A DNA stretch of 36,158 bases. It comes from Candidatus Kaiserbacteria bacterium. Its GTDB lineage: Bacteria > Patescibacteriota > Minisyncoccia > Phycocordibacterales > UBA918. Under the pieces are notes generated by a model that was not told the origin of the DNA, searched no databases, and saw nothing but the letters and a program-made list of their open reading frames with translations. The stretch lies in the NCBI GenBank assembly GCA_007116965.1, contig SKHJ01000053.1, positions 1 through 36,158 on the forward strand. The letters are read 5' to 3'. Within the stretch, counting starts at the first letter, position 1; each line of letters starts with the position of its first letter. Below, piece by piece: positions 1 through 36,158 of the stretch. Both the position numbers and the translations under genes were made by a program.

Positions 1-81
1 CAACAGCAGCGACAACGCTCGCTCTCTGAGGCGGCCGCAGACGAGGCAACCTTACCCTGGGTACGGGTAACGATTGCGGTA

Positions 82-279
82 GTGATCGCCTTCTTGGCAC
101 TTGGTTTTATGTTGTATACGGCGCGCTCGATCTGGCTGTCTGGCATCAGCGCTATTGGTCGTAACCCACGGGCGCGAGGTTCGGTCTGGACGACCGCTAT
201 TTTCAGTACCGTCTTGGTAGTGTTAGTAGCCCTGGTCGCGCTTTTGGTCGCGCTGGGGGTGTTGGTCTTGCCGGTGTAG
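82..279 (+). CDS. atpE: F0 ATP synthase subunit c-like two-helix protein (may start upstream of the window)
   Basis: Hairpin of two hydrophobic helices directly upstream of atpF. The loop 'AIGRNPRARGS' matches the c-subunit polar loop (R-Q/N-P-E-A-R-G-S type). GTG 82 is the first in-window start, and the frame has no stop back to nt 1. Helix 2 has no Asp/Glu and helix 1 lacks the GxGxGxG motif, so the call is tentative. Confidence 0.55.
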   Translation: MIAFLALGFMLYTARSIWLSGISAIGRNPRARGSVWTTAIFSTVLVVLVALVALLVALGVLVLPV

Positions 280-333
280 CGGGGTCTGTGGTTTTCGCGT
301 AAAGCGACCAGCGTGGTGCGGTACAATGAAGGT

Positions 334-1335
334 ATGCTGATCGAACTATCAATCGAGGTGCTTATCATCATCATTAGCCTTTTTGGGTTGCTGGTCGGTG
401 GGTTTGTGGTCCTGCAGCTCTATAACACACGGACCATTCGTCGACTTAGTTCATCGGTCTATGAGCGAATCCGCGCTGAAGCGGAACAGGAGGCACAAGC
501 CATCATTACCAATGCTCACGCTGAAGCCAGTACTATTCTCAGCCAAGCTAAGGATAATCGAGAGCAGTTACTACATATATACGAAGCGCAGTCGACCGAG
601 GCCCGAGAGATCGTTGCCGAAGCGCGGACCCAGGCGGCGACTATCCTGGCTGGCGCCGATGAGGATCGACAGCAGCTCGCTAGTGTCTACCACACGCAGA
701 TCGAACAAGCCAAGCAGATCGTGATGGAAGCAGAGGCGCAGGCGCGAGCCATTGTTGCTAGTGCCAAGGAGCAACGCACGCAGGTGGTTGATGACTACTC
801 AACACAGATCGGTAAGTTACAGAAGGTTTACGAGCAGCGTCTCGCCGAGCATATCGGCAGTTTGACCGAGCACATTGATACCCTACGGGCTTCGCAGACC
901 AAAGAGTTGACCGACGCCAGCGCGCAGTTGTTTGAGTCAATCATTCTCGAGCACGGTAAGATCCGCAAACGTTTCGACAAGGTCTTGAACTTGTTTGAAG
1001 AGACGCAGGGGACGATGGTGGGCGAAGCCAAGCAGGCGGTAGATTCAGTCAAAACGCGGCTGGACGAGACGGCGCAGACGCTCACGGAGCAGTTGCATAC
1101 CTACGACAACACCATCCGTGACACTATCTCAGAACATATCAAGCATACCTACGAGGTTATCGACGGGCAGATGGCGGAGTACCGTGAAGCCCGCGAAGCC
1201 ATTCTTGATCGTCATATTCAGCAGATCGTCGAAGACGTCACTCGCAAGGTGCTTAATAAGCAGTTGACCATTGTCGAGCACGCGGAGCTAGCGCGGGACG
1301 CGCTGGCGCAAGCCAAGAAAGATAACGTTATCTAA
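334..1335 (+). CDS. atpF: F0 ATP synthase subunit b, unusually long (333 aa)
   Basis: N-terminal TM helix (LIELSIEVLIIIISLFGLLVGGFVVL) followed by a long Ala/Glu/Gln-rich helical region. It sits between the c-like and delta genes. ATG 334 is preferred to GTG 313 because it opens directly onto the TM helix. Confidence 0.75.
   Translation: MLIELSIEVLIIIISLFGLLVGGFVVLQLYNTRTIRRLSSSVYERIRAEAEQEAQAIITNAHAEASTILSQAKDNREQLLHIYEAQSTEAREIVAEARTQAATILAGADEDRQQLASVYHTQIEQAKQIVMEAEAQARAIVASAKEQRTQVVDDYSTQIGKLQKVYEQRLAEHIGSLTEHIDTLRASQTKELTDASAQLFESIILEHGKIRKRFDKVLNLFEETQGTMVGEAKQAVDSVKTRLDETAQTLTEQLHTYDNTIRDTISEHIKHTYEVIDGQMAEYREAREAILDRHIQQIVEDVTRKVLNKQLTIVEHAELARDALAQAKKDNVI
484..807 (+). repeat. Three tandem 36-aa (108-nt) coiled-coil repeats inside atpF
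   Basis: The three units are EQEAQAIITNAHAEASTILSQAKDNREQLLHIYEAQ, STEAREIVAEARTQAATILAGADEDRQQLASVYHTQ and IEQAKQIVMEAEAQARAIVASAKEQRTQVVDDYSTQ. Conserved positions are A4, I7, A11, A15, I18, A22, R26, Q28, Y33 and Q36. Confidence 0.8.
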
Positions 1336-1347
1336 TTACACGTATTT

Positions 1348-1866
1348 ATGTTTTCGCTCAAGCGCAATATTCTCGAGTCAAGTACCACCGCCGACCAAGC
1401 TCACCATTTGTTGGCGTTGTGGCAGGAGGTGATGGAACAAGCATTGTACCGAGCTGATACAGCGCAGACATTGTTGCAACGTTGGCGTACGGCTGTCGCA
1501 GACATTGAAAATGAAGGAGATCGCGAGATATTGGAGCAGTGGGATACCGAGTGGCTGACAACCATTGTGCCTGAAGAGTTCCCAGACTTTGCGAGCGAGA
1601 TGCAGCACTGGCTACAACGGGTGCCGACGTTTGTGGTGTACGTACCGGTGGCATTAGATGCGGCAGGTGTCGAGCTACTCCACCGTTGGGTACAGCAAGA
1701 AATGGGCGAGGAATGGCTTTTGGACCTGCGGGTCAGCGCTAATACCCTGGGCGGTTGTGCGTTTATTGCCGATGAACATTGGCACGATTATTCATTGCAC
1801 GGACAGTTGCAGCGTCAACCAGAAGCGGTCCGTGAAGCATTGCGTTCGTATGAGACCAGCACTTGA
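1348..1866 (+). CDS. atpH: F1 ATP synthase subunit delta (OSCP)-like
   Basis: It sits between b and alpha. The C-terminal 'LGGCAFIADEHWHDYSLHGQLQR' fits the delta C-terminal signature (GG..v.v.d...D.S....L). The N-terminal half is not recognisably OSCP-like. Confidence 0.65.
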   Translation: MFSLKRNILESSTTADQAHHLLALWQEVMEQALYRADTAQTLLQRWRTAVADIENEGDREILEQWDTEWLTTIVPEEFPDFASEMQHWLQRVPTFVVYVPVALDAAGVELLHRWVQQEMGEEWLLDLRVSANTLGGCAFIADEHWHDYSLHGQLQRQPEAVREALRSYETST

Positions 1867-3316
1867 TCGTAGCACTGAGACGGGCGTGGTCGTTAAGGCC
1901 AAGCGGTACCTCTTGACCATCGCTGGCCTACCGTCAGCTCGGGTCAACGATATCTTGCTTGATGAGAAAGATCAGTATGCTATCGTGCGCGCCCTCAGCG
2001 ACGAGTATGTCTACGCCCTGGCGCTCACTAGTGTCTCACAACCAGGTGACCGCTACCGCTTCGCGGCTGATACCAAACTGTACTCAGGGGGCGACCATCT
2101 CTTTGGTCGCGTGATCGATACGTTGGGTCGGCCGGTGGATAATCGTGGCTCATTTCCACCCCCAAACGTTGCGTTCAAGCTAGAAGTAGAAGCGCCTGGG
2201 ATTGAGGTGCGCCGTCACATTCACGAACAACTGCAAACTGGTATCACTACCGTCGATACCTTGATACCAATCGCAAAAGGGCAACGCCAGCTGGTCTTTG
2301 GACCGATGCGGAGCGGTAAATCGACCTTCTTGACCCAGACGGTGCGGGAGCAGGCGGCGGCTGGTACGGTCTGTATCTACGCCGTCATCGGTAAGCCGAT
2401 CACTGGCTTACGTAAGATCACTGACAGTATTATCAAGGACGCGTCGCCTGAGAGTAAGGTGGTCGTGCTGGCGGCGGTTTCGGACGAACCAGCCTCGGTA
2501 ATCGCGCTGGCCCCGTCGGTGGCTTTTTTGTTGGCTGAGTATTTTCAAAGTCAAGGTGAGGATGTGTTGGTGGTTCTCGATGACCTTGACGCCCATGCCA
2601 AGTATTTACGTGAGATCGCCTTGCTCGAAGGTCGACTGCCCAGCACCGAGTCTTATCCTGGCGATATCTTCTACCAGCACGCTCACTTGATGGAGCGGTC
2701 GGGTCACTTCACTGACGAGATCGGTGGCGGATCTATCACGGCCTTGCCGGTCATTCAGACCGATCTCAAGAATTTCTCTGACCTCATTCCCACCAACGTG
2801 ATGGCCTGTACCGACGGACACCTTTCATTCTCCCCAACGATGCGGGCCCAAGGCGTGTATCCATCTATCAATATTCCAGAATCGGTGACCCGGGTCGGGC
2901 GACAAGCACAAGCACGACTCCAGAAGCAGGCGACCAGGCGGGTGTTGCGTCTCCTGGGGCAGTACCGGGCGCAACAAGAGTACGCGAAGTTTAGTTCTGA
3001 TCTGAACGAACAGGCACAACAGTTACTCCAGACTGGTGCTATTATCGAAACGCTCCTACAACAACCGCCATACGAAGGTATCGATCGGGCGGTACAGGTG
3101 ATAGCAATTGGCTTGGTCTTTTCCGGTTTCTTCGACACTATGGATGCACGGGTTGTACAAGAACGAAGAGCAGCCTTGTTGCAAGGACTGAGCGAGGATG
3201 ACGCCCTGAGTGCCTTACGGGAGACGGTAATGACCGAGCAATGGACTTGGGAGCAATTTGTTACCGAGCTCCAGAGTCACCACGACGCCATCAAGACCTA
3301 TGTCAGTGATCCGTGA
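1850..3316 (+). CDS. atpA: F1 ATP synthase subunit alpha (divergent)
   Basis: Colinear alpha motifs: GRVIDTLGRPVDNRG, P-loop GPMRSGKST, LVVLDDL, SYPGDIFYQHAHLMER, SITALPVIQT, IPTNVMACTDGHL, SVTRVG. The start is set at ATG 1850, giving a 17-nt overlap with atpH. The tracked ORF start at 1658 would overlap atpH by 209 nt and encodes Cys-rich nonsense. Confidence 0.9.
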   Translation: MRPALDRSTETGVVVKAKRYLLTIAGLPSARVNDILLDEKDQYAIVRALSDEYVYALALTSVSQPGDRYRFAADTKLYSGGDHLFGRVIDTLGRPVDNRGSFPPPNVAFKLEVEAPGIEVRRHIHEQLQTGITTVDTLIPIAKGQRQLVFGPMRSGKSTFLTQTVREQAAAGTVCIYAVIGKPITGLRKITDSIIKDASPESKVVVLAAVSDEPASVIALAPSVAFLLAEYFQSQGEDVLVVLDDLDAHAKYLREIALLEGRLPSTESYPGDIFYQHAHLMERSGHFTDEIGGGSITALPVIQTDLKNFSDLIPTNVMACTDGHLSFSPTMRAQGVYPSINIPESVTRVGRQAQARLQKQATRRVLRLLGQYRAQQEYAKFSSDLNEQAQQLLQTGAIIETLLQQPPYEGIDRAVQVIAIGLVFSGFFDTMDARVVQERRAALLQGLSEDDALSALRETVMTEQWTWEQFVTELQSHHDAIKTYVSDP

Positions 3317-4145
3317 GTTACAAGAACAGTTGCAACAGACTGAGACGACCAAGTTCGTCACGACGATGTTGCGTGATATCAGCGCCACTCGACTGCAAGC
3401 CATTCGGGCTGAGTTTGAGGCCAATACCGCGTATTATAGCGAACTCCACCAATTGATGAATCTGATCAAACGCTACGCGGCCGAGGCGGGGGTGTCACTC
3501 GAGCTGGGCGCAGGACCACGACGGGTCTACGTGGCCCTGACGGCCAATCGACGCTTCTATGGTCATCTCAATACCGATGTGATGAAGTTGTTGCACGAAC
3601 GGTTGGCGACTGAGACCGACGCGGCTGGGTACGTCATCGGCCAGACCGGTCAGCAGTACGTGGAAGCGGATGGGGCACAGTGGCCAGTATTACCCACCGT
3701 CGCGCTGTTCGCTAACGATATCCCCGAACCAGCTGAAGTTCGTTCAGTAATTGCGGCACTCCGCACGTATACTGAAGTGATGGTCATTCATCCGAGCTAT
3801 ATCAATTCCTTCAGACAAGAGGCAGTGGTGACTGATATCACCCACCAACCAGCTTTACATAGTAGTCATGAACGGCCGACGGTCGATTATCTATTCGAGC
3901 CAGACTTACCGGCCCTGCTACACTTCTTCCGTGAGCAAGTGCGTGCAGTTCTCTTTCAACGGGTGCTTTTGGAGACGCGGCTCGCTTTTACTGGCGCGCG
4001 TTTGATGAAGATGCAGCGGGCTCGGGAGCGGGCCGCCGAGTTGGTTCGTCAGGAGCGTCGTACCATTCATAAACAGATCAGTACGATTCAGAGTATGCGC
4101 CTACTGGAGACCTTTACTGGCTTTCATTCCGATCGCACGTTATGA
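3300..4145 (+). CDS. atpG: F1 ATP synthase subunit gamma
   Basis: It sits between alpha and beta. The N-terminal helix 'IRELQEQLQQTETTKFVTTMLRDISATRL' and C-terminal helix 'GARLMKMQRARERAAELV...IHKQISTIQSMRLLE' match the gamma pattern. ATG 3300 overlaps the atpA stop by 17 nt. Confidence 0.85.
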   Translation: MSVIRELQEQLQQTETTKFVTTMLRDISATRLQAIRAEFEANTAYYSELHQLMNLIKRYAAEAGVSLELGAGPRRVYVALTANRRFYGHLNTDVMKLLHERLATETDAAGYVIGQTGQQYVEADGAQWPVLPTVALFANDIPEPAEVRSVIAALRTYTEVMVIHPSYINSFRQEAVVTDITHQPALHSSHERPTVDYLFEPDLPALLHFFREQVRAVLFQRVLLETRLAFTGARLMKMQRARERAAELVRQERRTIHKQISTIQSMRLLETFTGFHSDRTL

Positions 4146-5566
4146 GCAAGCAGCACCAACACAAACCCAAGTCCCCGGAGACCACTGATCGTACGATTGG
4201 GCAGATTCGTGGCGTGTTGGGACAGATCGTGCATATCCACTGCACCGAATCGTACCGACCAGCGCTACGCGAACTCTTGAGTACGACGGAATATCCCGAG
4301 GTGCGTTTGGAAGCGTACGCATACGATGGTCCGCACACACTGTATTGCTTGTTGTTGACTGACGTTGATCAAATCGAGCGCGGTCTGCATGTGGTTTCAA
4401 CCGGTACTCAGATCACTATCCCGGTCGGGCAGGCGGCCTTGGGTCGGGTGATGGATCTCTACGGCGAGGCGATCGATGGAGGGTCACCACTTACCACCGA
4501 CGAGACGCGAACTGTGTACCGGAGTCAGACAATGACTCAGGGTATGCGCGTGGTGCGACCAGCCGAAGTGCTTGATACTGGCATCAAGGCCATTGATTTC
4601 TTTACACCCTTACTGCGGGGCGGCAAGATGGCCTTGGTCGGGGGAGCGGGAGTGGGTAAGACCACCTTGCAGGAGGAGATATTGCGCAATGTGGTCTACG
4701 GTGGTAGTGGCGTGTCGGTCTTTGCTGGGATCGGAGAGCGTATTCGAGAAGGACATGATCTGTGGTCGTCACTCAAGGAACATAATGTGCTTGATCGAAC
4801 GGCGCTTATCTTTGGACACATCAACAAGAACGCGGCGGTTCGTACGCTGACTGCGGCCTCAGCCGCAACCCTGGTCGAGTATTTTCGTGATGAGGCTAAA
4901 CAGGACGTCCTTTTCTTTGTTGATAATGTCTTTCGTTTCTTGCAGGCGGGGAGTGAGCTTTCGACGCTTTTGAGTGAATTGCCCTCGGAGTTCGGGTATC
5001 AGCCGACCTTGCAGTCAGAGATCGCGCAGTTTGAGAACCGACTGTATTCGACCGAGGACGCTTTCGTGACTTCGGTGCAGACGGTCTATGTACCAGCTGA
5101 TGAGTTTGGTAATCCGGCCGTGGCGGCCACTATGCCACATATGGACGCGGTGGTGGTACTCTCGCGGGAGATGACCCACGACGGCAGGTATCCGGCTATT
5201 GATCCCTTTACTTCGACCTCGAGCGCCCTCAACCCAGCGATGGTCGGCAGCGGACATTATCTGGCGGCCACTACCGCGGTCGAGATGTTGCAACAGTACA
5301 AACAGTTGGTGCGCATCGTCTCGATCGTGGGGGAGGAAGAGCTCTCTATCGAGAACCAGAAGCGATACTCGCGAGCGCAAAAATTACTCAATTATATGAC
5401 GCAGTCGTTTATCTCAACTGCGGTCGAAACGGGGCGGGAGGGGGTAAAGGTAACCCGAGCCACCGTGGTGGCTGATGTCCAGGCCATTTTGGGTGGGGTG
5501 GTCGATCGCGTGCCGGCTGATGAGTTCCTTTATATTAGCGATTTGAAGACGGCCGGACTCATATAG
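4142..5566 (+). CDS. atpD: F1 ATP synthase subunit beta
   Basis: Walker A GGAGVGKTT, then GIGERIREGHDLW, DVLFFVDNVFRF, FGYQPTL, TVYVPADEF and GRYPAIDP. ATGA overlap with atpG. Confidence 0.95.
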   Translation: MSKQHQHKPKSPETTDRTIGQIRGVLGQIVHIHCTESYRPALRELLSTTEYPEVRLEAYAYDGPHTLYCLLLTDVDQIERGLHVVSTGTQITIPVGQAALGRVMDLYGEAIDGGSPLTTDETRTVYRSQTMTQGMRVVRPAEVLDTGIKAIDFFTPLLRGGKMALVGGAGVGKTTLQEEILRNVVYGGSGVSVFAGIGERIREGHDLWSSLKEHNVLDRTALIFGHINKNAAVRTLTAASAATLVEYFRDEAKQDVLFFVDNVFRFLQAGSELSTLLSELPSEFGYQPTLQSEIAQFENRLYSTEDAFVTSVQTVYVPADEFGNPAVAATMPHMDAVVVLSREMTHDGRYPAIDPFTSTSSALNPAMVGSGHYLAATTAVEMLQQYKQLVRIVSIVGEEELSIENQKRYSRAQKLLNYMTQSFISTAVETGREGVKVTRATVVADVQAILGGVVDRVPADEFLYISDLKTAGLI

Positions 5567-5570
5567 GCAT

Positions 5571-5906
5571 ATGAATGAGCAGCGATTGACAATGAGTATC
5601 CAAGCCCCAGCCGGAGTGATCTGGGAAGGTGAGATACGGTCGCTCCGTTCACACAACCAAGAGGGTCCGTTTACTATTTTGCCCGACCACGCCAACTTTA
5701 TGACGCCACTTCATCAGGCCGAGCTCATCGTAACCTTTGCTGACGGAGTGGAACGAAGTTATACCTACGAAGAATCGGTCTTGTTCTTAGAAGATAACCA
5801 TATTCGCCTGTATGTGCACGAAGAACCAGGTTTGCGACAGACGGCGTCAGCGGAAGTTGCTACTGAGTCGGTAGTGGCCACCGATGAGACAGAAACAACG
5901 TCATAA
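5571..5906 (+). CDS. atpC: F1 ATP synthase subunit epsilon (short, 111 aa)
   Basis: Last gene of the operon. It carries the beta-sandwich motif 'QEGPFTILPDHANFMTPL'. The C-terminus is an acidic Ser/Thr tail rather than the usual two-helix hairpin. Confidence 0.8.
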   Translation: MNEQRLTMSIQAPAGVIWEGEIRSLRSHNQEGPFTILPDHANFMTPLHQAELIVTFADGVERSYTYEESVLFLEDNHIRLYVHEEPGLRQTASAEVATESVVATDETETTS

Positions 5907-5986
5907 ATACTGTGTAGACAAGCAATTTCGCCACGACGGTTATGCTACACTGAAGATGTCTGACCAGCCGTCAGGCGACTTTGAGT

Positions 5987-8900
5987 ATGCGCATACGTGG
6001 AGGACCGAAAAGCTGGAGTAAACGCCTAGAAAGCATAGTGCATATAACGGTGGCTGTTTTGACGGTGACGATGTTTGCCTATTCGGCGGGTGTGCGTGTT
6101 GACCTGGAACGTTTAAATGCTGTTACGCAGGTGGCACAGATCGGCAGTGCGCTGCCGACAGAGACCACCGGGCTGACACCTGAGAGTGAGTCACAGAGCC
6201 GCTGGTATGAACCGATTACGACACAAGTGCGGCACGTCTGGTCGGTAGTGGGAGAGACGTGGTACTTGGTACGGACCGGGGCGGTGTTTCAGTTGGCGCA
6301 GGTAGGAACGTCAGTGCCGGAGGGTGAGGCGGCCGCAGCTGCGCTGCGGCCGCCAGGTAGTTGGCCACTGCAGCCTGCCACCGATCCGTCGGCAGGCACT
6401 TTGATCGTCAACACGCCACTACTGGTTGATAACACCCTGACGGTCATTGGTACCAGCTCGTTGGCCACAACCACGCTGGGCGGTCCGTTGGGCGCACTCG
6501 ATGCTTCATTTACTAACGTCAGTATTGACGGCACGCTTACCATCGACACGCTGACGGCCGCGGCGGTGACGGCAGGCACGGTCGGTGCTACCGCTATTGA
6601 TACTGCCACACTAGGCGCGACAACGGTCGAAACAGCCGATTTGGGCGTTCTTAATCTCGCTACCATTGCCGAGCTGATCGTTGATAGCGCAGCTAGTCTT
6701 GGTTCGTTGCAAGTGTTGGGTGCGAGTGAGGTCACTACCTTATTGGCTACCGGTGTTTTGACGGCCCAGGGAGGTATGGTGACGCAAGGAGCTGATATCG
6801 ATGCTGGTGAAGGTGAGATCTTTGCTAGTAATATCGTTAATGAGATTGTCGCCGGGGAGAACGTGACTATCACCGGTACCCAGAATGTGCCGATCATCTC
6901 AGTCAGTGCGGATGATCTGGTTGGCGTACTCAGTCTAAATGGTCAAAGTGGTGACCTGGATCTGGTGGGCGGGGTAGATATCACTATTAGTGGTTTGACC
7001 ATCAGTAGTAATGCTACGTTGGCGACCGTACGGTCCCGTGGTGGTTGTGTCGACTGCATCACCGATGGCGATGTGCGGGCCGACCTGACCATCAGTGGCG
7101 GTACTATCAACGGCACCCCAATCGGCCTGACGACACCCAGTAGCGCGGCGTTTACTACCGTGGCTGTCGGTACCACTACCAGCTCAACAACCCTCACCGT
7201 TGGGGGTGGTTTAGAGGTGAGCGAACGGATCTTGATGACAGGTAGTGCCACCTCGACTTTCTTTGGTAGCGTTAATCTCGAGAGCGGTTGTTTTGCTATC
7301 GGTGGGGTGTGTATTGAAGGGGTAGAACCGTCGAGTTACGTGGGACTAAATGATACACCGGCCGGCTTGACCAACAACGCTCTGCAGTTTGCGAACGCGA
7401 GCGGTACCGCCTTGACCCAATCAGCCAACTTGGTCTTTGCTGACGGCCGGCTCGGAGTCGGAACAGCTACCCCAGAGCGAACACTGACCGTGGTAGGGGA
7501 TACCTTACTCTCCGGCGCGTTGCGCGTAGAGAGTAGTACCAGCTCGCAATTTGTGGGTGGTATCAACGTGACTGGTGGCTGCGTGTCGGTGGATGGGGTG
7601 TGTCTCGTCGGTGGAGTTAATCGTTTAGCTGATCTGACCGATGTGACCGTGGTGGCTACCAGTACTGGAGACATACTGCTGTTTGACGGATCAGACTGGA
7701 CCAATGTGCCGACCTCTAGCTTAGGCCTGGGTGATGGACGGTTTCGTGGGTTATCAGATACTCCCGACTTGTTTACGCCGAGTGCCATCTCCTTTGTCAA
7801 CGCTGGCGGTTCGGCTTTGACGCAGGACAGTGAGTTTATCTACAGCGGCGGTCAGCTCGGAGTAGGGACGAGTGACTTGCGGACAACGTTGACGGTCGGG
7901 GGTGATATCAGCGTGCTCGGTGCGGAGGCACTACGGTGGTACGACAGTGATAGCACCCACTACGTTGGCTTTCGAGCTCCAAGTACGTTGACAGGTTCGA
8001 CCGTTTGGACCTTGCCGGCGAGTGACGGTAGCGCCAACCAACTTCTGGTGACCGATGGCGCTGGTAATTTATTCTTTGATGACCTTAGTGCGCTGGGTGG
8101 TGGCGCTAACCGCTATGTTGAATTGACCGACACCCCGGGCGCCTTTGTTGGCGCCGGAGTGATCCCGTTTGTCAACGCGACGAGCTCTGCCTTGACCCAA
8201 GCGAGCACCTTTGTCTTTCGAGAAGGGCGGCTGGGGGTGGGTGTAAATGACCCCGGACAGACTTTGACTGTACAGGGAGATATACGCTTCCAACCCAATG
8301 CCCAGGACATCGGAATGGTGTACTCGACCAGTGGCAATCGGTTTGGTTTTGGTACACCCAGCATCAGCGACAATCGTATTGCGTTACGGGGCTCACTAAC
8401 CCAATTCGGAGGAGTACAGGGTGATCCTTACGAGCTTGTTCCGCGTGGATCGGTGACAACTTTACCTGCCCGAGTAAACGACATTGTAGTGGTCGGTAAT
8501 CTGGCCTACGCGGTGACCGATTCGGCCAACAATGACTTCCATATCATTGACGTCACTAATCCAGATAATCCGGTCGAGATCGGCCAACTTGACCTACCTT
8601 TGAACGCTAACGGTCGGGCCGTGACTATCCTTGGCCAGTATGCGTACGTGGTGTCGACTTCACAGGGTGATGATTTTCATGTCATCAATGTTAGTGATCC
8701 TACGGACCCAGAGATCGTGAACTCACTACCGTTACCGACGATACTACCAACATCTGTTAATGATGTAGCAATTAAGGGCAACTACGCCTATGTGGTCGCC
8801 AACCGCACGACTGATGCAGCCGATAGACAATTCTTTGTTATTGATATTACCGATCCGACGCAGCCATCGTTCGTAAACGAGCTATTTCTGGCTGACTCTG

Positions 8901-10372
8901 GTACTGGTATCGATATTGCGGGTAACTTTGCGTACATCACCTCAGCGGGGAGCGGTGACGATCTGCAGGTCTTTGATATCAGTGACCCGGTCAACCCAGT
9001 ACTACTTGATGGGATCAATTTACCTACCCAGGCCAATGATGTAGTAGTGCGGGGTCGGTACGCGTATGTTGTCACTAATTCAGCGGGCAACGATTTTCAT
9101 GTCATCGATATCCTTGACCCATTTGCCATGGACGAAGTTGGTTCATTGCCGCTCCCAACCAGCGCTACCGCTCTGGTGGTCAACGGTCGCTATGCCTATG
9201 TGACCACAGAAGCAGCCGGTCAAGATATCCACGTCATTGACATATTCGACCCTAGTCAACCTCGACTGATCGGCGGGTTTGACCTACAGTCCGGTGACGG
9301 GTTAGCGATAGCGGTCAGTGGTCGCTATGCCTACGTCGGTGGAAGTGGTACCAACAACCGCTTTAGGATATTTGATGTCTCAGGGGCTGAATTGCAATCT
9401 GCAGTTGTTCACTCACTGCTCGGCGGTTCTTTGGATGTCAGTAGTAATGTCGTTGTGGCGGGACGGGTCAGCGCTGGATTGGGGGTAAGTGCGGGAGTAG
9501 AGGGGTTGCGGACCGATGGACAACTGATAGTGCAGGGCACGGGTGACTCGTTCCTGGCGGGCCGTCTTGGTATCGGTACCAGCACGCCGAGTAGCGAGCT
9601 GACTGTGGCCGGTACGATTCGCTCTACTAGTATTGCTGGTTGTGATGGTCTCGATACGGATATGTTCGGTAATATCATTTGCTATTCGCCATCAGATGAG
9701 CGGCTCAAAACCGGCGTACAGAACATTGAAGGAGCCCTAGACTCTGTCTTGCAACTACAAGGCGTCTCGTTCTATTGGCTGGACGAGGAACGGTTTGGGC
9801 CACAGCGTGAACTTGGTTTTATTGCGCAAGAGGTGGCCGAGATATTCCCCGAGGCGGTACGTGAACGAGAGGAATATTGGTCGCTCAACCCTGCTCGTTT
9901 AGTGGCAGTGGTGGTAGAAGCCATCAAAGAGTTGTGGGAGGTAGTGCGAGGCAACCAGGATAAGCTAGCTGAGTTGGAGACACGGGTCGCAGAACTCGAG
10001 GCCCAACAGTCCGCAGCTATTAGTAACACGCCGGGCACTGAAGGGGGTACGACCATTGTGGGAGAAAATCTCTCGACCACAGTAGAAGACGAGGAACCCG
10101 AAACCGCTACCACCACCGCTACGACCAGTGAAATGTCCGCTGCAACGCTGGTGGAGGATGGTGTAGATACAGCCACCAGCTCAACAGCTGCCAGTACGGA
10201 TGTGACCGATACCGACGAGTCAGTGGAGTCGCCATCATCAGCTACCACCACGAGTGCTACGTTGCCAGAGAATGGTATCGAAGCTGTGCCGACGCCAGAG
10301 GTGGAGTCTGATACAGACCAGGGTAATGAGGATAGTGCGATTGCGGATGAACTGACCGAGGACGAAGAATAG
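5987..10372 (+). CDS. Giant N-terminally anchored surface protein: fibre/beta-helix repeats + 7 LVIVD repeats + peptidase S74 intramolecular-chaperone domain + acidic S/T tail
   Basis: 1461 aa from ATG 5987 (TTG 5981 is also possible). Single N-terminal TM (IVHITVAVLTVTMFAYSAGV). Thr/Gly/Val/Ala-rich repetitive body, with the domain blocks listed separately below. Confidence 0.85.
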   Translation: MRIRGGPKSWSKRLESIVHITVAVLTVTMFAYSAGVRVDLERLNAVTQVAQIGSALPTETTGLTPESESQSRWYEPITTQVRHVWSVVGETWYLVRTGAVFQLAQVGTSVPEGEAAAAALRPPGSWPLQPATDPSAGTLIVNTPLLVDNTLTVIGTSSLATTTLGGPLGALDASFTNVSIDGTLTIDTLTAAAVTAGTVGATAIDTATLGATTVETADLGVLNLATIAELIVDSAASLGSLQVLGASEVTTLLATGVLTAQGGMVTQGADIDAGEGEIFASNIVNEIVAGENVTITGTQNVPIISVSADDLVGVLSLNGQSGDLDLVGGVDITISGLTISSNATLATVRSRGGCVDCITDGDVRADLTISGGTINGTPIGLTTPSSAAFTTVAVGTTTSSTTLTVGGGLEVSERILMTGSATSTFFGSVNLESGCFAIGGVCIEGVEPSSYVGLNDTPAGLTNNALQFANASGTALTQSANLVFADGRLGVGTATPERTLTVVGDTLLSGALRVESSTSSQFVGGINVTGGCVSVDGVCLVGGVNRLADLTDVTVVATSTGDILLFDGSDWTNVPTSSLGLGDGRFRGLSDTPDLFTPSAISFVNAGGSALTQDSEFIYSGGQLGVGTSDLRTTLTVGGDISVLGAEALRWYDSDSTHYVGFRAPSTLTGSTVWTLPASDGSANQLLVTDGAGNLFFDDLSALGGGANRYVELTDTPGAFVGAGVIPFVNATSSALTQASTFVFREGRLGVGVNDPGQTLTVQGDIRFQPNAQDIGMVYSTSGNRFGFGTPSISDNRIALRGSLTQFGGVQGDPYELVPRGSVTTLPARVNDIVVVGNLAYAVTDSANNDFHIIDVTNPDNPVEIGQLDLPLNANGRAVTILGQYAYVVSTSQGDDFHVINVSDPTDPEIVNSLPLPTILPTSVNDVAIKGNYAYVVANRTTDAADRQFFVIDITDPTQPSFVNELFLADSGTGIDIAGNFAYITSAGSGDDLQVFDISDPVNPVLLDGINLPTQANDVVVRGRYAYVVTNSAGNDFHVIDILDPFAMDEVGSLPLPTSATALVVNGRYAYVTTEAAGQDIHVIDIFDPSQPRLIGGFDLQSGDGLAIAVSGRYAYVGGSGTNNRFRIFDVSGAELQSAVVHSLLGGSLDVSSNVVVAGRVSAGLGVSAGVEGLRTDGQLIVQGTGDSFLAGRLGIGTSTPSSELTVAGTIRSTSIAGCDGLDTDMFGNIICYSPSDERLKTGVQNIEGALDSVLQLQGVSFYWLDEERFGPQRELGFIAQEVAEIFPEAVREREEYWSLNPARLVAVVVEAIKELWEVVRGNQDKLAELETRVAELEAQQSAAISNTPGTEGGTTIVGENLSTTVEDEEPETATTTATTSEMSAATLVEDGVDTATSSTAASTDVTDTDESVESPSSATTTSATLPENGIEAVPTPEVESDTDQGNEDSAIADELTEDEE
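7337..8281 (+). repeat. Three copies of a ~55-aa tail-fibre-like unit spaced ~125-135 aa apart
   Basis: The units are YVGLNDTPAGL..ALQFANASGTALTQSANLVFADGRLGVGTATPERTLTVVGD, FRGLSDTPDLF..AISFVNAGGSALTQDSEFIYSGGQLGVGTSDLRTTLTVGGD and YVELTDTPGAF..VIPFVNATSSALTQASTFVFREGRLGVGVNDPGQTLTVQGD. A fourth partial copy (GRLGIGTSTPSSELTVAG) lies near 9550-9620. Confidence 0.8.
8468..9397 (+). repeat. Seven tandem ~44-aa LVIVD-type repeats (predicted 7-bladed beta-propeller)
   Basis: Repeat cores are GNLAYAVTDSANNDFHIIDVTNPDNP, GQYAYVVSTSQGDDFHVINVSDPTDP, GNYAYVVAN..RQFFVIDITDPTQP, GNFAYITSAGSGDDLQVFDISDPVNP, GRYAYVVTNSAGNDFHVIDILDP, GRYAYVTTEAAGQDIHVIDIFDPSQP and GRYAYVGGSGTNNRFRIFDVSG. Confidence 0.85.
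9692..10009 (+). other. Peptidase S74 / 'chaperone of endosialidase' self-cleaving C-terminal domain
   Basis: SDERLKTGVQNIEGALDSVLQLQGVSFYWLDEE...GFIAQEVAEIFPEAV...WSLNPARLVAVVVEAIKELWEVV, followed by the coiled coil LAELETRVAELEAQ. This matches the S-D-x-R-x-K ... G.iAQEv..v.P..V ... L...l..aiqeL pattern of phage tailspike and tail-fibre intramolecular chaperones. Confidence 0.8.
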
Positions 10373-10495
10373 TAGTGCTTTATCCACAGCGCAACCGTAC
10401 AGCGACACAAAAAACAACCAGTGTAGAGTATACTTTCTAGTATCACCTATCCGTGATGTGCTGAATTATTAGCAAAACTTACGAACCACAAAATT

Positions 10496-11182
10496 ATGCA
10501 GTTCACCAAAGAACACCCAGTTGTTTCTGCCTTGATATCGACCATCTTGATCACTCCGCTGCTCTTTTTCATGTATTTTGCCTTTGAACCACGAGTCGTG
10601 TTGAGTCAATCTGAAGAGGAGACCTTCATTATCGAACAAATAATTGGTGAAGAGATCTCCTTCCAAGTACCTCCTGGTGATGTGGAGATGGACGGTACAC
10701 TAGGTGGTTTGTTGGGAGGAATCAGTAATGGTTCAACTACCTTCGCGGTAGCTACCAACGCACCGCTAGGTTACCAAGTGGAGATCGCGTTCACCCAAGC
10801 AGATGCGATGGTTAACAACGCCTCTTCCACGTACTTTATTCCCAACCTCAATCCTCGCGAATTTGAGTTCTCAACCTCGACTGTCGCTGGTAGCGCTGGC
10901 TTTGCGTACACGGTGACTGGTGGTACGCATGTTGATAACTTTTTCGCTGATGATGGTGATAACTGTGGTACTGGTTCAAACTACTCAGCTGACCGCTGTT
11001 GGTTTATGGAAGAAACCGCTACCACGCCACGGATAATCGTAGACTCAAATTCACCAACTGATGGTCAGGGTGATGAGACGATTCTTTACTTCAGAGTGGC
11101 AGTAGACCAGAACCCATCACTGCAGCTACCGACTGGCACCTATACTGCCACTGCTACCCTTACTGCTGCTCCGCAGACCTAA
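10496..11182 (+). CDS. Secreted/anchored beta-rich surface protein, WxL-like but Trp-less (paralogue A)
   Basis: N-terminal hydrophobic signal or anchor. Colinear motifs are shared with 12422-13189: GGISNGSTTFAVATNAPLGYQVEI, FEFSTS, DDGDNCGTGSNYSADRCW, and the C-terminal PTGTYTATATLTAAP. Confidence 0.6.
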   Translation: MQFTKEHPVVSALISTILITPLLFFMYFAFEPRVVLSQSEEETFIIEQIIGEEISFQVPPGDVEMDGTLGGLLGGISNGSTTFAVATNAPLGYQVEIAFTQADAMVNNASSTYFIPNLNPREFEFSTSTVAGSAGFAYTVTGGTHVDNFFADDGDNCGTGSNYSADRCWFMEETATTPRIIVDSNSPTDGQGDETILYFRVAVDQNPSLQLPTGTYTATATLTAAPQT

Positions 11183-11195
11183 TTTTGCGGCTTTC

Positions 11196-11223
11196 TTGCA
11201 AATGTTACGACAAGAGTTACAAT
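11196..11223 (+). promoter_or_regulatory. Candidate sigma70-type promoter TTGCAA-16 nt-TACAAT for the 11329-14806 operon
   Basis: TTGCAA (11196-11201) and TACAAT (11218-11223) lie in the 146-nt gap upstream of the 11329 gene. Confidence 0.35.
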
Positions 11224-11328
11224 AGGTCAGTAAGCTGGCCAGCAGGTTGTTAGTTGGGTGTTGTTTAGATAGAGGCCGCGATGTGTATGATTTTTATTCC
11301 TATATCCGTAAAGGTACGCGCGCAAGGC

Positions 11329-12399
11329 ATGACATCATTACGTTTGCTGACCTTGTTGTCACTCTTGCTGGTGGCAACGATACCTGTTGGGGTGCTGGCC
11401 GAGACAGGGGCAGCACCAGAAGACCTGGCGGTGCTTGATGAGGAAGTATTAGTGGTTGCAGATGATGATACAGCAGCAGTGACTGCTGACACCTCTACTC
11501 CGGAAGATAGTTATCGCAGAGAACCGCTTGTTAGTCGGGAGGTGTTTGGTGATTTTGTCATCGGTCCGGGTCGGTTTGACGTCGAGTTAGCTCCAGGGCA
11601 GTCGCGTACTGTCGAGATGACCATAGCTAATCGGATGGGGGAGGGTAAGATTTTTAGTTTCGAGACCGAGGATATGGTGGGTGCTCGTGACCCAAACCGC
11701 ACGATCGACCTACTGGGTGACCAGGAAGGGCCGTACAGCCTGCGCGACTTCATTTCTGTCTCGCACCAGACTTTTTTTCTAGAGCACGGACAGCGTGCTC
11801 GGGTACCCGTCACTATCACGTTACCTCCAGATGTGGAGCCGGGTGGACGCTACGGTTCATTGTTGGTGTCGGTTACCTCTCGTCCGAGCCAACAGGTAGC
11901 AGCTGGCACCCGTTCGGGATCGGCTATTGTCAGTCGTATTGGAGCGCTTTTCTTTGTCACGACACCTGGTGATATTGTGCGCGATAGCTCACTAACCAGC
12001 TTTAGTACACGTAATCGGCAACGGTTCTTCACAGCCGGCCCAGTTACCTTTGATATCACACAGGAGAACTTCGGGTCGGTACACACTAATCCGTACGGTC
12101 GGATGGTCATCACCAATATCTTGGGTGAAGAGGTGGGTCGGGTAAACCTGGACCCCTGGTACGTAATGCCGCAAGCAATCCGGACCCGTGAACTCACCTG
12201 GGACCGGGAGTTCTTGTTCGGGCGATATACCGCTACTGCCCAGATCAACCGAGGCTACGATGATATCGTCGACGAAAAGGCTTTCGTCTTCTACGTCGTA
12301 CCGTGGCGTCTAGGAGTGATAGTATTTGGGATTCTTTTCCTCGGCTTCTTGCTTCTCCGCTTGTTCTTCAGCCGCTTCGAACTCAAACGGAAATCGTAG
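11329..12399 (+). CDS. Surface protein with signal peptide, two beta-sandwich-like modules and a C-terminal TM anchor (DUF916/DUF3324-like architecture)
   Basis: The start is moved to ATG 11329, which opens on the signal peptide MTSLRLLTLLSLLLVATIPVGVLA. Module 1 is 'FDVELAPGQSRTVEMTIANRMGEGKIFSFE ... RARVPVTITLPPDVEPGGRYGSLLV'. Module 2 is 'VTFDITQENFGSVHTNPYGRMVITNILGEEVGRVNLDPWYVMPQAIRTRELTW..FGRYTATAQI'. The C-terminal TM is LGVIVFGILFLGFLLLRLFF, followed by a KRK tail. Confidence 0.6.
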   Translation: MTSLRLLTLLSLLLVATIPVGVLAETGAAPEDLAVLDEEVLVVADDDTAAVTADTSTPEDSYRREPLVSREVFGDFVIGPGRFDVELAPGQSRTVEMTIANRMGEGKIFSFETEDMVGARDPNRTIDLLGDQEGPYSLRDFISVSHQTFFLEHGQRARVPVTITLPPDVEPGGRYGSLLVSVTSRPSQQVAAGTRSGSAIVSRIGALFFVTTPGDIVRDSSLTSFSTRNRQRFFTAGPVTFDITQENFGSVHTNPYGRMVITNILGEEVGRVNLDPWYVMPQAIRTRELTWDREFLFGRYTATAQINRGYDDIVDEKAFVFYVVPWRLGVIVFGILFLGFLLLRLFFSRFELKRKS

Positions 12400-12421
12400 C
12401 TAAATCAACTATGTCAGCACA

Positions 12422-13189
12422 ATGTCACGTTCTATCTATATCACAACTGTTTGCGCGCTGATCTTCACTCCGCTGGTGTTGTGGGGAATTGGGGTAGTGG
12501 GGGCGCAGGTGATGAGTGGTACCACTTACCAGATCGAAAGTGATAGTATCAATTTTGGTGGTGGCTTTAGCGCCTCGGATAACTATACGCTCAAGGATAC
12601 ATTGGGTGAGATTGCGACCGGCGAGTCAGAGAGCGAATCATTTCAGTTGCGTGCGGGCTACCGTCAGTTACTAGCAGTTGCCATCGCCATCTCAGCACCG
12701 ACTCCAGTGACTATGGATCCGCCCATCCCAGGTGTGACCGGTGGTTTTTCGACGGGGTCGACCAGTGTTACCGTGACCACTGATAACCCGGCTGGCTACG
12801 AGCTCGTGATCCGAGCTGAGAGCGAGCCAGCTATGCAAGGACCTAACGGAGCCAGTATCGGTGATTACGAACAGATTGGTGATGCAGATTTTACTTTTGC
12901 TACCAGTAGTACAATGGCGCACTTTGGCTTCTCGGTGGTAGGCGAAGACGCGGCGGCTCGTTTTCGTCATGACGGGTCTAATACCTGTGGTAGCGGAACC
13001 ACCAATACACCGCTGCGCTGTTGGGTTGGATTGCGCAGTTCTCCAGAGTTGGTAGCCCAGCGCACCACCAGTAACCATCCAGAAGGGAGGGAGACTACTT
13101 TCAACTTCCAAGTTGGTATTGGTGATGCGGTATCGCAGCCGCCAGGTGTGTACATAGCTACTACTACCGTGACTGCCTTGCCATTATAA
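12422..13189 (+). CDS. Secreted beta-rich surface protein, WxL-like but Trp-less (paralogue B)
   Basis: Signal peptide MSRSIYITTVCALIFTPLVLWGIGVVGAQV. Motifs are GGFSTGSTSVTVTTDNPAGYELVI, FTFATSS, HDGSNTCGSGTTNTPLRCW, and the C-terminal PPGVYIATTTVTALPL. These are colinear with 10496-11182. Confidence 0.6.
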   Translation: MSRSIYITTVCALIFTPLVLWGIGVVGAQVMSGTTYQIESDSINFGGGFSASDNYTLKDTLGEIATGESESESFQLRAGYRQLLAVAIAISAPTPVTMDPPIPGVTGGFSTGSTSVTVTTDNPAGYELVIRAESEPAMQGPNGASIGDYEQIGDADFTFATSSTMAHFGFSVVGEDAAARFRHDGSNTCGSGTTNTPLRCWVGLRSSPELVAQRTTSNHPEGRETTFNFQVGIGDAVSQPPGVYIATTTVTALPL

Positions 13190-13198
13190 TCCAAGATA

Positions 13199-14806
13199 AT
13201 GAACGCTTGGTTTAAAATCAGTCTTTGGTTACTTCTGCTACTTCCGGTCGGAGCGCTAGCACAAGCAACTAGCCAGTCATTTACAGTTGACCAGTGGTTT
13301 GGTGAACCGCCGACCGAGCCACCGAGTATACCGGCTAACGTAATGGCCACCCCAGTGGCATCCAGCCAGATCGATATAAGTTGGGACGCTTCCACTCACA
13401 CCGCCCCAGTGGTCGGGTACCAGGTCTTTCGTGACCTGGTACAGGTTGCTACGACTGCGGGCACCTTCTTCGCCGATACTGGTCTAACGGCCAGTACTAC
13501 CTACAGCTATACGGTCCGGTCGTTTGATGGGTTTGGTAATATTTCTAGCTCCTCTCTACCAGTGGCAACCACTACTTTTGCCCTGTCGCCGCCGGCACCG
13601 GACCCCGAAGACCCAACTGGACCAAGTAGACAGGCCAGCCAGGTCCCCTTACCGACCTTGGTAGAATTTTCGCTTGAACCAGGGAGTCACAACGCGCGTC
13701 TGGCGTTCACAACTTCTGTACCGGTATGGTATTCGATCAGCTACGGACAAGGGGAGACTTTGACGGAAGGTCAGATCCAGACGGATCGTTTCGCTAGCGA
13801 TCACGTGACCGTCCTAACGGACCTTGAGCCAGGTACCACGTATACGTTTGAGCTCTACGTGACTGATCGGTTCAATCGTGAAGTATTGCTCCGACAAGGA
13901 ATGTTCACGACCAGCGAGCGGTTTGCGGTGGAAAGTCCAGAGAATGTCCTCGGCTTACAGGCCAATGCGGTCGATTCGGACGTGTCACTGCGTTGGCAGA
14001 ACCCTAGCTTTACTGGCTTTGCCTACGTTCGGGTCGTACGCAATCACCGTTTCTATCCATTGGACCCATGGGACGGATTTGTGGTTTACGAAGGAGTCGG
14101 TAACGACTTCTTCGATACGCGAGCCCTGCTGGAGTTCGATCGACAGTACTATACCGTTTTTGTTTACAATCTTAATGGTGATCACTCATCGGGAGCAATC
14201 GCGAGTGCTGTGCGCGGCGTCCGGATACCGCCACTGACACCACCGCCGGTGGTACCCGAGCCAACACCGACAGCAACCAGCACTCCCGACGAGCTGGTTT
14301 TGAGCACGGTACGCGTCAGTGATATTGAATTCATCCAGCAAGACGAGCTGATCGTGCCGCCTGTCGATACTGTATCGTTACTGCGGGGTGTACCGTTTAT
14401 AGTTCGTCTGCCATACGAGACGGTGCTGCCACACCTGAAGGTGATCATCTTTACACTCTACGTACCGGAGGGACAACCGGCTACAGTTTCGTATTTGCTT
14501 CGCAGTAACCCAGAGCAGACCCATTATCAAGCTACCATTCCAGCGTTGACGACGCAGGGTGAACACCCGTTTACGGTCACGGTGTACGATGTACAAACAG
14601 AGCGTCAACACACTGTGGTAGGTACGATCACACTGACTGCACCTGATGAACCATTGCCAGCTGGTGATCCCACGTTGTTGCTGTTGTTGTACCTCTTTCT
14701 ATTAAGTGTAGCAGGTCTGTTCGCTACGATGCTGGCTCGGTGGCTTTGGTTCTTACTCTACCGACGACGGCGAGAGGCGGCTGAGGATAAGCCAGCTCTA
14801 TCTTGA
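13199..14806 (+). CDS. Surface protein with signal peptide, three FN3-like domains, an Ig-like domain and a C-terminal anchor
   Basis: Signal peptide MNAWFKISLWLLLLLPVGALAQA. FN3 signatures are 'ATPVASSQIDISWDAS..VVGYQVFRD..FADTGLTASTTYSYTVRSFD', 'ARLAFTTSVPVWYSISYG..LEPGTTYTFELYV' and 'DVSLRWQNP..YVRVVRN..YYTVFVYN'. The C-terminus is LPAGD, then a ~30-aa hydrophobic stretch, then RRRRE. Confidence 0.7.
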   Translation: MNAWFKISLWLLLLLPVGALAQATSQSFTVDQWFGEPPTEPPSIPANVMATPVASSQIDISWDASTHTAPVVGYQVFRDLVQVATTAGTFFADTGLTASTTYSYTVRSFDGFGNISSSSLPVATTTFALSPPAPDPEDPTGPSRQASQVPLPTLVEFSLEPGSHNARLAFTTSVPVWYSISYGQGETLTEGQIQTDRFASDHVTVLTDLEPGTTYTFELYVTDRFNREVLLRQGMFTTSERFAVESPENVLGLQANAVDSDVSLRWQNPSFTGFAYVRVVRNHRFYPLDPWDGFVVYEGVGNDFFDTRALLEFDRQYYTVFVYNLNGDHSSGAIASAVRGVRIPPLTPPPVVPEPTPTATSTPDELVLSTVRVSDIEFIQQDELIVPPVDTVSLLRGVPFIVRLPYETVLPHLKVIIFTLYVPEGQPATVSYLLRSNPEQTHYQATIPALTTQGEHPFTVTVYDVQTERQHTVVGTITLTAPDEPLPAGDPTLLLLLYLFLLSVAGLFATMLARWLWFLLYRRRREAAEDKPALS

Positions 14807-14815
14807 GCGTTTTTC

Positions 14816-14824
14816 TGGTATCAT
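14816..14824 (+). promoter_or_regulatory. Extended -10 box TGGTATCAT upstream of gap
   Basis: TGn + TATCAT, with 33 nt between it and ATG 14858. Confidence 0.4.
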
Positions 14825-14857
14825 TAGAGTACTTACTAATTTATTTGTTCTTTTGCT

Positions 14858-15892
14858 ATGGTCAATGTGGCGATAAATGGATTTGGTCGAATTGGGCGGG
14901 CGTTCTTTCGTATGGCGTACGAACACCCCGAACTGAACATCGTAGCCATCAATGATCTGGGTGAACCAGAGAATTTGGCGTATCTACTTGAGTTCGACTC
15001 GGTATATGGACGCAGTAGTCAGCCGGTGGTGATCGAGGACGGAATGTTGGTGGTGGGGGAGAAACGAGTCAAGCTACTACAAGAACGGGAGCCACAGGCC
15101 TTACCGTGGGCTGATATGCAAGTAGATATCGTCATAGAGTCTACTGGTTTCTTTGCAACATATGAACTGGCCAAGAAGCATCTCGAGGCGGGAGCAAAGC
15201 GCGTAGTCCTCTCAGCTCCCATCAAGGGAGATCCGGCAGCGGTAGACGTCAGTGGGGCGACAGTCCTGATGGGCGTCAATGATGAACGTCTCGGTGAAGT
15301 GCAAATATCTTCGAACGCATCTTGTACCACCAATGCCACGAGTCCGGTCATTGGTATCTTGCACGAAGCAATTGGTGTACAGAAGGCCGTCTTGAATACA
15401 GTGCATGCCTATACCGCTTCACAATCATTGGTCGATGGTCCGAGTAAAAAAGATTATCGAAGCGGTCGGGCAGCTGCTCTCAACGTTATACCGAGCACTA
15501 CGGGCGCGGCCCAAGCAACTACCGAGGCGCATACTGACCTGGCCGGCAAGTTCGACGGGATGGCTATGCGGGTACCAGTGCCGGTCGGTTCGATCGTTGA
15601 TATTACCTTCGTAGCAACTCGTCCGACTAGTGTCGAAGAGGTTAATAATGCTTTAATCGCTGCCGCTGAGAGTGAGCGATGGCAGCCGATCTTTGCGGTA
15701 ACCGATGAACCTCTCGTATCGAGTGACGTTATCGGCGCTCGCTATGGCTCCATCGCTGATATCAGTTTTACCCGGGTGGTGGACGGTGATTTGGTGAAGG
15801 TGTTGGCCTGGTATGACAACGAAAGTAGTTACACGCACACGCTATTGCTCCACGTTGAACGTATCGCACAGCACCTGAGTACGCAGCAGTAA
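14858..15892 (+). CDS. gap: Glyceraldehyde-3-phosphate dehydrogenase
   Basis: NGFGRIGR Rossmann motif, active site SNASCTTNA, and WYDNE near the C-terminus. Confidence 0.95.
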   Translation: MVNVAINGFGRIGRAFFRMAYEHPELNIVAINDLGEPENLAYLLEFDSVYGRSSQPVVIEDGMLVVGEKRVKLLQEREPQALPWADMQVDIVIESTGFFATYELAKKHLEAGAKRVVLSAPIKGDPAAVDVSGATVLMGVNDERLGEVQISSNASCTTNATSPVIGILHEAIGVQKAVLNTVHAYTASQSLVDGPSKKDYRSGRAAALNVIPSTTGAAQATTEAHTDLAGKFDGMAMRVPVPVGSIVDITFVATRPTSVEEVNNALIAAAESERWQPIFAVTDEPLVSSDVIGARYGSIADISFTRVVDGDLVKVLAWYDNESSYTHTLLLHVERIAQHLSTQQ

Positions 15893-15897
15893 TACGT

Positions 15898-16392
15898 ATG
15901 AGTGAACGACCAGCTCAGTTTGACCACGTGTACTTGGCCGCCGATCACGCTGGCTTGGATCACAAGGACGCGGTCCGTGAGTGGCTCTTAGCTGAAGGGT
16001 GGTCGGTGACCGACTTTGGTGCTTTTGTCCGTAATGACGAAGATGATTTTCCCGTCTTTATCAGCCAGGTGTCACGAATCATTTCGCAAAATCCGCAACA
16101 AGCCGGTATCATCTTCGGTGGTTCAGGCAACGGGGAAGCGATACTCGCTAACCGTTTTCCCAACGTGCGAGCAGCGGTGTACTATGGCGGACCTGATGAA
16201 ATTGTCACGCTGTCACGCGAACATAATGACAGCAACATTCTCTCAATTGGCGCTCGTTTTGTTGATACCGATACGACCAAGCGTTTGATCTGGGAGTGGC
16301 TTCATACACCGCGATCGGAACAGGCCAAGTATATTCGTCGCAATCAACAGATCGCACATATTACCAAGCAGATCAGACCAACCACCACCTAA
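15898..16392 (+). CDS. rpiB: Ribose-5-phosphate isomerase B (Glu-type, as in actinobacterial RpiB)
   Basis: 'LAADHAGLDHKDAV' and 'GIIFGGSGNGEAILANRFPNVRAA'. The site reads GGSGNGE rather than CGTGIG, i.e. a Glu catalytic base as in the Mycobacterium-type enzyme. Confidence 0.85.
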   Translation: MSERPAQFDHVYLAADHAGLDHKDAVREWLLAEGWSVTDFGAFVRNDEDDFPVFISQVSRIISQNPQQAGIIFGGSGNGEAILANRFPNVRAAVYYGGPDEIVTLSREHNDSNILSIGARFVDTDTTKRLIWEWLHTPRSEQAKYIRRNQQIAHITKQIRPTTT

Positions 16393-16398
16393 AATCGT

Positions 16399-17073
16399 AT
16401 GCCTACTGACCAGATCATCATTCCTGCTCTGATTCCAGAAGATCCCCAAGATCTACGGGACGAGCTGCAGGGTATGCCATGGTTGTACGAAGTACATATC
16501 GATATTGTGGACGGTCAGTTTGTCGACAGCCTCTCGTGGCCATTTGAGCCGGCAGGAGAACCGGAACAGATCGCTGATATTTTAGAGCAATACTCAGCGG
16601 AGATTGACCTGATGTGTTTGCAACCACTACCGATAGCTGAAGTGTGGGCGGCAACAGGAGCTGAGCGTTTGGTCTTACACGCCGAGACGATCTCAGTGGA
16701 TGATTTTGTCTATTTGGCTGATCGCTTCCCAGACGTTAGTATCGGTGTATCGATGCTTAATGATACCGAGTGGTCTGTGATAGAGCCGTTTATACCTGTC
16801 GCTGATTTCATACAGCTGATGGGGATTCTGGTCATCGGGGCACAGGGGGCACCGTTTGATGAGCGAGTGTTAGAGCGAATCGGAGCCGTAACAGCCGCTG
16901 ACCCAGCTATCCCGATCAGCGTTGACGGCAGTGTCAACGCTGAGACCATTCCCCGCTTACGTCAAGCCGGAGTAGATCGTTATGTGGTTGGTTCTGCTTT
17001 GTTACGGGCTGAAGATCGCGAAATGCAATATCAGTACCTGGACAGTCTGGCTCGTCCACAACTGTCTGCCTAG
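16399..17073 (+). CDS. Ribulose-phosphate 3-epimerase family protein (divergent)
   Basis: 'VHIDIVDGQFV' matches the Rpe 'H.DvMDG.fVpN' motif. 'LHAE', 'SVDGSVNAETIPRLRQAGVDRYVVGSAL' and the pathway context also fit. Confidence 0.6.
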   Translation: MPTDQIIIPALIPEDPQDLRDELQGMPWLYEVHIDIVDGQFVDSLSWPFEPAGEPEQIADILEQYSAEIDLMCLQPLPIAEVWAATGAERLVLHAETISVDDFVYLADRFPDVSIGVSMLNDTEWSVIEPFIPVADFIQLMGILVIGAQGAPFDERVLERIGAVTAADPAIPISVDGSVNAETIPRLRQAGVDRYVVGSALLRAEDREMQYQYLDSLARPQLSA

Positions 17074-17087
17074 GGCAAGTATCGAGC

Positions 17088-17096
17088 TGGTATACT
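17088..17096 (+). promoter_or_regulatory. Extended -10 box TGGTATACT, 10 nt before the transketolase ATG
   Basis: TGGTATACT, then ACGTATTAGT, then ATG 17107. No SD. Confidence 0.5.
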
Positions 17097-17106
17097 ACGT
17101 ATTAGT

Positions 17107-18000
17107 ATGAACTATTTACATAGTAACGACGTAGCTCGGTTAGAGAGAAAAGCCAACGAGATACGCCAAAGTATCATCGAGATGTTGACGGCAGCGCAAA
17201 GCGGGCACACGGCCGGACCGCTCGGGATGGCTGATGTCTTCACACTTCTCTATTTCGAGGTGCTTAAGCACGATCCCCAGAATCCTGATTGGGAAGAGCG
17301 AGATCGAGTGGTGCTCTCCAACGGTCACATTTGTCCGGTCTTGTACGCTACCCTCGCCCACGCTGGGTATTTCCCGGTCGAAGAATTACTGACGTTGCGC
17401 CAATTTGGTAGTCGTCTCCAGGGCCACCCGCACCGCGGCACGCTGCCGGGTATTGAGACCAGCTCAGGACCACTTGGCTCTGGCTTGTCACAAGCTATTG
17501 GTATGGCGCTCGCGGAGCGAATGAACAATCCGTACTCTGCTAAGTACTTCTATTGTCTGACTGGTGACGGCGAAGTAAACGAAGGGCAGATCTGGGAGGC
17601 GGCGATGTTGGCAGGTAAAGAGAAGCTACATAATTTAATCGTTATCATTGACCGCAATGGTATTCAGATCGATGGGTATACGAAAGATGTAATGCCACTG
17701 GAGCCATTACGGGCAAAATTCGAGGCCTTTAACTTTGATGTGCAGGAGGTTGATGGTCACAATATTCGGAGCATCAACGACGCGATTGGTAAGGCACAGG
17801 CCGTCTACTCACAACCATCTGTTATTATTGCCCACACGATTGCTAGTAAGGGCGTCGATGTTTTCGAGCGTGATTTCCGCTGGCACGGCAATCCGCCAGG
17901 CAAGGGTCCTGAGGATCGGGTGCCACGAGATCAACAAGCCCAGGTGGCGCTAGAGAAGTTGCGGACGTTGGCAGGGACGATATCGCAGGAAACTTTATAA
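17107..18000 (+). CDS. tkt: Transketolase, N-terminal (thiamine-diphosphate-binding) subunit
   Basis: 'SGHTAGPLGMADVFTLLYF', 'RDRVVLSNGHICPVLYA', 'GPLGSGLSQAIGMA', 'TGDGEVNEGQIWEA' and 'IIDRNGIQIDG'. Confidence 0.9.
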   Translation: MNYLHSNDVARLERKANEIRQSIIEMLTAAQSGHTAGPLGMADVFTLLYFEVLKHDPQNPDWEERDRVVLSNGHICPVLYATLAHAGYFPVEELLTLRQFGSRLQGHPHRGTLPGIETSSGPLGSGLSQAIGMALAERMNNPYSAKYFYCLTGDGEVNEGQIWEAAMLAGKEKLHNLIVIIDRNGIQIDGYTKDVMPLEPLRAKFEAFNFDVQEVDGHNIRSINDAIGKAQAVYSQPSVIIAHTIASKGVDVFERDFRWHGNPPGKGPEDRVPRDQQAQVALEKLRTLAGTISQETL

Positions 18001-18009
18001 TATTCACGT

Positions 18010-18999
18010 ATGCGAGCAGCACATTTAGACACACGAATTTGTAGCCCTGAAGTCGAGTTAGTACCCAACCGACGGGGTTATGGTGAGGGACTCCTAGAGG
18101 CCGGCAAACGCGATGCGCGAATCGTGGCGTTAGCAGCTGACCTGACCGAATCGACACAAACGCATATGTTTGCTGAGGCATTTCCGGATCGTTTCGTCCA
18201 ATGTGGGGTGGCGGAGCAAAATATGGCGTCGGTAGCGTCTGGTATGGCGGCGATGGGTAAGATACCCTTCATTGCTTCATACGCAATGTTCTCACCTGGC
18301 CGTAGTTGGGAGCAGATCCGTACCACTATCGCTTACAATGATGTAAACGTGAAGATAATCGGCGCTCATGCTGGTGTCTCTGTTGGACCAGACGGAGCCA
18401 CCCACCAAGCAATTGAAGACATTGCTATTATGCGGGTGATTCCCAATATGGTAGTAATTGCTCCGGCTGACGTGCACGAAGCACGTAAGGCGGTCTTGGC
18501 CGCCGCGCAATACGAAGGGCCGGTGTATATCCGTCTGGCTCGCGCACCCTCACCAGTGGTCACCACACCAGAGTCACCATTTGTAATCGGTAAGGCAGAG
18601 TACTGCTTTGAAGCGGCTGGCGCGCCAGAGCAGACCGTTGGTCTGGTGACAACGGGTACGCTTCTCCATCATGGCTTGGAAGCAGCCGAAGCCTTGCAAC
18701 AGAGTGGCTACGGAGTATTGCTACTTCATATGCCAACTGTTAAACCACTTGATACCGAGGCACTACTGGCTCTGTCGGAGCGTTGTGTCGGTCTGGTGAC
18801 AATCGAAGAGCACCAGCAGGCGGGGGGGTTGGGTTCGGCGGTAGCTGAATTCCTCAGCGCTGCGCGACCCACGCTCATAATCCCAGTGGGGGTAGCCGAT
18901 CAGTTTGGTCAGTCGGGTGATCCAGAAGAGTTGATCACCCACTATCACTTAGACACGCCAGCAATTGAGATGGCTGCCAAGCGGGTCTTGGGAGGGTAG
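18010..18999 (+). CDS. tkt: Transketolase, C-terminal (pyrimidine-binding + C-terminal domain) subunit
   Basis: 'FPDRFVQCGVAEQNMASVASGMA', 'GVSVGPDGATHQAIEDIAIMRVIPNM' and 'GPVYIRLAR'. It lies adjacent to the N-terminal subunit gene. Confidence 0.9.
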   Translation: MRAAHLDTRICSPEVELVPNRRGYGEGLLEAGKRDARIVALAADLTESTQTHMFAEAFPDRFVQCGVAEQNMASVASGMAAMGKIPFIASYAMFSPGRSWEQIRTTIAYNDVNVKIIGAHAGVSVGPDGATHQAIEDIAIMRVIPNMVVIAPADVHEARKAVLAAAQYEGPVYIRLARAPSPVVTTPESPFVIGKAEYCFEAAGAPEQTVGLVTTGTLLHHGLEAAEALQQSGYGVLLLHMPTVKPLDTEALLALSERCVGLVTIEEHQQAGGLGSAVAEFLSAARPTLIIPVGVADQFGQSGDPEELITHYHLDTPAIEMAAKRVLGG

Positions 19000-19124
19000 T
19001 TTTTACTAGCTCTGTCTCAGAACGTTCAGCTTTTGCGAGTAGGGCTAGGATGAGAGAGACCATAAAATGGGGCCGGCGGTAGCTGGTCAGAGCTACACAT
19101 TTGCCTGGTTAGTCTTGTTGGGTG

Positions 19125-20129
19125 CTAGTTGATCTGTTTGGCAACATATTCTTCGGGACGGTTTTCGAGGTGTTGCAGGAGCTCGTCTTTGGTAAGGAGT
19201 CCGGCCTGAGCGCCAATGTGTTGGACTACATTCATCGAATTGATCGGTCCCCAGGCGAGCGCGGTGGCAGGGTCGTGACCGAGTGCGATAGCGGCGGTAA
19301 AGGTGCTGGAAAATGAGTCACCAGCTCCAGTACGATCTACCGGTGGCGCCGGGTCGGGATACATTGGCATATGCCACGCAATGTCTTGATCATCGACAAC
19401 GTATGAGCCCGCTGGGCCGTCAGTGATGACTGGTAATCGCGGTCCTAGTTCCTTGAAGCGACGCAGAAGGGTAGGAATATGGTCGTCGTTGGTCTCAAGA
19501 ATACTTTGCGCCTCTTCTTTGTTACAGAAGAAGATATCAGTCACTTCGTAGACATGTTTTAGCTGTTGGTAGCCAAGTCTGATCTGGAAGGTGCCAGGCT
19601 GAAACACTAGTTTACTGCCGTGCTGCTTAACGTAGTTGACGATGTCGTCGTGGAAGGGTAGACCATGCTCGCCGATCGAAGAGAAATAAATGTAACGGGG
19701 AGCGACGCCCATATCTGGCAACACGTAGTCGTAATGCTCGTGGTTGATGAGAATCGTGCGTTCAGCGCCATACCGAAGCACGTAGTGGTAGTTGGTACGC
19801 TTACCTTCGTGCACTTTGACAAAATCGGTGTGCACACCCTCTTGCCGTAAGGTCTCAAGACAATCTTTCCCCCAGCGGTCATGACCAAGGTTGGTGACCA
19901 AGGCTGATTCCAGTCCCAGTCGGTGGGCGGCAACTGCGGCGTTGGGAGAATTGCCAACGGCGTTGACAACAGTGACATCGTCATACGGTAGTTTGTCACC
20001 AAAATTCATTGATAGTAACTTACGACCGGTGTTAGGGTCAGTACTGACCCGGGCGTCCTTTTGTGAGAGCTGGATAAAAGCGTCAATCACAATATCGCCA
20101 ATGGCGACGAAATCATACGGTTGAGACAT
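19125..20129 (-). CDS. PfkB-family carbohydrate kinase (substrate not assignable)
   Basis: N-terminal 'DFVAIGDIVIDAF', 'NAVGNSPNAAVAAHRLG', and C-terminal 'DRTGAGDSFSSTF' (PfkB signature 2). Confidence 0.8.
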   Translation of the reverse strand: MSQPYDFVAIGDIVIDAFIQLSQKDARVSTDPNTGRKLLSMNFGDKLPYDDVTVVNAVGNSPNAAVAAHRLGLESALVTNLGHDRWGKDCLETLRQEGVHTDFVKVHEGKRTNYHYVLRYGAERTILINHEHYDYVLPDMGVAPRYIYFSSIGEHGLPFHDDIVNYVKQHGSKLVFQPGTFQIRLGYQQLKHVYEVTDIFFCNKEEAQSILETNDDHIPTLLRRFKELGPRLPVITDGPAGSYVVDDQDIAWHMPMYPDPAPPVDRTGAGDSFSSTFTAAIALGHDPATALAWGPINSMNVVQHIGAQAGLLTKDELLQHLENRPEEYVAKQIN

Positions 20130-20137
20130 ACACTAAC

Positions 20138-20146
20138 AGTATACCA
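20138..20146 (-). promoter_or_regulatory. Extended -10 box TGGTATACT (minus strand), 8 nt before the pfkB-family kinase ATG
   Basis: The minus strand reads TGGTATACT-GTTAGTGT-ATG (start at 20129). Confidence 0.5.
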
Positions 20147-20232
20147 ACTCATGACGATTGTGTTGATAAGAGGTGTTGGTAGGTGACTTGTTTGGTTGTC
20201 GAATTAAAAATCTGTGCTAGTCTACTGACCAT

Positions 20233-20865
20233 ATGAATATACAACTGACTGTTTCGCCGCGCGCTAATGAGACGCGGAGCGCCTTAGCTGGCAAAGAGAT
20301 GATTCCGGCTGTGGTCTATGGACCAAAGCAGCCTTCGCTGTCAATCATGGTTGAGCAGCGGACCTTCGCCAAAGTATTTGCCGAGGCAGGGGAGTCGACC
20401 ATTATCGAGTTGACTGGCCTCTCAGAGCCCATCGAGGTTTTGGTACACGAGGTGGTGTTTCACCCCACGAAAGGACAGGTTGAGCATATCGATTTCTATG
20501 CAATCGAACGTGGTAAAGAGATGACTACCGAGATTCCACTGACGTTTACCGACACTGCGCCAGTAGAGAAGAGTGGTGGTATGGTGGCTAAGGTATTGCA
20601 CCAGGTCACGGTGACCTGCCGTCCGAGTAAGTTACCGAAAGAGATCGTTGTTTCACTCTCTGGTCTAGCGGCTGCTGACGATCAGATAGTCATAGCGAAC
20701 CTAGACGTTCCAGAGGGTGTGACCATCGACCATGAGCCTGATGAGGTTGTCGCTGTAGCCCAAGGTGTTCGCGAGGTAGAGAGCGAGACCGTCGAGGCAG
20801 CAGCGGTGGATATGTCTGCCGTTGAAGTGGAAAGTAAAGGTAAAGCAGAGGACGAAGATGTATAG
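20233..20865 (+). CDS. rplY: 50S ribosomal protein L25 (Ctc form)
   Basis: 'IPAVVYGPKQPSLSIMVE', 'VLVHEVVFHPTKGQVEHIDF', and a two-domain Ctc-length protein with an acidic tail. Confidence 0.85.
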   Translation: MNIQLTVSPRANETRSALAGKEMIPAVVYGPKQPSLSIMVEQRTFAKVFAEAGESTIIELTGLSEPIEVLVHEVVFHPTKGQVEHIDFYAIERGKEMTTEIPLTFTDTAPVEKSGGMVAKVLHQVTVTCRPSKLPKEIVVSLSGLAAADDQIVIANLDVPEGVTIDHEPDEVVAVAQGVREVESETVEAAAVDMSAVEVESKGKAEDEDV

Positions 20866-20900
20866 TTGATAGCGTACTGTTTGGTACGTCGTCTTGGTAA

Positions 20901-20945
20901 CCGCGGCCGGGTCAGGTATGACCCGGCCGCGGACTTGTATTTGTG
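20901..20945 (+). terminator. Intrinsic terminator after rplY
   Basis: Perfect 14-bp GC-rich stem CCGCGGCCGGGTCA (20901-20914) / TGACCCGGCCGCGG (20919-20932) with loop GGTA. It is followed by the T-rich ACTTGTATTTGTG. Confidence 0.7.
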
Positions 20946-20951
20946 AAAATC

Positions 20952-20960
20952 TGGTATACT
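20952..20960 (+). promoter_or_regulatory. Extended -10 box TGGTATACT, 8 nt before the lytic transglycosylase ATG
   Basis: TGGTATACT-AGTCAGGT-ATG 20969. It lies just downstream of the rplY terminator. Confidence 0.55.
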
Positions 20961-20968
20961 AGTCAGGT

Positions 20969-22348
20969 ATGAAGCTTGGTCATATTCTACTCGGTACGGT
21001 TGTAGCCGTAGCTATGATAGCCCCGAGCTGGCTTTACGTGCAGGTAGTGTCAGCACAAGAGTCGGCGGCCGAACGGCGCGAGCGCTTGGAGCGTGAGCTT
21101 GAGGTGGTAGAGCGTCAGATCTTAACGCAGCGACGTCTGGTAGAAGACACGCAATTGCAAGCGCAGTCCCTAGAGCGAGATATTCGGGTGATCGAAGGGC
21201 AGATCCAGCAAGCACAGCTTGGTATTCAAGCGCGGGCTATCACTATCAATCAGCTGGGCCAAGAGATCAACGAAAAGCAGGAGGTCTTGGAGATCTTGGC
21301 AGAGCGCCTGGCCCGACAGCGCGAATCCTTGGCCGAGCTGGTGCGCCAGCGGGCCAAGATGGACGATATTTCGATGGTGGAGGTATTACTCAGTACCCGA
21401 CAGTTTTCGGACTTCTTTAGTGAGTATGACAATTTCCAAATGGTCAAACACTCGCTCAATGAGTCGTTATCTATTTTGCACCAGATCAGGCAAGACACAC
21501 AGCTGCAGAAGAATCAGTTGGAAGGTAAACAACTGACCGAGGAGGAACTCAAACGTCGACAGGAATTGGAGCGGGCTGAGATCGAGCGCAAAGAGCGCGA
21601 AAAAGCCGCGGTCTTATCGGCTACCCGTGGTCAGGAAGCTGAATACCAACGTCTCTTGCAAGCGCAAGAACGGACGGCGGCTGAGTTGCGCACTGCACTC
21701 TTCCAGCTCCTTGGTGGCGGTGGGGCTATTCCGTTTCCGGAGGCAGTGTCCTTAGCCCAGTACGCCAGTCGCCAGACGGGGGTCAGTCCGGCGCTGATCT
21801 TAGCTATCCTACAACAAGAGACCAATATGGGCTCACATCTTGGTAGTTGCGTTTACAGCGAGACGCGTGGTGGTTCGCCAGTAATGCATCCAGATCGCGA
21901 TGCGCCAGTCTTTTTGGCTATCGCCCAGATACTTGGTTTTAATCCAGACCGACAACAAGTATCGTGTCCGTTGATTCAACGAAACGGTCAACGACTTGGT
22001 TGGGGTGGAGCTATGGGTCCCTCACAATTTATCCCCTCAACCTGGGCAATTTATGGCGGTATCGTCAATACCGGCAGTGGCTGGGTCTACGACGCTTCGC
22101 AGGACGCGATCCGCGCCATCAATCGTACGAGCGGACCAGCCAATCCATGGAATAACCAAGACGCCTTCTTGGCGACCGCATTGTTACTACGTGACAACGG
22201 AGCCGCTAGCAACCCACGGCTAGCTGCTTTACGCTACTACGCTGGCTGGGGCGGAGCGACACGACCAGAGAACCAATTCTACGGCGATCAAGTAATGAGG
22301 CATATGCAGCGTTTTGAGCAAGAGATTCGTATCTTGGGCGGTTCATAA
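20969..22348 (+). CDS. Secreted coiled-coil protein with C-terminal lytic transglycosylase (SLT_2/MltB-like) domain
   Basis: Signal or anchor MKLGHILLGTVVAVAMIAPSWLYV. About 230 aa of heptad-rich coiled coil follow. Then come 'SPALILAILQQETNMG' (catalytic Glu context) and 'GWGGAMGPSQFIPSTWAIYG'. Confidence 0.75.
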   Translation: MKLGHILLGTVVAVAMIAPSWLYVQVVSAQESAAERRERLERELEVVERQILTQRRLVEDTQLQAQSLERDIRVIEGQIQQAQLGIQARAITINQLGQEINEKQEVLEILAERLARQRESLAELVRQRAKMDDISMVEVLLSTRQFSDFFSEYDNFQMVKHSLNESLSILHQIRQDTQLQKNQLEGKQLTEEELKRRQELERAEIERKEREKAAVLSATRGQEAEYQRLLQAQERTAAELRTALFQLLGGGGAIPFPEAVSLAQYASRQTGVSPALILAILQQETNMGSHLGSCVYSETRGGSPVMHPDRDAPVFLAIAQILGFNPDRQQVSCPLIQRNGQRLGWGGAMGPSQFIPSTWAIYGGIVNTGSGWVYDASQDAIRAINRTSGPANPWNNQDAFLATALLLRDNGAASNPRLAALRYYAGWGGATRPENQFYGDQVMRHMQRFEQEIRILGGS

Positions 22349-22394
22349 GTGTAATCATCTATATGCCGCTCTCCCTTGCGCATCTGTTGGTATC

Positions 22395-22403
22395 TGGTAT
22401 AGT
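22395..22403 (+). promoter_or_regulatory. Extended -10 box TGGTATAGT upstream of rpmE
   Basis: TGGTATAGT, with 29 nt between it and ATG 22433. A weaker TGGTATCT lies 7 nt upstream of it. Confidence 0.45.
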
Positions 22404-22432
22404 GGCGGGGCTAACGTAACGAGTAACCTGAT

Positions 22433-22702
22433 ATGAAAGCAGATATTCACCCAGACAACTATCGACCGGTTATCTTTCACGATAACTCTAGCGGGGATCG
22501 TTTCTTGATCGGTTCTACGGTCGAAACCAAGACCACCGACAAATGGACCGATGGAGCGGAGTACCCCATCGTCTACATTGATGTTTCAAGCGCAACCCAC
22601 CCATTTTATACTGGTCAAGAGAAAGTAATGGATACGGCTGGTCGGGTTGAGCGTTTCAAGGCACGGGCCGCCAAAGCCACTGGTCGCAGCAAGCAAGGAT
22701 AA
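22433..22702 (+). CDS. rpmE: 50S ribosomal protein L31, type B (no Zn-binding CxxC)
   Basis: '[29 protein letters not shown]' and '[20 protein letters not shown]'. Confidence 0.9.
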
Positions 22703-22729
22703 CGATCCGGCTTGTCTTTGGTGATCAGT

Positions 22730-23728
22730 ATGTCTATCATTCCAGAGCGTTTTGATGAAGCTACCTTGCAGGTCTTTCGTGAGCACCCGAAGACGCAGTT
22801 TTTGGCGTCACAATTAGATGAACTACTGAGTAAGCGGGCCGAGACCACCGGTATGGTAGAAAGTGACCCGTCACTGCATGAGCTGATCGCCGAAGAGCTG
22901 ACCAGTCTGGATGCTCAACTGGACGCACTCCTGCAGCAGATGCAAGAGATCGTCGCGGCAGCCCAGGCCGAGGAAGTACTGCCGTACGGATTAATCTTAG
23001 AGGTTCGAGCTGGTGCTGGTGGAGACGAAGCGGCTCTGTTTGCTGAAGAGTTGGCGCAAATGTATACTCAGTATGCTAATACGCAAGGTTGGCCATATAG
23101 TGTCGAACATGAGTCGCGTGCGAGTGTTGGTGGTTATAAGGAGGCAGCTTTTGAGATTCGTCATCCTGCAGCCTATCTAGATTTGCGGTATGAAACTGGT
23201 GTTCATCGCGTCCAGCGCATCCCGGTGACAGAGAAGTCGGGTCGCATCCATACTTCAACCGCTTCGGTAGCAATTTTGCCCTTACGTAAAAAATCAGTCA
23301 TTGTCATTGATCCGAATGATATTGAAATGGGCTTTTCTCGGTCAGGTGGGGCCGGTGGGCAAAATGTCAATAAGGTGGAAACGGCCGTCCGACTCGTCCA
23401 TAAACCAACGGGGATAGAAGTGCGTTGCCAGTCTGAACGTTCACAGCTAAAGAATCGTGAACGAGCGATGAGTATTTTAACTGCCAAACTGGAAGCATTA
23501 CACGAAGAAGAAGAGGCTCGTAAGCACGCCAGTGAGCGCCGTGAACAAATTGGTACCGGTGACCGCTCTGAGAAGATCCGGACGTACAATTTCCCCCAAA
23601 ACCGCATTACTGATCATCGGATCAAACAATCGTGGCATAATATCGAAGCGGTAATGGCTGGTGATTTGCGCGAGATCGTCGCCGCTCTGCGAGTAGCGGC
23701 GCAGTCTGATGAGGTTGCACAATCATAA
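22730..23728 (+). CDS. prfA: Peptide chain release factor 1
   Basis: '[22 protein letters not shown]' (RF1 P-x-T type), GGQ motif '[25 protein letters not shown]', and '[15 protein letters not shown]'. ATG 22730 is preferred to TTG 22712. Confidence 0.9.
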
Positions 23729-23781
23729 GCGGTGTGCTACATTTACCCGCGTTTATTTTGTGCTGTTGCGCATAAGCAGAT

Positions 23782-24540
23782 ATGGAAAAAACCCAACCAT
23801 CAACAACCAACACATCCGACGTCGTCGCTAAGCTTTTTGCGGTCGGCGCGCACTTCGGCTTTACTAAGCGACGTCGTCATCCGACGACCGTGCCGTATTT
23901 GTATGGTACCAAAGATGGCAGTGATGTTATCGACCTCACTAAGACCGCTCAACAGTTAGAGCAAGCAACAACCATTGTTGCCGAAACAGTAGCGGCCGGT
24001 AAAATTGTGCTGTTTGTCGGTACCAAAGATGAAGTAGCTACGTTGGTGCAAAACGCGGCTCAGACCTGTGAAGCCCCGTATGTCGTTAATCGCTGGATCG
24101 GTGGTATGCTAACTAACTTTAGCGAGATCAAAAAGCGGGTCAAGCGTTTGAGTGATCTCCAGCAAGAAAATCTTTCTGGCGACCTAGAGCGGAAATATAC
24201 TAAGAAAGAACGCGTGGTAATTGGGCGCGAGATGAAAAAACTCGATTTTAATTTTGGTGGTATTCAGACCATGGAACGAACCCCTGATCTATTGGTGGTT
24301 GTCGATCCTCGGTATGATGAGATTGCTGTGGCTGAGGCACGGATGTTGAATATTCCCGTCATCGGTATTATGAGCTCTGACAGTAATGCTTCACTCCTTA
24401 CGTACCCAGTAGTCATGAACGACGCGTTGCAGGCCAGTGTTTCGTACGCTCTAGAATTAATCGTCGCAGCCTATCAAAAAGGAGCCGCGAGTGCACCAGC
24501 TGAGCGGACTGCAACCCCAGCCAAGCGTAGTGTTCGCTAG
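23782..24540 (+). CDS. rpsB: 30S ribosomal protein S2
   Basis: 'GAHFGFTKRRRHPTTVPYLYGTKDGSDVIDLTKT', 'VNRWIGGMLTNF' and 'EARMLNIPVIGIMSSDSN'. Confidence 0.9.
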   Translation: MEKTQPSTTNTSDVVAKLFAVGAHFGFTKRRRHPTTVPYLYGTKDGSDVIDLTKTAQQLEQATTIVAETVAAGKIVLFVGTKDEVATLVQNAAQTCEAPYVVNRWIGGMLTNFSEIKKRVKRLSDLQQENLSGDLERKYTKKERVVIGREMKKLDFNFGGIQTMERTPDLLVVVDPRYDEIAVAEARMLNIPVIGIMSSDSNASLLTYPVVMNDALQASVSYALELIVAAYQKGAASAPAERTATPAKRSVR

Positions 24541-24635
24541 CGTGAGATAGGTTGGCGCTACGAAGTTGTCGCATCTTGGTCTATGGTGGGGGTGTATAGC
24601 GTTATAAGGTTATTGACATAAATTTGATACGGTCT

Positions 24636-25223
24636 ATGAACACGATCTCATCTGAACAAATAAAAGAGTTGCGTAATCAAACCGGCATTTCAGTGATGCA
24701 GTGCAAAAAAGCACTCGAAGAAACGGGTGGCGATATGGAGAAGGCATTGGTGGTCTTACGTAAGAAAGGAGCCGAAGTAGCGGCCAAGAAATCTGACCGT
24801 GAGTTCGGCGCCGGCGTCATCGGTGTGTATGTTCACAACACCAACGAAGTAGCGGCGATGGTACAGCTGGCCTGTGAGACTGATTTTGTCGCCAAGAATG
24901 AGCAGTTTGTGGCTCTCGCTCGTGACATCGCGATGCAAGTAGCCGCACTCAATCCAACCTTTATCAAGCGTGAAGAGGTAGATGAAGAAGCTCAGGAGGC
25001 TGCCAAGGCAGTTTTTAGTGCCGAAGTACAAGATAAACCGGCAGATCTGCAAGAGAAGATCCTACAAGGCAAGCTTGACGCTTACTTCAAAGAGCAGATA
25101 TTGCTCGAACAGTCGTTTGTTAAGAACCTCGAACAAACCATCGGTGATATGCTGAAAGGGGCTATTCAAGCGTTTGGTGAGAATATTGATGTGATCGCCA
25201 TAGAGCGGCTGTCAGTAAAGTAA
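24636..25223 (+). CDS. tsf: Elongation factor Ts (short ~195-aa form)
   Basis: UBA-like N-terminus 'IKELRNQTGISVMQCKKALEETGGDMEKALVVLRKKG', then 'ETDFVAKNEQF'. ATG 24636 is preferred to TTG 24624. Confidence 0.9.
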   Translation: MNTISSEQIKELRNQTGISVMQCKKALEETGGDMEKALVVLRKKGAEVAAKKSDREFGAGVIGVYVHNTNEVAAMVQLACETDFVAKNEQFVALARDIAMQVAALNPTFIKREEVDEEAQEAAKAVFSAEVQDKPADLQEKILQGKLDAYFKEQILLEQSFVKNLEQTIGDMLKGAIQAFGENIDVIAIERLSVK

Positions 25224-25245
25224 TTTTGGGCAAATTGCCCGTCCT

Positions 25246-25683
25246 ATGTCGACTGTCCTTACAATTTTAGTCGGTGCACTCATGGCAATGTTGGTCATGG
25301 TGCCGATGTGGCGTATTGAACAACGACGAGGACAGCGCGTGATCGCTGTTCGACCCAGGGAAGGGTTGGATATACTGCTCGCGCGTGTGGAGCGACTCCT
25401 CCAGACGAGTGCTTTAGTCTGGCAACGGTACGTATGGCAGTTGGGTTGGCGCTATGTAATACATATCGTGCTACGCTCGCTCCTAGTCGGCATTGCCAAT
25501 CTCTACAACGGCCTATTGACGTATTTTGAGTACAATCGTCGCGCTACCAAGTATCTCAAACGAGATAAACGACGCTGGTTGCAATCTGGCCTATGGTACG
25601 AACTAGACAAGCACAAGCAGGCGGCGGCTTTGACTGAAGAAGAAAAGATCCAGCGCAAGGCCAAAGCTCTGGCTGGTGACTAG
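25246..25683 (+). CDS. Hypothetical small membrane protein
   Basis: Clean 145-aa ORF with an N-terminal TM (VLTILVGALMAMLVMVPMW), a second hydrophobic segment and a basic C-terminus. No family recognised. Confidence 0.5.
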   Translation: MSTVLTILVGALMAMLVMVPMWRIEQRRGQRVIAVRPREGLDILLARVERLLQTSALVWQRYVWQLGWRYVIHIVLRSLLVGIANLYNGLLTYFEYNRRATKYLKRDKRRWLQSGLWYELDKHKQAAALTEEEKIQRKAKALAGD

Positions 25684-25718
25684 CGTAGGTAATACTGCTT
25701 TACGACACGTGGTGTTTT

Positions 25719-25727
25719 TGGTATAAC
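25719..25727 (+). promoter_or_regulatory. Extended -10 box TGGTATAAC upstream of tRNA-Thr
   Basis: TGn + TATAAC lies 19 nt before tRNA position 1. Confidence 0.45.
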
Positions 25728-25746
25728 AGGACGCGCACGAAGTTTC

Positions 25747-25819
25747 GCCACCTTAGCTCAGTTGGTAGAGCAACGGATTTGTAACCCGTAGGTCGTCAGT
25801 TCGAATCTGACAGGTGGCT
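25747..25819 (+). tRNA. tRNA-Thr (anticodon UGU); CCA not encoded
   Basis: The cloverleaf was folded by hand. Acceptor GCCACCT/AGGTGGC, D arm GCTC-AGTTGGTA-GAGC, anticodon arm ACGGA-TTTGTAA-CCCGT (one A-C mismatch), T arm GTCAG-TTCGAAT-CTGAC, discriminator T. Confidence 0.9.
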
Positions 25820-25856
25820 CCGATACGAGCGATGCAACGCACAGCGCACAGCGCGA

Positions 25857-25915
25857 GAGACACACAAAATTAGCCGCCGGAAGCTAGCTTACGGGCGGCT
25901 AATTTTGTGTGTCTC
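25857..25915. terminator. Bidirectional intrinsic terminator-like hairpin (22-bp perfect stem)
   Basis: GAGACACACAAAATTAGCCGCC (25857-25878) pairs with GGCGGCTAATTTTGTGTGTCTC (25894-25915) across a 15-nt loop containing the palindrome AAGCTAGCTT. The GC-rich inner stem is followed by TTTTGTGTGT on the plus strand and, symmetrically, on the minus strand. Confidence 0.65.
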
Positions 25916-26085
25916 GACCGAGCGTTTAGCTCGGTGTGCGGTATATCCGAGTGAGGCCACACTGTATGCTTGCCGTGAGCGGTTGCTACTTGTTGACATC
26001 ATCGCCTGGCTTTGACTACTACCGTGACTTTATTTCTGACCGCAGAAACGCTATACTCAGCATACTGGATCTTCCCGCGGTGGCT

Positions 26086-27654
26086 ATGACGAATCATTCA
26101 GAATCTAGCAGCGAACACTTACTACCATACGCCCGGCGACCAGATTTTCACGTTGGTCGAGCGACTGAGTTGACAGGCAGACAGCGCCGTTTGTATCGTC
26201 TCTTAGAGATACTGCCAGGCTTGGCGTCCTGGGTCACCCTGATCGGGGTACTTTTACTCTCAGCCTTTGCGCCGTTTGTGGCGGCGTATTTCATTATTGC
26301 TTTTGCCATCTATTGGATATTGAAAACTTTTTTTCTTTCTTACCACTTGCGTTACAACTGGAAACGCTTGCGCTATAACTTGCAGGTTGACTGGGCGGAT
26401 CGCCTCCAATCAATGCCGCATGAACATATCAATCATTTGGTTATTTTACCCTTCTATAAAGAATCATTTGATGTTGTCAATGGTTCAGTCAAAGCGTTGG
26501 CTGCGGCGAAGACACCTAGCGAGCGAATTTTGGTGGTACTGGCCGTTGAGGAGCGAGCAGGGGAAGAAGCGGCAGCAATCGCACGCGCCGTTGCCAATCG
26601 CTGGGCAGGTACATTTGGTGCCTTTTTAGTCAGTCACCACCCGAGCGGTCTACCTGGCGAGATGGCCGGCAAAGGCTCAAATGCTGCCTATGCCGCTGAA
26701 CAAGCCAGACAACAGATACTTGATGTGAAGGGTTTGAAATACAGTGAGGTGCTTGTATCTATCTTTGATATCGATACGGTCATCTACCCAGATTACTTTA
26801 ATTGTCTCACCTGGCACTTCTTGACGGCGGAGCAACCACTTAAGACCTCATTTCAGCCCATCCCAGTCTTTAATAATAATGTCTGGGAAGCGCCGGCGTT
26901 GTCACGGGTGGTAGCGATGAGTAGTACCTTTTGGGAAATGGTTCAACAAGAACGTCCAGAGCGAATGGCTACCTTTTCGTCTCACTCGGTGAGTTTTCAG
27001 GCACTGTATGAGGTCGGGTACTGGCAGCGAAATATGGTCAGTGAAGATTCACGCATATTTTGGAACTTATTTATAGCTAATAATGGTGATTACCGGGTCA
27101 TACCGCTGTCCTACCCAGTTTCGATGGACGCTAATGTCGGTCGTAATCTGTGGCAGACTATCGCTCAGATCTACCGACAACATCGTCGCTGGACCTATGG
27201 TGTCGAGAATTTTGTCTATGTCATCTACCATTTCGCGCATAACAAAGAGATATCACTGCGACGAAGAATTACTATTGGCTTACAGCAAGCGGAAGGATAT
27301 TGGTCGCTCGTTACCAATCCGATCATGCTCTTTATCCTTGGTTGGGCGCCGATATTCTTGGGCGGACAAGAATTTCACCAAACTGTCCTCTCGTATAATC
27401 TGCCTATTATGGTGCGTGATCTCTTGATTGTGGCAATGTTTGGTTTGGTTTTTTCATCTATCGTGTCACTTTCTTTGATCCCGCCGCGACCCGATGGCGC
27501 GAGTCGTTTCCGTTACGTAGTAATGGCGCTACAGTGGATCATGGTGCCGGCAACGATGATCATCTTCAGTGCTATTCCTGGCCTCGACGCCCAGACGCGC
27601 TTGATGTTGGGCCGGTATATGGGTTTTTGGGTTACACCCAAGAGTCGTCAGTGA
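26086..27654 (+). CDS. Membrane-embedded processive family-2 glycosyltransferase (cellulose/PNAG/hyaluronan-synthase-like)
   Basis: N-terminal TMs. Also 'VILPFYKESFDVV', 'SIFDIDTV' (DxD), 'VSEDSRIFW', 'RQHRRWTYG' (QxxRW) and several C-terminal TMs. The start is moved to ATG 26086, because the tracked start at 25936 runs through terminator hairpins. Confidence 0.75.
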   Translation: MTNHSESSSEHLLPYARRPDFHVGRATELTGRQRRLYRLLEILPGLASWVTLIGVLLLSAFAPFVAAYFIIAFAIYWILKTFFLSYHLRYNWKRLRYNLQVDWADRLQSMPHEHINHLVILPFYKESFDVVNGSVKALAAAKTPSERILVVLAVEERAGEEAAAIARAVANRWAGTFGAFLVSHHPSGLPGEMAGKGSNAAYAAEQARQQILDVKGLKYSEVLVSIFDIDTVIYPDYFNCLTWHFLTAEQPLKTSFQPIPVFNNNVWEAPALSRVVAMSSTFWEMVQQERPERMATFSSHSVSFQALYEVGYWQRNMVSEDSRIFWNLFIANNGDYRVIPLSYPVSMDANVGRNLWQTIAQIYRQHRRWTYGVENFVYVIYHFAHNKEISLRRRITIGLQQAEGYWSLVTNPIMLFILGWAPIFLGGQEFHQTVLSYNLPIMVRDLLIVAMFGLVFSSIVSLSLIPPRPDGASRFRYVVMALQWIMVPATMIIFSAIPGLDAQTRLMLGRYMGFWVTPKSRQ

Positions 27655-27680
27655 GGTAACCGGCAGGCATGATGGTTATC

Positions 27681-27689
27681 TGGTAATAT
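27681..27689 (+). promoter_or_regulatory. Extended -10 box TGGTAATAT, 6 nt before ATG 27696
   Basis: TGGTAATAT-ATTGGT-ATG. No SD. Confidence 0.5.
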
Positions 27690-27695
27690 ATTGGT

Positions 27696-28841
27696 ATGTC
27701 TGCCGCGTATCATATGCCGCCACTGGAGCGACGCCACCGCACGGTCTTTTTTTACCTTCTCCTGTTTATTTTTTTGTGTGTAATGCCGTTACTAATACTG
27801 TATGCCAACGGCTATCGGTTCCAACTTTTTTCAGAAGAACCAGTCTTGGTTCTCACTGGGGCCTTGTACATTGCTACGCAAGTTGATGACAGTCAGATAT
27901 TTGTCGATGACAAACCAGTGCAAAACACTCGCTTTTTCCGACGAGCAACGTACGTACAAGGCCTGCTGCCAGGTATCCACCAAGTGCATGTACAAGGAGA
28001 GGGTCTACAGACGTGGGTAAAAAATCTACCAGTGTACGAACAAATGGTGACAGAGGTAGCGGCTTTCACGATACCGGAGATACCGCAGGTGCGACCCATT
28101 ACTTCATACCGTAGCCTAGATGGGCAGCCGGTTTTTCTGGGTTATGAGTCAGTGGTAGAGCTACCGTTTGCCTTTGCGTCAAGTACTGTTTCGGTCACCT
28201 ACAGTCCACAAATAGCAACCAGTAGTTGGGAGAAAAATCCAGAATTCACCTTCTTGACCGAGCGGTTCACTGAGTTGGACCGTCCGGCATGGCCAGTTGA
28301 AGAATTACCGCGGTTTCGTTTTGCTACCACTAGTCCCCAATTAGGTATCGCTACTACCGCTACGTCAACGGTACTACAGAACAACATAGCTTTACTTCGA
28401 CGGGGTGACGAGGTTGTAGCAGAATACCGCGGTACCTTACGCTCCATCCCGTATTATTTCTGCGTACCTTCTGCCCCTTTAGCCCAAATTGCCAGTCATT
28501 ATGGCCAGCATGTAGCCGACGCGCTTGGAGTTGATCCGGCGGCAGCTACGACGACGTTGTTTGAACGGGGGTCGTGGTTTGGTCAGACGTGTCGTTCAGA
28601 GATACGATTAGACCGCAAAGGCCAGACCGTGCACTGGTTTGATTTTGTGCCAGGGAGCCGTGACCTGGTATTGCTCCAGCTTGATACTGGTCTGTATGTC
28701 ACCGAGATCGACGATCGTTCATGGCAGAACCACCAATTACTGTATCCCAATCCAGACATCACGGTTATAGTCGAAGGTGGTCAGGTCATTGTGCAAGACG
28801 GTGATTATTTTGCGGAGCTTAGTCTTGAACTCGGGTCATAA
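27696..28841 (+). CDS. Membrane-anchored hypothetical protein with PEGA-like domain
   Basis: N-terminal TM (VFFYLLLFIFLCVMPLLILYA). The segment 'IFVDDKPVQNTRFFRRATYVQGLLPGIHQVHVQGEGLQTW' resembles a PEGA domain. Confidence 0.5.
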   Translation: MSAAYHMPPLERRHRTVFFYLLLFIFLCVMPLLILYANGYRFQLFSEEPVLVLTGALYIATQVDDSQIFVDDKPVQNTRFFRRATYVQGLLPGIHQVHVQGEGLQTWVKNLPVYEQMVTEVAAFTIPEIPQVRPITSYRSLDGQPVFLGYESVVELPFAFASSTVSVTYSPQIATSSWEKNPEFTFLTERFTELDRPAWPVEELPRFRFATTSPQLGIATTATSTVLQNNIALLRRGDEVVAEYRGTLRSIPYYFCVPSAPLAQIASHYGQHVADALGVDPAAATTTLFERGSWFGQTCRSEIRLDRKGQTVHWFDFVPGSRDLVLLQLDTGLYVTEIDDRSWQNHQLLYPNPDITVIVEGGQVIVQDGDYFAELSLELGS

Positions 28842-28874
28842 AGACCTAAAAAGGTGGAGTAAGAGCGGTTATTT

Positions 28875-28883
28875 TGCTATGAT
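28875..28883 (+). promoter_or_regulatory. Extended -10 box TGCTATGAT, 9 nt before the pheS ATG
   Basis: TGCTATGAT-GGTCGCCAT-ATG 28893. No SD. Confidence 0.45.
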
Positions 28884-28892
28884 GGTCGCCAT

Positions 28893-29612
28893 ATGTCAGT
28901 TCACGGCCATCAACACCCGTTGACGCAGATGATTGCTGAGATCAACCATATCTTCGCTGAGGTTGGCTTTGTTTTTGCCGAAGGGCCAGAGATCGAGACA
29001 GAGCATTATAATTTTGATCAACTCAATGTCCCTAAGGATCATCCGTCACGCGATATGCAGGATACGTTTTGGTTCAAGCCACAGGATGTGTCTGAGCCGA
29101 CCGTCCTGCGTACACACACCAGTCCGGTGCAGATACGATACATGGAGCAGCATACGCCACCCCTGCGAGCGATTATGCCAGGCAAGGTTTTTCGTAACGA
29201 AGCGACCGATGCGACACACGAGGCCCAATTCTATCAGCTCGAGGGTTTAGAAGTTGGAGAAGGTATTCACTTGGGTCACTTAAAAGGTACCATTGAATAC
29301 TTCTTTAGTCGGTTTTTGGGTGGTGACGTGGAAATCCGCTTTCGGCCAGGCTTCTTTCCGTTTGTTGAACCAGGGGTGGAGGTTGATATGCGGCTACTGT
29401 CTGACACCTCGGCACTGGCTGGTCGCTGGATCGAATTGATGGGAGCGGGGATGGTGCATCCTAACGTGCTGCGAAATGCAGGAGTTGATCCTGAGCAGTT
29501 CTCAGGCTATGCCTTCGGGATGGGTATCGACCGCTTGGCGGTGATGAAGTACGGTATCGATGATATTCGTCATATGTATACCGGTGACTTACGATTTATA
29601 AATCAATTTTAG
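28893..29612 (+). CDS. pheS: Phenylalanine--tRNA ligase alpha subunit, catalytic core only (239 aa)
   Basis: 'HPLTQMIAEINHIFAEVGFVFAEGPEIETEHYNFDQLNVPKDHPSRDMQDTFW', 'LRTHTSPVQIR', 'GKVFRNE', 'QLEGL', 'FFPFVEPG' and 'GAGMVHPNVL..GYAFGMGIDRLAM'. Confidence 0.9.
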   Translation: MSVHGHQHPLTQMIAEINHIFAEVGFVFAEGPEIETEHYNFDQLNVPKDHPSRDMQDTFWFKPQDVSEPTVLRTHTSPVQIRYMEQHTPPLRAIMPGKVFRNEATDATHEAQFYQLEGLEVGEGIHLGHLKGTIEYFFSRFLGGDVEIRFRPGFFPFVEPGVEVDMRLLSDTSALAGRWIELMGAGMVHPNVLRNAGVDPEQFSGYAFGMGIDRLAVMKYGIDDIRHMYTGDLRFINQF

Positions 29613-29613
29613 T

Positions 29614-31551
29614 ATGTTGGTCTCTTGGAATTGGCTACAAGATTATCTCGGTGAAACCAAACTGACTGCCCAGCAGGCAGCAGAATTACTTGGTACGCAT
29701 GCCTTCGAGCTCGAAAGGGTCGTAGTGACTGATGAGGATACGATCATTGATGTTGATGTCCTGCCCAATCGTTCTTCAGACTGTCTCTCACACCGAGGAA
29801 TTGCGCACGAACTAGCAGTTATTACCGATACCCCGCTGGCTTTTGATCCTTTACAAACACCACCCCAGCTGGCAACTACTGACCAGATTAAGGTAACCAT
29901 TGTTGATCCGCAAGCCTGCCCACGCTTCACTGCTAGTCTGATCACCGACGTGACAGTCAAACCATCGCCTGAATGGCTGCAGAGAAGACTGCGCGCGATT
30001 GGGCAGCGACCTATCAATAACATCGTGGATGCAACCAACTACGTGATGTTTGCGCTTGGGCAGCCGTTGCACGCGTATGACGCTGATTTATTTCCTCAGC
30101 ACGAGGGAGCGTGGCAGTTTACCGTCCGGCGAGCGAGAGTAGGTGAGATCATCTCCCTTTTACCAGAGGGTGAGAAAGAGGTTGAACGAATTGTAGAACT
30201 CACCGGGAGCGAATTGTTGATCGTTGATGGTTCGTCTGATACCCCGATCGGCTTAGCGGGTGTCAAGGGTGGTGCGTTTGCTGGTGTCCATAGCGGCACC
30301 AAGAACATTATCATCGAAGCAGCTCATTTTGATCCCACGCTCACTAGACAAACCGCTCGTGGCTTAGGTATCGTCATCGACGCGAGTAAACGGTTTGAGA
30401 ACGAACCGGCGCGAGACTTACCGGAGTACGCACAAGCGGCTATTGTGGCGCTGATCAAAGATATCGCTGGCGGGTCATTTGTGGGTTGGGTGGATGAGTA
30501 TCTTACCCGCAAGACTAATCCGACTGTAATGTTTCGGCCAGCCCGAGCGGTAGCTATGTTAGGGGTTGACATACCGCCGCCAACGATGCAATCAATTCTT
30601 GCGCGAATCGGTGCAACGGTGGTCAGTGATGGTGATACGTGGCAGGTTACGGGTCCGTGGGAGCGAACCGATCTTTTATTGGAAGAAGACCTGATCGAGG
30701 AGGTGGGACGAATCTACGGCTATGAGCATATTGCGGCTGTGGCGCCGGAGAGGCAACCGCTGACTGCGGTCAACGCCCAGCAATACTACAGTGAACAAAT
30801 CCGTACGATACTGTTGGCCGAAGGCTTCTCTGAGGTGATCACGTCTAGTTTCCGACCGAAAGATCAGATCCAGCTGGCTAATGCGCTTGCGAGCGATAAA
30901 AGTTATTTGCGATCGAATTTGCGTAAAAATATTACCGAAGTACTTGATCGCAATGCAACGTTGCCAGATTTACTCGGAACGACTGATACGCGGGTATTTG
31001 AGCTTGGTACGGTGTTTAGTAAAGACGAGGAGCAGGGTTTAGTTGAGCACACCGCCTTAGCTGTCGGCGTCCGTACCAAAAGTACCGGCTACAGTGGCAA
31101 AGAGGACAAGATCGTAGAGGCGACACTCACCAAACTAAATGAACTAATAGGGGTTACGCCAGACTGGCACATAGAGCAAGGGGTGGCAGAGTGTAACCTA
31201 ACCGCACTACTAACTGCTTTACCGACGCCCAGCGGATACGAGCCGGTAGCGTCAGCCGATCCGGTAACCTACCGACCATTTTCGGTCTATCCGTTCGTGA
31301 CACGGGATATCGCGCTGTGGGTTGACGTCAAACTTTCAGCCGCGGAAGTACAAGCAGAGATCGATGCGCACGCAGGTCCACTGCGGGTGCGGACGACGTT
31401 ATTTGATGAGTTTAGTAAAGATGGCCGCACGAGCTTTGCGTTCCGTCTAGTCTTTCAGTCACACGAAAAAACCCTCGACGGCAGCGAGGTAGATGGCTAT
31501 ATGCAGGCTATCTACGACGCCGCCACGAAGGCAGGTTGGGAGGTCAGATGA
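29614..31551 (+). CDS. pheT: Phenylalanine--tRNA ligase beta subunit (645 aa, lacks the OB-fold B2 domain)
   Basis: 'MLVSWNWLQDYL', 'IIDVDVLPNRSSDCLSHRGIAHE', B3/4 'INNIVDATNYVMFALGQPLHAYD', B5 'DLIEEVGRIYGYEHI', and the C-terminal FDX-ACB 'YPFVTRDIALWV...FDEF..GRTSFAFRLVFQ'. Confidence 0.9.
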   Translation: MLVSWNWLQDYLGETKLTAQQAAELLGTHAFELERVVVTDEDTIIDVDVLPNRSSDCLSHRGIAHELAVITDTPLAFDPLQTPPQLATTDQIKVTIVDPQACPRFTASLITDVTVKPSPEWLQRRLRAIGQRPINNIVDATNYVMFALGQPLHAYDADLFPQHEGAWQFTVRRARVGEIISLLPEGEKEVERIVELTGSELLIVDGSSDTPIGLAGVKGGAFAGVHSGTKNIIIEAAHFDPTLTRQTARGLGIVIDASKRFENEPARDLPEYAQAAIVALIKDIAGGSFVGWVDEYLTRKTNPTVMFRPARAVAMLGVDIPPPTMQSILARIGATVVSDGDTWQVTGPWERTDLLLEEDLIEEVGRIYGYEHIAAVAPERQPLTAVNAQQYYSEQIRTILLAEGFSEVITSSFRPKDQIQLANALASDKSYLRSNLRKNITEVLDRNATLPDLLGTTDTRVFELGTVFSKDEEQGLVEHTALAVGVRTKSTGYSGKEDKIVEATLTKLNELIGVTPDWHIEQGVAECNLTALLTALPTPSGYEPVASADPVTYRPFSVYPFVTRDIALWVDVKLSAAEVQAEIDAHAGPLRVRTTLFDEFSKDGRTSFAFRLVFQSHEKTLDGSEVDGYMQAIYDAATKAGWEVR

Positions 31552-31789
31552 TTTGGTGGTTTACCAACTCCCAGATAGTGATGCGACATTCTGGATCAGT
31601 CAATCTTATGCCGCATGCTAGCATCTCGGCATCATTACGCCGAAGTAGTTGCGGATCAGGGTAAATGGTGAATTTGCCTCGGAACAGTCTAGTGAGACCG
31701 CTCCGGTAACCCCACCAACCGCTGGTATGGCGATCAGCAAAGTGTAACGCCACAAACCCATTTTGTTGGGCGTAAGGTGTGCCTTGCAT
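31544..31789 (-). CDS. Hypothetical 81-aa protein (orphan minus-strand gene)
   Basis: ATG 31789 is preceded by AGGAGAGG with a 6-nt spacer. This is the only canonical Shine-Dalgarno I could find at a gene start in this window. The 3' end overlaps the pheT stop by 8 nt. No family recognised. Confidence 0.4.
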   Translation of the reverse strand: MQGTPYAQQNGFVALHFADRHTSGWWGYRSGLTRLFRGKFTIYPDPQLLRRNDAEMLACGIRLTDPECRITIWELVNHQII

Positions 31790-31858
31790 AGTCCTCTCCT
31801 GTCTATAGTTTCCGCCTCAAAATTAGCATATTTCAAGGCAGGCACAAGGGCGAGAGTA

Positions 31859-31867
31859 TGGTATAAT
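31859..31867 (+). promoter_or_regulatory. Extended -10 box TGGTATAAT for gyrB
   Basis: Perfect TGnTATAAT, with 32 nt between it and the gyrB ATG. Confidence 0.55.
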
Positions 31868-31899
31868 GACTGCTGTTTATTTATTAAATTCTATTCTGC

Positions 31900-33990
31900 A
31901 TGACAGCCAAAAAAGCCGCCAAAACTGCCAGCAAAAAGACCAACGGAGGGTATGATGCATCGGCCATTTCCGTGCTTGAAGGCCTCGATCCGGTGCGTAA
32001 GCGGCCGGGAATGTACATCGGTACCACTGGTCCGGATGGCTTGCATCACTTGATCTCTGAGGTATTTGATAACTCGCGTGATGAGGCGATGGGGGGATTT
32101 GCCAATCGAGTAGAAGTGGCGCTCTTGCCTAACAATTACGTCCGGGTGGCTGATAACGGTCGCGGCATTCCGGTTGACACGCACAAGCAAACCAAGACCT
32201 CAGCGCTTGAAACTATTCTGTGCACCTTACACGCCGGCGGTAAGTTTGGCGGGGAAGGGTATAAGGTTTCGGGTGGACTGCATGGGGTAGGAGTGTCGGT
32301 GGTCAACGCTCTTTCGACGCATCTGATAGCTGAAGTACATCGCGACGGTGGTTATTATAAGCAGGAATACAATATTGGCGTACCGAAGGCTAAAGTTAAG
32401 AAGGTCAGCGCTTCAGATGTGACCGGCACCATTATCACATTCCAAGCTGACCCAGAGATCTTCAAGGAGATTGTGTATGACTTCAAACGTATCGTTAACC
32501 ACCTGCGGCAACAGGCGTATCTGGTGAAAGCAATGCAACTACACGTTATTGACGCTCGGGAAATGACACCGGAGCAAATCAAGAAAACAGATTTCTCAGC
32601 CACGCCGTTTCTGACCGACCAACACTTGGAGGTGCCGCATCAGCACTTCTACTTTGAAGGGGGTTTGCGCTCTTTGGTGGCCTTTAACAACCAGCACCAA
32701 AAACCGGTCCATAAGAACATATTTTACGTTGAACGGCAGGACGTTGACCCGGCTGTGTTGTCGGTGGAAGTGGCTTTGCAATACGTTGATGATATCTCGG
32801 CTCGTATCTCAGCTTTTGCTAATAATATCTACAATCCAGAACACGGTACGCATATTACTGGTTTTAAGACTGCGTTGACGCGTTCTCTCAATACCTACGC
32901 GCGCAAGAACAGCCTGCTGAAAGAAAAAGACGATTCGTTCACTGGTGACGATGTACTGGAGGGTATCACTGCTGTGGTGTCGGTCAAGATGCCAGAAATA
33001 CAATTTGAAGGGCAGACCAAGGCTAAGCTTGGATCAGTCGAGGCGCGGGGGGCGGTCGAATCAGTCTTTGCTGATGCGTTCAGCTCATTCTTAGAAGAAC
33101 ATCCGGATGACGCTAAGGCCATCATCAATAAAGCCATTATTGCGGTTAAGGCCCGCAAGGCGGCCAAGGCTGCCAAGGATAGTGTATTACGTAAAGGGGC
33201 GCTCGATGGTCTATCCTTGCCTGGTAAGTTGGCGGACTGTCAGACCAAGAAGGCTAACGAGTCAGAATTATTCATTGTCGAGGGAGATTCAGCGGGTGGT
33301 TCGGCCAAGATGGGTCGGGATCGGCGCACCCAGGCTATTTTGCCGTTGCGCGGTAAGATCCTCAACGTCGAGCGAGCACGTATCGATCGGATGTTGGCTT
33401 CTGACCAGATCAAGAACTTAGTGATTGCGCTCGGGACAGCCATTGGTGATGTATTTGATGTTTCAAAATTGCGGTACCATAAGATCATTATCGCGACCGA
33501 CGCAGATGTTGATGGGGCTCATATTAGGACTTTATTGTTGACCTTGTTCTACCGCTATTTCCGACCGTTGGTCGAAGATGGCTACGTGTACATAGCTCAG
33601 CCGCCACTATATAAGATCCAGCAAGGGAAAGACGTACAATATGCGTACACTGATGAGGAGAAGTTTCAGATCCTGGGAATCGACCCAGCTGAGCTGGAGG
33701 ACGAGATACCGACAGAAGACAATGATGATGAGATGGCCGGTACCGAAGATGAGAAAGTAGTAGCCAAAGCTAGCAGAGCACGTATTCAACGCTACAAGGG
33801 TTTGGGTGAGATGAACGCAGAAGAATTGTGGGAGACTACTATGAATCCAGCCAACCGAGTCTTGAAACAGGTGACTATTGACGATGCTGAGCAAGCGGAC
33901 CGCATCTTCGATGTTTTGATGGGGACGGATGTCGCCAGCCGCAAGTCGTTCATTCAGTCTAACGCACGGATGGCCAGCTTGGATATCTAA
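31900..33990 (+). CDS. gyrB: DNA gyrase subunit B
   Basis: 'LEGLDPVRKRPGMYIG', 'HHLISEVFDNSRDEA', 'GGLHGVGVSVVNALS', 'LFIVEGDSAGGSAK', 'ILPLRGKILNVE', 'IIIATDADVDGAHIRTLLLTLF', 'PPLYKI' and 'QRYKGLGEMN'. Confidence 0.95.
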   Translation: MTAKKAAKTASKKTNGGYDASAISVLEGLDPVRKRPGMYIGTTGPDGLHHLISEVFDNSRDEAMGGFANRVEVALLPNNYVRVADNGRGIPVDTHKQTKTSALETILCTLHAGGKFGGEGYKVSGGLHGVGVSVVNALSTHLIAEVHRDGGYYKQEYNIGVPKAKVKKVSASDVTGTIITFQADPEIFKEIVYDFKRIVNHLRQQAYLVKAMQLHVIDAREMTPEQIKKTDFSATPFLTDQHLEVPHQHFYFEGGLRSLVAFNNQHQKPVHKNIFYVERQDVDPAVLSVEVALQYVDDISARISAFANNIYNPEHGTHITGFKTALTRSLNTYARKNSLLKEKDDSFTGDDVLEGITAVVSVKMPEIQFEGQTKAKLGSVEARGAVESVFADAFSSFLEEHPDDAKAIINKAIIAVKARKAAKAAKDSVLRKGALDGLSLPGKLADCQTKKANESELFIVEGDSAGGSAKMGRDRRTQAILPLRGKILNVERARIDRMLASDQIKNLVIALGTAIGDVFDVSKLRYHKIIIATDADVDGAHIRTLLLTLFYRYFRPLVEDGYVYIAQPPLYKIQQGKDVQYAYTDEEKFQILGIDPAELEDEIPTEDNDDEMAGTEDEKVVAKASRARIQRYKGLGEMNAEELWETTMNPANRVLKQVTIDDAEQADRIFDVLMGTDVASRKSFIQSNARMASLDI

Positions 33991-33996
33991 CAACAG

Positions 33997-34032
33997 AAAA
34001 AAAGCCGCTCGCTGAAGCGAGCGGCTTTTTTG
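33997..34032. terminator. Bidirectional intrinsic terminator between gyrB and the convergent gene
   Basis: AAAAAA-AGCCGCTCGC-TGAA-GCGAGCGGCT-TTTTTT. A 10-bp GC-rich stem flanked by A6 and T6. Confidence 0.85.
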
Positions 34033-34055
34033 TTTCTTCCTTTATACTAGCGTTA

Positions 34056-35129
34056 CTAGCGAACGTCGACACGCCAATTGATGGAGTGGTTGGCCTGGTT
34101 ACTATCTCGCAAAGTCTCAATGCGGATGGTCAGGTCTTGCCAGCCACGCTCGGGTCCAGTTCTGAAGCCAAGGGTCAGGGTAGCTTCTTCATTGGGTCGC
34201 AAGGGGCTTTGGCTCGGTGAACGGTAGGTCTGTCCGTTAGGTAATTCGGCCGTATATGTCCACGGCTCAGAAGTACGGGTACCAGTGTTCTTGACCGCAA
34301 AACGGATGGCTCCAGTTGTGTTAGGTGGTAGATTGCCACTCGGGCGGAAGTTCTGTTGGCTATCGAGGGTACCGGCACTGACAAAGCGAACTCCTACGTC
34401 GGTAAAGCCAGCTGGGTCAGAGACCGGGATGGTGACAGTGGGTTCAGTAGGAGAAACTGGTGGCTGAGAGGGCGCGGGCTGGCTGGGGACGGTTGGTGGC
34501 GAGACAACCACTGCCTCTTCCTCCTCAGTTGTAGGTTCAGCGATAACTTCTTCAAGTGGTTCTTCGGTTAGATCTGCGACAGTTTCGTCATCTAGCGCGG
34601 TACCTCGTACTTCCAGCTGACCGACGGTGGTTTGGATATCGGTGGGGTTGGTTTCAGGGATGAACGCAACTTGGTATGCGAGGGTAATTTTCTCACGGCT
34701 GGTGGTTGTTTCTAAGAGTAAATCTATGGTTGTCAGGTCACCAATGTTGTAGAGACGATCACACTCTAAGGCTAGGCTACCAAATTCGGGTGTTCGTAAT
34801 TGTATAGCAATATCTGGTTCGCACGTAAAAGCGACCGCAAAGGTACCGGGAGTTGAAACTTCTGGCCAGCTGATAGTGATTACCTCGCCAGGACTGAAGG
34901 TATCTGGGCTGGTGCTCAGGTCCAGAGTTACCGTCGTATCGGTCTCTTGGTCACGTAATAGATCTGCCACGGAAGCCGTGATGTGGGGAATCATTGCTAC
35001 GGTAGTAAAGATGATCCAAGCTAAAGCAGCCAGTAAGGCAAGGAATCCTAACACCGCCAGAGCCTTGGTCATACGCTCACGCGCAGTTGGTCGTCGTGGG
35101 GGATTTGTATCGGTTTGCGGTGTGTTCAT
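34056..35129 (-). CDS. Type II membrane protein with two beta-sandwich modules (C-terminal CARDB-like) joined by an acidic/Pro-rich linker
   Basis: N-terminal basic segment and TM (ALAVLGFLALLAALAWIIFTTVAMI), with linker EEPLEEVIAEPTTEEEEAVVVSPPTVPSQPAPSQPP. The C-terminal 'AIRFAVKNTGTRTSEPWTYTAELPNG...LRPNEEATLTLGF' is CARDB-like. ATG 35129 is preferred to GTG 35147, which would lie inside the putative promoter. Confidence 0.65.
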   Translation of the reverse strand: MNTPQTDTNPPRRPTARERMTKALAVLGFLALLAALAWIIFTTVAMIPHITASVADLLRDQETDTTVTLDLSTSPDTFSPGEVITISWPEVSTPGTFAVAFTCEPDIAIQLRTPEFGSLALECDRLYNIGDLTTIDLLLETTTSREKITLAYQVAFIPETNPTDIQTTVGQLEVRGTALDDETVADLTEEPLEEVIAEPTTEEEEAVVVSPPTVPSQPAPSQPPVSPTEPTVTIPVSDPAGFTDVGVRFVSAGTLDSQQNFRPSGNLPPNTTGAIRFAVKNTGTRTSEPWTYTAELPNGQTYRSPSQSPLRPNEEATLTLGFRTGPERGWQDLTIRIETLRDSNQANHSINWRVDVR

Positions 35130-35137
35130 ATGAGCCG

Positions 35138-35146
35138 AAGCTACCA
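35138..35146 (-). promoter_or_regulatory. Weak extended -10 TGGTAGCTT (minus strand), 17 nt after the palindrome's TTGACA and 8 nt before ATG 35129
   Basis: The minus strand reads TTGACA-17 nt-TAGCTT-CGGCTCAT-ATG. Confidence 0.35.
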
Positions 35147-35159
35147 CAGAGCGACATTA

Positions 35160-35211
35160 TTGTCAATAGAAAATGGTAATGTGTGTACACATTACCATTT
35201 TCTATTGACAA
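35160..35211. promoter_or_regulatory. 52-bp near-perfect palindrome (25-bp arms, 2-nt centre) with outward-facing TTGACA boxes
   Basis: TTGTCAATAGAAAATGGTAATGTGT-GT-ACACATTACCATTTTCTATTGACAA. It lies between the divergent genes 34056-35129 (-) and 35278-36069 (+). Confidence 0.7.
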
Positions 35212-35224
35212 AATCATAAATAAA

Positions 35225-35233
35225 TGCTAGTAT
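35225..35233 (+). promoter_or_regulatory. Extended -10 TGCTAGTAT (overlapping TATACT), 17 nt after the palindrome's TTGACA, upstream of the sortase gene
   Basis: TTGACA (35205-35210), a 17-nt spacer, then TAGTAT (35228-35233). ATG is at 35278. Confidence 0.4.
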
Positions 35234-35277
35234 ACTGCAAGCTGGGTTACTTACGAGACAGCAGCTAAACCAACGAT

Positions 35278-36069
35278 ATGACACAATTATCACCACAAAC
35301 AAATATGATCGAGACCATAGCTGGCGCTAAGCAGCGTTTTGTTATGGTGTTCGTTTCAGTTTTGGTGATCACGTATGGTTTCTTGGTAGCGATTGACTTT
35401 GTACCAGAACCGCCCGCGGCTGAAGCAGAATCGGTTGCTACTACGGGTCAGGATGATGTCGTTGCCACAGCAAGCGATGTTGTTGCTCATACAGCTCAGA
35501 CTGAAGTCGCTACTGGGTCTGAAGCGGCTCGTCAGTTGGGTGAAGAGGTTGAGCCACTGGCTACTCCGACTATCAGTCAGCAAGCGATCAGCTCAAGGGA
35601 AGCCTTGCCTGTACGTATCACCATCGACCGCCTCGACCGAACGGTACCGGTGCTGAATCCAACCTCTCGCAGGGTGGCCGACCTCGATGCAGCCTTGCTC
35701 GGTGGAGTAGTGCGTCACCCAGACGCAGCTGATCTGGTACGAGACGGTAATATTCTGATTCTAGGTCATTCAAGCCGATTACCAAACGTTGTGAATCGTA
35801 ATTTCCAAGCCTTCAATGACATTGAGCGTTTACAGTGGGGAGATACTATCCGTGTCTTCTCTGCCACCCACGAACATATTTACCGAGTTGATCGTGTGTA
35901 TGAAGCTCGGGCTAGTGAAGTGGTGGTGCCGATTGCTGATACCGGTCCGCGTTTGACCTTGGTTACTTGTAATAACTTTGGCGCTATTGAAGACCGATTT
36001 ATCGTGGAAGCAGAATGGCTTTCTGCTCGGGCGCTATACTTGAATTCTAATCTGAAACGCAACACTTGA
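35278..36069 (+). CDS. Sortase-family transpeptidase
   Basis: N-terminal TM (FVMVFVSVLVITYGFLVAIDFV). Catalytic triad contexts are 'ILILGHSS' (His), 'RLTLVTCNNF' (TLxTC Cys) and 'DRFIVEAEW' (Arg). Confidence 0.8.
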   Translation: MTQLSPQTNMIETIAGAKQRFVMVFVSVLVITYGFLVAIDFVPEPPAAEAESVATTGQDDVVATASDVVAHTAQTEVATGSEAARQLGEEVEPLATPTISQQAISSREALPVRITIDRLDRTVPVLNPTSRRVADLDAALLGGVVRHPDAADLVRDGNILILGHSSRLPNVVNRNFQAFNDIERLQWGDTIRVFSATHEHIYRVDRVYEARASEVVVPIADTGPRLTLVTCNNFGAIEDRFIVEAEWLSARALYLNSNLKRNT

Positions 36070-36158
36070 AACAAACATACTCGCCGGTACGCTAGTTGTG
36101 TTGGCAACTAATCAATACAAGCGAGTATGCACAAACATCTTAACCGCGTTGACCGCGC

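What the first reader, a model, noticed from the sequence alone, without database searches (positions are those of the whole stretch)
82..279. c-subunit-like protein with no ion-binding carboxylate
The ORF sits at the c-subunit position, directly upstream of atpF. It has the characteristic loop (AIGRNPRARGS; compare ARQPEARGS in Na+/H+ c subunits). In characterised c subunits the essential Asp/Glu lies 18 residues after the loop Pro (E. coli D61, I. tartaricus E65). Here that residue is Val. The whole second helix (VWTTAIFSTVLVVLVALVALLVALGVLVLPV) contains no acidic residue, and helix 1 has neither an acidic residue nor the GxGxGxG packing motif. A canonical rotary proton or sodium path cannot work with this protein. 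Possible explanations are that a second, canonical c gene lies elsewhere, that the enzyme is uncoupled or repurposed, or that the ORF is not a true c subunit.
Basis: partly seen in the sequence, partly recalled or inferred. Interest (0 to 1): 0.65.

Follow-up and report, generated by a model that had tools for sequence, protein, structure and literature searches.

The report
Carboxylate-free c-like anchor of F1-like ATPase
The small ORF is the cut-off tail of a larger surface-exposed membrane protein that takes the place of the proton-carrying c subunit in a widespread, apparently undescribed ATP-driven F-type motor of ultra-small (Patescibacteria/CPR) bacteria, a motor with no gene for a proton channel beside it.

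Summary
The c-like loop AIGRNPRARGS is present, Val sits where the essential Glu/Asp should be, and neither helix has an acidic residue or a GxGxGxG motif. However, the ORF is not a 65-aa gene. Its frame is open to base 1 of the window, and the window is a whole contig. Orthologues show a protein of about 250-270 aa, here called X. X has a cleavable signal peptide, an extracytoplasmic beta-domain with the fold of phage capsid decoration proteins, a linker helix, and this C-terminal two-helix hairpin.

X defines a family with no Pfam or NCBIfam model: 87 close members and 354 clusters at 50% identity. The loop GRNP(R)A is nearly invariant, and no member examined has the carboxylate. In all 13 related loci fetched, X is the first gene of the cluster X, b-like, delta, alpha, gamma, beta, epsilon. 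No subunit a or canonical c gene lies nearby. A giant LVIVD/Peptidase_S74 surface protein follows wherever downstream sequence exists. The beta catalytic motifs are intact, and the delta-like protein has an OSCP fold.

The best reading is an ATP-hydrolysing F-type derivative that is not coupled to ions and acts on the cell surface. It is analogous to the mycoplasma F1-like X0 ATPases but composed differently. I could not test whether a canonical Fo exists elsewhere in these genomes.

The parts
1..279 (+). 3' end (last 92 codons plus stop) of the gene for protein X. It is cut by the contig end. The signal peptide and the extracytoplasmic decoration-protein-like domain lie outside the window.
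   Evidence: The frame is open from base 1. It aligns with the C-terminal third of 250-270-aa orthologues. The window is a whole contig.
58..150 (+). Transmembrane helix 1 of the hairpin (about W20-S50). It runs from outside to cytoplasm and has no acidic residue and no GxGxGxG motif.
   Evidence: The AF2 model of orthologue P0001 has a helix at 188-222. Family alignment.
157..177 (+). Cytoplasmic loop G-R-N-P-R-A-R. It is nearly invariant in the family and matches the R-(N/Q)-P loop of F-type c subunits.
   Evidence: G, R, N, P and A are invariant in A2 and A5. 130/131 wider-family representatives have GRNP. Canonical Patescibacteria-type c subunits read AIGRNPEAAGK.
184..276 (+). Transmembrane helix 2 and the conserved C-terminal LVLPV. 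It contains Val (nt 220-222) at the position of the ion-binding Glu/Asp, and Ser (nt 205-207) at the family's conserved Asn/Ser position.
   Evidence: hhalign register. Residue counts at +18 and +13.
334..1335 (+). b-like peripheral-stalk candidate, with an N-terminal TM helix and a long helical region. It contains three tandem ~37-aa repeats that make it about 72 aa longer than most orthologues.
   Evidence: Position and architecture. Only weak hits to b, b', V-type E/G and AhaH. No significant hhalign match to canonical b. Repeats.
1348..1866 (+). delta/OSCP-like subunit.
   Evidence: The AF2 model has pLDDT 94, and the top 43 Foldseek PDB hits are all delta/OSCP. hhalign to canonical delta gives probability 86% over the C-terminal domain. 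PDB profile hits are to OSCP.
1850..3316 (+). alpha-like subunit. Its P-loop variant is GPMRSGKS and the Arg finger SVTRVG is kept. It lacks the canonical N-terminal delta-binding helix.
   Evidence: Pfam ATP-synt_ab and ATP-synt_ab_C. NCBIfam atpA scores 323 bits, below the cut-off of 484. Motifs. N-terminus comparison.
3300..4145 (+). gamma-like subunit.
   Evidence: Pfam ATP-synt E 2e-24. The start is inferred from orthologues.
4142..5566 (+). beta-like catalytic subunit with Walker A, catalytic Glu, Walker B and adenine-binding motifs intact.
   Evidence: NCBIfam atpD scores 433 bits, below the cut-off of 463. Identity is 71-78% within the clade but only 38-46% to the other beta subunits recovered.
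5571..5906 (+). epsilon-like subunit with only the N-terminal beta-sandwich. The inhibitory C-terminal helices are absent.
   Evidence: Pfam ATP-synt_DE_N over residues 7-79. Orthologues are 88-97 aa.
5981..10372 (+). Giant surface protein (LVIVD beta-propeller repeats, Peptidase_S74 intramolecular chaperone, acidic tail). It lies immediately downstream of epsilon wherever that region was fetched, and is a candidate partner of the ATPase.
   Evidence: Pfam. Synteny in L002, L004, L005, L006, L082, L083, L085 and L089. A large uncharacterised ORF sits in the same position in L090.

Best explanation
The ORF is the C-terminal membrane hairpin of protein X, the first gene of a seven-gene F-type-derived ATPase cluster (X, b-like, delta, alpha, gamma, beta, epsilon) found in a clade labelled Patescibacteria.

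Mature X has this topology: a beta-domain with the phage decoration-protein fold on the outside of the membrane, a linker helix, TM1, the cytoplasmic loop GRNPRAR, TM2, and a C-terminus outside. This is the topology of a c subunit, and the loop is the one that contacts gamma/epsilon in F-ATPases.

X has no ion-binding carboxylate and the cluster has no subunit a. The complex therefore cannot translocate H+/Na+ by the canonical mechanism.

I propose that X oligomerises and docks the gamma/epsilon foot of a catalytically active F1. ATP hydrolysis would then be transmitted as torque or conformational change through the membrane to the extracellular domains, and from there to cell-surface partners such as the giant LVIVD/S74 protein encoded next door.

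Shown:
- truncation of the ORF by the contig end
- domain architecture of X
- family-wide absence of the carboxylate
- invariance of the loop
- conserved gene order
- no a or c genes within 185 kb of related loci
- intact beta catalytic motifs
- delta fold of the delta-like protein

Inferred:
- ring formation by X
- contact between X and gamma/epsilon
- operation in the hydrolysis direction
- action on surface proteins
For: - Truncation and full-length orthologues.
- Family of 87 proteins of 240-315 aa with no Pfam or NCBIfam model.
- Wider family of 354 clusters at 50% identity, with the hairpin always C-terminal in the 150 listed.
- GRNP(R)A loop invariant, no D/E at +18 in 0/87 and 0/130, and 119/130 with no D/E anywhere in helix 2.
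- Hairpin versus canonical c profiles: hhalign 87%, E 4e-6, well above the reversed and shuffled controls. The only PDB sequence hits are c subunits. Foldseek places the hairpin on F-type c subunits with TM 0.8 and rmsd 1.6-2 A.
- Reciprocally, the best tblastn hits of canonical c subunits in X-type loci land on the X hairpins, and 15 canonical a subunits hit nothing.
- AF2 model of X with pLDDT 91.6. The ectodomain matches capsid decoration/cement proteins at E 3e-6, and scores 26.9 bits against PF23982 (cut-off 27) in P0152.
- Same gene order in L002-L006 and L082-L090, with variable or non-atp genes upstream (gatB, obg, secA, giant surface protein).
- Beta catalytic motifs intact.
- Delta fold.
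- Giant S74 protein downstream wherever sequence exists.
Against: - Homology of the hairpin to c rests mainly on the short loop motif. Pfam ATP-synt_C matches only 2 of 39 hairpins at E<=1, and no free-standing c subunit appears in the top 150 of the hairpin-profile search.
- A helical hairpin is a generic fold, so the Foldseek matches (E 0.2-1.5) prove little.
- No oligomer or complex was modelled.
- The alpha subunit lacks the N-terminal helix that normally binds delta, so the stator may differ from what I assume.
- The b-like protein has no detectable homology to b.
- Whole genomes were not scanned, so a canonical a/c pair elsewhere is not excluded.
- The link to the giant surface protein is synteny only.
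Confidence: 0.6

Rival explanations
1. This is a normal ion-coupled F1Fo. Canonical a and c subunits are encoded elsewhere in the genome, as in split atp operons, and X is an extra accessory or assembly subunit that merely sits where atpE usually is.
For: Whole genomes could not be scanned. Split atp operons exist in other bacteria (my own knowledge). CPR surveys report that a complete F-type ATPase is the norm (PMC9166423).
Against: - The cluster keeps b-like and delta genes together with F1, but in 13 loci totalling 185 kb there is no a or c homologue.
- Alpha, beta, gamma and epsilon all fall below the NCBIfam equivalog cut-offs. Beta is only 38-46% identical to the other beta subunits recovered.
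- X carries the c-type loop, invariant across the family, which suggests it occupies the c position on gamma/epsilon.
- There are no AtpI/AtpZ/AtpR matches.
Confidence: 0.12
2. The hairpin is an ordinary two-helix membrane anchor unrelated to subunit c. X is a surface protein that is co-transcribed with the ATPase but not part of it. The F1-like head would then attach to the membrane only through the b-like protein.
For: Pfam ATP-synt_C is sub-threshold and is hit by only 2/39 members, while spurious TM families are hit as often. The hairpin profile retrieves no canonical c subunit among its 150 best hits.
Against: - The GRNPRA loop is nearly invariant in more than 200 diverse sequences. That is hard to explain for a passive anchor, and it is the same motif as in Patescibacteria-type c subunits.
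- hhalign scores far above the reversed and shuffled controls.
- X is strictly the first gene of the cluster in every locus, even at 63% beta identity and in the HTH-fused variants.
Confidence: 0.15
3. The enzyme is still ion-coupled, but through an unconventional site. One possibility is the conserved Asn/Ser 13 residues after the loop Pro. The single-TM proteins of the cluster would then provide the stator half-channels.
For: Asn occupies +13 in 113/130 wider-family members, and a few have Glu or Asp at +12 or +13. Upstream HTH+TM proteins are conserved and are sometimes fused to X.
Against: No known rotary ATPase works without a carboxylate and without the a-subunit Arg (established knowledge). 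The window's own protein has Ser at +13. No polytopic membrane protein is present in the cluster.
Confidence: 0.05
4. This is a decaying operon. The c gene has lost its carboxylate and the cluster is a non-functional remnant.
For: All subunits are strongly diverged from canonical models.
Against: The architecture is conserved across 354 clusters at 50% identity. Catalytic motifs are intact in every locus. Reading frames are intact, and AF2 confidence from the family alignments is very high.
Confidence: 0.02

Closest known systems
Mycoplasma F1-like X0 ATPases (Type 2 G1-ATPase of M. mobile gliding; Type 3 associated with MIB-MIP), PMC3369863 and PMC12994834
   Same: - A seven-gene cluster with diverged alpha, beta, gamma and epsilon, and no subunit a or canonical c.
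[quoted passage not shown]
- The cluster lies next to genes for large surface proteins.
- The alpha subunit lacks the N-terminal helix.
- The proposed role is to transmit ATP-driven force across the membrane to surface proteins.
   Different: - The cluster here keeps a delta/OSCP subunit and a b-like stalk protein.
- It has no 12-TM 'Protein 1' and no 'Protein 2'.
- X is small (~26 kDa versus 85-127 kDa), has a decoration-protein-like ectodomain, and has a loop identical in type to the c-subunit loop.
- NCBIfam MSC_0618/0619 cut-offs are not reached (338 versus 570 bits; 210 versus 520 bits).
- The phylum is different (Patescibacteria).
- Coexistence with a canonical operon was not shown here.
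F-type ATP synthase subunit c (Pfam PF00137)
   Same: - A two-helix hairpin with N- and C-termini outside.
- A cytoplasmic loop [AS][IV]GR[NQ]P.
- First position before the stalk genes.
- Profile-profile similarity (87%) and a structural match (TM 0.8).
   Different: - No carboxylate.
- No Gly-rich packing motif.
- Not a free 70-90-aa proteolipid, but the C-terminal third of a secreted-domain protein.
- Below the Pfam threshold.
- No adjacent subunit a.
Rotor subunits with carboxylate-free hairpins (Acetobacterium woodii c1, V/A-type duplicated c subunits); recalled from memory, not tested here
   Same: They show that a c-type hairpin lacking the ion-binding Glu can be tolerated inside a rotor ring.
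   Different: In those enzymes the defective hairpin is fused to, or mixed with, carboxylate-bearing hairpins, and a subunit a is present. Here no carboxylate-bearing partner is encoded in the cluster.
Phage capsid decoration/cement proteins (lambda gpD-like; TW1, Pam3, BB1; Pfam PF23982 XM1_gp53)
   Same: The ectodomain of full-length X has this fold (Foldseek E 3e-6 to 1e-3). P0152 scores 26.9 bits against a cut-off of 27.
   Different: It sits in a chromosomal cellular context, fused to a signal peptide and a membrane hairpin. There is no PHROG match. The domain lies outside the window.
N-type ATPase (alternate F1Fo; atpDCQRBEFAG)
   Same: A second, diverged F-type ATPase lineage.
   Different: N-ATPases keep a and a carboxylate-bearing c, and add AtpQ/AtpR. 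NCBIfam alt_F1F0 cut-offs are far from met (396 versus 752 bits; 311 versus 750 bits).

Membership tests
F-type ATP synthase subunit c (PF00137) | Helical hairpin with a cytoplasmic R-(Q/N)-P loop | tested here: met
   GRNP at nt 157-168. The AF2 hairpin has a c-like fold. hhalign aligns the loops.
F-type ATP synthase subunit c (PF00137) | Essential Asp/Glu in the middle of helix 2 (+18 from the loop Pro) | tested here: not met
   Val in the window (nt 220-222). 0/87 and 0/130 family members have D/E there.
F-type ATP synthase subunit c (PF00137) | Gly-rich GxGxGxG packing motif in helix 1 | tested here: not met
   Only one conserved Gly, in the context (x)GALGF.
F-type ATP synthase subunit c (PF00137) | Score above the curated Pfam/NCBIfam threshold | tested here: not met
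   16.9-17.6 bits against 24. NCBIfam 16.7 against 122.
F-type ATP synthase subunit c (PF00137) | Free-standing proteolipid encoded next to subunit a | tested here: not met
   It is the C-terminal part of a ~260-aa protein. There is no a homologue in 185 kb of related loci.
F-type ATP synthase subunit c (PF00137) | Forms an oligomeric ring that binds gamma/epsilon | not testable with these tools
   Only monomer prediction is available.
Mycoplasma F1-like X0 ATPase (Type 2/3) | Diverged alpha/beta/gamma/epsilon set without a and canonical c | tested here: met
Mycoplasma F1-like X0 ATPase (Type 2/3) | [quoted passage not shown] | tested here: met
   X architecture, compared with Protein 5, MMCAP2_0577 and MMOB1650. 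Sequence relatedness to those proteins was not tested.
Mycoplasma F1-like X0 ATPase (Type 2/3) | 12-TM Protein 1 and cytosolic Protein 2; no b or delta | tested here: not met
   No polytopic protein is in the cluster. A delta/OSCP fold is present.
Mycoplasma F1-like X0 ATPase (Type 2/3) | alpha/beta reach the NCBIfam MSC_0618/MSC_0619 or glide_MMOB1660/1670 cut-offs | tested here: not met
   338 versus 570 bits, 210 versus 520, 339 versus 850, and 288 versus 600.
Mycoplasma F1-like X0 ATPase (Type 2/3) | Coexists with a canonical Type 1 F1Fo operon in the same genome | not testable with these tools
AtpI / AtpZ / AtpR accessory proteins | Match to PF03899, PF09527 or PF12966 | tested here: not met
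   These families do not appear in Pfam scans at E<=1.
N-type (alternate) F1Fo ATPase | alt_F1F0 alpha/beta/epsilon equivalog scores; a, c, AtpQ and AtpR in the operon | tested here: not met
   396 versus 752 bits and 311 versus 750 bits. The gene content differs.
delta/OSCP (for the gene at 1348-1866) | Two-domain OSCP fold | tested here: met
   AF2 pLDDT 94. Foldseek ranks 1-43 are all delta/OSCP. Pfam OSCP is sub-threshold (15.7 versus 22.3 bits).
Subunit b (for the gene at 334-1335) | Sequence homology to ATP-synt_B | tested here: inconclusive
   hhalign probability is 1%. There are only weak coiled-coil-type hits to b, b' and V-type E/G. Architecture and position fit.

The most novel reading that the evidence does not exclude
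X forms a c-ring-like rotor whose outer face carries a crown of decoration-protein-like domains. The F1 head, held by a delta/b-like stator, spins or cranks this ring by ATP hydrolysis. That would make it a rotary motor whose output is mechanical work on the cell surface rather than ion transport. The target could be the neighbouring giant LVIVD/S74 fibre protein, with a role in attachment, motility or host interaction of episymbiotic Patescibacteria. It would have been evolved directly from an ATP synthase by loss of the ion path.
Probability: 0.2. Interest if true: 0.95.

Novelty: new variant of a known kind. Interest (0 to 1): 0.75.

Why it matters
Rotary ATPases are defined by coupling between ATP and an ion gradient through the c-ring carboxylate and subunit a. 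This lineage is conserved and widespread: at least 354 clusters at 50% identity, in organisms labelled Patescibacteria. It keeps F1, delta and a stalk, but replaces the c subunit with a carboxylate-free hairpin fused to an extracellular domain, and it has no a subunit in the operon.

Three consequences follow.
- Automated metabolic reconstructions that count alpha, beta, gamma and epsilon as 'F-type ATPase present' may wrongly credit these organisms with an enzyme that generates or consumes a proton-motive force.
- It gives a second, independent example, beside mycoplasmas, of an ATP synthase turned into a force generator directed at the surface. This one has a much clearer evolutionary link to subunit c, which makes the transition experimentally tractable.
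- It points to a candidate machine for the poorly understood cell-surface biology of CPR episymbionts.

Tried and rejected
- Searching the 92-aa fragment alone in the 5.8-billion-protein set found nothing. The family became visible only after full-length orthologues were recovered via the beta subunit.
- I looked for other contigs of the same organism that extend upstream. The delta-like protein gave only the window itself and a 1-kb contig. The b-like protein is not on record under two candidate starts. An exact 36-mer scan of JGI metagenomes found nothing.
- AtpI, AtpZ, AtpR and T4SS-pilin explanations were rejected. There are no hits, or only single hits at E 0.14.
- A phage origin was rejected. 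There is no PHROG hit, and the context is chromosomal (secA, obg, gatB, glycolysis and ribosomal genes).
- TRF on the b-like gene found no DNA-level repeat. The repeats are visible only at protein level.
I rebuilt the alignment from database hits.
- Five literature searches found no paper describing this cluster.
- I considered using the last protein search to look for a canonical a subunit on the same 592-kb contig. I judged the power too low and used the search for the delta fold instead.

Full report
**1. The observation**

The ORF at 82..279 exists with the sequence quoted.
- Its loop is AIGRNPRARGS (nt 151-183).
- The residue 18 positions after the loop Pro is Val (GTG, nt 220-222).
- There is no acidic residue after the loop and no GxGxGxG motif in helix 1.

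However, the reading frame has no stop codon back to base 1 of the window. The window is itself a whole 36,158-bp contig. The only long contig on record carrying its delta-like protein falls in the 20-50 kb class, and that protein's cluster lists a longest contig of 36,158. The 65-aa ORF is therefore an artefact of the contig end. Only the last 92 codons of the gene are present.

**2. The full-length protein**

A genome scan with the beta subunit recovered five close relatives, L002-L006, at 71-78% identity. All are MAGs labelled Patescibacteria, Saccharibacteria or Kaiserbacteria. Every other beta subunit in that scan is only 38-46% identical.

In L002-L005 the orthologous gene encodes about 250-270 aa. 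Its parts, in order, are:
- a signal peptide ending in an AXA-type site
- a conserved beta-rich domain of about 120 aa
- an Ala/Gln/Glu-rich helix
- the two-helix hairpin seen in the window

A profile search found 87 such proteins of 240-315 aa. All are 'hypothetical' and essentially without Pfam domains. NCBIfam has no model for them either.

AlphaFold2 with 79 family sequences gave a confident model, with pLDDT 91.6. Foldseek against the PDB gave two kinds of match:
- The outer domain matches phage capsid decoration/cement proteins (Pam3, BB1, TW1, lambda gpD; E from 3e-6).
- The hairpin matches F-type c subunits (TM about 0.8, rmsd 1.6-2 A, weak E-values because the match is short).

In longer family members the outer domain reaches 26.9 bits on Pfam XM1_gp53_minor_capsid, against a cut-off of 27.

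**3. Is the hairpin c-like?**

Single-sequence evidence is weak.
- Pfam ATP-synt_C scores 16.9-17.6 bits against a gathering score of 24, and hits only 2 of 39 family hairpins.
- All five PDB sequence hits are c subunits, but at E 0.13-0.9.

Profile evidence is better.
- I compared the hairpin alignment with 18 canonical c subunits taken from the canonical operons in L007-L081. hhalign gave probability 87%, E 4e-6 and score 32.9. The reversed template scored 10.4, and 30 column-shuffled templates scored at most 18.4.
- The register places the essential Glu on the window's Val.
- The canonical c subunits of the Patescibacteria-type operons read EAIGRNPEAAGK. That is almost the same loop as the window's SAIGRNPRARGS.
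- Conversely, when canonical c subunits are searched against 185 kb of X-type loci, their best hits fall on the X hairpins.

I conclude that the hairpin is probably derived from subunit c, but it fails the family's defining tests: no carboxylate, no Gly motif, sub-threshold score, and not a free-standing proteolipid.

**4. Family-wide loss of the ion site**

In the 87 close members, GRNP(R/K)A is nearly invariant, and none has D/E at +18. Only two have an acidic residue inside helix 2, a Glu at +12.

A hairpin-profile search of 1.84 billion representatives found 354 clusters at E<=1e-3. In the 150 listed, the hairpin lies at the C-terminus of the protein: most are 230-585 aa, and the few shorter entries appear to be fragments. 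No canonical c subunit is recognisable among them.

Among 131 further representatives:
- 130 have GRNP
- none has D/E at +18
- 119 have no acidic residue anywhere in helix 2
- 113 have Asn at +13, where the window has Ser

**5. Genomic context**

In every locus examined, X is followed by a b-like protein, a delta-like protein, alpha, gamma, beta and epsilon. These loci are the window, L002-L006 and L082-L090.

Upstream genes vary. They include gatB, obg and secA; a giant fn3/LamG protein; a transposase; and toxin-antitoxin genes. They are never atpB or atpE. Fifteen canonical a subunits find nothing in the 185 kb of X-type loci (best E 0.07).

Two small ORFs with an HTH_17-like domain and one TM helix often precede X. 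In 504-585-aa family members that module is fused to the N-terminus of X.

Downstream of epsilon there is a giant surface protein in L002, L004, L005, L006, L082, L083, L085 and L089. L090 has a large uncharacterised ORF in the same position. In the window this protein lies at 5981-10372 and carries LVIVD repeats and a Peptidase_S74 domain. In L002 and L004 it is followed by the same four further ORFs.

**6. The rest of the enzyme**

- Beta keeps its catalytic motifs: Walker A (GGAGVGKT), the catalytic GERxREG, Walker B/DNVFRF, and YVPAD.
- Alpha keeps its Arg finger but has a variant P-loop.
- All F1 subunits score below the NCBIfam equivalog cut-offs. Beta scores 433 bits against 463, and alpha 323 against 484. 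They also miss the N-ATPase and mycoplasma F1-like models.
- The delta-like protein is a genuine delta/OSCP. AF2 gives pLDDT 94, Foldseek ranks 1-43 are all delta/OSCP, and hhalign to canonical delta gives 86%.
- The b-like protein has the right architecture (N-terminal TM helix plus a long helix) but no detectable homology to b.
- In the window the b-like protein carries three tandem ~37-aa repeats.
- Alpha lacks the N-terminal helix that normally binds delta.
- Epsilon lacks the C-terminal inhibitory helices.

**7. Mechanism**

Shown:
- There is no carboxylate and no subunit a in the cluster.
- F1 has intact catalytic motifs.
- A delta subunit is present.
- X has c-like topology, an invariant c-type loop and an extracytoplasmic domain.
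- The cluster is conserved next to surface-protein genes.

Inferred: X oligomerises under gamma/epsilon, the enzyme works as an ATPase, and its output is mechanical action on the cell surface rather than ion transport.

The rivals are set out with their tests in the rival explanations: a split operon with canonical a/c elsewhere, X as an unrelated anchor, an unconventional ion site, and operon decay. The first could not be excluded because whole genomes could not be scanned.

**8. Comparison with known systems**

The nearest described systems are the mycoplasma F1-like X0 ATPases. [quoted passage not shown] They are linked to gliding legs or to the MIB-MIP antibody-cleavage system (PMC3369863, PMC12994834).

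The present cluster shares the logic and the 'signal peptide plus two C-terminal TM helices' component. It differs in three ways: it keeps delta and a b-like stalk, it lacks the 12-TM protein, and its hairpin is recognisably c-like. It does not reach the NCBIfam models for the mycoplasma proteins.

Five full-text searches found no description of such a cluster in Patescibacteria. [quoted passage not shown]

**9. Verdict**

It is the truncated tail of the membrane subunit of a conserved F-type-derived ATPase that is probably not coupled to ions. I rate it a new variant of a known kind (the F1-like X0 concept), with interest 0.75. The open points are the oligomeric state of X, the partner of the motor, and whether a canonical Fo coexists in these genomes.

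Noticed in passing
window 5981-10372: Giant 1463-aa ORF with an N-terminal TM/signal anchor, LVIVD/beta-propeller repeats, a Peptidase_S74 intramolecular-chaperone domain and an acidic low-complexity tail. An orthologue follows the epsilon gene in every related locus with downstream sequence.
   Followed up: partly
window 10496-14806: Four ORFs of 228, 372, 255 and 535 aa. The 372-aa ORF has a weak WxLIP_PGBD hit and the 535-aa ORF has an fn3 domain. They are syntenic with L002 and L004 directly after the giant protein, so the conserved block may extend about 14 kb beyond the ATPase.
   Followed up: partly
window 334-1335 (aa ~45-162): The b-like protein contains three tandem ~37-aa repeats. 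Pairwise scores are 63-78, against a shuffle maximum of 41-46. This makes it 333 aa, where most orthologues are 259-269 aa, so the stalk varies in length. No repeat is detectable at DNA level.
   Followed up: yes
window 1850-1900; L002, L004, L082, L085, L089 alpha N-termini: X-type alpha subunits have only 8-14 residues before the beta-barrel, against 27-30 in canonical alphas. The canonical delta-binding N-terminal helix is therefore missing, although a full delta/OSCP is encoded.
   Followed up: partly
window 5571-5906: Epsilon consists of the N-terminal beta-sandwich only, plus an acidic tail here. Orthologues are 88-97 aa. The C-terminal helices that inhibit hydrolysis in bacterial epsilon are absent.
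   Followed up: partly
window 205-207; family position +13 from the loop Pro: There is a conserved polar residue in helix 2: Asn in 113/130 wider-family representatives and Ser in the window. Its role is unknown.
   Followed up: partly
L002 3999-4814 and 4863-5348; L004 2507-3556; L089 8639-9962; P0138, P0141, P0152, P0155, P0172: ORFs with an HTH_17-like domain and one TM helix lie just upstream of X. The same module is fused to the N-terminus of X in 504-585-aa family members. This is a gene-fusion hint that they belong to the complex.
   Followed up: partly
L085 6205-6576: A 23S_rRNA_IVP (PF05635) gene is inserted between the beta and epsilon genes of the most divergent cluster examined.
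   Followed up: no
window 14858-18999: A run of GAPDH, RpiB, ribulose-phosphate epimerase and a transketolase split into two genes (17107-18000 and 18010-18999). This is a typical reduced Patescibacteria carbon core.
   Followed up: no
L082 1-9754: A protein of more than 4286 aa with fn3 and Laminin_G_3 domains lies immediately upstream of X on the 592-kb contig. The ATPase cluster there is flanked on both sides by giant surface proteins.
   Followed up: no

What the first reader, a model, noticed from the sequence alone, without database searches (positions are those of the whole stretch)
5987..10372. Chimeric 1461-aa membrane-anchored 'cellular tail fibre'
One ORF combines the following elements:
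- an N-terminal TM anchor
- a Thr/Gly/Ala/Val-rich beta-helix-like region
- three tail-fibre-type repeat units
- a seven-repeat LVIVD block
- a peptidase S74 intramolecular-chaperone domain
- a ~120-aa acidic Ser/Thr tail

S74 domains are best known at the C-termini of trimeric phage tailspikes and tail fibres. No other phage gene is nearby, and the gene sits between the ATP synthase operon and the surface locus. A trimeric fibre carrying a propeller-type head on a cell anchor looks like a host- or prey-recognition device. I do not recognise this exact architecture from described proteins.
Basis: partly seen in the sequence, partly recalled or inferred. Interest (0 to 1): 0.7.

Follow-up and report, generated by a model that had tools for sequence, protein, structure and literature searches.

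The report
Saccharibacteria self-cleaving propeller-headed surface fibre
A tiny parasitic bacterium (Candidatus Saccharibacteria) carries, as a stable chromosomal gene, a long secreted surface fibre with a propeller-shaped head and the self-cleaving assembly domain typical of phage tail fibres; it is probably used to grip other cells, much like the fibres recently described on the predator Bdellovibrio.

Summary
The ORF (5987-10372, +, 1461 aa) is real. It has seven LVIVD repeats (Pfam E 5e-32) that model as a confident 7-bladed propeller. It also has a Peptidase_S74 chaperone domain with an invariant SDxxxK dyad (S1236/K1241), three internal repeats, and an acidic tail.

- The "TM anchor" is more likely a Sec signal peptide.
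- The repeats match no phage protein; only the S74 module is phage-like.

The gene is not a prophage remnant. The whole window is housekeeping. About 25 unnamed homologue clusters (40-48% identity) in Candidatus Saccharibacteria metagenome-assembled genomes share the synteny atp operon → fibre → four surface genes → gap.

The four downstream genes resemble a Gram-positive WxL cluster; g2 matches WxLIP (PDB EfmWxLIP1, E 1e-7). The position upstream of them is a slot for interchangeable giant surface proteins, including other propeller types, a β-helix, and versions with or without S74.

The propeller → stalk → cleaved-chaperone order copies the phage K1F endosialidase. The concept matches Bdellovibrio MAT fibres, but the MAT N-domain is absent here.

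My best reading is a trimeric, auto-processed adhesion fibre for contact with host cells. The function is inferred. An analogous cluster in cultured Southlakia is dispensable in the laboratory. I class it as a new variant of a known kind.

The parts
5987..10372 (+). Whole fibre gene: 1461 aa plus stop. An alternative TTG start lies at 5981.
   Evidence: ORF list. It is identical to database protein P0001, and 21 homologues share 40-48% identity and the same Pfam content.
5987..6094 (+). aa 1-36: basic n-region (5 K/R) followed by a hydrophobic segment (aa 16-36). It is a probable Sec signal peptide or, less likely, an uncleaved signal-anchor.
   Evidence: Hydropathy. Homologues show AxA, VSA or xHA sites after the h-region. 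There is no lipobox Cys and no LPXTG motif.
6095..6376 (+). aa 37-130: family-specific N-terminal region with the motif W..Q...VWS...LQ.AQ.G. It is poorly conserved (22% identity) and is the candidate base or attachment module.
   Evidence: Alignment A1 consensus and per-region identity. It is not the MAT-type N-domain: hhalign probability 0.1%. The HMM for this region finds nothing in the other slot occupants.
6377..7321 (+). aa 131-445: Thr/Gly/Ala/Val-rich shaft, with invariant C354/C357 in an RGGCxDC motif and a C435/C442 pair.
   Evidence: Composition. 45-56% identity across the family and invariant Cys. The AlphaFold2 monomer model has low confidence, so the fold is unresolved.
7322..8386 (+). 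aa 446-800: three shaft repeat units (u1 446-545, u2 586-660 or so, u3 706-800). Each has a [YF]xxLxDTP motif followed by LGVGTxxPxxxLTVxG.
   Evidence: Pairwise BLASTP 39-56% identity, E 1e-15 to 1e-18. Copy number and length vary among homologues: 5-470 aa in the unit-1 region. There is no match in phage records.
8426..9382 (+). aa 814-1132: seven-bladed LVIVD beta-propeller, the "head".
   Evidence: Pfam LVIVD x7 and Beta_propel. AlphaFold2 gives 28 strands at pLDDT 85-95. Foldseek returns generic 7-bladed propellers. Coordinates were checked.
9392..9691 (+). aa 1136-1235: pre-cleavage stalk or tip, containing a fifth LGIGTxxPxxxLTVxG motif and the C1219/C1232 pair. It becomes the new C-terminus after processing.
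   Evidence: Repeat analysis. 51% identity across the family, with insertions of up to 437 aa in some homologues. Cellular S74 proteins, including those of Bdellovibrio, align from about aa 1190.
9692..10006 (+). aa 1236-1340: Peptidase_S74 intramolecular chaperone with the SDERLK Ser/Lys dyad (S1236, K1241), followed by a helical coiled-coil segment.
   Evidence: Pfam. PHROG tail-fibre families match aa 1205-1345. PDB profile hits to the MYRF ICA domain 7dc3 (9e-10) and to phage fibres 8jov and 6f45. Residues are invariant. Translation check.
10007..10369 (+). aa 1341-1461: acidic Ser/Thr-rich low-complexity tail. It would be released together with the chaperone as a 226-aa fragment of net charge -41.
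   Evidence: Composition. The character is conserved in all 22 homologues (59-165 aa, D+E 19-35%, K+R 0-3%), but sequence identity is only 16%.
10496..11182 (+). g1: 228-aa secreted protein, paralogue of g3, ending ...GTYTATATLTAAPQT. Candidate WxL-like protein.
   Evidence: g1/g3 alignment A6 is 27-32% identical with an invariant Cys pair and Y.AT.T.T motif. It is syntenic in all related loci. There is no Pfam or PDB sequence hit. The Southlakia gene at the matching position, SEML1_0627, is structurally "WxL domain-containing".
11281..12399 (+). g2: 372-aa WxLIP-like (DUF916) protein with a C-terminal TM helix and an FELKRKS tail.
   Evidence: WxLIP_PGBD is hit in 7 of 7 orthologues, best E 1.2e-6. 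The profile hits PDB EfmWxLIP1 9i25/9i1y at E 1e-7. C-terminus shown.
12422..13189 (+). g3: 255-aa secreted paralogue of g1, ending ...GVYIATTTVTALPL.
13199..14806 (+). g4: 535-aa fn3-containing protein with a C-terminal TM helix and an RRRR tail.
   Evidence: fn3 is hit in 7 of 7 orthologues. C-terminus shown.

Best explanation
The gene encodes a vertically inherited, Sec-exported, homotrimeric surface fibre of an environmental Candidatus Saccharibacteria lineage. Saccharibacteria are epibiotic CPR bacteria.

**Proposed mechanism**
1. The N-terminal signal sequence takes the chain across the membrane.
2. The C-terminal S74 intramolecular chaperone, the last part to emerge, nucleates trimerisation and zips up the stalk and shaft.
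3. The Ser1236/Lys1241 dyad then cuts the chain before S1236.
4. Cutting releases a 226-aa, highly acidic chaperone-plus-tail fragment.
5. What remains is a mature fibre of about 1,200 aa. Its distal end carries three 7-bladed LVIVD propellers (one per chain) and a short trimeric tip, the same propeller → stalk → cleaved-chaperone order as the phage K1F endosialidase.

**Proposed role**
The head and tip bind a surface polymer or protein on another cell, most plausibly the bacterial host, as Bdellovibrio MAT fibres and phage receptor-binding proteins do. The fibre base is held at the cell surface by its family-specific N-terminal region, possibly through the adjacent WxL-like g1-g4 surface complex.

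**Shown versus inferred**
- Shown: the domain content, the catalytic motif, the propeller fold, the cellular and syntenic inheritance, and the variability of the slot.
- Inferred: trimerisation, cleavage, surface display, the binding function, and any link to g1-g4.
For: - **Domains and motif:** LVIVD x7 and Peptidase_S74 pass Pfam cutoffs. SDERLK has S, D and K invariant in 22 homologues. The MAT paper shows that an SDxxxK S74 domain on a bacterial fibre self-cleaves and that an S→A change blocks it (PMC10769870).
- **S74 relatives:** profile hits to the MYRF ICA domain and to phage fibre chaperones, and to PHROG tail-fibre C-termini.
- **Propeller:** a confident 7-bladed model.
- **Layout:** identical in order to the K1F endosialidase, namely N-domain, propeller, β-helix stalk, cleaved C-terminal domain (PMC12632334). 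Uncultured phage proteins with a propeller plus this chaperone domain align over 524-581 columns.
- **Export:** basic n-region, h-region and AxA-type sites. Four conserved Cys pairs.
- **Cellular and vertical:** the flanks are the ATP synthase operon and gap/rpiB/rpe/tkt, with no phage genes in 36 kb. The same synteny is seen at 40-48% protein identity in L001-L004, L006 and in 14 metagenome loci. The organism is Candidatus Saccharibacteria. Viral contigs share only the S74 module, at no more than 49% identity.
- **Modularity typical of recognition proteins:** shaft repeat number and stalk length vary. The same slot holds EPTP-like propeller plus S74 fibres (L011, L020), non-S74 propeller proteins, and a β-helix protein. 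The LVIVD plus S74 head also occurs on a MAT-type N-domain chassis (L005).
- **Rate of change:** the fibre is 36-55% identical where atpD is 71-86% and gap is 63-75%.
- **Neighbouring surface complex:** g2 is WxLIP-like. The arrangement of one WxLIP plus two small paralogous secreted proteins mirrors the commonest WxL cluster (PMC10599100).
Against: - There is no experimental evidence for expression, cleavage, trimerisation or localisation.
- The monomer models of the stalk plus S74 region and of the N-terminal half have low confidence.
- The propeller's structural neighbours are generic (WD40 proteins, the Sb-PTE hydrolase, 10-14% identity), so no ligand can be named.
- The conserved MAT N-domain is absent.
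- In cultured Southlakia epibionticum, the positionally analogous giant propeller protein and WxL-like cluster (SEML1_0623-0628) are all non-essential on the laboratory host, and disrupting 0625 gives a growth advantage. A slot protein is therefore not generally required for epibiotic growth. T4P are the established host-binding organelles (PMC10633639).
- Conserved synteny in a streamlined genome does not prove a functional link to g1-g4. About half of the g1-g4 loci lack an S74 gene upstream, and some have only small ORFs there.
Confidence: 0.6

Rival explanations
1. Enzyme-tipped fibre (depolymerase). As in the phage endosialidase, the propeller would be a catalytic domain, such as a glycosidase, lyase or esterase. 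It would degrade a capsule, cell-wall or exopolysaccharide polymer of the host cell to allow close contact or feeding, rather than acting as a passive adhesin.
For: The propeller → stalk → cleaved-chaperone order is the same as in the K1F endosialidase, whose propeller is the active site. The best PDB structural match is an enzyme, the Sphingobium phosphotriesterase 5hrm (E 7e-13). The Southlakia study found essential envelope proteins with polysaccharide-binding or -degrading domains.
Against: The 5hrm match has only 12-13% identity, and WD40 scaffolds score as well. No glycoside hydrolase, lyase or sialidase family was hit in Pfam or NCBIfam. The residues conserved across blades (G.YAYV...DFHVIDIS.P) are the structural LVIVD consensus. 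No off-repeat catalytic cluster was identified.
Confidence: 0.15
2. Structural envelope component. The fibre would be a constitutive part of the Saccharibacteria cell surface, such as an S-layer-like coat, a spacer or a glycocalyx scaffold. It would serve in envelope integrity or in keeping distance from the environment, with no specific partner on another cell.
For: It is a single, syntenic gene embedded among core genes. The propeller profile weakly matches Bacteroides "surface layer protein / YncE family" propellers (E 7e-4 to 9e-3). LVIVD propellers are extremely common in giant surface proteins, with 18,082 representatives at E<1e-30. The analogous Southlakia cluster is non-essential for growth on its host.
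Against: The slot is occupied by unrelated head types in related genomes, and in some by no giant gene at all. That fits an exchangeable specificity factor better than a core structural one. S74-matured trimeric fibres with characterised functions are receptor-binding or enzymatic.
Confidence: 0.15
3. The N-terminal hydrophobic segment is not cleaved, and it tethers the fibre directly in the cytoplasmic membrane as a type-II signal-anchor.
For: In the window protein and its closest relatives (P0002, P0003, P0008, P0009) there is no canonical AxA site after the h-region. The segment spans about 20 residues, with 5 K/R on its N-terminal side.
Against: About 13 of 22 homologues have clear Pro/Gly-preceded AxA, VSA or xHA sites. 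Acceptable -3/-1 sites also exist here (FAYS|A, YSAG|V). The Bdellovibrio MATs use a signal peptide plus a separate N-domain. No signal-peptide predictor was available.
Confidence: 0.3
4. Prophage or phage-tail-like-particle remnant. The gene would be a leftover tail fibre from an integrated phage or a contractile injection system.
For: The S74 domain and the pre-S74 stalk match many PHROG tail-fibre and baseplate families and 358 viral contigs.
Against: There are no other phage-like genes in the 36-kb window. The position is the same, between atpC and g1, in genomes whose proteins are only 40-48% identical. The GC content matches the flanks. Viral matches cover only the S74 module at no more than 49% identity, whereas cellular Patescibacteria share 50-61% there. 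The shaft has no phage match.
Confidence: 0.02

Closest known systems
Bdellovibrio bacteriovorus MAT (mosaic adhesive trimer) fibres, S74 subgroup, e.g. Bd3182 (Caulton et al. 2024, PMC10769870)
   Same: Both are chromosomal, non-phage genes of a bacterium that lives on other bacteria. Both are long secreted fibres ending in an S74 chaperone with an SDxxxK motif. The distal parts are mosaic and swappable, and S74 and non-S74 variants coexist. The pre-S74 stalk and the S74 domain align at 32-37% identity with Bdellovibrio proteins.
   Different: The conserved ~130-aa MAT N-terminal domain is absent (hhalign probability 0.1%), although other Saccharibacteria fibres (L005, L020, L189, L241) do have it. 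A 7-bladed LVIVD propeller is inserted before the stalk. A long acidic tail follows the S74 domain. The organism is a monoderm-like CPR bacterium, not a diderm. It is a single gene at a fixed slot, not a 21-member paralogue family.
Phage K1F endosialidase tailspike (endoNF), the prototype of the S74 "chaperone of endosialidase" domain
   Same: The order of modules is the same: attachment region, one β-propeller per chain, a trimeric β-helix stalk, and then a C-terminal chaperone removed by Ser-dependent autocleavage.
   Different: The propeller here is a 7-bladed LVIVD type with no sialidase or GH signature, not a sialidase propeller carrying a β-barrel insert. A shaft of about 800 aa precedes the head. 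The gene is cellular rather than part of a virion. No close viral relative of the head was found.
Uncultured Caudovirales proteins with a propeller plus an intramolecular chaperone domain (BFVD A0A6J5Q2D1, A0A6J5NHQ6, A0A6J7WX40)
   Same: Their predicted structures align over 524-581 columns, spanning both the propeller and the chaperone region (E 1e-14 to 8e-18).
   Different: Sequence identity is only 12-18%, and large rmsd values show that domain orientation differs. They are viral. No IMG/VR contig carried a sequence relative of this head.
MYRF / MrfA intramolecular chaperone auto-processing (ICA) domain of eukaryotes
   Same: It is the best PDB sequence match to the S74 part (7dc3, E 9e-10), with the same Ser/Lys self-cleavage module following a triple-β-helix.
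   Different: In MYRF the TM helix lies C-terminal to the cleavage site, and cleavage releases an N-terminal transcription factor. Here the export signal is N-terminal, and cleavage discards the C-terminal fragment.
WxL / WxLIP (Csc) cell-surface clusters of Firmicutes (for the neighbouring genes g1-g4)
   Same: There is one WxLIP-like protein (PGBD hit in 7 of 7, PDB EfmWxLIP1 at 1e-7, C-terminal TM) plus two small paralogous secreted proteins, matching the commonest composition of one WxLIP plus two WxL. They lie next to a large protein with outward-facing binding domains.
   Different: g1 and g3 have no Trp-x-Leu motifs and give no WxL Pfam hit. The HBD (DUF3324) was not detected. The large partner carries no WxL domain. 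The organism is a CPR bacterium.

Membership tests
Peptidase_S74 / intramolecular chaperone auto-processing domain (PF13884) | Sequence match to the family model above the curated cutoff | tested here: met
   63.4 bits against a cutoff of 22, E 2.4e-17, aa 1236-1292, covering the full model 1-58. The profile hits MYRF ICA 7dc3 and phage fibres 8jov and 6f45.
Peptidase_S74 / intramolecular chaperone auto-processing domain (PF13884) | Catalytic Ser-Lys dyad in an SDxxxK motif at the start of the domain | tested here: met
   SDERLK at aa 1236-1241. S1236, D1237 and K1241 are invariant in 22 homologues. The motif is as defined in PMC10769870.
Peptidase_S74 / intramolecular chaperone auto-processing domain (PF13884) | Autoproteolytic release of the C-terminal domain after trimer assembly | not testable with these tools
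   This needs protein expression with S1236A or K1241A controls. The monomer AlphaFold2 model of this part has pLDDT 37-60.
LVIVD repeat beta-propeller (PF08309) | Tandem LVIVD repeats above the cutoff that form a propeller | tested here: met
   7 stretches, 109 bits against a cutoff of 20. The AlphaFold2 model has 7 blades of 4 strands each, pLDDT 85-95.
Choice-of-anchor B (TIGR04312) | Score above the NCBIfam cutoff | tested here: not met
   67.8 bits against a cutoff of 100. The match reflects shared LVIVD-type blades only.
Bdellovibrio MAT superfamily | [quoted passage not shown] | tested here: not met
   hhalign of family aa 55-140 against an alignment of Bdellovibrio (L055, L067) and Saccharibacteria (L020, L005) N-domains gives probability 0.1%. 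BLASTP matches to Bdellovibrio proteins are confined to aa 1185-1342. The assumption that L055 and L067 are MATs rests on their organism, their S74 end and their N-terminal similarity to each other; it was not checked against the published list.
Bdellovibrio MAT superfamily | S74 terminus with SDxxxK (S74 subgroup) | tested here: met
Bdellovibrio MAT superfamily | Intertwined trimeric beta-helix/prism fibre displayed on the cell surface | not testable with these tools
   Only monomer prediction was available. The shaft model has mean pLDDT 46.
Phage tail fibre / prophage gene | Embedded among phage structural or lysogeny genes, or present on viral contigs | tested here: not met
   All 30-odd neighbouring genes are housekeeping or surface genes. 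PHROG hits are limited to the S74 module of the fibre and the fn3 of g4. IMG/VR relatives share only the S74 module.
Phage tail fibre / prophage gene | Shaft repeats homologous to phage fibre repeats | tested here: not met
   tblastn of aa 440-800 against 50,697 phage records gives no match at E<=1e-3. The only PHROG hit is an unknown-function family at aa 523-583. BLAST's low-complexity filter may hide weak similarity.
Endosialidase (GH58) tailspike | Module order of propeller, then trimeric stalk, then cleaved S74 domain | tested here: met
   Propeller aa 814-1132, stalk 1136-1235, S74 from 1236, compared with the K1F description.
Endosialidase (GH58) tailspike | Sialidase-type catalytic propeller | tested here: not met
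   There is no sialidase, BNR or GH hit in Pfam or NCBIfam. The structural neighbours are 7-bladed WD40 and phosphotriesterase propellers, not sialidases.
WxL cluster (neighbouring genes g1-g4) | A WxLIP protein: PGBD (DUF916) + HBD (DUF3324) + C-terminal TM helix | tested here: inconclusive
   PGBD is hit in 7 of 7 orthologues, but below the Pfam cutoff in the window copy (21 against 27.3 bits). The profile hits PDB EfmWxLIP1 at E 1e-7. The C-terminal TM is present. The HBD was not detected by sequence.
WxL cluster (neighbouring genes g1-g4) | At least two WxL-domain proteins with the dual Trp-x-Leu motif | tested here: not met
   g1 and g3 are paralogues, but they give no WxL Pfam hit, have no W-x-L motifs and hit nothing in PDB. 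The only support is indirect: the Southlakia protein at the matching position is structurally similar to a WxL-domain protein.

The most novel reading that the evidence does not exclude
The position immediately upstream of the WxL-like g1-g4 cluster is a host-range cassette of Saccharibacteria. It would be a fixed chromosomal socket into which evolution plugs interchangeable giant adhesins. Examples include LVIVD, EPTP-like or RCC1 propellers and a β-helix, with or without an S74 self-cleaving chaperone, on at least two different N-terminal chassis. The WxL-like complex would dock these fibres onto the epibiont's peptidoglycan. The head carried would then help decide which host bacterium the epibiont can attach to. 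This would be a cellular counterpart of receptor-binding-protein swapping in phages and of MAT tip-swapping in Bdellovibrio.
Probability: 0.2. Interest if true: 0.8.

Novelty: new variant of a known kind. Interest (0 to 1): 0.55.

Why it matters
How CPR/Patescibacteria epibionts recognise and hold on to particular host bacteria is an open question. So far only type IV pili and a few glycan-binding proteins have been implicated (PMC10633639). A conserved, phage-style, self-processing fibre with swappable heads would give a concrete candidate for host-specificity determinants.

The candidate is directly testable:
- The S1236A change tests cleavage.
- Head-swap and knockout experiments are possible in naturally competent Saccharibacteria.
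- Head type can be correlated with host range across metagenome-assembled genomes.

The finding also extends the recently defined class of cellular tail fibres from Bdellovibrio to a second, unrelated lineage that lives on other bacteria. It shows that S74-ending proteins are widespread across CPR classes, which I could not find reported. It also points to a WxL-type surface cluster outside the Firmicutes.

Tried and rejected
1. **Prophage or phage origin.** Rejected on gene context, deep synteny, and viral matches limited to the S74 module.
2. **Membership of the MAT superfamily by N-domain.** Tested and not met.
3. **Tail-fibre-type shaft repeats.** No phage match and no PHROG tail family.
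4. **Function from the propeller fold.** Foldseek against PDB returns only generic 7-bladed scaffolds at 10-14% identity. PDB sequence-profile hits to Bacteroides surface-layer/YncE propellers are marginal. No ligand can be assigned.
5. **AlphaFold2 of the N-terminal half (aa 41-445).** Mean pLDDT 46, unusable, so I ran no fold search on it. The stalk plus S74 region is also poor as a monomer, and no multimer option was available.
6. **Promoter and terminator scan.** Counts do not differ from shuffled sequence, so it gives no evidence on operon structure. The only feature is a terminator-like hairpin after g1.
7. **Public names.** None of the family members carries any annotation.
8. **Functional link to the ATP synthase operon.** Rejected as incidental. 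L020 carries an S74 fibre plus g1-g4 with obg and gatB upstream instead. Many g1-g4 loci lack the atp genes upstream.
9. **Sortase anchoring.** A sortase gene lies at 35278-36069, but no LPXTG-like motif occurs in the fibre or in g4.
10. **g1/g3 as bona fide WxL domains.** Not supported by sequence.
11. **Literature.** No paper was found linking Saccharibacteria or Patescibacteria with LVIVD, S74 or tail-fibre-like proteins.

Full report
**1. What is in the sequence**

A single ORF runs from 5987 (ATG; an in-frame TTG lies at 5981) to the stop at 10372 on the + strand and encodes 1461 aa. Its GC content matches its flanks.

Pfam finds seven LVIVD stretches (E 5.2e-32) together with the related Beta_propel model. 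It also finds a full-length Peptidase_S74 "chaperone of endosialidase" domain at aa 1236-1292 (E 2.4e-17). Both are far above the curated cutoffs. NCBIfam gives only a sub-threshold choice-of-anchor-B hit over the same blades.

My reading of the anatomy, from N- to C-terminus, is as follows.
- **aa 1-36:** a basic n-region (MRIRGGPKSWSKR) followed by a hydrophobic stretch.
- **aa 37-130:** a poorly conserved N-terminal region.
- **aa 131-445:** a Thr/Gly/Ala/Val-rich stretch with an invariant RGGCxDC motif.
- **aa 446-800:** three clear repeat units (446-545, 586-660, 706-800), 39-56% identical pairwise at E 1e-15 to 1e-18. Each has a [YF]xxLxDTP motif and an LGVGTxxPxxxLTVxG motif. Degenerate copies lie at about aa 380-449 and 1150-1235.
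- **aa ~814-1132:** seven blades with the consensus G.YAYV...G.DFHVIDIS.P..P.
- **aa 1136-1235:** a stalk of about 100 aa.
- **aa 1236-1241:** SDERLK, checked at 9692-9709.
- **To about aa 1340:** the rest of the S74 domain plus a helical segment.
- **aa 1341-1461:** a 121-aa tail with T 21%, E 16%, S 12%, D 9% and no Lys or Arg.

Four Cys pairs (354/357, 435/442, 532/539, 1219/1232) fit an extracellular protein. The sequence-level observation is therefore right.

**2. It is a conserved family, not a one-off chimera**

The word-indexed search of 5.8 billion proteins returns 21 further proteins of 1262-1933 aa at 40-48% identity. All carry LVIVD plus Peptidase_S74, and none is named (confirmed by cluster look-up).

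In their alignment S1236, D1237 and K1241 are invariant, along with many Gly, Cys and aromatic positions. This is the SDxxxK catalytic motif. Per-region identity is as follows.

| Region | Identity across the family | Note |
|---|---|---|
| Signal and N-terminal region | 15-22% | lowest, with the tail |
| Shaft | 45-58% | |
| Propeller | 44% | |
| Stalk | 51% | length ranges 99-437 aa |
| S74 domain | 56% | |
| Acidic tail | 16% | |
| First repeat region | not separately scored | length ranges 5-470 aa |

The shaft is therefore modular. The tail keeps its character in every member (59-165 aa, D+E 19-35%, K+R 0-3%) although its sequence does not align. That argues the acidic, disordered nature is itself selected.

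An exhaustive HMM search of 1.84 billion representatives with the head-stalk-S74 profile shows that LVIVD propellers are extremely common in giant proteins, with 18,082 hits at E<1e-30. Only about 25 representative clusters match the profile end to end.

**3. Organism and genomic context**

Full-length relatives in the GTDB genome set are all "uncultured Candidatus Saccharibacteria" metagenome-assembled genomes (L004, L006).

The window is wholly housekeeping. In order, it carries:
- F-type ATP synthase genes;
- the fibre;
- four small surface genes;
- gap, rpiB, rpe and a split transketolase;
- pfkB, L25, an SLT-like protein, RF, S2 and EF-Ts;
- tRNA-Thr;
- a GT2 glycosyltransferase, PheS/PheT, GyrB and a sortase.

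PHROG hits are confined to the S74 module of the fibre and the fn3 of g4.

The order atpA-G-D-C → fibre → g1-g4 → gap-rpiB-rpe-tkt is reproduced on a 592-kb contig, on a 99-kb contig, in the GTDB metagenome-assembled genomes, and in 14 metagenome loci. This holds even though the fibre proteins are only 36-55% identical. In the same loci atpD is 71-86% identical and gap 63-75%.

IMG/VR viral contigs contain 358 relatives, but only of the S74 module and at no more than 49% identity. None has this head. Other Patescibacteria share 50-61% identity in that module. This is a vertically inherited cellular gene.

**4.

(a) *Anchor.* All 22 homologues have 1-7 K/R followed by an h-region. About 13 then show Pro/Gly-preceded AxA, VSA, xHA or VVA sites, such as PQPAAAA|IE, QPVSA|QVP, FAAHA|QTT and QQAHA|AAT. 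That is the signature of a cleavable Sec signal peptide. The window protein (…TMFAYSAGVRV) and its four nearest relatives are ambiguous. I put an uncleaved signal-anchor at about 0.3.

(b) *"Tail-fibre-type" repeats.* tblastn of aa 440-800 against 50,697 phage genomes finds nothing. No PHROG tail family matches the shaft, and Pfam is silent. Only the last LGIGT…LTV motif plus the S74 domain is shared with phage and other cellular fibres.

(c) *"Beta-helix-like".* This could not be tested. The monomer AlphaFold2 model of aa 41-445 has mean pLDDT 46.

**5. Structure**

With a 15-sequence sub-alignment, AlphaFold2 models aa 814-1132 as a 7-bladed propeller of four strands per blade, at pLDDT 85-95. 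The stalk and S74 parts are poor, as expected for a monomer of an intertwined trimer.

Foldseek against PDB gives generic 7-bladed propellers at 10-14% identity, including the Sphingobium phosphotriesterase 5hrm and the β-TrCP and Fbw7 WD40 domains. No ligand or activity can be inferred.

The sequence profile hits three S74-domain structures: the MYRF ICA domain (7dc3, 9e-10) and the phage fibres 8jov and 6f45. For the propeller it hits, marginally, Bacteroides "surface layer / YncE family" propellers.

Against predicted viral structures, several uncultured-Caudovirales proteins of 1020-1412 aa align across both the propeller and the chaperone. One of them is annotated as containing an intramolecular chaperone auto-processing domain. 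A Pithovirus protein shares the propeller at 24% identity.

The module order of propeller, trimeric stalk and cleaved chaperone is exactly that of the K1F endosialidase, the protein after which the S74 domain is named (PMC12632334). The head is therefore three propellers arranged around a central stalk that continues about 100 aa beyond them. It is not a terminal knob.

**6. Comparison with the known class of cellular tail fibre**

Caulton et al. (PMC10769870) described 21 MAT fibres on the Bdellovibrio surface.
- All have a signal peptide, a conserved β-rich N-domain of about 130 aa, and a long intertwined trimer with variable tips.
- 13 end in S74 with an SDxxxK motif.
- Self-cleavage was shown and was abolished by S782A.
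- One member binds prey glycans.

The window protein shares the concept and the S74 end. BLASTP to Bdellovibrio proteins is 32-37% identical over aa 1185-1342. It does not have the MAT N-domain: hhalign probability is 0.1%.

Other Saccharibacteria fibres do carry that N-domain ("…INYQGKL…G.pv.dG.Y…"). L020 and L005 match Bdellovibrio L055 and L067 at about 1e-5 and each other at 8e-19. L189 and L241 share it with L020 at 52-60% identity. L005 combines this MAT-type N-domain with an LVIVD propeller and S74, 32% identical to the window protein over aa 831-1408.

The LVIVD-S74 head therefore exists on two different chassis. This is direct evidence of module shuffling.

**7. The neighbours and the "slot"**

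The four downstream genes are co-conserved wherever the fibre occurs.
- **g2** matches the WxL-interacting-protein PGBD (DUF916) in 7 of 7 orthologues (best E 1.2e-6). Its profile hits the solved E. faecium EfmWxLIP1 (9i25/9i1y, E 1e-7). It ends in a TM helix plus FELKRKS.
- **g1 and g3** are paralogous small secreted proteins. They are 27-32% identical, with an invariant Cys pair, and end …G.Y.AT.TLTA…. They give no WxL Pfam or PDB hit.
- **g4** has fn3 in 7 of 7 orthologues and a C-terminal TM helix plus an Arg-rich tail.

One WxLIP plus two small partner proteins is the commonest WxL-cluster composition in Firmicutes. There, WxLIP is proposed to hold WxL proteins on peptidoglycan (PMC10599100).

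Searching metagenomes from g2 outward and mapping the flanks shows that g1-g4-gap is broader than the fibre family. Of 39 loci with enough upstream sequence, the split is as follows.
- **18 loci** have an S74 fibre abutting g1. 14 of these are the LVIVD type, always with the atp genes upstream.
- **Most of the remaining 21** still have a giant ORF there of a different kind. These include an EPTP-like propeller without S74 (L187), LVIVD without S74 (L207), a right-handed β-helix (L241), giants of 1,591-2,850 aa with no recognisable domain (L189, L216), and an S74 giant of at least 2,996 aa (L215).
- **A few** have only small ORFs upstream.

In L011 and L020 the slot holds an S74 fibre whose head is a different propeller, with W.SVTYGNGLFVAV…MTSPDGINWT repeats and weak EPTP/DUF6242 hits. 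L020 lacks the atp operon upstream, so the ATP synthase adjacency is incidental.

**8. A cultured relative**

The structure-based annotation of Southlakia epibionticum ML1 (PMC10633639, supplement 2) lists the following, all on one strand.

| Southlakia gene | Description | Counterpart here |
|---|---|---|
| SEML1_0628 | 1,284 aa, two 7-bladed RCC1 propellers plus fn3 | giant slot protein |
| SEML1_0627 | best structural match "WxL domain-containing protein", TM 0.85 | g1 |
| SEML1_0626 | DUF916 | g2 |
| SEML1_0625 | Ig-like | g3 |
| SEML1_0624 | fn3 | g4 |

The order giant → g1 → g2 → g3 → g4 is the same. I could not fetch those sequences, so orthology is inferred from order, size and annotation.

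The Tn-seq table classes all of SEML1_0623-0628 as non-essential on Actinomyces israelii, with 0625 giving a growth advantage when disrupted. This tempers the functional claim. A slot protein is not required for epibiotic growth on a permissive laboratory host. That is compatible with redundancy, since T4P and other adhesins are essential there. It is also compatible with a role in host range or in environmental conditions, but it is not positive evidence.

**9. Most likely mechanism**

- **Shown:** an export signal; an S74 domain with an intact, invariant dyad; a confident propeller; the endosialidase-like order; modular, fast-evolving, swappable architecture; and cellular inheritance.
- **Inferred from established knowledge of S74 domains** (the endoNF, T5 pb1, MYRF and Bd3182 work cited): the C-terminal domain nucleates trimerisation of the preceding β-helical stalk and then cuts itself off at the Ser.

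Here that would release aa 1236-1461, which is 226 aa with net charge -41. It would expose a new C-terminal tip ending …NIICYSP.

By analogy with MATs, phage receptor-binding proteins and endosialidase, I infer that the three propellers and the tip bind, or less likely degrade, a surface component of another cell. For an obligate epibiont that cell is most plausibly its host. Retention of the fibre on the Saccharibacteria surface through the N-terminal region and/or g1-g4 is speculative.

The conserved acidic tail is unexplained. Possible roles are keeping the chaperone fragment soluble or repelling it from the anionic wall after release.

**10. Rivals**

- Enzyme-tipped fibre: 0.15.
- Structural coat: 0.15.
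- Direct membrane anchoring, as the anchoring sub-model: 0.3.
- Prophage remnant: 0.02.

The evidence for and against each is given in the rival entries.

**11. Novelty and score**

No paper in the searchable library links Saccharibacteria or Patescibacteria with LVIVD, S74 or tail-fibre-like proteins. All family members are unannotated. The kind of object, a chromosomal S74-matured adhesive fibre of a bacterium that lives on bacteria, was described in 2024 for Bdellovibrio, and propeller-stalk-chaperone tailspikes have long been known.

I therefore rate it a new variant of a known kind. What is new is the following:
- the lineage, CPR;
- the N-terminal chassis;
- the LVIVD head;
- the conserved acidic tail;
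- the fixed slot beside a WxL-like cluster, with interchangeable occupants.

Interest is 0.55. It is a good, testable lead for CPR host recognition rather than a surprise in principle.

Noticed in passing
window 10496-14806 (g1-g4): This is a four-gene surface cluster resembling a Firmicute WxL/Csc locus in a CPR bacterium. It comprises two paralogous small secreted proteins (g1, g3), a WxLIP/DUF916-like TM protein (g2, PDB EfmWxLIP1 at E 1e-7), and an fn3 protein with a C-terminal TM helix (g4). It is conserved next to gap in many Saccharibacteria, and the same order appears in cultured Southlakia (SEML1_0627-0624).
   Followed up: partly
L011 160-8684, L020 5499-8222, L187, L189, L207, L215, L216, L241 (regions just upstream of g1): The position upstream of g1 holds interchangeable giant surface proteins. 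These include EPTP-like propeller fibres with S74, propeller proteins without S74, a right-handed beta-helix protein, and giants of 1,591-2,850 aa with no recognisable domain. Three of them (L020, L189, L241) share a MAT-type "INYQGKL" N-terminal domain at 40-60% identity despite having different distal parts.
   Followed up: partly
L005 5706-10241: A second Saccharibacteria fibre (1505 aa) combines a MAT-type N-domain with an LVIVD propeller and S74. It sits at a different locus, with no g1-g4 nearby. It shows that the same head occurs on a different chassis.
   Followed up: partly
L008, L009, L013, L014, L016, L017, L019, L027, L039, L040, L051, L065, L066: S74-terminated proteins occur in many other CPR classes: Nomura-, Parcu-, Kaiser-, Vogel-, Falkow- and Uhrbacteria, Paceibacterota and Minisyncoccia. 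In L017 and L027 the S74 gene is followed directly by gap and rpiB, without g1-g4. I found no literature on this.
   Followed up: no
window 10007-10369 and the equivalent tails in 21 homologues and in L011: A long acidic, Ser/Thr/Pro-rich, Lys/Arg-free tail follows the S74 domain. It is conserved in character but not in sequence (Pro/Glu-rich in L011). The Bdellovibrio S74 proteins in L036 and L067 have only about 20-35 residues after the domain. Its function is unexplained.
   Followed up: partly
window 11171-11190: A terminator-like hairpin with a T-rich tail lies right at the end of g1. It might make g1 the most abundant product of the cluster. Overall terminator-like counts do not exceed those in shuffled sequence.
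   Followed up: no
window 17107-18999: Transketolase is split into separate N-terminal (297 aa) and C-terminal (329 aa) genes. The split is conserved in the related loci L001 and L002.
   Followed up: no
window 313-1335 and 1348-1866: A 340-aa coiled-coil ORF (weak V-ATPase_G_2, DivIVA and apolipoprotein hits) and a 172-aa ORF with no Pfam hit head the ATP synthase operon. They are probably divergent b and delta subunits. The listed atpA ORF start (1658) overlaps the previous ORF, so the real start is probably further downstream.
   Followed up: no
window 34056-36069: A sortase gene (35278-36069) lies next to a 363-aa minus-strand ORF with no Pfam hit. Neither the fibre nor g4 has an LPXTG-like motif, so the sortase substrates are elsewhere.
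   Followed up: partly
L001 1-3541: In the 592-kb relative, a 4,286-aa protein with Laminin_G_3 and fn3 domains lies just upstream of the ATP synthase operon. It is another giant surface protein near this region.
   Followed up: no
L011 160-8684: A run of masked bases, read as X, splits what is probably one fibre gene of more than 2,800 aa into ORFs of 1976 aa and 873 aa. It contains at least three propeller blocks separated by GNVGIGTTxP...L.V repeats.
   Followed up: no

Follow-up and report, generated by a model that had tools for sequence, protein, structure and literature searches.

The CPR Pam pilus of Ca. Mycosynbacter amalyticus was first described in 2026 by Troman et al. and is reported mainly in Saccharimonadia and Microgenomatia (bioRxiv 10.64898/2026.03.03.709456). 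The known filament is formed by the two-domain pilins PamA/B/E. [quoted passage not shown] A second comparable system is encoded by the WxL/Csc clusters of Lactobacillales and Bacillales, which contain small and large WxL proteins, WxLIP of the DUF916-DUF3324-TM layout and an LPXTG protein. The hairpin loop of WxLIP supplies a strand that completes the WxL beta-sandwich (PMC10599100) and the PDB entry 9i25 represents WxLIP crystallized 'bound to long WxL'.

In the window, i.e., the whole 36,158-nt stretch of DNA analyzed here, four ORFs designated P1 to P4 were located on the + strand (10496-14806), with gaps of 22 nt between P2 and P3 and 9 nt between P3 and P4, exactly as given in the first-pass annotation. 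Signal peptides were visible in all four protein sequences. The P1-P2-P3-P4 order recurred in 78-80 of the 80 related loci fetched, which bears out the conservation of the neighborhood across Patescibacteria considered earlier. The spacing was tight among the orthologous loci (median gaps of 1.5-16 nt) and more than 800 database relatives were found for each of the four families; based on the number of relatives and the preserved order, the genes were regarded as real. The hosts of the cassette were genomes of the Kaiserbacteria/Paceibacteria type. The locus is probably a minimal and distant CPR Pam pilus, an usher-less, chaperone-assisted fibre of the donor-strand type on a monoderm Patescibacteria cell. 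The first-pass annotation had proposed a Trp-less relative of the WxL/Csc system and had mentioned archaic-pilin-like subunits with an Ig-fold assembly factor only as an alternative; the latter proved the better reading, and it corresponds to the Pam pilus.

The surroundings of the locus were also analyzed. Upstream of the cassette, the genes for the alpha, gamma and beta subunits of the F-type ATP synthase (1658..5566, + strand; Pfam) are followed by a gene for a giant secreted tail-fibre-like protein (5981..10372, + strand), in which Pfam detected LVIVD beta-propeller repeats and a Peptidase_S74 intramolecular chaperone domain. The atpD gene was present upstream in the loci L025, L030 and L033 too. 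The gene directly upstream of the cassette differed among genomes, with S74 found in 8 of 63. The tail-fibre-like neighbor is a context marker of pam neighborhoods and possibly a separate adhesin.

P2 (11329..12399, + strand) is a membrane-anchored, chaperone-like protein of 356 aa with two Ig domains; gene callers favored the ATG at 11281 further upstream, which lengthens the protein to 372 aa. The AlphaFold2 model (pLDDT 88) comprised a signal peptide, beta-sandwich domains at residues 63-212 and 220-323, and a TM helix at residues 326-354 (12304..12390, + strand) followed by the basic tail ELKRKS. A hydrophobic C-terminus with a FEFKRK-type tail was present in 78/78 orthologues, so the initial description of the middle protein (signal peptide, two beta-sandwich modules, TM and KRK tail) held. 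The Pfam family WxLIP_PGBD (PF06030) matched 67 of the 79 members of the P2 family (best E=7.7e-8), with the window protein itself below threshold (E=3e-4). The P2 family profile matched EfmWxLIP1 (PDB 9i25_C) at E=5e-9 and the top Foldseek matches of the model were the WxLIP structures 9i1y/9i25 (E~1e-12). P2 and WxLIP/DUF916, a protein of Gram-positive bacteria from the gut, are genuine if remote homologues. DUF3324 was not recognized by sequence in its second domain. The Foldseek search also revealed chaperones of chaperone-usher systems, namely CfaA, CsuC, Caf1M, EcpB, FimC and DraB (1e-9 to 1e-5), and no Pfam-level similarity of P2 or the pilin-like subunits to PapD or fimbrial families was found. 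WxLIP, the closest solved relative of P2, is known from a static complex and from no polymerizing system.

The loop and the following strand of the first P2 domain (residues 184-212; 11878..11964, + strand) occupy the place that the hairpin loop has in WxLIP and align with the loop region of EfmWxLIP1. The pLDDT fell to 68-75 at residues 181-200, and the strand S-x-I-[IV]-[SA]-R-I-G-x-L-F-F-V was conserved, with R203 invariant. By analogy with WxLIP, this segment is a candidate complementing (G1-like) strand.

P3 (12422..13189, + strand, 255 aa), a secreted pilin-like subunit, is most likely a distant member of the PamT family. The NCBIfam model CPR_pilus_PamT (NF058579) matched P3 at E=1.4e-7 and 31 bits against a 240-bit cutoff, with the match confined to the N-terminal half of P3. 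Among P3 family members, 78 of 80 matched the model, far below the cutoff (best 8.4e-14), and in relatives it was aligned nearly end to end (positions 26-238 of 241). None of the other NCBIfam Pam models matched a window protein. Because of the homology with PamT, P3 would be a distal subunit or adaptor.

The signal peptide of P3 is followed by a conserved N-terminal extension of ~57 residues (29-85; 12506..12676, + strand) with three tandem 'NY-x-L...G' strand units, which are candidate donor or linker strands. This was the best-conserved part of P3, yet it was disordered in the monomer model (pLDDT <50, with 83 overall). Positions ~5-89 of the PamT model align to it. AlphaFold did not dock the extension into the groove of the same P3 monomer; for true chaperone-usher pilins, such docking often occurs. 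The remainder of P3 is an Ig-like beta-sandwich domain (residues 88-254; 12683..13183, + strand; pLDDT >90) with a Cys189-Cys200 pair and a conserved C-terminal strand G-x-Y-x-A-T-T-T-[LV]-T-A. Its Foldseek matches included FimF/G, CsuA/B, PapE, the PapG pilin domain, CfaB and TasA (E of 1e-3 to 1e-1, TM of 0.4-0.54 per target), and chaperone-usher pilins constituted 24 of the top 30 PDB matches (best E=1.3e-3, TM per target <=0.54). In relatives, an insert of ~350 aa separated the P3-type extension from the Ig domain, or the extension was preceded by an N-terminal domain and followed by the Ig domain. The P3 module was also found C-terminal to DUF2341/ConA-like lectin, FN3 or Gly-rich domains; such adhesin-like proteins match the NTD-linker-CTD layout of PamA/B. 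In ~17 representative clusters of relatives, P2 and P3 were fused in frame, and the fusions retained the TM helix, a basic loop and the signal peptide of P3.

P1 (10496..11182, + strand, 228 aa) is the second secreted pilin-like subunit. Its paralogy with P3, already noticed in the first-pass annotation, was evident from BLASTP (29% identity over 198 residues, E=5e-17) and from the family-to-family hhalign comparison (probability 100%, E=9e-72). The four motif blocks attributed to the pair (GG.S.GST...V.T(N/D).P.GY, F.F, the Cys pair and the C-terminal G.Y.AT.TLTA) were present and conserved across orthologues, with the Cys pair kept in 76/78 orthologues of P1 and 80/80 of P3. P1 was found upstream of P2 in at least 61 of 80 loci and was the more divergent paralogue (28-39% identity between genomes). 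A single short N-terminal strand (residues 43-58, TFIIEQIIGEEISFQV; 10622..10669, + strand) lies between its signal peptide and the Ig-like domain. The consensus of this strand is F-T-[IV]-x-Q-x-I-x-x-E-I-S-F, with Q48 at at least 95%, and in the comparison of the families the strand was matched to the last of the three repeats in the P3 extension. An aromatic-x-aliphatic motif followed the signal peptide in 59/61 P1 orthologues. The strand is a candidate donor strand, and the main shaft subunit may be P1, whose gene comes first and evolves fastest.

P4 (13199..14806, + strand, 535 aa), located directly 3' of P3 in 78/80 loci, resembles an anchor of the PamR type. It comprises a signal peptide, an N-terminal strand, a Pro-rich linker, FN3-type domains, a C-terminal TM and an RRRR tail. 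Among the four window proteins, only the FN3 domain of P4 reached a curated family threshold (Pfam fn3, E=1.2e-10, in two stretches), and PDB FN3 matches were also obtained. A third FN3-like stretch was detected as Pur_ac_phosph_N (residues 173-219), which makes the '3xFN3' layout proposed at first plausible as to its count; beyond these stretches P4 has a beta-rich region at about residues 370-480. The C-terminal TM segment (residues ~492-521; 14672..14761, + strand), identified by hydropathy in the window protein and orthologues, was present in 70/72 orthologues. The N-terminal strand QSFTVDQWFG (residues 26-35; 13274..13303, + strand) precedes the Pro-rich linker and, like the extra strand of PamR, might be a terminating or anchoring donor strand. 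Its motif was detected in 65/72 orthologues, with a P[PST]..P linker after it in 61/72 and Phe28 conserved at 80-90%; in P2, serving as a control, a strand motif was present at the mature N-terminus in 34/78. A conserved but model-disordered extension in P3 and similar strand motifs at the mature N-termini of P1 and P4 form a donor-strand signature.

The most likely product of the four genes is a thin fibre on the surface of an ultrasmall cell, with a membrane-anchored helper replacing the outer-membrane pore. All four proteins would be exported by Sec and P2 would be kept in the membrane by its C-terminal helix. Once exported, P1 and P3 would have their incomplete Ig-like fold temporarily completed by the 184-212 strand of P2, as suggested by its homologue WxLIP and the PapD-type chaperones. 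The P2 strand would then be displaced by the N-terminal strand(s) of the incoming subunit, giving a head-to-tail chain of P1/P3 subunits by presumed donor-strand assembly. P4 might terminate the fibre by plugging the last subunit with its own N-terminal strand and, by analogy with PamR, tether it to the membrane through the FN3 stalk and TM helix. The fibre likely serves contact with a host cell or surface.

A static surface complex similar to WxL/Csc, in which P1 and/or P3 are retained at the membrane surface through strand complementation by P2, as WxL proteins are by WxLIP, without polymerization, is considered unlikely. P4 would then be an independent membrane-anchored protein and the complex a short-range adhesin or a cell-wall-associated scaffold. 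Such a reading agrees with the homology of P2 to WxLIP in sequence and structure, with the WxL-bound crystal structure of WxLIP (9i25), with the completion of the WxL sandwich by the WxLIP loop strand, and with a similar parts list of small secreted proteins, a DUF916-type TM protein and a large anchored protein; the P2-P3 fusions fit a stable 1:1 complex equally well. However, no WxL signal was detected in the small proteins: Pfam WxL (PF13731) matched 0/80 family members even at E<=10, and hhalign against the WxL-family alignment gave a probability of 0.1-0.9%, with reversed-sequence controls scoring no lower. P1 and P3 as detectable WxL domains were thus rejected. The 'GY.L' motif, proposed earlier as the counterpart of 'GW.L', was indeed the top local match, but it spanned only 14 columns at 8.6% probability. 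Nor was an LPXTG motif found in P4, its orthologues or any cassette protein. Of the proposed kinship with WxL/Csc, only the relationship of P2 to the DUF916/DUF3324 protein remained. Moreover, the conserved, model-disordered N-terminal strands of P1, P3 and P4 would have no role in a static complex, P3 matches the PamT model and is closest in fold to polymerizing pilins, and the synteny with ATP synthase and tail-fibre-like genes agrees with the pam operons.

It is quite improbable that the four genes encode syntenic but unrelated envelope proteins with separate Ig-fold/FN3 roles, e.g., S-layer-associated or cell-wall-binding, and no mutual assembly. Ig-like and FN3 folds are generic, the structural matches of P3 were all weak and only the FN3 domain of P4 passed a curated threshold, but the order and tight spacing are conserved in 78-80/80 genomes, natural P2-P3 fusions exist, and PamT on the one hand and WxLIP/PapD-type proteins on the other provide consistent links that do not depend on each other. 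Least probable is a chaperone-independent fibre of the TasA/archaeal-thread type, with P1/P3 self-assembling outside the cell and P2 and P4 confined to nucleation or anchoring in the manner of TapA: chaperone-free assembly is known for donor-strand fibres of monoderms and archaea (PMC9715654, PMC12518558) and the TasA fibre 8aur was the second-best Foldseek match of P3 (232 columns aligned), but the TM-score was low (0.31-0.33), no SipW-type signal peptidase, camelysin/TasA Pfam signal or sequence similarity of the cassette to these systems was found, and P2, which both its fold and its homology place among strand-donating proteins (WxLIP, PapD-like chaperones), almost always adjoins P3, in some cases within one fused protein.

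The favored Pam-like pilus shares with TasA fibres of Bacillus, archaeal threads and cannulae the monoderm envelope and beta-sandwich subunits, TasA being among the best structural matches of P3; those systems, in contrast, have no PapD/WxLIP-like partner, and the tapA-sipW-tasA operon differs in content. The WxL/Csc clusters likewise have small secreted beta-sandwich proteins next to a protein with two Ig domains, a C-terminal TM and a loop where the WxLIP strand completes the partner, as well as an anchored multi-domain protein in the operon. They differ in that they belong to Bacillota and not Patescibacteria; the small proteins here have no W-x-L motifs or detectable WxL domain and carry conserved N-terminal strand extensions, and P4 is anchored by a TM helix instead of LPXTG/sortase. 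With the chaperone-usher pili (Pap, Fim, Csu, CFA/I, Caf1) the locus shares the pilin-like fold of P3, the periplasmic-chaperone-like fold of P2, N-terminal strand extensions, a conserved C-terminal strand (Gly 14 residues from the end with an aromatic residue near) and the proposed logic of donor-strand complementation/exchange. Those pili are Gram-negative, whereas the present system lacks both an outer membrane and an usher, has a membrane-anchored chaperone instead of a soluble one, and would tether its fibre through an FN3 protein with a TM anchor.

Relative to the Pam pilus, two single-domain paralogues, P1 and P3, take the place of the two-domain PamA/PamB/PamE, one chaperone is present instead of two, and P4 has about three FN3-type modules and a further domain against two modules in PamR. 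P3 scores 31 bits against the 240-bit PamT cutoff and has a strongly conserved N-terminal extension, whereas PamT is described without such a strand, and the hosts are of the Kaiserbacteria/Paceibacteria type and not mainly Saccharimonadia/Microgenomatia. Both systems belong to CPR lineages and have Cys pairs in the subunits and neither usher nor secretin. P3 is a single-domain PamT-like subunit by a remote but significant HMM match; compared by description, P2 resembles PamC/D as a PapD-like two-Ig chaperone with a C-terminal TM helix and P4 has the FnIII, N-terminal strand and C-terminal TM anchor of PamR. As in the pam operons, ATP synthase genes and a tail-fibre-like gene adjoin the locus, here on its upstream side.

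The four genes of the cassette were found where the first-pass annotation had placed them, all on the + strand: P1 (10496-11182, 228 aa), P2 (11329-12399, 356 aa; public gene calls start at the ATG at 11281, which gives 372 aa), P3 (12422-13189, 255 aa) and P4 (13199-14806, 535 aa). P1 and P3 are the paralogous secreted proteins, P2 carries two Ig domains and a C-terminal TM helix, and P4 is an FN3 protein, also with a C-terminal TM helix. The gaps of 22 nt (P2-P3) and 9 nt (P3-P4) reported earlier were confirmed, and so was the paralogy, as P1 and P3 aligned in BLASTP with 29% identity (E=5e-17) and the profiles of their families matched each other with a probability of 100% (E=9e-72, 226 columns). 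In an alignment of 80 sequences, the four shared motif blocks noticed earlier coincided with invariant or nearly invariant columns, and the Cys pair was kept in 80 of 80 P3 and 76 of 78 P1 orthologues. More than 800 database relatives were obtained for each family, and the original observation is far beyond chance.

The cassette lies among housekeeping genes. The alpha, gamma and beta subunits of an F-type ATP synthase (atpA/G/D, assigned with Pfam) are encoded at 1658-5566 (+), and a secreted protein of 1,463 aa with Pfam LVIVD and Peptidase_S74 matches is encoded directly upstream of the cassette, at 5981-10372 (+). The latter consists of seven LVIVD beta-propeller repeats, the Peptidase_S74 domain (a tail-fibre/endosialidase intramolecular chaperone) and a long acidic Ser/Thr-rich C-terminal tail. 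Downstream of the cassette, gap, rpiB, rpe and a split transketolase gene (14858-18999, +) are followed by translation genes, so that a surface-structure operon is set between genes of core energy and carbon metabolism on the same strand. Nearly all genes of the window are on the + strand and the cumulative GC skew climbs monotonically, which is consistent with a single replichore and a strong co-orientation of genes with replication. Three ORFs had no Pfam match: 27696-28841 (+), 25246-25683 (+) and 1348-1866 (+). The first encodes 381 aa with an N-terminal TM segment and is preceded by a family-2 glycosyltransferase gene. The last encodes 172 aa; flanked by a putative b-like gene of the ATP synthase (313-1335) and by atpA, it may be the delta subunit gene. 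Near the end of the window, a sortase-domain gene (35278-36069, +) adjoins the gene of an unannotated 363-aa protein (34056-35147, -), in which an acidic/Pro-rich linker joins an N-terminal TM segment to a beta-rich C-terminal part. As none of the large proteins of the window showed an LPXTG-like sorting signal, no substrate of this sortase is in sight there.

To describe the distribution of the cassette, one genome per species was scanned, and P3 relatives were detected in 203 genomes. The synteny was counted by tblastn of the window proteins against 80 fetched loci, nearly all of which have record titles naming Patescibacteria (CPR), among them Kaiserbacteria, Paceibacteria/Paceibacterota, Nomurabacteria and Parcubacteria, as well as many third-party assemblies labelled 'Saccharibacteria' (the label is given as recorded only). 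P3 was present in all 80 loci, and P2 and P4 accompanied it in 78 each, which made the neighbourhood strongly conserved. P1 was detected in 61 loci, and in a few further ones a P3-like copy occupied its place. The downstream genes gap, rpiB and rpe were present in 57, 54 and 54 loci, respectively, and the order was always P1-P2-P3-P4-gap-rpiB-rpe, with median intergenic gaps of 16, 5 and 1.5 nt across the loci. ATP synthase genes preceded the cassette wherever the fetched flank extended far enough. The upstream gene was usually very large in other genomes (900 to >2,000 aa) and highly variable; as S74 was found in only 8 of 63 cases, the tail-fibre-like gene was rejected as a core part and is treated as a context marker. 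Two loci, L051 and L063, came from bins labelled Nanoarchaeia and Acidimicrobiales, and many loci titled 'uncultured Candidatus Saccharibacteria' showed the Kaiserbacteria-type synteny. These odd taxon labels probably reflect binning or labelling issues and not the true distribution.

The P1-P2 spacer (98-146 nt) is the sole long spacer of the cassette. A weak terminator-like hairpin with a 7-bp stem and a T-rich tail overlaps the P1 stop codon (11171-11190, +) and might serve to adjust the P1:P2 expression ratio, as happens in pilus operons. Such sites were no commoner than in shuffled sequence and the spacer folded no better than its shuffles (z=0.45), and the idea of an attenuator or terminator after P1 was dropped.

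No Pfam family was found for P1 or P3. The NCBIfam search of P3 returned one match, NF058579 'CPR-type pilus protein PamT' (E=1.4e-7, 31.2 bits, residues 10-126 only), far under the equivalog cutoff of 240 bits. The same model matched 78 of 80 P3-family members (best 8.4e-14), all far under this cutoff, and, judging from these scores, the relation of P3 to PamT is one of remote homology and not of equivalog membership. PamT belongs to the Pam pilus of Ca. Mycosynbacter amalyticus, where cryo-EM of filaments revealed two pilins, PamA and PamB, and where the operon also encodes a similar pilin, PamE, and the single-domain pilin PamT, proposed to form the tip (bioRxiv 10.64898/2026.03.03.709456).

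The AlphaFold2 model of P3 (pLDDT 83) comprised a signal-peptide helix, a segment with pLDDT <50 (residues 31-71) and a beta-sandwich at residues 88-254, mostly above 90. The search of the PDB with Foldseek returned almost only chaperone-usher pilins (FimF/G, CsuA/B, PapE, the pilin domain of PapG, CfaB and FimA) and, besides them, the donor-strand TasA fibre. Because the statistics were weak for each match (E of 1e-3 to 1e-1, TM per target of 0.3-0.54), the pilin-like fold of the modelled P3 is regarded as a consistent trend and not as proof. The N-terminal extension of P3, which includes the low-pLDDT segment, is 57 residues long, contains three 'NY-x-L...G' units and is the most conserved region of the protein. 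Such behaviour, conserved and yet disordered in the monomer model, would be expected of a donor strand that takes on order only within the groove of its partner. In P1 there is only one N-terminal strand, which is shorter (TFIIEQIIGEEISF) and aligns with unit three of the extension in P3. P1 also diverges faster, with 28-39% identity between loci versus 45-57% for P3. In long relatives of P3 the PamT model covered the extension together with the Ig domain, in alignments that reached positions 26-238 of 241, and in P0372, a relative with an inserted domain, its positions 5-89 aligned to the signal peptide and the extension alone. Because of this coverage, the N-terminal extension seems to be part of the PamT family as such. 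PamT was described as having no linker or donor strand (bioRxiv 10.64898/2026.03.03.709456), which is at odds with the alignment of its model; either an N-terminal strand region was overlooked in PamT or a broader set of sequences went into the model.

The AlphaFold2 model of P2, based on a 79-sequence alignment (mean pLDDT 88), consisted of a signal peptide, beta-sandwich domains at residues 63-212 and 220-323 and a C-terminal helix at 326-354. In all 78 P2 orthologues the hydrophobic C-terminus, the TM helix, was followed by a 'FEFKRK'-type tail. The first-pass annotation had likened this middle protein to the DUF916 proteins of WxL loci, and the likeness proved to be a remote but real homology. 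The Pfam model of the WxL-interacting protein (WxLIP_PGBD, PF06030) scored 21.2 bits with the P2 of the window, under the gathering threshold of 27.3, and matched 67 of 79 P2-family members (best E=7.7e-8). The P2 family profile matched E. faecium WxLIP1 (EfmWxLIP1; 9i25_C, 9i1y_A) with E=5e-9. The top Foldseek matches of the P2 model in the PDB were again the WxLIP structures 9i1y/9i25 (E~1e-12), aligned over ~270 columns that covered both domains, and the C-terminal TM helix was also present. Next came V. cholerae RbmA, followed by many periplasmic chaperones of chaperone-usher pili, namely CfaA, CsuC, Caf1M, EcpB, FimC, DraB and YadV (1e-9 to 1e-5). The Pfam DUF3324 model matched neither the P2 of the window nor its family. 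P2 is a membrane-anchored, PapD-like, WxLIP-homologous protein. The action of the WxLIP loop on its WxL partner is donor-strand complementation in all but name. The segment of P2 aligned with this loop, residues 181-200, was modelled as a lower-confidence loop (pLDDT 68-75), and the strand after it is highly conserved, with an invariant R203.

P4 starts with a signal peptide and a conserved strand (QSFTVDQWFG), followed by a Pro-rich linker, FN3-type domains, a beta-rich region, a TM helix and an RRRR tail. The FN3 domains were supported by Pfam (fn3, E=1.2e-10) and by FN3 matches in the PDB. The strand motif was present in 65 of 72 P4 orthologues, versus only 34 of 78 P2 proteins used as a control, and was followed by the Pro-rich linker in 61 of the 72. 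The C-terminal TM helix was detected in 70 of 72.

When 1.84 billion representative proteins were searched exhaustively with a profile, 1,597 clusters matched at E<=1e-3, of which 750 remained at E<=1e-10 and 250 at E<=1e-30. Long proteins made up 49 of the best 149 matches and fell into three classes. The first contained about 17 in-frame P2-P3 fusions (among them P0364, P0374, P0382, P0387, P0392, P0395, P0408, P0409, P0412, P0417, P0492 and P0507), in each of which the TM helix of P2 is followed by a short basic cytoplasmic loop and by an intact P3 signal peptide with an 'AQ|VM'-type cleavage site. A gene-call artefact was rejected, since the order of TM helix, basic loop and signal peptide was kept across many divergent clusters. 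Such a topology would be workable as a chaperone-pilin polyprotein, the halves of which would be separated by signal peptidase, and, at the level of sequence, the fusions are Rosetta-stone evidence for joint action of P2 and P3. In the second class, DUF2341 with a ConA-like lectin domain (Laminin_G_3), FN3 arrays or a Gly-rich domain preceded a complete extension and Ig module at the C-terminus, a layout that corresponds to the NTD-linker-CTD arrangement of PamA/B and to two-domain pilus adhesins. In the third class, an inserted domain of ~350 aa sets the extension apart from the Ig domain, which shows the P3-type extension to be a separable module. Proteins with a C-terminal P3-type module or an inserted domain reached 2,187 aa (P0379, P0400, P0411, P0445, P0464, P0454, P0439, P0372 and P0404).

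The main proposal of the first-pass annotation, a relative of the WxL/Csc complexes without the signature tryptophans, was examined with a WxL family alignment built from annotated loci of Lactococcus, Enterococcus and Lactiplantibacillus plasmids and 120 WxL homologues. None of the 80 P3-family members, nor P1, matched the WxL domain of Pfam (PF13731) at E<=10. The hhalign comparisons of the P1 and P3 families with WxL were run in local, global and low-MAC modes, for full-length proteins and trimmed mature domains and with reversed-sequence controls; they gave probabilities of 0.1-0.9% and scores of ~15 versus ~13.5 for the reversed sequences, with nothing above the controls. In the untrimmed run, which came first, the best local match was 'VTTDNP-AGYELVI / VTDNRGSETGWTLQM' (14 columns, probability of 8.6%), which is the GY.L/GW.L block that had suggested the relationship, and Trp is absent from both W-x-L motif positions of P1/P3. 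The identity of P1/P3 as WxL domains was rejected at the sequence level on the Pfam and hhalign results. Sequence searches of the PDB gave nothing significant for P1, P3 or the P3 profile; they are uninformative on this point because a genuine WxL protein and the WxL profile likewise match no PDB chain. The WxL proposal therefore held for the DUF916-type protein, supported by PF06030, the family profile and Foldseek, was wrong or at any rate undetectable for P1/P3, and failed for the LPXTG protein. The general logic of that system, a small incomplete sandwich served by a strand-donating TM protein, was judged right. The main rival to a fibre, a static WxL-like complex that does not polymerise, draws on the same P2-WxLIP homology; with P1/P3 outside the detectable WxL family and no LPXTG protein, we regard it as unlikely.

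We lean towards the cassette encoding a minimal and distant Pam-type fibre, usher-less and chaperone-assisted, in which donor-strand exchange is the step that we infer. The analysis showed that all four proteins carry export signals, that P2 and P4 have TM anchors and that N-terminal strands are conserved in P1, P3 and P4. In the proposed mechanism, P2 would transiently complete the Ig fold of P1/P3 on the outer side of the membrane, the N-terminal strands of incoming subunits would displace the P2 strand and the fibre would grow from its base. The N-terminal strand of P4 would then cap the last subunit, while its FN3 stalk and TM helix would tether the fibre. To judge from its PamT homology and from the lectin-bearing relatives, P3 may be a distal or adaptor subunit, and the first position in the operon together with the faster divergence suggests that P1 is the exposed main subunit.

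More tentatively, P2, the Firmicute WxLIP (DUF916/DUF3324) and the Pam chaperones PamC/D could form one ancient family of membrane-anchored, strand-donating chaperones of monoderms. WxL/Csc complexes and Pam pili would then be diverged forms of one 'usher-less chaperone' pathway, with the cassette, found in hundreds of Paceibacteria-type species, as its minimal form with single-domain subunits only, and with relatives that swap in lectin-like adhesin domains. WxL clusters are colonisation and virulence factors, the assembly logic of which is still unclear. The P2-WxLIP homology joins two separate literatures, that on CPR pili and that on the WxL clusters of enterococci and lactobacilli; WxL and DUF916 are unmentioned in the Pam preprint (bioRxiv 10.64898/2026.03.03.709456), chaperones, pili and CPR are unmentioned in the WxLIP paper (PMC10599100), and no Pam-WxLIP link was found in the literature searched.

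An attached life on other microbes is assumed for Patescibacteria cells; to our knowledge, almost nothing is known of the contact mechanism of most of them, and we know of no non-type-IV CPR pilus described so far other than Pam. The cassette offers a testable candidate for a host- or surface-contact apparatus in Kaiserbacteria/Paceibacteria-type genomes (203 species-level genomes and 1,597 representative clusters), and the P2-P3 fusions and lectin-domain variants support the idea of joint work and ligand binding of these proteins. A single preprint and a single NCBIfam model, both of 2026, had already made this kind of system known. New are the minimal four-gene form with single-domain subunits only, its wide occurrence in a further large group of CPR bacteria, the homology that can be detected between the chaperone-like P2 and the Firmicute WxLIP, and the chaperone-pilin fusions and lectin-domain variants.

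Among known systems, WxL/Csc loci share the WxLIP homologue P2 with the cassette, which has no detectable WxL domains, W-x-L motifs or LPXTG protein. The comparison with classical chaperone-usher pili showed no usher-like gene among the four, and P2 is TM-anchored and had no PapD Pfam match (PF00345/PF02753). For the TasA/TapA/SipW system, no TasA/camelysin or SipW Pfam match was obtained in P1-P4 or their families, and the TasA fibre was only a weak structural match to P3. Sortase-assembled Gram-positive pili and any sortase/LPXTG involvement were rejected, as no LPXTG-like motif was found in the P1-P4 orthologues or the large proteins of the window, and its sole sortase gene lies 20 kb from the cassette, neither in nor adjoining it.

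The Pam pilus itself differs from the cassette in several respects. The two-domain pilins PamA, PamB and PamE (NTD, linker strand and truncated Ig CTD) have no counterpart in the cassette, both subunits of which are single-domain; NTD-bearing relatives of the P3 module are present in other genomes and absent from the window. The cassette has one chaperone, whereas pam has two, and is very distant in sequence, PamT being the only Pam model of NCBIfam returned for its proteins. It comes from Paceibacteria-type genomes, whereas Pam was reported mainly in Saccharimonadia and Microgenomatia, with Paceibacteria, Parcubacteria and Kaiserbacteria unmentioned (bioRxiv 10.64898/2026.03.03.709456). The likeness is one of parts and setting. 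P3 resembles PamT as a single-domain subunit, through a remote HMM match (31.2 versus 240 bits). P2, TM-anchored in 78/78 orthologues and PapD-like by Foldseek, resembles by description PamC and PamD, which are PapD/FimC-like chaperones with an unusual C-terminal TM helix, and the FnIII domains, N-terminal strand and TM helix read from the P4 sequence correspond to the description of PamR, an FnIII protein that is RbmA-like, has an additional strand at the N-terminus and a TM helix at the C-terminus, and has been suggested to terminate and anchor the pilus (bioRxiv 10.64898/2026.03.03.709456). According to the same preprint, ATP synthase genes and a gene for a tail-fibre-like protein co-localise with the pam operon (bioRxiv 10.64898/2026.03.03.709456), and in the window, likewise from a CPR host, genes of both kinds stand immediately upstream of the cassette.
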